17,544 bases of DNA from Thermostichus sp. DRC_bins_24 (GTDB lineage Bacteria; Cyanobacteriota; Cyanobacteriia; Thermostichales; Thermostichaceae), in contig JAUQVK010000021.1 of NCBI GenBank assembly GCA_039794845.1, positions 1 to 17,544 on the forward strand. Direction: 5' to 3'. Made by a program: the position numbers and the translations under genes. The notes beneath the pieces were generated by a model, which was not told the DNA's origin, made no database searches, and worked only from the letters and a program-made list of their open reading frames with translations. Positions 1 through 17,544 of this stretch are shown piece by piece; position 1 is the first letter of the stretch, and each line of letters begins with the position of its first letter.

Positions 1-292
1 TGATACTAATGGTGGCACCGGCAATCAGGCTGGTGGCCAGCCTTTCCAACCGTTCTCCGATGGTTTGCGAGGTATCGAACCTAAAGGCGAGCTTCTCGAC
101 ATCGCTCGAGAGCTTCTCGACATCGCCCGAGAGCTTCTCGACATCGCCCGAGAGCTTCTCGACATCGCCCGAGAGCCGATCTACACGCCCCAAAATTTCC
201 CCCTGCTGTTGGGTTAGGTGGGCGATCGCTTGGCTGTTGGCCTCGACTAGGCGTTCTAGGCGATCCAGCCGCTCTTCCGAAGAAATCGTCAT
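1..292 (-). CDS. Hypothetical coiled-coil protein with heptad repeats, probably a C-terminal membrane anchor (3' end runs off the window)
   Basis: Not in the ORF track because it is truncated. Read manually from ATG at 292: MTISSEERLDRLERLVEANSQAIAHLTQQQGEILGRVDRLSGDVEKLSGDVEKLSGDVEKLSSDVEKLAFRFDTSQTIGERLERLATSLIAGATISI..., open to the window edge, with clear heptad periodicity and a hydrophobic stretch starting at the edge. Confidence 0.8.
   Translation of the reverse strand, partial: MTISSEERLDRLERLVEANSQAIAHLTQQQGEILGRVDRLSGDVEKLSGDVEKLSGDVEKLSSDVEKLAFRFDTSQTIGERLERLATSLIAGATISI
89..176. repeat. Tandem repeat, 4 x 21 bp (GAGCTTCTCGACATCGCCCGA) plus a partial copy
   Basis: Copies start at 89, 110, 131 and 152, with one substitution in the first. 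On the minus strand each encodes the heptad SGDVEKL. Confidence 0.95.
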
Positions 293-407
293 AATCTGTT
301 GCTGGGACAATCCGAAACCGGGATCCCCACCAGTCTAGCGATCTCCGCGTTCCCCCAAGTTGGGTGCGATAATCTTGAGATCGTGAAGTCTTGCGCGTTG
401 AATCTCC

Positions 408-1094
408 ATGCCACCAGAAGATCCTGCCTCTCTGCCCAAGCCCAAGCTGCCGGAAACGGAAACCCCTGCCAATTCCGGCTCCCGCAGTTGGTGGCAGGGG
501 CAACGGGAAAACCTCCTAACCATTGTGTTGGCCTTGCTCCTGGCCTTTGGCATTCGAACCTTTGTGGCCGAGGCGCGCTGGATCCCGTCGGATTCGATGT
601 TGCCCACCCTGGAAGAGGGGGATCGCTTGGTGGTGGAAAAGGTGAGCTACCGCTTTGGCTCCCCCAAACGGGGCGATATCATCGTGTTCAACCCGCCCGC
701 CAAGCTGAACTTCGATGGAGCCTACATCAAACGGGTGATTGGCCTACCAGGGGATCGCATGCGCATTGACGATGGCGAAGTCTTCATCAACGGCATCTCT
801 CTGCAGGAGGACTATATCTACGCTCCTCCCAACTACTCCTGCCCAGGGGACCGCTGCCCCGGGGTGCCCACCCAGGGCTCCGATTTCGTGGTGCCACCGG
901 CCTCCTACTTCGTTATGGGGGATAACCGCAACGACAGCCAAGACTCCCATGTGTGGGGCTTTTTGCCGGAAGAAAACATCATCGGCAATACCATCTTCCG
1001 CTTCTGGCCCCTGAACCGCCTGCATTTTTTTGCCACGCAAGAATATCCGGAGTTGCTTTCGGAAGCCCAAGTGTCGGGAAATCCAACCCGCTAG
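408..1094 (+). CDS. lepB: Signal peptidase I
   Basis: N-terminal TM segment, then IPSDSMLPTL (catalytic Ser), IKRVIGLPGD (catalytic Lys) and GDNRNDSQDS motifs. Confidence 0.97.
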   Translation: MPPEDPASLPKPKLPETETPANSGSRSWWQGQRENLLTIVLALLLAFGIRTFVAEARWIPSDSMLPTLEEGDRLVVEKVSYRFGSPKRGDIIVFNPPAKLNFDGAYIKRVIGLPGDRMRIDDGEVFINGISLQEDYIYAPPNYSCPGDRCPGVPTQGSDFVVPPASYFVMGDNRNDSQDSHVWGFLPEENIIGNTIFRFWPLNRLHFFATQEYPELLSEAQVSGNPTR

Positions 1095-1105
1095 GGTAAT
1101 GGCAG

Positions 1106-2077
1106 TTAACGCAGCCGCTCCAGTACGTAGTCCACCATCTGGAACAAGGCCCGACGCGCCATAGATTCGGGCAAGCTGTGCAGGGCATCGGCAGCGCGAT
1201 GGGCATAGTCGCGGGCCAACTGACGGGAGCGCGGGATCCCTTCGCTTTGATACACCCACTCCAGGGCCTGCTTTAAGTCTTGCGGATCGGCCAGCTCCGT
1301 CAGGATCAACTCCCGCATTTGGGGAAACTCCTGTAAGGCAAACAGAACGGGCGCAGTTAGGTTGCCTTGGCTGAGGTCGGATCCCACAGGCTTGCCGAGC
1401 ACCTCCGCCGAAGCGGTGAAATCCAGCAAATCATCGACAATTTGAAAGGCAATGCCCAAGTCGCGGCCAAAATCAAACAATCGCTCCGCCACCTCAGGAT
1501 CTACGCCACTGAGGATCCCGGAAGCCTTGGAACTGCCAGAAATCAGAGAAGCAGTTTTGTAAAAGCTTTTGGCCAGATAGTCCTCCATCGACAAATCCGG
1601 ATCGAAGCGGGTCAGGCTCTGGCGCACCTCTCCTTCCGGCAGATCCATAATCACCTTGGAAAGCAGCTTCACCACCTCCAAGTTGTCCAAATTGGCCAAA
1701 TACCAAGCTGCCTGACCAAACAAGTAATCTCCTGCTAGCACCGCCACCCGATTGTCGAAGAGGGTGTTCACCGTATCGATGCCCCGTCGCACATCGGCCG
1801 TATCAATGACATCGTCGTGCACCAGGCTGGCCGTGTGGATCATCTCGGTAATTTCTGCCAAGCGCCAATGTCGTGGGGTGATCTCCCCGTCTGGGGTTGT
1901 GGCACGGGCAATCAGGAGCACAATCGCTGGACGAATCCCTTTCCCCCCCGCCGAAAACAGATGCTCAGCTGCAGTGGCCAGAATCGGGTGTTTGGCACTC
2001 ACCAGCCGCGTCAGGTTCTGGCGTAAACGCTCCAGATCCGCTTCTACGGGGCCAAAGGGGGAAAGCACAGAGGTCAT
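1106..2077 (-). CDS. sds: Solanesyl diphosphate synthase (polyprenyl synthetase, plastoquinone side chain)
   Basis: GGKGIRP, first Asp-rich motif LVHDDVID..RRG, YKTA and second motif FQIVDDLLD. 323 aa, typical of cyanobacterial Sds. Confidence 0.93.
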   Translation of the reverse strand: MTSVLSPFGPVEADLERLRQNLTRLVSAKHPILATAAEHLFSAGGKGIRPAIVLLIARATTPDGEITPRHWRLAEITEMIHTASLVHDDVIDTADVRRGIDTVNTLFDNRVAVLAGDYLFGQAAWYLANLDNLEVVKLLSKVIMDLPEGEVRQSLTRFDPDLSMEDYLAKSFYKTASLISGSSKASGILSGVDPEVAERLFDFGRDLGIAFQIVDDLLDFTASAEVLGKPVGSDLSQGNLTAPVLFALQEFPQMRELILTELADPQDLKQALEWVYQSEGIPRSRQLARDYAHRAADALHSLPESMARRALFQMVDYVLERLR

Positions 2078-2191
2078 GGAGCCGCAGTATGAGGGGTTTT
2101 ACAAAATTTCATATCTTTTCTTATTGTAGAGCACCCCATCGTTCTCAGGGAAAATCGAGCGGTATTATGCAAGCAACAGCTTGTCCGTTCT

Positions 2192-2593
2192 ATGTCCACT
2201 TCTGATCCCCCAATCCACTCCCATTCTCTCCCGCCGCTCTCTATGCAGTCGGAACCCGATTGGCAGGAGGATTGGGAGCTGGCCCTGGAACAGCCGCCGA
2301 TCTCTGGGCGAGCCCACCCCCATCACCATGACCCCCAATCCCGGCGCAAACTGATCAATCGCCTGGCCCGGATTGAGGGACATGTGCACGGGATCCGCTC
2401 CATGATCGAGCAGGATCAGCCCTGCCCAGATGTGCTACTGCAAATTGCCGCTGTCAAGGGGGCGCTGGATCGAGTGGCACGGCTGATTTTGGACGACCAC
2501 ATCCGCCACTGTATCCACCATGCCATTAAGACCGGCGATATCGAAGTAGAGCTCGAAGAACTGCAGCGAGCCTTGGATCGCTTCATCGGATGA
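2192..2593 (+). CDS. inrS: CsoR/RcnR-family metal-sensing transcriptional repressor (InrS-like)
   Basis: His-rich N-terminus (HPHHH), NRLARIEGHV..I..M, PCPDVLLQIAAVKGALDRVARLILDDHIRHC and C-terminal ELQRALDRF closely resemble the cyanobacterial Ni sensor InrS. True start uncertain (2192 or a downstream ATG). Confidence 0.88.
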   Translation: MSTSDPPIHSHSLPPLSMQSEPDWQEDWELALEQPPISGRAHPHHHDPQSRRKLINRLARIEGHVHGIRSMIEQDQPCPDVLLQIAAVKGALDRVARLILDDHIRHCIHHAIKTGDIEVELEELQRALDRFIG

Positions 2594-2888
2594 GCCGGTT
2601 AGAACCACAACAGACGGCAAGCCTTTTGAGGGAGGGAATCCACAGGCAGTGCCGCAATCGAGCTGCTCACGGGTGAACTCGGAAGGGAGAAGCTTGCCCC
2701 TGAGTCGCGTGTTGTATGCTCAGGGCATGACCGGAAAATCGATTTGTTATAGGTTGACTCAGTTGACTAAGAGGGATCCCTGAGGCCAATGCTCCACCGC
2801 CGTCTTCTGAACCAGGAATCCCGGCGGAAGCAGGAGGGGACTAGCCGCCAGATGATGAAGCAATTCGTAACCCCTCGGGAATAGGGCG

Positions 2889-3131
2889 ATGGCGGCTAAT
2901 GGGTACCTCTTCTTCGGTGGCTTGATCTGGATAACGTTGTCAGTGTTGGCGAGTCAGTGTTGGCGAAGCTCGGAAAAAGCGGGGTTGGCCTCAAATTGGG
3001 GTGGAAAACCGCAAACGTGGCAAGTCCCTGTATGCCCAGCACCCTCCTTGCTCTGCGGGAGGCGAACTACCGGGAGGCGAACTACCGGTACAACGCGGAA
3101 CCGGTGGCCCTCGGAACCCCTCAAAAGTTAA
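2889..3131 (+). CDS. Possible small protein with an N-terminal hydrophobic segment (doubtful)
   Basis: 80-aa ATG ORF with GYLFFGGLIWITLSVLA. No recognisable family, and it contains short tandem duplications. Confidence 0.25.
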   Translation: MAANGYLFFGGLIWITLSVLASQCWRSSEKAGLASNWGGKPQTWQVPVCPAPSLLCGRRTTGRRTTGTTRNRWPSEPLKS

Positions 3132-3209
3132 GATTTCTTTACTCGCTGGTCTCGGCGGGATCCCCAAAGGCGTTATGCCTGTGGCACGCTGCGCGAAAAG
3201 GTGATAGTG

Positions 3210-6119
3210 ATGTCCAGCCAGAATGAGATCCATGTGGTGGGGGCGCGACAGCACAACCTCAAGAATGTCAACCTCCGGATCCCGCGCAATCGCCTGGTGG
3301 TGTTCACGGGGGTGTCGGGATCCGGCAAATCCTCCCTGGCCTTCGACACCATCTTTGCCGAGGGGCAACGGCGCTACGTGGAATCCTTGAGTGCCTATGC
3401 ACGGCAGTTTTTGGGGCAGCTGGATAAACCGGATGTGGATCGCATTGAGGGGCTGAGCCCGGCCATTTCCATCGATCAAAAGTCCACCAGCCATAACCCC
3501 CGTTCCACCGTCGGCACCGTTACCGAGATCTACGACTATCTGCGGCTGCTGTACGGTCGGGCCGGGATCCCCCACTGCCCCCACTGCGATCGGGTGATCG
3601 CCCCGCAAACGGTGGATCAAATTGTGGATCAAATCATGACTCTGCCGGATCGCACCCGCTTTCAGTTGCTCTCGCCGGTGGTGAAGGGGAAAAAGGGCAG
3701 CCACGCCGGATTGTTGCAAAGCCTCCGCCATCAGGGGTTTGTGCGGGTGCGGGTGGATGGTCAGGTGCGGGATCTGAGCGAAGAGATCAGCCTTGCCAAG
3801 AACAAAGCCCACGATATTGACATCGTCGTGGATCGGCTGGTGAAGGGGCCGGATCTGGTGGAGCGATTGACGGATTCCTTAACCACCTGTCTGCGGCAAT
3901 CGCAAGGGATCGCCGTCGTAGAGCTCATGCCCCGGGAGGGGGAACAGGAACAGCTTTTGCAAAAGGTCGCAGAAGCGGCGGGGCAATACCTGAATGGCAA
4001 ACCCACCGAGCTGATCTTTTCCGAGAAATTTGCCTGTCCGGAACATGGCTCGGTAATGGATGAGCTATCGCCGCGGCTGTTTTCCTTTAACTCGCCGATC
4101 GGGGCCTGTCCCATCTGTCATGGCTTGGGCTTTGAACCTACCTTTGATCCCGATCTGGTGGTGCCGGATCCCAAATTGCCGCTGTACGCCGCCATTGCCC
4201 CCTGGGCAGAACGGGATAACCCCTACTACCTGGCCCTGTTGGTGGGGGTGGCCAATGCCTTTGGGTTTGAAATCAGCACCCGTTGGTGTGATCTCACCCC
4301 CGAGCAGCAGCAGATTATTCTCTACGGCTCCGAGCGGGAGATCTACATCGAGGCGGAATCCCAATATCGGGCAGGGGGCAAGGGCTACTACCGCCGCTAC
4401 GAAGGGGTGATCCCCCAGTTGCAGCGGCACTACCAAGAAACCACCTCAGAAACCTACCGGCAAAAGCTAGAAGCCTATCTCACCAACCGCCCCTGTTCCG
4501 CCTGCCAGGGATCCCGTCTCAGGCCGGAGGCCCTGGCGGTGCGCGTTGGGGGGTACCGCATCACGGATCTGACGGAAATCTCCATCAGCGACTGCCTGCA
4601 TCGCCTGGAAACCCTGAAGCTCACCCCGCGACAAGCCCAAATTGGCGAGTTGGTGCTGCGAGAAATTAAAGCCCGTCTGCAATTTTTGCTGGATGTGGGG
4701 CTGGACTACCTCACCTTGGCTCGTCCGGCCATGACCCTCTCCGGCGGCGAAGCCCAACGGATCCGGCTGGCCACCCAAATCGGCTCCGGGCTAACGGGGG
4801 TACTCTACGTACTGGATGAACCCTCCATCGGCCTGCACCAACGGGATAACGAGCGCCTGTTGAACACCCTCTTCCGCCTGCGGGATTTAGACAACACCCT
4901 GATCGTGGTGGAGCACGATGAAGAAACCATCCGCGCCGCCGATTACCTAGTGGATATCGGCCCAGGAGCGGGGGTACACGGCGGCGAAGTGGTGGTGCAG
5001 GGATCCCTGGCGGACATCATGGCCTCAGAACGCTCCATCACCGGGGCTTATTTGTCGGGGCGGGTGCAGATCCCCACCCCGGCCCAGCGGCGCCTAGGCA
5101 AGGCGGTTTCCCTGAAACTGACGGATGCCCACAAAAACAACCTCCAGCACATTGACGTCGAGATCCCCCTTGGGAAGTTGGTGTGTGTCACCGGGGTCTC
5201 CGGATCCGGCAAATCCACCCTGATCAACGAGCTGCTCTACCCCGCCCTGCAACATGACCTGGGGCATAAGGTACCCCAACACGGCGAAATGGGTGACCTC
5301 CAGGGCATCGAACACATCGACAAAGTCATCGTCATCGATCAATCCCCGATTGGCCGTACCCCCCGTTCCAACCCCGCCACCTATACCGGCCTCTTCGACC
5401 CAATTCGGCAAACCTTTGCCCAAACCCTGGATGCCAAGGCCAAAGGCTATCAATCGGGCCACTTTTCCTTCAACGTCAAGGGGGGGCGCTGCGAGGCCTG
5501 CAAAGGCCAGGGGGTGAATGTGATAGAAATGAACTTTTTGCCGGATGTGTATGTTACCTGCGATGTCTGTGGGGGTACCCGCTACAGCCGCGAGACCCTC
5601 CAGGTGAAATACAAGGGCAAAACCATCTCGGAGGTGCTGGATATGACGGTCGGGGAGGCCTTGGGCTTTTTCAGCACTCTGCCCCCGGCAGCAAAAATCT
5701 TGCAAACCCTGGCGGATGTGGGGCTGGACTACATCAAACTCGGCCAACCGGCCCCTACCCTCTCCGGCGGGGAAGCCCAGCGGGTAAAACTGGCCTCAGA
5801 GCTGGCCCGCCGCTCCACGGGCAAAACCCTCTATCTGCTGGATGAGCCTTCGACGGGCTTGTCGTTTTACGATGTGCACAAGCTTTTGAATGTGATGCAG
5901 CGGCTGGTGGATACCGGCAACACCGTGCTGGTGATCGAGCACAATCTGGATATTCTCCGCTGTGCCGACTGGATTATCGACCTAGGACCAGAGGGGGGCA
6001 ACCGCGGTGGGCAGATCATCGCCGTGGGTACCCCGGAACAGGTGGCAGAACAACCCGGATCCCATACAGGGCGGTACCTCAAGCAGGTGCTGCAGCAACA
6101 TCCCTCCCTTTCTGCCTGA
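3210..6119 (+). CDS. uvrA: Excinuclease ABC subunit A
   Basis: GARQHNLKN, two Walker A motifs (GVSGSGKS), two LSGGEAQR ABC signatures and CxxC zinc fingers. ATG at 3210, alternative GTG at 3201. Confidence 0.99.
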   Translation: MSSQNEIHVVGARQHNLKNVNLRIPRNRLVVFTGVSGSGKSSLAFDTIFAEGQRRYVESLSAYARQFLGQLDKPDVDRIEGLSPAISIDQKSTSHNPRSTVGTVTEIYDYLRLLYGRAGIPHCPHCDRVIAPQTVDQIVDQIMTLPDRTRFQLLSPVVKGKKGSHAGLLQSLRHQGFVRVRVDGQVRDLSEEISLAKNKAHDIDIVVDRLVKGPDLVERLTDSLTTCLRQSQGIAVVELMPREGEQEQLLQKVAEAAGQYLNGKPTELIFSEKFACPEHGSVMDELSPRLFSFNSPIGACPICHGLGFEPTFDPDLVVPDPKLPLYAAIAPWAERDNPYYLALLVGVANAFGFEISTRWCDLTPEQQQIILYGSEREIYIEAESQYRAGGKGYYRRYEGVIPQLQRHYQETTSETYRQKLEAYLTNRPCSACQGSRLRPEALAVRVGGYRITDLTEISISDCLHRLETLKLTPRQAQIGELVLREIKARLQFLLDVGLDYLTLARPAMTLSGGEAQRIRLATQIGSGLTGVLYVLDEPSIGLHQRDNERLLNTLFRLRDLDNTLIVVEHDEETIRAADYLVDIGPGAGVHGGEVVVQGSLADIMASERSITGAYLSGRVQIPTPAQRRLGKAVSLKLTDAHKNNLQHIDVEIPLGKLVCVTGVSGSGKSTLINELLYPALQHDLGHKVPQHGEMGDLQGIEHIDKVIVIDQSPIGRTPRSNPATYTGLFDPIRQTFAQTLDAKAKGYQSGHFSFNVKGGRCEACKGQGVNVIEMNFLPDVYVTCDVCGGTRYSRETLQVKYKGKTISEVLDMTVGEALGFFSTLPPAAKILQTLADVGLDYIKLGQPAPTLSGGEAQRVKLASELARRSTGKTLYLLDEPSTGLSFYDVHKLLNVMQRLVDTGNTVLVIEHNLDILRCADWIIDLGPEGGNRGGQIIAVGTPEQVAEQPGSHTGRYLKQVLQQHPSLSA

Positions 6120-6297
6120 AGACCTCAAGCCAACGGAGCCTTTACCCCCCAATCCTCTACCGTGGGTTTCCCCAGCAGAAGGGCCAGCTCCTTGAGAACC
6201 CGAAACCCTGCTTGGAGCAAGTCTACAGAGAAGGCTAGAATCCCTTACTATATGGATGCTCTCCAGCCGCTCCCTTACTTAACCGTACCGATCCGAC

Positions 6298-6966
6298 ATG
6301 TACACCATTTCCGAGTTTGATCGCCTGATCCAGTTTCTCCCGGTGGAGATCCGTCCTGAAGTTCAGATCGAGATCGGTACCCCCGACCAATCTCGGGTTG
6401 TGCAGCCCCTGTGGCGTTTTCCTTGGCAAAAGTACTCTCGCTTTGCCATTGACCTCAGCCGCTGGCAGAAGCTGAGCAGCGATCAACAAAAGATCTATTT
6501 TTTGCGCGAGGCGGTGATGGCCACCGAGCTGGCGCTGGGGGATAATTGGTCGGCGTTGCTGCTGTATCCTGCCCTAATTGGCGCGGGCAGCATGGGGATT
6601 TTGGTGGAGATGCAAATGGGGGATAACCTCGGCATTGGTTTGGCAGCAGGCTTGGCAGCTTCGGCGGTGTTTCTGTTGCGCAAGGCAGAAAAAGGACAAA
6701 AACCTCAGGTCACCGCCGACGAGTTCGCCGTGCGCTACGCTTCCCAAAACGGCTATACCTCGGAGCAAGCTGCCTCCATTTTGTTGAGTGCGCTGCAGCA
6801 GGTGGCGATGATGGAGGATCGGGTTAAAAATGACTACGACACCACGATGCGCCGTCGCAACCTTGAGTTTCTCGCTCAGCGGGGCCTGGGATCCGGAGCC
6901 TTGACCATTAACCCCAAGTATCGCAACAGGGGTCAGAGCTCCAACCCCAATCCGTACCAACGCTAG
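6298..6966 (+). CDS. DUF3318-family cyanobacterial membrane protein
   Basis: Recalled similarity to DUF3318 proteins: FPW..., IDLSRWQKLS..Q, two Gly/Ala-rich hydrophobic helices, ADEFA....NGY...AA..LLSAL..VA..E. Confidence 0.75.
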   Translation: MYTISEFDRLIQFLPVEIRPEVQIEIGTPDQSRVVQPLWRFPWQKYSRFAIDLSRWQKLSSDQQKIYFLREAVMATELALGDNWSALLLYPALIGAGSMGILVEMQMGDNLGIGLAAGLAASAVFLLRKAEKGQKPQVTADEFAVRYASQNGYTSEQAASILLSALQQVAMMEDRVKNDYDTTMRRRNLEFLAQRGLGSGALTINPKYRNRGQSSNPNPYQR

Positions 6967-7916
6967 GCCATGCGCAGCTCCCCTTCCACCTCTAGCCGGG
7001 TATAGGGACCAACCGAAAGAAAGCGTTCTCCCAACATTTCAGCCGCTGCCGGTTGAATCCAGCCCATGCGCTGCAGCAGATGGAGCGCTAGGGCATATTT
7101 GGCTCGCGCCGCCCCATCCTGCACTTTGATGGCCAGACCCATGCCCTCTCCGACGCGGCCAATGCATTGGATCCCTTCGGCACCGGATTTACTGACCAGA
7201 TCCCCCTGGGTAGCCCGCATCAGCTCCGTATCGAAACGCCCGCTGCCCGCCACCATTTCTGGCTGGTGGGTCATGGCCCGCGCCACCGATTCCAAATCTG
7301 GCCGATCCCCTGCGGTTAGTTGGGCGAAGAGGGAGGCCATTTGGTTGAGTTGGAGCTGGTAGGTGGGCACGCCGCAGTCATCCCGAGCGCATAAGAATTC
7401 TTCCGAGGGCATTTGCAACAAATCCGCCAACTTGGCCCGCACCAGAGCTTGTACCGGATGTTGCCGCTGAGCGTAGTCCTGCAACGTCCAGTTTTGGGTA
7501 CGGCTGGCCATGAGCATGGCGGCATGTTTGCCAGAACAGTTGTGACAGAGGGGGCTGGGCTTTTCCGGGGGGGTGGGACAGCTCAACAGTTCTGGGGCCA
7601 GATCGGCTCGCCACAGCATGCCGAAGACTTGCCGGGCATGAGCCATGGTACCCTGATGCGATCCGCACATGATGGCAATATCTTTTTCACTGAGACGATA
7701 GCGCTCTCGAATGCCGGTGGAGAGCATCGCTAAGGCTTGAAAGGGCTTAAGGGCGGAACGGGCAAACACAGGGGTAGTACTGTTGCCGGCCATGGCTAGG
7801 GAACGCCCACGGCTATCGGCCACAACAGCTTGGCAATGATGGGTTGATTCAGTCAGGCCCTCCCGCAGCACATGGATCAGGAGTTCGGGGGCAGCGGAAC
7901 GATTCTCAAATGACAT
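6963..7916 (-). CDS. L-asparaginase II family protein (Rhizobium-type asparaginase)
   Basis: REGLTESTH, RSALKPFQA, HNCSGKHAAM, DDCGVPT and KSGAEG motifs are characteristic of the family. Overlaps the convergent DUF3318 gene by 4 nt. Confidence 0.92.
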   Translation of the reverse strand: MSFENRSAAPELLIHVLREGLTESTHHCQAVVADSRGRSLAMAGNSTTPVFARSALKPFQALAMLSTGIRERYRLSEKDIAIMCGSHQGTMAHARQVFGMLWRADLAPELLSCPTPPEKPSPLCHNCSGKHAAMLMASRTQNWTLQDYAQRQHPVQALVRAKLADLLQMPSEEFLCARDDCGVPTYQLQLNQMASLFAQLTAGDRPDLESVARAMTHQPEMVAGSGRFDTELMRATQGDLVSKSGAEGIQCIGRVGEGMGLAIKVQDGAARAKYALALHLLQRMGWIQPAAAEMLGERFLSVGPYTRLEVEGELRMA

Positions 7917-8037
7917 GAAATCCTGGGGAAGGGCTGAACAAGCCGAGGATAAAAGTGTACACCCTCCCGATCATACGCGAGGAGCTGCCGCGATCTTTCA
8001 GAATGGAACAGTCCCTTCTGGCTCCTTGGTTTTGGCC

Positions 8038-8817
8038 ATGTCGTTGTTTCCGCTGGTGTTTTTGGTCTGTCATGGTAGCCGGGATCCCGAGTATCAGCAG
8101 GCTTTGGCGGATTTGTGGGTTCGGGCTCGGCAGCAGTTGTCCCCTCTGACGGTGGAGCTGGCGCAACTGGAAGGGCAACCCCTGAGCTTGGCGGAACAGA
8201 TCCATCAGCGGCTGCAAGCTCGTCTGCCCCGGGGGGTGGGGTGGTCCCCGGGGAAGGTGGTGTTGCTGTCGCTGTTTATGGGGGGGGGATCCCATGTGGA
8301 GGAGGATTTGCCCTCTGCCCTAGAGCAGGTACAGGCCCGGTGGCCGCAACTCAAGCTGTTACTGACGCCACCGATTGGCCAACATCCGGCCCTCACCAAC
8401 CTCCTGGCCGCTCGGATTCACACCCATCTGCGACAAGCTTCTGAACGGGCGGATGCCTGGATTGTGCTCGGCCATGGCAGCCGTTTGCCGGGGTTTGCTG
8501 CTCAGCTGCAGTTAGGGATCCACCAATTGGAGCAGCGCTTGCCCGGGATCCCGGTGTACGGGGCCTTTGTCACTCAACCCCCCAACCTAGAAACCGCCAC
8601 CATCCACTGCCTACGCCTAAGTCAACATCGCCTGCGGGTGCTGCCGTTTTTTCTGTTTCCGGGGGGGCTATTGCGCGCGCTCCAGGCCCAGGCCCAGCAA
8701 CTGCAGCGGGAATGGCCCCTGCTCCAGATTCAAGTGGAGCCGCCCCTTTGGCAGGATCCCGAGATGATGGAAGCCATTGTGGATACCCTCCAAAGGGCTT
8801 GTCCGGCGCTAGAATAG
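8038..8817 (+). CDS. Sirohydrochlorin chelatase (CbiX/SirB family, two-domain)
   Basis: Two HGSR motifs (LVCHGSRDP, VLGHGSR), LFMGGGSHVEEDLP and VLPFFLFPGG. Located next to cobA. ATG 8038 is preferred over 7915, which overlaps the divergent gene start. Confidence 0.85.
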   Translation: MSLFPLVFLVCHGSRDPEYQQALADLWVRARQQLSPLTVELAQLEGQPLSLAEQIHQRLQARLPRGVGWSPGKVVLLSLFMGGGSHVEEDLPSALEQVQARWPQLKLLLTPPIGQHPALTNLLAARIHTHLRQASERADAWIVLGHGSRLPGFAAQLQLGIHQLEQRLPGIPVYGAFVTQPPNLETATIHCLRLSQHRLRVLPFFLFPGGLLRALQAQAQQLQREWPLLQIQVEPPLWQDPEMMEAIVDTLQRACPALE

Positions 8818-8896
8818 GGCTCCCATTGCCAGAACTTACCCATCACGGCAAGCATTCTCTGCGCTAGGATCCAGCGCACAAGGATTCAGTGACCCT

Positions 8897-9652
8897 ATGG
8901 GCAAAGTGTATTTGGTGGGGGCGGGGCCTGGGGATCCGGGGTTGCTGACGGTGAAGGGAAAGGCCCTGCTCGCCCATGCGGATGTGGTTGTTTACGATGC
9001 CCTGGTGGGATCCCCGATTTTGGAGCTGATCCCGCCGACGGCAGAACGGATTTATGCCGGCAAAAACTGCGGTGCCCACACACTCCCCCAGGAGCAAATC
9101 ACGGCATTGCTGATCGAAAAGGCCCGGGCGGCGGCAGTCGTGGTGCGGCTAAAGGGGGGGGATCCCTTTCTGTTTGGGCGAGGGGGAGAAGAGATGCTGG
9201 CCCTTGTGCAGGCAGGGATTGCTGTGGAGGTGGTGCCGGGGATAACGGCGGGAATGGCGGCCAGTGCCTACGCCGGGATCCCCTTGACCCATCGGGACTT
9301 CAGCTCGTCGGTGGCCTTTGTCACGGGGCACGAAGCTGCGGGGAAATATCGCCCTGAGGTGAACTGGCGCGCCCTAGCGGTGGCAGTGGAAACGCTCGTT
9401 ATCTACATGGGCATCCACAACCTCGGCCATATCGTGGCGGAATTGTTGGCGGGCGGCAAAGCTCCCGATACCCCCGTGGCCCTAATTCGCTGGGGCACCA
9501 CCCCACAGCAAGAGATTCACCTGGCTCGTCTGGATCAGTTGCATCTACAACCGCTGGAGGTGGCCCCCCCGACCGTGGTGGTGGTTGGGGCGGTGGTTCA
9601 TTTGGCCGCTCTCTTGCCCCACCTTAGCCCTTTAGCCCCGCAAGAGCCCTGA
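8897..9652 (+). CDS. cobA: Uroporphyrinogen-III C-methyltransferase
   Basis: VYLVGAGPGDPGLLTVKG, VVYDALV, VRLKGGDPFLFGRGGEE, GIPLTHR and TLVIYMG motifs. Confidence 0.97.
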   Translation: MGKVYLVGAGPGDPGLLTVKGKALLAHADVVVYDALVGSPILELIPPTAERIYAGKNCGAHTLPQEQITALLIEKARAAAVVVRLKGGDPFLFGRGGEEMLALVQAGIAVEVVPGITAGMAASAYAGIPLTHRDFSSSVAFVTGHEAAGKYRPEVNWRALAVAVETLVIYMGIHNLGHIVAELLAGGKAPDTPVALIRWGTTPQQEIHLARLDQLHLQPLEVAPPTVVVVGAVVHLAALLPHLSPLAPQEP

Positions 9653-10440
9653 TGAACGCTTTCTTTCGCAAACTGGCTGCCCTCTTTTCCACCTACTACG
9701 CCTACATGTTGGAGTATCGGGCTGAGTTGATCCTCTGGGTGCTGGCGGGATCCCTGCCCTTGATCATGATGGGGGTGTGGAGTGAGGCAGCCCAATCGGG
9801 AGACTTTTCCCTCTCCTCACTGGAGTTCATCCGCTATTTTCTGGCGGTTTTCATCGTGCGACAGTTCACGATTGTTTGGGTAATTTGGGACTTTGAGCGG
9901 GAAGTGGTGGAGGGCAGACTTTCACCGCTTCTGTTGCAACCGATGGATCCGGTGTGGCATCACGTCACCAGCCACATCGTGGAACGCTTAGCCCGTCTTC
10001 CCTTTACCCTGTTTTTGGTTGGCCTGTTTTTTGTCCTCTACCCGCGTGCCTTTTGGATCCCATCCTGGGAGCAGATTGGGCTGGGATCCCTGGCGGTGCT
10101 GATCGCCTTTACGCTGCGGTTTTTGATGCAGTACACTTTGGCGCTGCTGGCCTTTTGGGTGGAGCGGGTAACCGCAGTGGAGCAATTCCACTTTCTGGTG
10201 TACCTCTTTCTCTCGGGTGTGATCGCACCGCTGGCAGTTTTTCCCTCTGGGTTGCGGGAAATCCTCTCCTGGACCCCGTTTCCTTACCTGATCAACTTTC
10301 CCGCCAGCCTCTGGGTGGGGATCCCTGTGGATATTCCGCGCGGCTTTGCCACAGGTTTGGCCTGGGTTGGGCTGTTTTGGGCGGTCAATCGCTGGTTATG
10401 GCGAAAAGGGTTACGGCAATACGCGGGGATGGGGGCGTGA
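9652..10440 (+). CDS. ABC-2 family transporter permease (DUF990-type)
   Basis: About 6 TM helices, MLEYRAE, EGRLSPLLLQP, PFPYLINFP and C-terminal GLRQYAGMGA. Coupled to cobA through a TGATG overlap. Confidence 0.9.
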   Translation: MNAFFRKLAALFSTYYAYMLEYRAELILWVLAGSLPLIMMGVWSEAAQSGDFSLSSLEFIRYFLAVFIVRQFTIVWVIWDFEREVVEGRLSPLLLQPMDPVWHHVTSHIVERLARLPFTLFLVGLFFVLYPRAFWIPSWEQIGLGSLAVLIAFTLRFLMQYTLALLAFWVERVTAVEQFHFLVYLFLSGVIAPLAVFPSGLREILSWTPFPYLINFPASLWVGIPVDIPRGFATGLAWVGLFWAVNRWLWRKGLRQYAGMGA

Positions 10441-10600
10441 CATCCTCCCGACGCTGACCCTGGAACTCGCCGCGAGCGGCGAGCTCTACAGCGCGGGCTT
10501 CCCAACCTTGCGATTGGGTATTCCTGCCCCACGCCACTTATCTAGGTCACAAACCCCCGACAGACCGACTTGACAGGCGGTTTCCCTTCCCCAGAGTCCC
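10420..10600 (-). ncRNA. Predicted TnpB omegaRNA/reRNA (scaffold overlapping the tnpB 3' end and right end; guide from flanking DNA)
   Basis: TnpB guide RNAs are known to derive from the IS right end. Hairpins are seen on the minus strand at 10445-10497 and about 10502-10520 (CCCAAUCGCAAGGUUGGG). The predicted guide begins GCCCCCAUCCCCGCGUA. The 5' boundary is a guess. Confidence 0.65.
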
Positions 10601-11917
10601 TGGGTACTGACGTTCTCTAGTCCACGACGCAACACCATTTCTGCTGCCGCATGATCCCGATGGGTTCGATACCCACACTCAGGACACCGATGCTCTCTGA
10701 CTGCCAACCCCTTGTTCACCGTGGCAAGACAAGATGGGCAGGTTTGGCTAGTGCCGTTGGGATTGACCTTGGCAAAGTACACCCCACGCTTTCGGCACAC
10801 CCATTGCATCAGAGACAAGAATTGTCCAAAGGCAGCATCTACACAATCTTTGCGCAGCATCCCTCGCGTTAGCCCTTTGGCGTTGATGTCTTCTGCAAAG
10901 ATGGTTTGCGCTTGGTCGCAAAGTTTATGAGCCGTCTTCAGATGGAAATCTTTACGACGGTTGGCCATGCGCTGGTGCATTCTGGCCACTGCGATTTGTG
11001 CTTTCTCCCAGTTTTGAGACCCCTTTTGTTTTCTCGCCGCTCTGCGTTGCAGCAATTGCAGCTTGCGGTGCATCGACTTGAAAAACTTGGGGCGCTCCTG
11101 AAAAGAGCCATCCGAAGTGGTTAAGAATCGCTCCAGCCCAAGGTCAATCCCCATTGCCCGACCATGAACCGAGGCTTCGGGAACCGATACCTCCGATTCA
11201 ATCGTGACGACAACATACCATTGCGTTCCGCGCACCTTGGACAGCACCCGTACTTGCTTGACCTTGAACCCGTCAGGGATGGGGCGATGCAGGTTGATGG
11301 GCACTGCTCCTATCTTTGGCAACTTGATAGCGTTGCCGCTGATGGGGTTGTCCTTGAACTGGGGAAACACAAAGGACTTGAATTGACCGAACTTTTTGAA
11401 ACGTGGGAACCCATGCCCCCGCTTCTGAAAGGCTTCCCAAGTATCGTGCAGTCTACGAATCGTAGTTTGCAACACCTGAGAATGCACCTTACCCAAATCC
11501 GGGAATTGCTTCTTGGCTTTGGGTAGGTTGCTTTGCTGACGGTGATAAGACGGGAACGGCTCATCGGCGGGAATGATGTATGCCTTGTCCAACGAGCATC
11601 GGTCTATCGGACACTTACGCGAAGCCATCCAGTCTTTGAGTTCGCGCAAAGCGTAGTTATACACGCCTCTGCACGTCTCAAGCCACGACCGCAGTTCAGC
11701 CTGCTGTGGAGCATCTGGATAGATTCGATAGGTGTAGTTCAGGGTCAGCACGGCCGTAGTTTACCCAAGCCATGACCACCGGTAAATCTTGTCTCATCCC
11801 CTATGCGCGAAGCGCAGGCTACGCCAACGTGGGGAATCGACAAGCGTGGGGAGTCCATGTATCCCAACGCTGAACGGAGTACCGTTACAGTGCGGGACTT
11901 ACAGCTCTCCGAACCCC
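10437..11917 (-). mobile_element. IS200/IS605-family insertion sequence, tnpB-only (IS1341-like, non-autonomous)
   Basis: Encodes TnpB. On the minus strand the right end reads GAAG-CCCGCGCTG...CAGCGTCGGGAGGATG-TCAC (ending at 10437), and a related left-end hairpin reads AAGT-CCCGCACTGTAACGG..CCGTTCAGCGTTGGGA (11862-11900) preceded by TTGA (11918-11921). There is no room for tnpA. No GGGATCCC was seen inside the element. The left boundary is uncertain by about 3 nt. Confidence 0.85.
10486..11751 (-). CDS. tnpB: RNA-guided endonuclease TnpB (IS605 OrfB family)
   Basis: N-terminal YTYRIYP HTH, GFPRFKK, RuvC-I GIDLG, RuvC-II FAED, zinc finger CPSC...CPEC and RuvC-III RDHAAA. The D-E-D triad is intact. 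GTG start. Confidence 0.97.
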   Translation of the reverse strand: MLTLNYTYRIYPDAPQQAELRSWLETCRGVYNYALRELKDWMASRKCPIDRCSLDKAYIIPADEPFPSYHRQQSNLPKAKKQFPDLGKVHSQVLQTTIRRLHDTWEAFQKRGHGFPRFKKFGQFKSFVFPQFKDNPISGNAIKLPKIGAVPINLHRPIPDGFKVKQVRVLSKVRGTQWYVVVTIESEVSVPEASVHGRAMGIDLGLERFLTTSDGSFQERPKFFKSMHRKLQLLQRRAARKQKGSQNWEKAQIAVARMHQRMANRRKDFHLKTAHKLCDQAQTIFAEDINAKGLTRGMLRKDCVDAAFGQFLSLMQWVCRKRGVYFAKVNPNGTSQTCPSCLATVNKGLAVREHRCPECGYRTHRDHAAAEMVLRRGLENVSTQGLWGRETACQVGLSGVCDLDKWRGAGIPNRKVGKPAL

Positions 11918-12101
11918 TCAATAGCTGAATTTGGAGTATAAGATCTTTGTCAGTACCTCACCTTTGCAGCTACGGTGGGCCCAGCAAGACAGCCTTCGAT
12001 TCAGTCACTATCTTGTGACAGGAGGTTTGGGCTAGATCTTGACACAACTGGCATATAGCACCTTCGCTCCTTTCCCCGACAGCTTCCCCTTTGAGTCAGC
12101 A

Positions 12102-12767
12102 ATGAAGCGTGTACTGGTCGTAGATGATGATCCTCTTTCTCTGAAGGTGCTGAGCCGCCACCTCACCCAGCACGGCTACCGGGTGTGCACGGGCACTTCG
12201 GGTGTAGAAGGATTGCGCCTGTTTGCCCAAGAGCAGCCGGATGTGGTGGTTTCGGATGTGGTGATGCCGGAAATGGATGGCTTTGAGTTTTGTCGGCAAC
12301 TGCGTCAACAGCGCGGCGGCGAACTTGTCCCCTTTATTTTCCTCTCTTCGCGGGGGGAGGTGGATGACCGCGTTCAGGGCTATGAATGGGGAGCGGATGA
12401 CTACATCATCAAACCCTTTGAACCGCTGGAGTTGGTGGCGAAAATCGAAGCGCAAATCGAACGCTCCCGCCGCACCCAATCGGAAATTTTACGCCTGATC
12501 CAACAGCAACCCCAAGCGAAACCAGAGCCAGCCCCACGCCCTACCCCGGCTGAGCTCCCCCTAACTGCTGCCGAAGAGCGGGTGTTTCGGGAGGTGATTC
12601 GTGGCTCCACCAACAAACAAATCGGCGAGAAACTGTTCATCAGCCCGCGCACGGTACAAACCCACCTAACCAACATTCTCAGCAAACTCTCCTTGGAGAA
12701 TCGCTCTCAACTGGTGCGTTTTGCCTACGAACGGGGCTACAGCGCCGAAGAGGAACCGACGGAGTGA
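12102..12767 (+). CDS. Two-component response regulator, NarL/LuxR family (REC + LuxR HTH)
   Basis: VLVVDDD, phosphoacceptor SDVVMP, FLSS, YIIKPF, then LTAAEERV...GSTNKQIGEKLFISPRTVQTHLTNILSKL. ATG 12102 is preferred over TTG 12039. Confidence 0.95.
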   Translation: MKRVLVVDDDPLSLKVLSRHLTQHGYRVCTGTSGVEGLRLFAQEQPDVVVSDVVMPEMDGFEFCRQLRQQRGGELVPFIFLSSRGEVDDRVQGYEWGADDYIIKPFEPLELVAKIEAQIERSRRTQSEILRLIQQQPQAKPEPAPRPTPAELPLTAAEERVFREVIRGSTNKQIGEKLFISPRTVQTHLTNILSKLSLENRSQLVRFAYERGYSAEEEPTE

Positions 12768-12807
12768 GGCGAAAGTGGGCAGAGCAGGGCTCCTCCTTAG
12801 GGCCAAT

Positions 12808-13071
12808 TCAAGCCAGGTGTAATTTCAAAACAGCCCGCGGTGCTTTCCGGACTCGACAGGGGATCCGCTCTCTGCCCAGCCGGGCAAAGGCCTCGTAGCG
12901 GTGGCAGCCCGAGAACCCGTAATACTCTCCCTCCACCTCCAAAACCTCGATAGGTTCTTGCAGACCAATTTCATCGATAGAGGCCATCAGCGCCTGCACT
13001 TTCAAAGGATCCGTTTGGCGGGGCAAGGGTCGGTGAATTTGAGCAAGAGGAATCTCTCGAATCTGGGCCAT
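12808..13071 (-). CDS. srxA: Sulfiredoxin (ParB/Srx fold)
   Basis: 87 aa from MAQIREIPL, containing the sulfiredoxin signature YYGFSGCHRYEA and GLQEPIEV. Confidence 0.92.
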   Translation of the reverse strand: MAQIREIPLAQIHRPLPRQTDPLKVQALMASIDEIGLQEPIEVLEVEGEYYGFSGCHRYEAFARLGRERIPCRVRKAPRAVLKLHLA

Positions 13072-13107
13072 GTTGGGCTTTCTCCTGGTCATAGACAAGC
13101 CCCTTAA

Positions 13108-13128
13108 TCATACTCATTATGAGTTTGA
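13108..13128. promoter_or_regulatory. Inverted repeat upstream of srxA, candidate repressor operator
   Basis: TCATACTCAT-T-ATGAGTTTGA: 10-1-10 dyad with one mismatch, ~37 nt upstream of the srxA ATG. Confidence 0.55.
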
Positions 13129-13248
13129 CTTATCAAGCCTTTACCAATGGGAATGAAATGGGAATGGATTCTCAAGTCAGGGCATGGCAGGATAGCACCA
13201 TTCGCATCTGCACTGTTTTACTCCCTTGATTCAGGAGCCCGTACGGTC

Positions 13249-13830
13249 ATGTGGCAAGCCCTCAAAGCTCTATGGGGAAAGATCGCCGGCCAGGCCCCCC
13301 CTGTGCCCTCCACTTCCACAACCTCGGCACGCAAGCCGGTTCCCCCTAACCTCCAACAACCCCCCCGCGACGATTTATCCAAACGCGCCACCACGCCGAC
13401 TCCGCAGTCTTCTCCCAAACCCACCCCTCCCGCTGCAGGTGGGAAGCGCCCCGTCCCCTCGGAAGAAACCCCGGCGCCTGCGCCAACCGTTGCAGTCCCG
13501 ACACCAGAATCCCGGGAGGAAGCAACGCCTGTATCCGAACCCGCCGCAACTCTCACCCCGAAGGTGGGGGCCACCCACATGGGTGGGGAATCTTCTCCGC
13601 CGGTTGTCGCCTCCCTCTCGCAGGAAAAACCTGCAGACTCGTCCTCGGGAAGGCCTCAAGCAAGACCAATCCCGATCTTTTCAGCTCAACCCACCCCTAC
13701 CGCTGAAAGCATCAACAGCTTTGGGGCCAAAAGCGATATCGGATCCCGTATTTCCAGCATTGCTGCCTCCACCGACAGCGGCCGTGCCGTCAGTTCCATT
13801 TCAGTGGCCAAACTCCGCCAACCGGAATAA
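13249..13830 (+). CDS. Hypothetical Pro/Ser/Thr-rich, probably disordered protein
   Basis: AGGAG at 13233-13237 precedes ATG 13249. Amphipathic MWQALKALWGKIAG is followed by a low-complexity P/T/S/A tract. The ORF fills the gap between srxA and ocp. Confidence 0.65.
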   Translation: MWQALKALWGKIAGQAPPVPSTSTTSARKPVPPNLQQPPRDDLSKRATTPTPQSSPKPTPPAAGGKRPVPSEETPAPAPTVAVPTPESREEATPVSEPAATLTPKVGATHMGGESSPPVVASLSQEKPADSSSGRPQARPIPIFSAQPTPTAESINSFGAKSDIGSRISSIAASTDSGRAVSSISVAKLRQPE

Positions 13831-13868
13831 AGGCCGGGATCTCTTGATATCTTTACAACGCAAACTTA

Positions 13869-13904
13869 CAACACAAAGAGGCGCCCTCCTGTTGGAGAAC
13901 GCCT
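13869..13904 (-). terminator. Intrinsic terminator downstream of ocp
   Basis: Minus-strand RNA AGGCGUUCUCC-AACA-GGAGGGCGCCU forms an 11-bp stem whose two G-U pairs only work on this strand, followed by CUUUGUGUUG. Confidence 0.7.
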
Positions 13905-13946
13905 GCTCCGTTTCCCGCTCCAATTCAGGGAACCATAGTCAAAACC

Positions 13947-14906
13947 TCAGCGAATGAAGTTCAGCAGCTCCTTCGGCGAGGCCAACAGGTCGATGGCCAC
14001 AAAGAAGATCTGGTTGTCCGGGTTCAGCAAAAACCGCCAGGCCACATTCATGCCGACATTGGCACCGAACCAGGGGGTCTGTACTTTTCCAGTCACCTTG
14101 ATTTGGGTATAGCCATCTTCGGCAGGCTCAGATACTCCCCGCTCGGGCAGGAGTTTTAAGTTTTGGCATTCTTCCCGGAAGAAGCGCAAAATCGCCTCGG
14201 TGCCCACAATTGGACGCTGGAAAGGCGGTTGCAGGGCTCCATCCGGCGTGAACAGCTTAATCAGAGCATCGAAATCGTTGGCGTTGAGGTTGTCCATGTA
14301 ATTCAGGACGGTGGGGTTGCTGATCCCTTCGATGGCGACCTTGGTGCGCTCTGACATCGCCTTGGGCGGAACCACCGGCTCGCTGACGCGGTTAAACTGA
14401 CCCAACTTAGCGGGGTCGTAGCCCATATCCACCACAGCATTGCGCAAAATCGTGATCTGCTGGCCGGGATCCGCTGCCTGAATCGCCTGCAGCACAGCCG
14501 AAGCGTTAGCGGAGAGGCGATACCCTTCCGGAATCGGGGCAACGATCCCTTCCTCCATCCATTTCCCCAATTGGTACCAGAATCCCAACTTGACGTTCGG
14601 CGACCAAACCGCATAGGTGCGGCAGATGGGGGTGTCGGCGCGGTTGGCTAAGTCGCACATGGCCTGGGTCTGCTCCCGGAAAGACATTTTCCGGAACTGT
14701 TCGAGGGTGCGCTCCGCCAGTACCATGCTGGCTGCGCCGGGAGCAGCGATGGTGATGGTTTTACCCATCTCCAGGTATGCGAACCAAATCAAGGCCAGCT
14801 GATCCTCGGCACTGAGCTGGTTGAATCGGGCAATGGTTGCAGGGACAACATCCGCAGCAAGGGTCTCCGGAAAGATGGTGCGAGCGGTCTCTACGTTGTA
14901 AGGCAT
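13947..14906 (-). CDS. ocp: Orange carotenoid protein (full length NTD+CTD, OCP1-like)
   Basis: IFPETLAADVVPATIARF, KLGFWYQLG, QQITILRNAVVDMG, NYMDNLNANDF, KVQTPWFG, AWRFLLNP and IDLLASPKELLN. The carotenoid H-bonding Tyr/Trp and the Arg-Glu interdomain pair appear retained. Confidence 0.98.
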   Translation of the reverse strand: MPYNVETARTIFPETLAADVVPATIARFNQLSAEDQLALIWFAYLEMGKTITIAAPGAASMVLAERTLEQFRKMSFREQTQAMCDLANRADTPICRTYAVWSPNVKLGFWYQLGKWMEEGIVAPIPEGYRLSANASAVLQAIQAADPGQQITILRNAVVDMGYDPAKLGQFNRVSEPVVPPKAMSERTKVAIEGISNPTVLNYMDNLNANDFDALIKLFTPDGALQPPFQRPIVGTEAILRFFREECQNLKLLPERGVSEPAEDGYTQIKVTGKVQTPWFGANVGMNVAWRFLLNPDNQIFFVAIDLLASPKELLNFIR

Positions 14907-14975
14907 GATTCAGTCCTATCGGTAAGGGACTTCAAAGTTCAAGCTCCTTTCCTCACCTTACTGTTAGTTACGAGA

Positions 14976-14993
14976 AATGTAAAAAAATGTAAA
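14976..14993 (-). promoter_or_regulatory. HLR1 element (RpaB binding site) upstream of ocp
   Basis: Minus strand TTTACATT-TT-TTTACATT is a perfect match to the HLR1 consensus (G/T)TTACA(T/A)(T/A)-N2-(G/T)TTACA(T/A)(T/A), 70 nt upstream of the ocp ATG. Confidence 0.8.
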
Positions 14994-15025
14994 TTGACTG
15001 AGGGATCCTCGCTCCCTGCAGCTCC

Positions 15026-15346
15026 CTACATACGGGCCAAGGAGGTGATCTTGGCCAGTTTGTCGCGGCTCAGCCCCTCTAGGTCTGCTACATTCAGCCA
15101 ACCCTCCCGCAGCAACTCCGCAAACACAAAGATCAAGCTTGGATAGCTGTAGTCATATTTGCCGTCAAGTTCGTGGCGTCGGGCGCTGAGAAAGTCGTGC
15201 AGTCGCCAGAGATCCTCCAATCGGGTAATAGAACCAGCTTTAGCCCGTACATCCTCAATTAGGGTAGTGGTCTCGCGGGTGTAGGCGTTCTTAAAAGCTG
15301 CTTGGGCAATTTGCTGTTCGGTGACAGACCAATCGTGAGCGTTCAT
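15026..15346 (-). CDS. frp: Fluorescence recovery protein
   Basis: WS..EQQIAQAAF..AY.RE, LWRLHDFLSARRHELDGKYDY, LIFVFAELLREGWL and LEGL..DKLAKI motifs. Adjacent to ocp. ATG 15346, alternative TTG 15352. Confidence 0.96.
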   Translation of the reverse strand: MNAHDWSVTEQQIAQAAFKNAYTRETTTLIEDVRAKAGSITRLEDLWRLHDFLSARRHELDGKYDYSYPSLIFVFAELLREGWLNVADLEGLSRDKLAKITSLARM

Positions 15347-15398
15347 GGGCAATGCAAAGGCATAAGTTTATTAAAAAGCTTCACATAGATTAACATCT

Positions 15399-15734
15399 CT
15401 ACTCCAGGGATCCGCTTTCGGCGCTTTTCCCAGTCGCTCTTTTTTGTAAGGTGAGCAACAAGGCTTGCCATTCCATGGGATCCCGGTACACCAAGAGCAG
15501 ATCTTCCATGAGGCCCTCATCCTCTTCAATGTCCTGTCTTGCCCAGGCTGAGGGAGTTGTACCAAAATCTCGCTGCACGGTTTTGGGATCCCTGCGGGTT
15601 TCCCGATCCAGGGCTTTCACCCGGATGCGCCGCAAAAGATAGATGGCCTCATCCAAAAGCTCCTGCAGGGCCATGCCTTCTTCTTCCGCAATCGCTTGCA
15701 ATTGGTCGAGGGGTGAGAGCGACTGAGTTTCCAT
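15399..15734 (-). CDS. Hypothetical acidic, helical 111-aa protein
   Basis: ATG preceded by GGAG, with an in-frame stop upstream. Protein-like helical composition. No family recognised. Confidence 0.7.
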   Translation of the reverse strand: METQSLSPLDQLQAIAEEEGMALQELLDEAIYLLRRIRVKALDRETRRDPKTVQRDFGTTPSAWARQDIEEDEGLMEDLLLVYRDPMEWQALLLTLQKRATGKSAESGSLE

Positions 15735-15978
15735 CCTGATCTCCCAAGGATTCGTACGCCCGGATCATACCCAGTTCTGAGAAAGCGTTTGGGGTGGGTT
15801 CTTTGCCATGAAGGTTCTCAGTGCTGTCTACTGGACTGGCGGTGCTATCCTTAGCCGGGGCTGCTGAGGTCATCATCCAGGCCGGTAAGATCATCGAATA
15901 AAAGACCATTTGAGACCATTTGCCGGCAGCACCTGGAAAGCCCAGGGGATTGAGATTTTGGTGTTGGAGTTGGATTTT

Positions 15979-16701
15979 ATGGTTGAGCTGATCCCGCCCC
16001 GCCGCCGTGCCCTCGAGCACCTTTTGAATCGACTTGGGTTCAAAGATTCGGCTTTACTGGAGCAACTGCGCTGGGATCTCTTGGATCAAGCCCTGATTCA
16101 CCCATCTCTGGATAGCCAGCGGAATAATGACCGGCTGGAGTTGTTGGGGGACTCCGTCTTACGAATTTTGGCTACGGAATTCTTGTTTGAGTCTTACCCG
16201 GACCTGTCGGTGGGAGAGTTGACCGCTATTCGCTCTGATCTGATTAGCGATGCACATTTGGCAGAACTGGCGGATCTGCATGGGCTGGAGCGTTACCTCG
16301 AGTTGGGATCCAGCTCCCAGAGAGACCCCGCTGGACGGGATCGCCGGTTGGCAGATGCTTTCGAGGCTCTCCTGGGATCCTTTTACCTCAGCTGGGGGAT
16401 TCACACTCTGCCCAGGCTCCATCCCTGGTTGGATCCTTATCTCCGCCAACGGGTCAAGGCATGGTTTCAAGATCCGACTCGGCGCAACCCCAAAGCAGCT
16501 TTACAGGAACTCACCCAACGCATTTGGGGCAGTCTACCAGAATATCGCCTGGTGGCAGCCGAAGAACATCCTCCTCATTTCACCATGGAAGTTTGGGGAC
16601 AGGGACAATGTTGGGGTCGAGGGGAAGGCCGCTCAAAAAAGGCAGCTGAAATGGCCGCGGCTGCTGAAGCCTACGGGCACTTGCAGTCGGAGGAGACATG
16701 A
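15979..16701 (+). CDS. rnc: Ribonuclease III
   Basis: QALIHPS, NNDRLELLGDSVL, LADAFEALLG and a C-terminal dsRBD (NPKAALQE...PEY...GRGEGRSKKAAEMAAA). ATG 15979 is preferred over TTG 15910. Confidence 0.96.
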   Translation: MVELIPPRRRALEHLLNRLGFKDSALLEQLRWDLLDQALIHPSLDSQRNNDRLELLGDSVLRILATEFLFESYPDLSVGELTAIRSDLISDAHLAELADLHGLERYLELGSSSQRDPAGRDRRLADAFEALLGSFYLSWGIHTLPRLHPWLDPYLRQRVKAWFQDPTRRNPKAALQELTQRIWGSLPEYRLVAAEEHPPHFTMEVWGQGQCWGRGEGRSKKAAEMAAAAEAYGHLQSEET

Positions 16702-16898
16702 GGCGCGCAAAAGCAGAGAATCACCGCTATGAATTGGCCAGTTGGCTGTTTTTGGTGGGAAGCAGCTTATTTGGGGTGAGCGAGCTCATGAACTTGGGTA
16801 CTGGTATGGAGCTCGTGCAAACCCTGCTCGGCCTTGTGGCCAGCCTTTTGTTTACCGTGGGCAGTGCCCTGTTTGTGCTCGATGCCCGACAACCTTAA
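16698..16898 (+). CDS. Small two-TM membrane protein (YrhK-like)
   Basis: ATGA overlap with rnc. Two similar hydrophobic helices, WLFLVGSSLF and LLFTVGSALF. Confidence 0.75.
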   Translation: MRRAKAENHRYELASWLFLVGSSLFGVSELMNLGTGMELVQTLLGLVASLLFTVGSALFVLDARQP

Positions 16899-16910
16899 AT
16901 AACTTAAATA

Positions 16911-17019
16911 AAAATTGTCCCCTTGCGGGGAAGGAGGTGGACTGGTTCGTAAACATAGAACAGCCGGCACCTCACGGAAATGAGTGTCCGTCCCCGAAGG
17001 GGATGTGGTTCTAGGCTTC
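16911..17019 (-). CRISPR. Degenerate two-repeat, one-spacer CRISPR-like mini-array (no cas genes in window)
   Basis: The minus strand reads ...AACCACATCCCCTTCGGGGACGGACAC-[36 nt]-AACCAGTCCACCTCCTTCCCCGCAAGGGGAC. Both units resemble the cyanobacterial type III repeat family ending ...TTCCCCGCAAGGGGACGGAAAC (from recall). The period is 73 nt. Confidence 0.5.
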
Positions 17020-17310
17020 ATCTAAAGGTAGATCGAGGGAGCTAAAGAGATCCCGTAACGAACGTTTTTCAGATTTTGGTTTGGGTTGTTTTGCATAGTC
17101 TAAAGCCGCCCAAAGGCGCTCTGCATTGGCTTTTGATGACAGTTGATACAAGGATTCTCGCAGCGAACTCAGTTCATGAGCTGCCAAAAGAACCACATCC
17201 TCCCCTTCATCATCCAATTCAATGATGATCTCATCATCTTCTTGAATCACCTTTTGGCACAAGGCCTCGAGATTACGCTTGGCATCGGCCAATTTTTCAA
17301 CTCTAACCAT
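17011..17310 (-). CDS. yefM: Phd/YefM family antitoxin
   Basis: AKRNLEALCQKV..DDEIII...EDVVLLAAHELSSLRESLYQLSSKANAERL matches the YefM pattern (..ETxYLLxSxANAxRL). Confidence 0.88.
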   Translation of the reverse strand: MVRVEKLADAKRNLEALCQKVIQEDDEIIIELDDEGEDVVLLAAHELSSLRESLYQLSSKANAERLWAALDYAKQPKPKSEKRSLRDLFSSLDLPLDEA

Positions 17311-17368
17311 GGTTTTCTATCAATTCCCAATCAGTGTTGCGGAACCTCCCTCTGGCTTAACGGAGGCA

Positions 17369-17404
17369 GGGATCCCCAGGATAGTAGCTTATCCCAGGGA
17401 TCCC
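17369..17404. repeat. Inverted repeat built from two GGGATCCC octamers between toxin and antitoxin
   Basis: GGGATCCC-CA-GGATA-GTAGCT-TATCC-CA-GGGATCCC. Confidence 0.75.
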
Positions 17405-17412
17405 GTGGAGAG

Positions 17413-17544
17413 TTACTTACGGTGTTTGCCGTAATGGTAGCGGGCCGCTAAGAAGACGACCTTGTGGTCATCAACCCAGTAGACCAATCGGTGCTCTTCG
17501 TTGATGCGGCGAGACCAAGTGCCCGGTTCAACGTATTTAAGTGT
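17413..17544 (-). CDS. yoeB: Txe/YoeB family toxin, C-terminal part (5' end outside window)
   Basis: Not in the ORF track. Manual translation gives [43 protein letters not shown], with the WSRRI..EHRLVY and RYHY signatures. Confidence 0.93.

Follow-up and report, generated by a model that had tools for sequence, protein, structure and literature searches.

What are two related hairpins doing on the minus strand, directly behind the stop codon of a yefM-like antitoxin gene, near the end of the window, by which is meant here the whole 17,544-nt stretch of Thermostichus DNA that was analysed? DNA-binding CRISPR systems of types I and V have regulatory RNAs that descend from their arrays (CreA, CreR and other crRNA-like RNAs); these are degenerated mini-CRISPRs of type I-B, I-E, I-F and V-A loci, with the CreTA addiction module as the best-known case. 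The Cas6 endonuclease of a type III system cuts at the 3' base of hairpins of this kind. A first-pass annotation of the locus had proposed an orphan mini-array of a type III repeat family, attached to a toxin-antitoxin (TA) pair away from cas genes and possibly acting, with its 36-nt spacer, as a crRNA-like regulator. Of this proposal, the repeat architecture, the asymmetry of the two units and the link to the TA pair have stood; the orphan status is not borne out, and a free guide is not supported. The element is kept by selection. With at least four others it makes up a conserved RNA family, its repeats come from the cyanobacterial family associated with type III CRISPR-Cas loci, and it lies on the strand of the TA genes. 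The linkage to antitoxin genes, the selection, the common fold and the CRISPR-repeat architecture are all established by comparison of these members, and conservation in distant cyanobacteria suggests a working RNA that ties a TA pair to the CRISPR machinery.

The genes read on the strand of the element form a candidate pair with the toxin first, that is, yoeB, a 102-nt gap and yefM (Table 1). The 5' part of yoeB is cut off by the end of the contig, whose 17,589 nt the window covers almost completely. The yefM-like gene has a dN/dS of 0.15 against its closest relative (locus L086, below) and only three similar proteins in a large protein set, and the spacer between the two genes gives a weak, non-significant match to CRISPR-DR47 (E=7.9). 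No cas gene, cas6 included, is visible in positions 1-16900 of the window, where the gene context is one of housekeeping genes; a TnpB gene lies 5 kb from the element. No sigma-70-like site was found in 16000-17544, nor any promoter-like site near the element.

Table 1. Features around the hairpin element, in the order in which the minus strand is read.
Feature	Position	Strand	Basis or remark
3' end of yoeB-type toxin gene, last 43 codons	17413..17544	-	PF06769 YoeB_toxin, E=2.1e-14, profile positions 44-80 of 80
yoeB-yefM spacer, 102 nt	17311..17412	-	two GGGATCCC copies (17369, 17397) within an imperfect palindrome
yefM-like (Phd/YefM) antitoxin gene, 99 aa	17011..17310	-	NF008499 YefM, E=1.6e-9 (under the curated cut-off); PF02604, E=2.4e-6 (likewise under cut-off)
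yefM-like stop codon TAG	17013-17011	-	sequence
Whole conserved element (group 1 mini-CRISPR)	16912..17011	-	model R1 match, 98 bits (by construction, since the window was among the R1 training sequences)
Unit A hairpin P1, UCCCC-UUC-GGGGA	16991..17003	-	repeat-type stem, different 3-nt loop; R2 8.8 bits
Handle-like ACGGACAC of Unit A	16984..16991	-	7/8 identical to the repeat family's ACGGAAAC
P2 hairpin, ACGGA (16991-16987) paired with UCCGU (16978-16974)	16974..16991	-	5 pairs, invariant in 5/5
"Spacer" of the first-pass annotation, 36 nt	16983-16948	-	
Conserved 11-nt motif UCCGUGAGGUG (UCCGUGAGAUG in the three HigA-linked members)	16968..16978	-	
P3, GAGGUG (16973-16968) paired with CACCUC (16938-16933), plus lineage-specific apical stem	16933..16973	-	
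Unit B hairpin P4, UCCCC-GCAA-GGGGA	16918..16931	-	identical to the repeat family's hairpin; without handle; R2 20.6 bits
AAUUUUUAUUU run 3' of Unit B	16906..16916	-	terminator-like in the window's genome only
YrhK-like small membrane protein gene, convergent, outside the element	16698..16898	+	PF14145, E=1.3e-8

The two units are present on the minus strand at the yefM stop as first described, spaced by 72 nt between hairpin starts and by 73 nt between hairpin 3' ends, the first starting 8 nt past the stop codon. Unit A reads U (17003), CCCC (17002-16999), UUC (16998-16996) and GGGG (16995-16992), then ACGGACAC (16991-16984); Unit B reads CCACCTCCTT, CCCC (16930-16927), GCAA (16926-16923), GGGG (16922-16919) and AC, then AATTTTTATTT. 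Both resemble the cyanobacterial repeat ending in ...ACCTYTTCCCCGCAAGGGGAC[G/T]GAAAC. That ending, which the first reading had named, is a real one: ...TTCCCCGCAAGGGGAC[G/T]GAAAC closes all 32 distinct array consensus repeats obtained from a genome scan and, going by Table 1 of PMC2612747, the Type I repeat of Synechococcus OS-A and OS-B'. Arrays of the family were seen in Nostoc, Aliinostoc, Leptolyngbya and others, and the family is also found at L004, L063, L078 and L090, from named relatives of the hot-spring Synechococcus group, to which the window probably belongs, judging by its excess of GGGATCCC. Its hairpin, a 5-bp stem with a GCAA loop, is reproduced exactly in Unit B, and Unit A has the stem with a UUC loop; as for the 8-nt handle AC[G/T]GAAAC, Unit A retains seven positions and Unit B has ACAATTTT in its place. 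The 5' part of the repeat is replaced in Unit A by the end of yefM, and the flank CCACCTCCTT of Unit B, read by eye, fits ACCTYTT only with a 1-nt insertion, so that neither unit matches the full-length repeat of 36-37 nt with its 5' part.

A covariance model of the repeat (R2) was built from the 32 array repeats, and its hairpin is invariant by construction because the scan pattern demanded it. Unit B matches R2 with 20.6 bits (E=0.0071), restricted to model positions 17-31, and Unit A with 8.8 bits (E=1.7) over positions 17-34, which alone is not significant. The two are the best of eight R2 matches in the window and lie on the same strand 72 nt apart, a placement whose chance is about 5e-4 by our own arithmetic and a spacing that fits the 72-78 nt periods of real arrays of this family. 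The element is built like a single repeat-spacer-repeat unit of this type III-associated family of cyanobacteria, with the identical hairpin in Unit B, seven of eight handle positions in Unit A, an ACCT..CTT flank in Unit B and a period of 72 nt. The element differs from the family's arrays in having two partial units, no leader, a place at the 3' end of a TA operon and a spacer conserved between genomes; an array would have at least three repeats and spacers varying between strains, and here there are two units only, with a 36-nt "spacer" that differs from that of L086 at 4 of 36 positions, as against 50% at synonymous sites.

A bare hairpin is in itself unremarkable. There are four copies of CCCCNNNNGGGG in the window where 1.67 would be expected, a number that 17 of 200 shuffles equal or exceed, and GGGGACGGAAAC with up to two mismatches occurs three times against 2.2 expected. 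None of the 4227 Rfam models matches the window at its gathering score, the best local matches being CRISPR-DR57 (18.2 bits, threshold 39, E=0.44) and CRISPR-DR18 (16.7 bits, threshold 50, E=5.1), and a permissive Rfam scan of 16600-17400 gave only weak hairpin-level matches together with chance matches to snoRNAs. What speaks most strongly against chance is that four other genomes have kept the element in full. Neither coincidence nor mere decay accounts for it.

Further copies were found in a Synechococcaceae MAG, Nostoc, Nodularia and Jaaginema by a genome scan that yielded 117 loci, none of them from the window's own genome. The five members, from about three independent lineages, are the window itself, L086 (JAAUUM010000128.1), L076, L108 (NZ_JAYGHH010000004.1) and L115 (JAWQFT010000075.1). 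The four relatives were found by a pattern that required the exact Unit B hairpin, and the invariance of that hairpin among them is therefore uninformative. The covariance model of the element, R1, run over all 117 loci, finds no member of this group 1 beyond the five; these score 98-108 bits, and ordinary repeat-spacer-repeat units of real arrays score about 20-52 bits. Below E=0.05, R2 finds in L076 only the four half-repeats of its two mini-arrays. A two-unit locus in Scytonema (L099), which aligns at the repeats and lacks the conserved motif described below, was left out of both the alignment (A4) and R1. BLAST searches in distant mode of a plasmid collection, with yefM plus the element and with the L076 element, returned no match.

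Two pairs of members allow the conservation to be set against that of the adjoining genes. The window and L086 differ at 8 of 93 nt of the element (91.4% identity), while the synonymous divergence (pS) of yefM stands at 0.497 (binomial P=1.8e-17 against synonymous sites, P=0.0016 against overall coding divergence); between L076 and L108 there are 4 differences in 96 nt against a neighbouring-gene pS of 0.195 (P=1.2e-5). In both pairs the similarity stops directly after Unit B; in the window the alignment with L086 breaks directly after GGGGACAAT, and the YrhK-like gene lies where similarity is already over. The only short ORF within the element, GTG-started and of 23 codons, is unconserved by our reading, having 2 synonymous and 4 non-synonymous differences from L086 and a stop after three codons in L076, and was rejected.

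The architecture is also asymmetric in the manner first proposed: in all five members Unit A keeps the hairpin and the handle, and Unit B keeps the 5' flank and the hairpin without a handle. The handle is ACGGAAAC in L076, L108 and L115 and ACGGACAC in the other two. The tie to a TA pair is likewise upheld, an antitoxin gene standing directly upstream in five of five members (YefM-like in the window and L086, HigA in L076, L108 and L115), with the upstream toxin visible as YoeB in the window and HigB in L076; the position of the element relative to the antitoxin stop codon also recurs in all five. The label "orphan, away from cas genes", by contrast, is not borne out. In the window nothing upstream of the truncated yoeB can be seen; the TA pair of L076 directly follows a type III-D cas operon (Csx10, E=3e-117; Csx7, E=7.5e-74; TIGR03986, E=1.6e-38), and in L086 a TIGR02619/PF09651 (APE2256) CRISPR-associated gene, of which the N-terminus is seen as the next ORF, begins about 90 nt past Unit B and has 128 matches, the best 120 of which lie at 55-84% identity. 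Type III CRISPR genes adjoin the module in both relatives with any visible flank, that is, in two of the four, L108 and L115 being 620-nt pieces.

The five sequences share a predicted consensus fold of 29 pairs in four helices (P1 to P4). In the alignment, paired cells make up 93%, a share that drops to 37-56% once the 3' partners are slid, and five pairs are changed on both sides, counted on the same five sequences from which the structure was predicted. The covariation score is reached by 1 of 500 shuffles; two other statistics are unremarkable, pairs with a change on both sides being matched in 97 and further pair types in 472 of 500 shuffles. All five changes fall in P3, which has 15 pairs and includes a switch from A-U to G-C at its fourth pair, and whose 3' strand CACCUC is the 5' flank of Unit B. 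Folded singly, each of the five sequences gives the same four hairpins, P2 among them, and the G-U pairs of P1 and P3 fit the minus strand only. The folding energy of the element is -42.1 kcal/mol (z=-4.4, 200 shuffles). The segments between the two hairpins are themselves unusually stable, at -19.2 to -21.6 kcal/mol in the five members (ranks 20-37 of 939), the 939 real inter-hairpin segments of the repeat family having a mean of -9.9 and a standard deviation of 4.6 kcal/mol. A rival fold, in which Unit A pairs with Unit B, is predicted to be 6 kcal/mol better than the four hairpins in the window and L086, and this helix would hide both putative Cas6 sites.

We give about an even chance to the following reading: a mini-CRISPR of two repeats has degenerated into a pseudo-repeat, a pseudo-spacer and a second pseudo-repeat within the 3' UTR of a TA operon, and Cas6 probably processes it. 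Its transcription, its cleavage by Cas6 and its effect on the TA pair are what we infer from the comparison. The element would be transcribed together with yefM, and P1 and P4 would be sites for the Cas6 of a type III system, recognition of Unit A being uncertain because its loop differs from that of the repeat family. Cutting would leave, on the one hand, a TA mRNA ending in a Cas6-bound hairpin just past the antitoxin stop codon and, on the other, a crRNA-like RNA of about 73 nt (16991-16919) with a 5' handle and a largely folded body (P2 and P3); a handle already paired in P2 would hinder the loading of this RNA into an effector complex. Either product could make the TA module, or a small regulatory RNA, dependent on the CRISPR machinery, a logic that would amount to the counterpart of CreA/CreR-type elements for type III systems and protein TA pairs.

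An unlikely rival to this scheme, the first-pass proposal taken strictly, is that the element yields a true guide, a CreA/CreR-like RNA whose pseudo-spacer pairs with a cellular RNA or promoter and so steers the type III effector to the toxin, to cas genes or to another target. The handle retained in all five members, the asymmetric decay of the repeats, which is that of degenerated mini-CRISPRs and of CreA as laid out in the part of PMC10120712 drawn on here, and the start of a cas-associated gene about 90 nt beyond the element in L086 would all suit such a guide. So would the 11-nt motif common to all five members, of the general form TCCGTGAG[A/G]TG and restricted to the five elements among the window and the 117 loci, which occupies the 5' end of the pseudo-spacer as a seed would. 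However, only these 11 nt of the 36-nt "spacer" are conserved across lineages; the rest is a variable hairpin maintained by compensatory changes, and the 11 nt are predicted to pair with the element's own handle and with the flank of Unit B. Nor is there a pseudo-spacer target beyond chance in the 17.5 kb of the window, the visible end of yoeB and the yoeB-yefM spacer included, or in the 20 kb of L076: the best ungapped matches, with G-U counted, are 26/36 and 27/40, respectively, and the complement of the 11-nt motif with up to two mismatches has 7 and 4 sites against 8.6 and 4.2 expected. A 15-nt run near window position 2200, again counting G-U, is expected about 0.3 times by our own arithmetic and was treated as chance. 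A free guide is not supported, since the "spacer" is unusually structured for its family and has no visible local target.

The strength of the fold could instead speak for a structured 3' UTR that works without Cas proteins, its hairpins ending transcription of the antitoxin mRNA and/or shielding it from 3' exonucleases and its CRISPR likeness being a matter of descent only; we hold this to be rather unlikely. It is true that selection on structure is what the data actually show and that the element begins directly past a stop codon between convergent genes. In the window, moreover, the G+C-rich hairpin of Unit B followed by the U-run AAUUUUUAUUU looks like an intrinsic terminator and was called terminator-like by the scan (matches at 16936-16919 and 16932-16918). 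That U-run is missing in four of four relatives (L086, L076, L108, L115), and a terminator leaves unexplained the second hairpin, the handle, the 72-nt period and the conserved body; a mere stabiliser would need neither the handle sequence nor the family's exact hairpin nor the array period, and would not account for the type III cas genes that accompany the element wherever a flank can be seen in the relatives. The first reading had asked whether relatives carry a full array or only generic terminators at this place, and the closest of them, L086, has the same two units instead; the proposal withstands the refuting conditions set there, as far as these could be applied.

The conservation figures also bear on the idea that the element is a decaying, non-functional remnant of an array, a last spacer with its degenerate terminal repeat left by chance beside a TA pair. 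Mini-arrays lie near 10-14% of type III loci and are judged to be degraded, non-functional repeats in the portion of PMC10120712 used here; terminal repeats that lose their 3' end are normal, as in the third repeat at L090, and two-repeat arrays are recorded for Synechococcus OS-A in Table 1 of PMC2612747. A remnant is nonetheless very unlikely here: in two independent pairs the element has changed far less than synonymous sites, three distant lineages share its motif and its fold, compensatory changes included, and its position behind the antitoxin stop codon is the same throughout.

The most improbable of the explanations considered is that the conservation reflects mobility and not RNA function, the element marking the end of a mobile cassette that carries the TA genes, as a site of recombination or insertion or as a piece of a target array taken along. 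Similarity does end exactly after Unit B in both pairs, with different genes beyond it (the convergent YrhK in the window and the cas-associated gene in L086; an HTH gene with a second mini-array and a different ORF in the L076/L108 pair), and higB-higA with the element in L076 seems to have been inserted behind the last cas gene, ahead of the HTH gene and group 2 mini-array with which the other type III-D loci end. However, no recombinase or transposase was seen adjoining any of the five members, no matching half-repeat lies upstream of higB in L076, the same element stands behind two unrelated antitoxin families, and both the G-U pairs and the compensatory changes indicate that selection acts on the RNA. 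An integron attC-like site was considered as well, since similarity ends at the element; attC core motifs are of the form RYYYAAC...GTTRRRY, and by eye there are no R''/R' core motifs and no integrase.

Read as a Cas6-processed mini-CRISPR, the element finds its nearest parallel in CreA and CreR. Cas6 matures CreA, according to the parts of PMC12737573 and PMC10120712 that treat it, and the definition given in PMC10120712, of two degenerate repeats around a pseudo-spacer with the first keeping the handle side and the second the hairpin side, fits the present element, which also lies beside cas genes in L076 and L086 and is linked with a TA function. There are also differences. The repeat family of the element goes with type III, RNA-targeting systems, whose mini-arrays are considered non-functional in that portion of PMC10120712; its neighbours are a protein type II pair (YoeB/YefM or HigB/HigA) and not an RNA toxin such as CreT; it is a 3' UTR and not a separate gene with a promoter of its own; and its pseudo-spacer is strongly folded, with no complementary promoter or target found nearby in the window or L076. 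Taken together, a repeat-derived, selected mini-array of a type III family joined to a protein TA pair would by analogy be a counterpart of CreA/CreR. Racrs, the solitary repeat units that act as RNA anti-CRISPRs in phages and plasmids, resemble the element as repeat-derived RNAs outside arrays that are proposed to engage Cas proteins; as described in the part of PMC10651486 consulted, they are single repeats on mobile elements, unlike the two units with a conserved structured body found here in a chromosomal housekeeping context. The literature searched holds no description of the element, the supplementary tables of PMC2612747 and PMC10120712 (its list of type III mini-arrays) standing outside that search.

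The genome scan brought up a second group of mini-arrays with the same repeat family and the same asymmetric two-unit layout; they are carried at the 3' end by type III-D cas operons of Microcoleus, Coleofasciculus, a Nostoc MAG and others (L027, L030, L031, L054, L060, L067, L073, L079 and the second unit of L076). Like the element they stand behind an antitoxin-like HTH gene, which at L060 is preceded by a Gp49/RelE-type toxin gene, and they have a pseudo-spacer with a conserved 5' end and a variable hairpin. Unlike it, they have a pseudo-spacer beginning ACGCCTCTAG..., the 5' end of which pairs not with the handle but with the leader ACTAGAG upstream, they have a promoter-like TTGACTTTT box of their own, and the folding between their hairpins is ordinary (ranks 251-766 of 939). 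No description of these group 2 mini-arrays was found in the literature searched either.

The two groups invite a wider proposal, which is speculative and which we put forward as a low-probability one: cyanobacterial type III loci may carry their own class of selected, degenerated mini-CRISPRs at the 3' ends of protein TA operons, the RNA of which would be processed or bound by Cas6, and perhaps by the type III effector, so that an intact CRISPR-Cas system would be needed to keep antitoxin and RelE-family toxin in balance. If true, this would be a version of the CreTA 'addiction' principle built with a protein toxin and an RNA-targeting system, and it would contradict the current view of type III mini-arrays as dead remnants. 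The compact RNA of about 90 nt and the covariance model R1 provide the means for mapping the family. Should the element work as proposed, RNA-targeting CRISPR systems would also use repeat-derived RNAs for housekeeping tasks, and ordinary protein TA pairs could be wired to CRISPR-Cas, a wiring that could explain the stable upkeep of these costly loci in cyanobacteria.

The element 3' of the yefM-like gene is a CRISPR-derived repeat, pseudo-spacer and repeat that begins 8 bases past the stop codon on the minus strand; its two hairpin units, A and B, lie 72 nt apart at their starts and 73 nt apart at their 3' ends, and the coordinates and strings of the first-pass annotation proved correct. As listed in Table 1 of PMC2612747, the Type I repeat of Synechococcus OS-A / OS-B', reverse-complemented, ends in ...CCTTTTCCCCGCAAGGGGACGGAAAC. 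A genome-contig scan with the pattern CYYYTTCCCCGCAAGGGGAC returned 117 loci, among which the window's own genome is not represented; cyanobacterial arrays with a period of 72-78 nt predominate, and the 32 distinct array consensus repeats extracted from the loci have ACCTYTT-CCCCGCAAGGGG-AC[G/T]GAAAC in common. In the covariance model built on these 32 repeats (R2), the hairpin is invariant because the scan pattern required it. Against R2, Unit B scores 20.6 bits (E=0.0071, model positions 17-31 only) and Unit A 8.8 bits (E=1.7, model positions 17-34), which is not significant by itself, and neither unit aligns as a full-length repeat. They are the window's top two matches, on the same strand and exactly one array period apart, a placement whose chance is estimated at ~5e-4. 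By itself, CCCCN4GGGG is an unremarkable motif (4 copies in the window versus 1.7 expected), and no Rfam match there reached its gathering score, the weak matches below threshold to CRISPR-DR57 and CRISPR-DR18 being at the hairpin level only.

Features of the window and of related loci, with the consensus hairpins of the element
Feature	Locus	Position	Strand	Detail
YoeB toxin C-terminus	window	17413-17544		PF06769, E=2.1e-14; ORF cut by window end
yoeB-yefM gap	window	17311-17412		102 nt; imperfect palindrome on two GGGATCCC copies, and CCTCC...GGAGG hairpin
yefM-like gene	window	17310-17011	minus	stop TAG at 17013-17011
Unit A	window	17003-16991	minus	UCCCC-UUC-GGGGA
Handle-like ACGGACAC	window	16991-16984	minus	first base is last A of Unit A
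36-nt 'spacer'	window	16983-16948	minus	followed by AACCAGTCCACCTCCTT
Unit B	window	16930-16919	minus	CCCC-GCAA-GGGG, then AC and AATTTTTATTT
P1	element			Unit A hairpin (RNAalifold)
P2	element			handle ACGGA paired with UCCGU (RNAalifold)
P3	element			GAG[A/G]UG paired with CA[U/C]CUC in Unit B 5' flank; apical stem lineage-specific (RNAalifold)
P4	element			Unit B hairpin (RNAalifold)
Orange carotenoid protein gene	window	13947-14906	minus	Carot_N and NTF2
FRP gene	window	15026-15352	minus	fluorescence recovery protein
TnpB / IS605 OrfB-type gene	window	10486-11751	minus	OrfB_IS605, Cas12f1-like TNB and HTH_OrfB_IS605 domains
Group 2 mini-array	L031, L060, L027	9885-10027 in each
Group 2 mini-array	L067, L073	9994-10136 in each	minus
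Group 2 mini-array	L054	9994-10140	minus
Group 2 mini-array	L030	7380-7525	minus
Group 2 mini-array	L076	10528-10670
Third two-unit element	L030	8150-8245	minus
Solitary repeat copy	L069	10001-10020	minus
Solitary repeat copy	L089	301-320	plus
Inverted repeat	L086	330-385		perfect; GTGTTCACAATTAATTAGAACAC

The element is under purifying selection, for which the evidence is good. By BLAST, the sole match to the window among the Synechococcus-type loci is L086, a 569-nt piece at a contig end of a Synechococcaceae MAG, and the alignment takes in the 3'-most two thirds of yefM together with the entire element. Over 73 aligned codons yefM is 79.5% identical at the nucleotide level (pS 0.497, pN 0.112, dN/dS 0.15), and the element is 91.4% identical (8 differences in 93 nt; 4 in the 36-nt 'spacer'), a divergence below the synonymous rate (binomial P=1.8e-17) and below the overall coding divergence (binomial P=0.0016). 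Similarity stops 3 bases past Unit B (...GGGGACAAT), and the DNA further downstream is unrelated. Among the 52 loci that matched the pattern once, three more look-alikes were found, in a Nostoc MAG (L076), Nodularia sp. UHCC 0506 (L108) and a Jaaginema MAG (L115), in which the first hairpin is followed by ACGGAAAC, a variable middle, CCCATCTCYTT-CCCCGCAAGGGG-AC and then unrelated sequence. The conserved motif reads TCCGTGAGATG in these three and TCCGTGAGGTG in the window and L086, with no further copy in the window or among the 117 loci. Between L076 and L108 the element differs at 4/96 positions, the adjacent higA having a pS of 0.195 (P=1.2e-5), and similarity again stops directly past Unit B. 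A covariance model of the five elements (group 1; R1) gives these members, its own training sequences, 98-108 bits and ordinary repeat-spacer-repeat units of real arrays about 20-52 bits; the element is thus built like one array unit, yet forms a separate tight group, of which R1 found no further member in the 1.4 Mb of sequence examined.

The five elements share a fold of four hairpins (P1-P4), which each sequence also yields when folded singly; the window RNA alone reaches -42.1 kcal/mol (z=-4.4), and 0 of 200 shuffles were equally stable. By pair counting, 93% of 143 cells are paired versus 37-56% with the partners slid, figures drawn from five sequences in about three lineages and from a structure predicted on the same data. 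Changes on both sides affect 5 of 29 pairs, all within P3. The covariation score was reached in 1/500 shuffles and the number of cells with double changes in 4/500; pairs with a double change (97/500) and further pair types (472/500) do not stand out, and P2 and P4, being invariant, are uninformative either way. Read from the opposite strand, the G-U pairs of P1 and P3 would turn into A-C mismatches, which puts the RNA on the strand of the antitoxin gene. Compared with 939 real segments (handle, spacer and next flank) from 51 loci of the same repeat family, which average -9.9 kcal/mol (sd 4.6), the inter-hairpin segments of the five elements fold at -19.2 to -21.6 kcal/mol and rank 20-37. In the window and L086 only, the Unit A loop UUC is complementary to the Unit B loop G-AA, which makes possible an alternative 12-bp helix of Unit A (16991-17003) with Unit B (16918-16931) that would close the whole element and has a predicted advantage of 6 kcal/mol over the two local hairpins; it cannot form in the three HigA-linked members.

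The element consistently follows an antitoxin gene, of one of two unrelated families, and in both relatives with a visible flank it lies beside type III cas genes. The gene upstream is HigA (TIGR02607) in L076, L108 and L115 (E=8.5e-10, 4.1e-8 and 1.7e-7); in L076, higA is preceded by a HigB-like toxin gene (PF05015, E=1.3e-7) and this, directly upstream, by a type III-D cas operon encoding Csx10 (E=3e-117), Csx7 (E=7.5e-74), a TIGR03986 RAMP (E=1.6e-38) and a TIGR02619/ring-nuclease-like protein. In L086, an ORF starting ~90 nt past Unit B encodes the N-terminus of a TIGR02619/APE2256 (PF09651) CRISPR-associated protein; the best 120 of its 128 protein matches are 55-84% identical and include proteins named from Synechococcus JA-3-3Ab and JA-2-3B'a. 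An inverted repeat between Unit B and the start of this gene looks operator-like, which would place the mini-array just upstream of the gene's control region.

The window itself holds no cas genes, and the first-pass annotation had described the element as an orphan away from them. With both flank-bearing relatives cas-adjacent, this cannot be claimed for the window, whose contig, put at 17,589 nt as the longest one carrying the yefM protein, ends inside yoeB. Because assemblies frequently break at repeats, an array or IS element may lie just past the contig end. The yefM-like gene matches NF008499 (E=1.6e-9) and PF02604 (E=2.4e-6), both below curated cut-offs, and its protein is rare, with 3 proteins found in the protein set. 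In this putative pair the toxin gene comes first, an unusual order, the reverse of the usual yefM-yoeB arrangement, and the yefM cognate to this yoeB could sit past the contig end. Otherwise the window carries housekeeping genes (signal peptidase, polyprenyl synthetase, UvrA, asparaginase II, CbiX, a response regulator, the adjoining orange carotenoid protein (OCP) and FRP genes, RNase III and YrhK), with one TnpB gene among them. Across the whole window GGGATCCC, a highly iterated palindrome of the kind known from the hot-spring Synechococcus A/B lineage, occurs in 20 copies versus 0.74 expected, which 0/200 shuffles match; L086 also has GGGGATCCCC.

A second kind of two-unit mini-array (group 2) occurs in 11 single-match loci (L027, L030, L031, L054, L060, L067, L072, L073, L079, L104 and L112); L075 holds a divergent copy, and L076 has a group 2 unit (10575-10668) besides its group 1 element. 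In Microcoleus, Coleofasciculus, a Nostoc MAG and others, these conserved mini-arrays close type III-D cas operons at their 3' end, and at the eight loci with coordinates no ordinary array was seen within 10 kb downstream. Their pseudo-spacer (ACGCCTCTAG...) is nearly identical between Nostoc and Microcoleus, its start CTCTAGT pairs with the leader ACTAGAG, and a promoter-like box reads TTGACTTTT. The cas ORF set ahead of them, annotated by NCBIfam in L031 and L076 and elsewhere by eye from ORF termini, is alike in 9/9 loci with an upstream flank (ORFs listed for 10). The cas genes and the mini-array are often separated by an HTH_37 antitoxin-like gene, accompanied in L060 by a Gp49/RelE-type toxin gene; in L076, the higB-higA pair and group 1 element look as if inserted after the last cas gene and ahead of the HTH gene with its group 2 unit. 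A third two-unit element, flanked in L030 by a 130-aa ORF and the HTH gene, has a first handle, ATAGACAC, that like the window's ends in ACAC; its body is related to neither group 1 nor group 2. Synechococcus sp. H60.4 and H55.6 (L069, L089) carry, in an orthologous intergenic region, a solitary 5'-truncated repeat copy ..AAAATCCCTACCTTTTCCCCGCAAGGGGACGGAAA[C/T] without a second unit.

A strict guide model, in which the pseudo-spacer directs the RNA to a target, fares less well: conservation is limited to 11 nt that are themselves paired within the element, its body is folded, and a nearby spacer target was seen in neither the window nor L076. A cassette boundary would fit the sharp ends of similarity; however, there is neither a recombinase nor a left-end repeat, and the covariation at the RNA level would be left unexplained. 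A terminator fits only the T-run after Unit B in the window, which is absent from L086. The element's conservation contradicts a decayed relic. The first-pass observation is confirmed and its interpretation partly supported: the element is CRISPR-derived, toxin-antitoxin-linked and probably functional, its orphan status cannot be claimed, and a simple guide is improbable.

In the portions of PMC10120712 used here, mini-arrays are reported near 10-14% of type III loci and 16% of III-D loci, and those of type III, for which positional conservation and targets were not seen, are judged degraded. Reviews and preprints dealing with CreTA, CreR and crRNA-like RNAs (e.g., PMC12737573) and with Racrs (PMC10651486) cover, in the parts consulted, type I, type V and phage cases, and a passage under 'Viritopes in the Genomes' in PMC2612747 may describe a conserved pseudo-spacer comparable to the present one. 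Nothing in the main texts searched describes a mini-array of the type III family located behind protein antitoxin genes. As to mechanism, we infer that the toxin-antitoxin operon would carry the element as a transcribed 3' UTR, no site resembling a promoter having been found in window 16000-17544, and that its two repeat hairpins are putative Cas6 sites; cutting there would leave an mRNA ending in a hairpin bound by Cas6 and release a crRNA-like RNA of ~73 nt.
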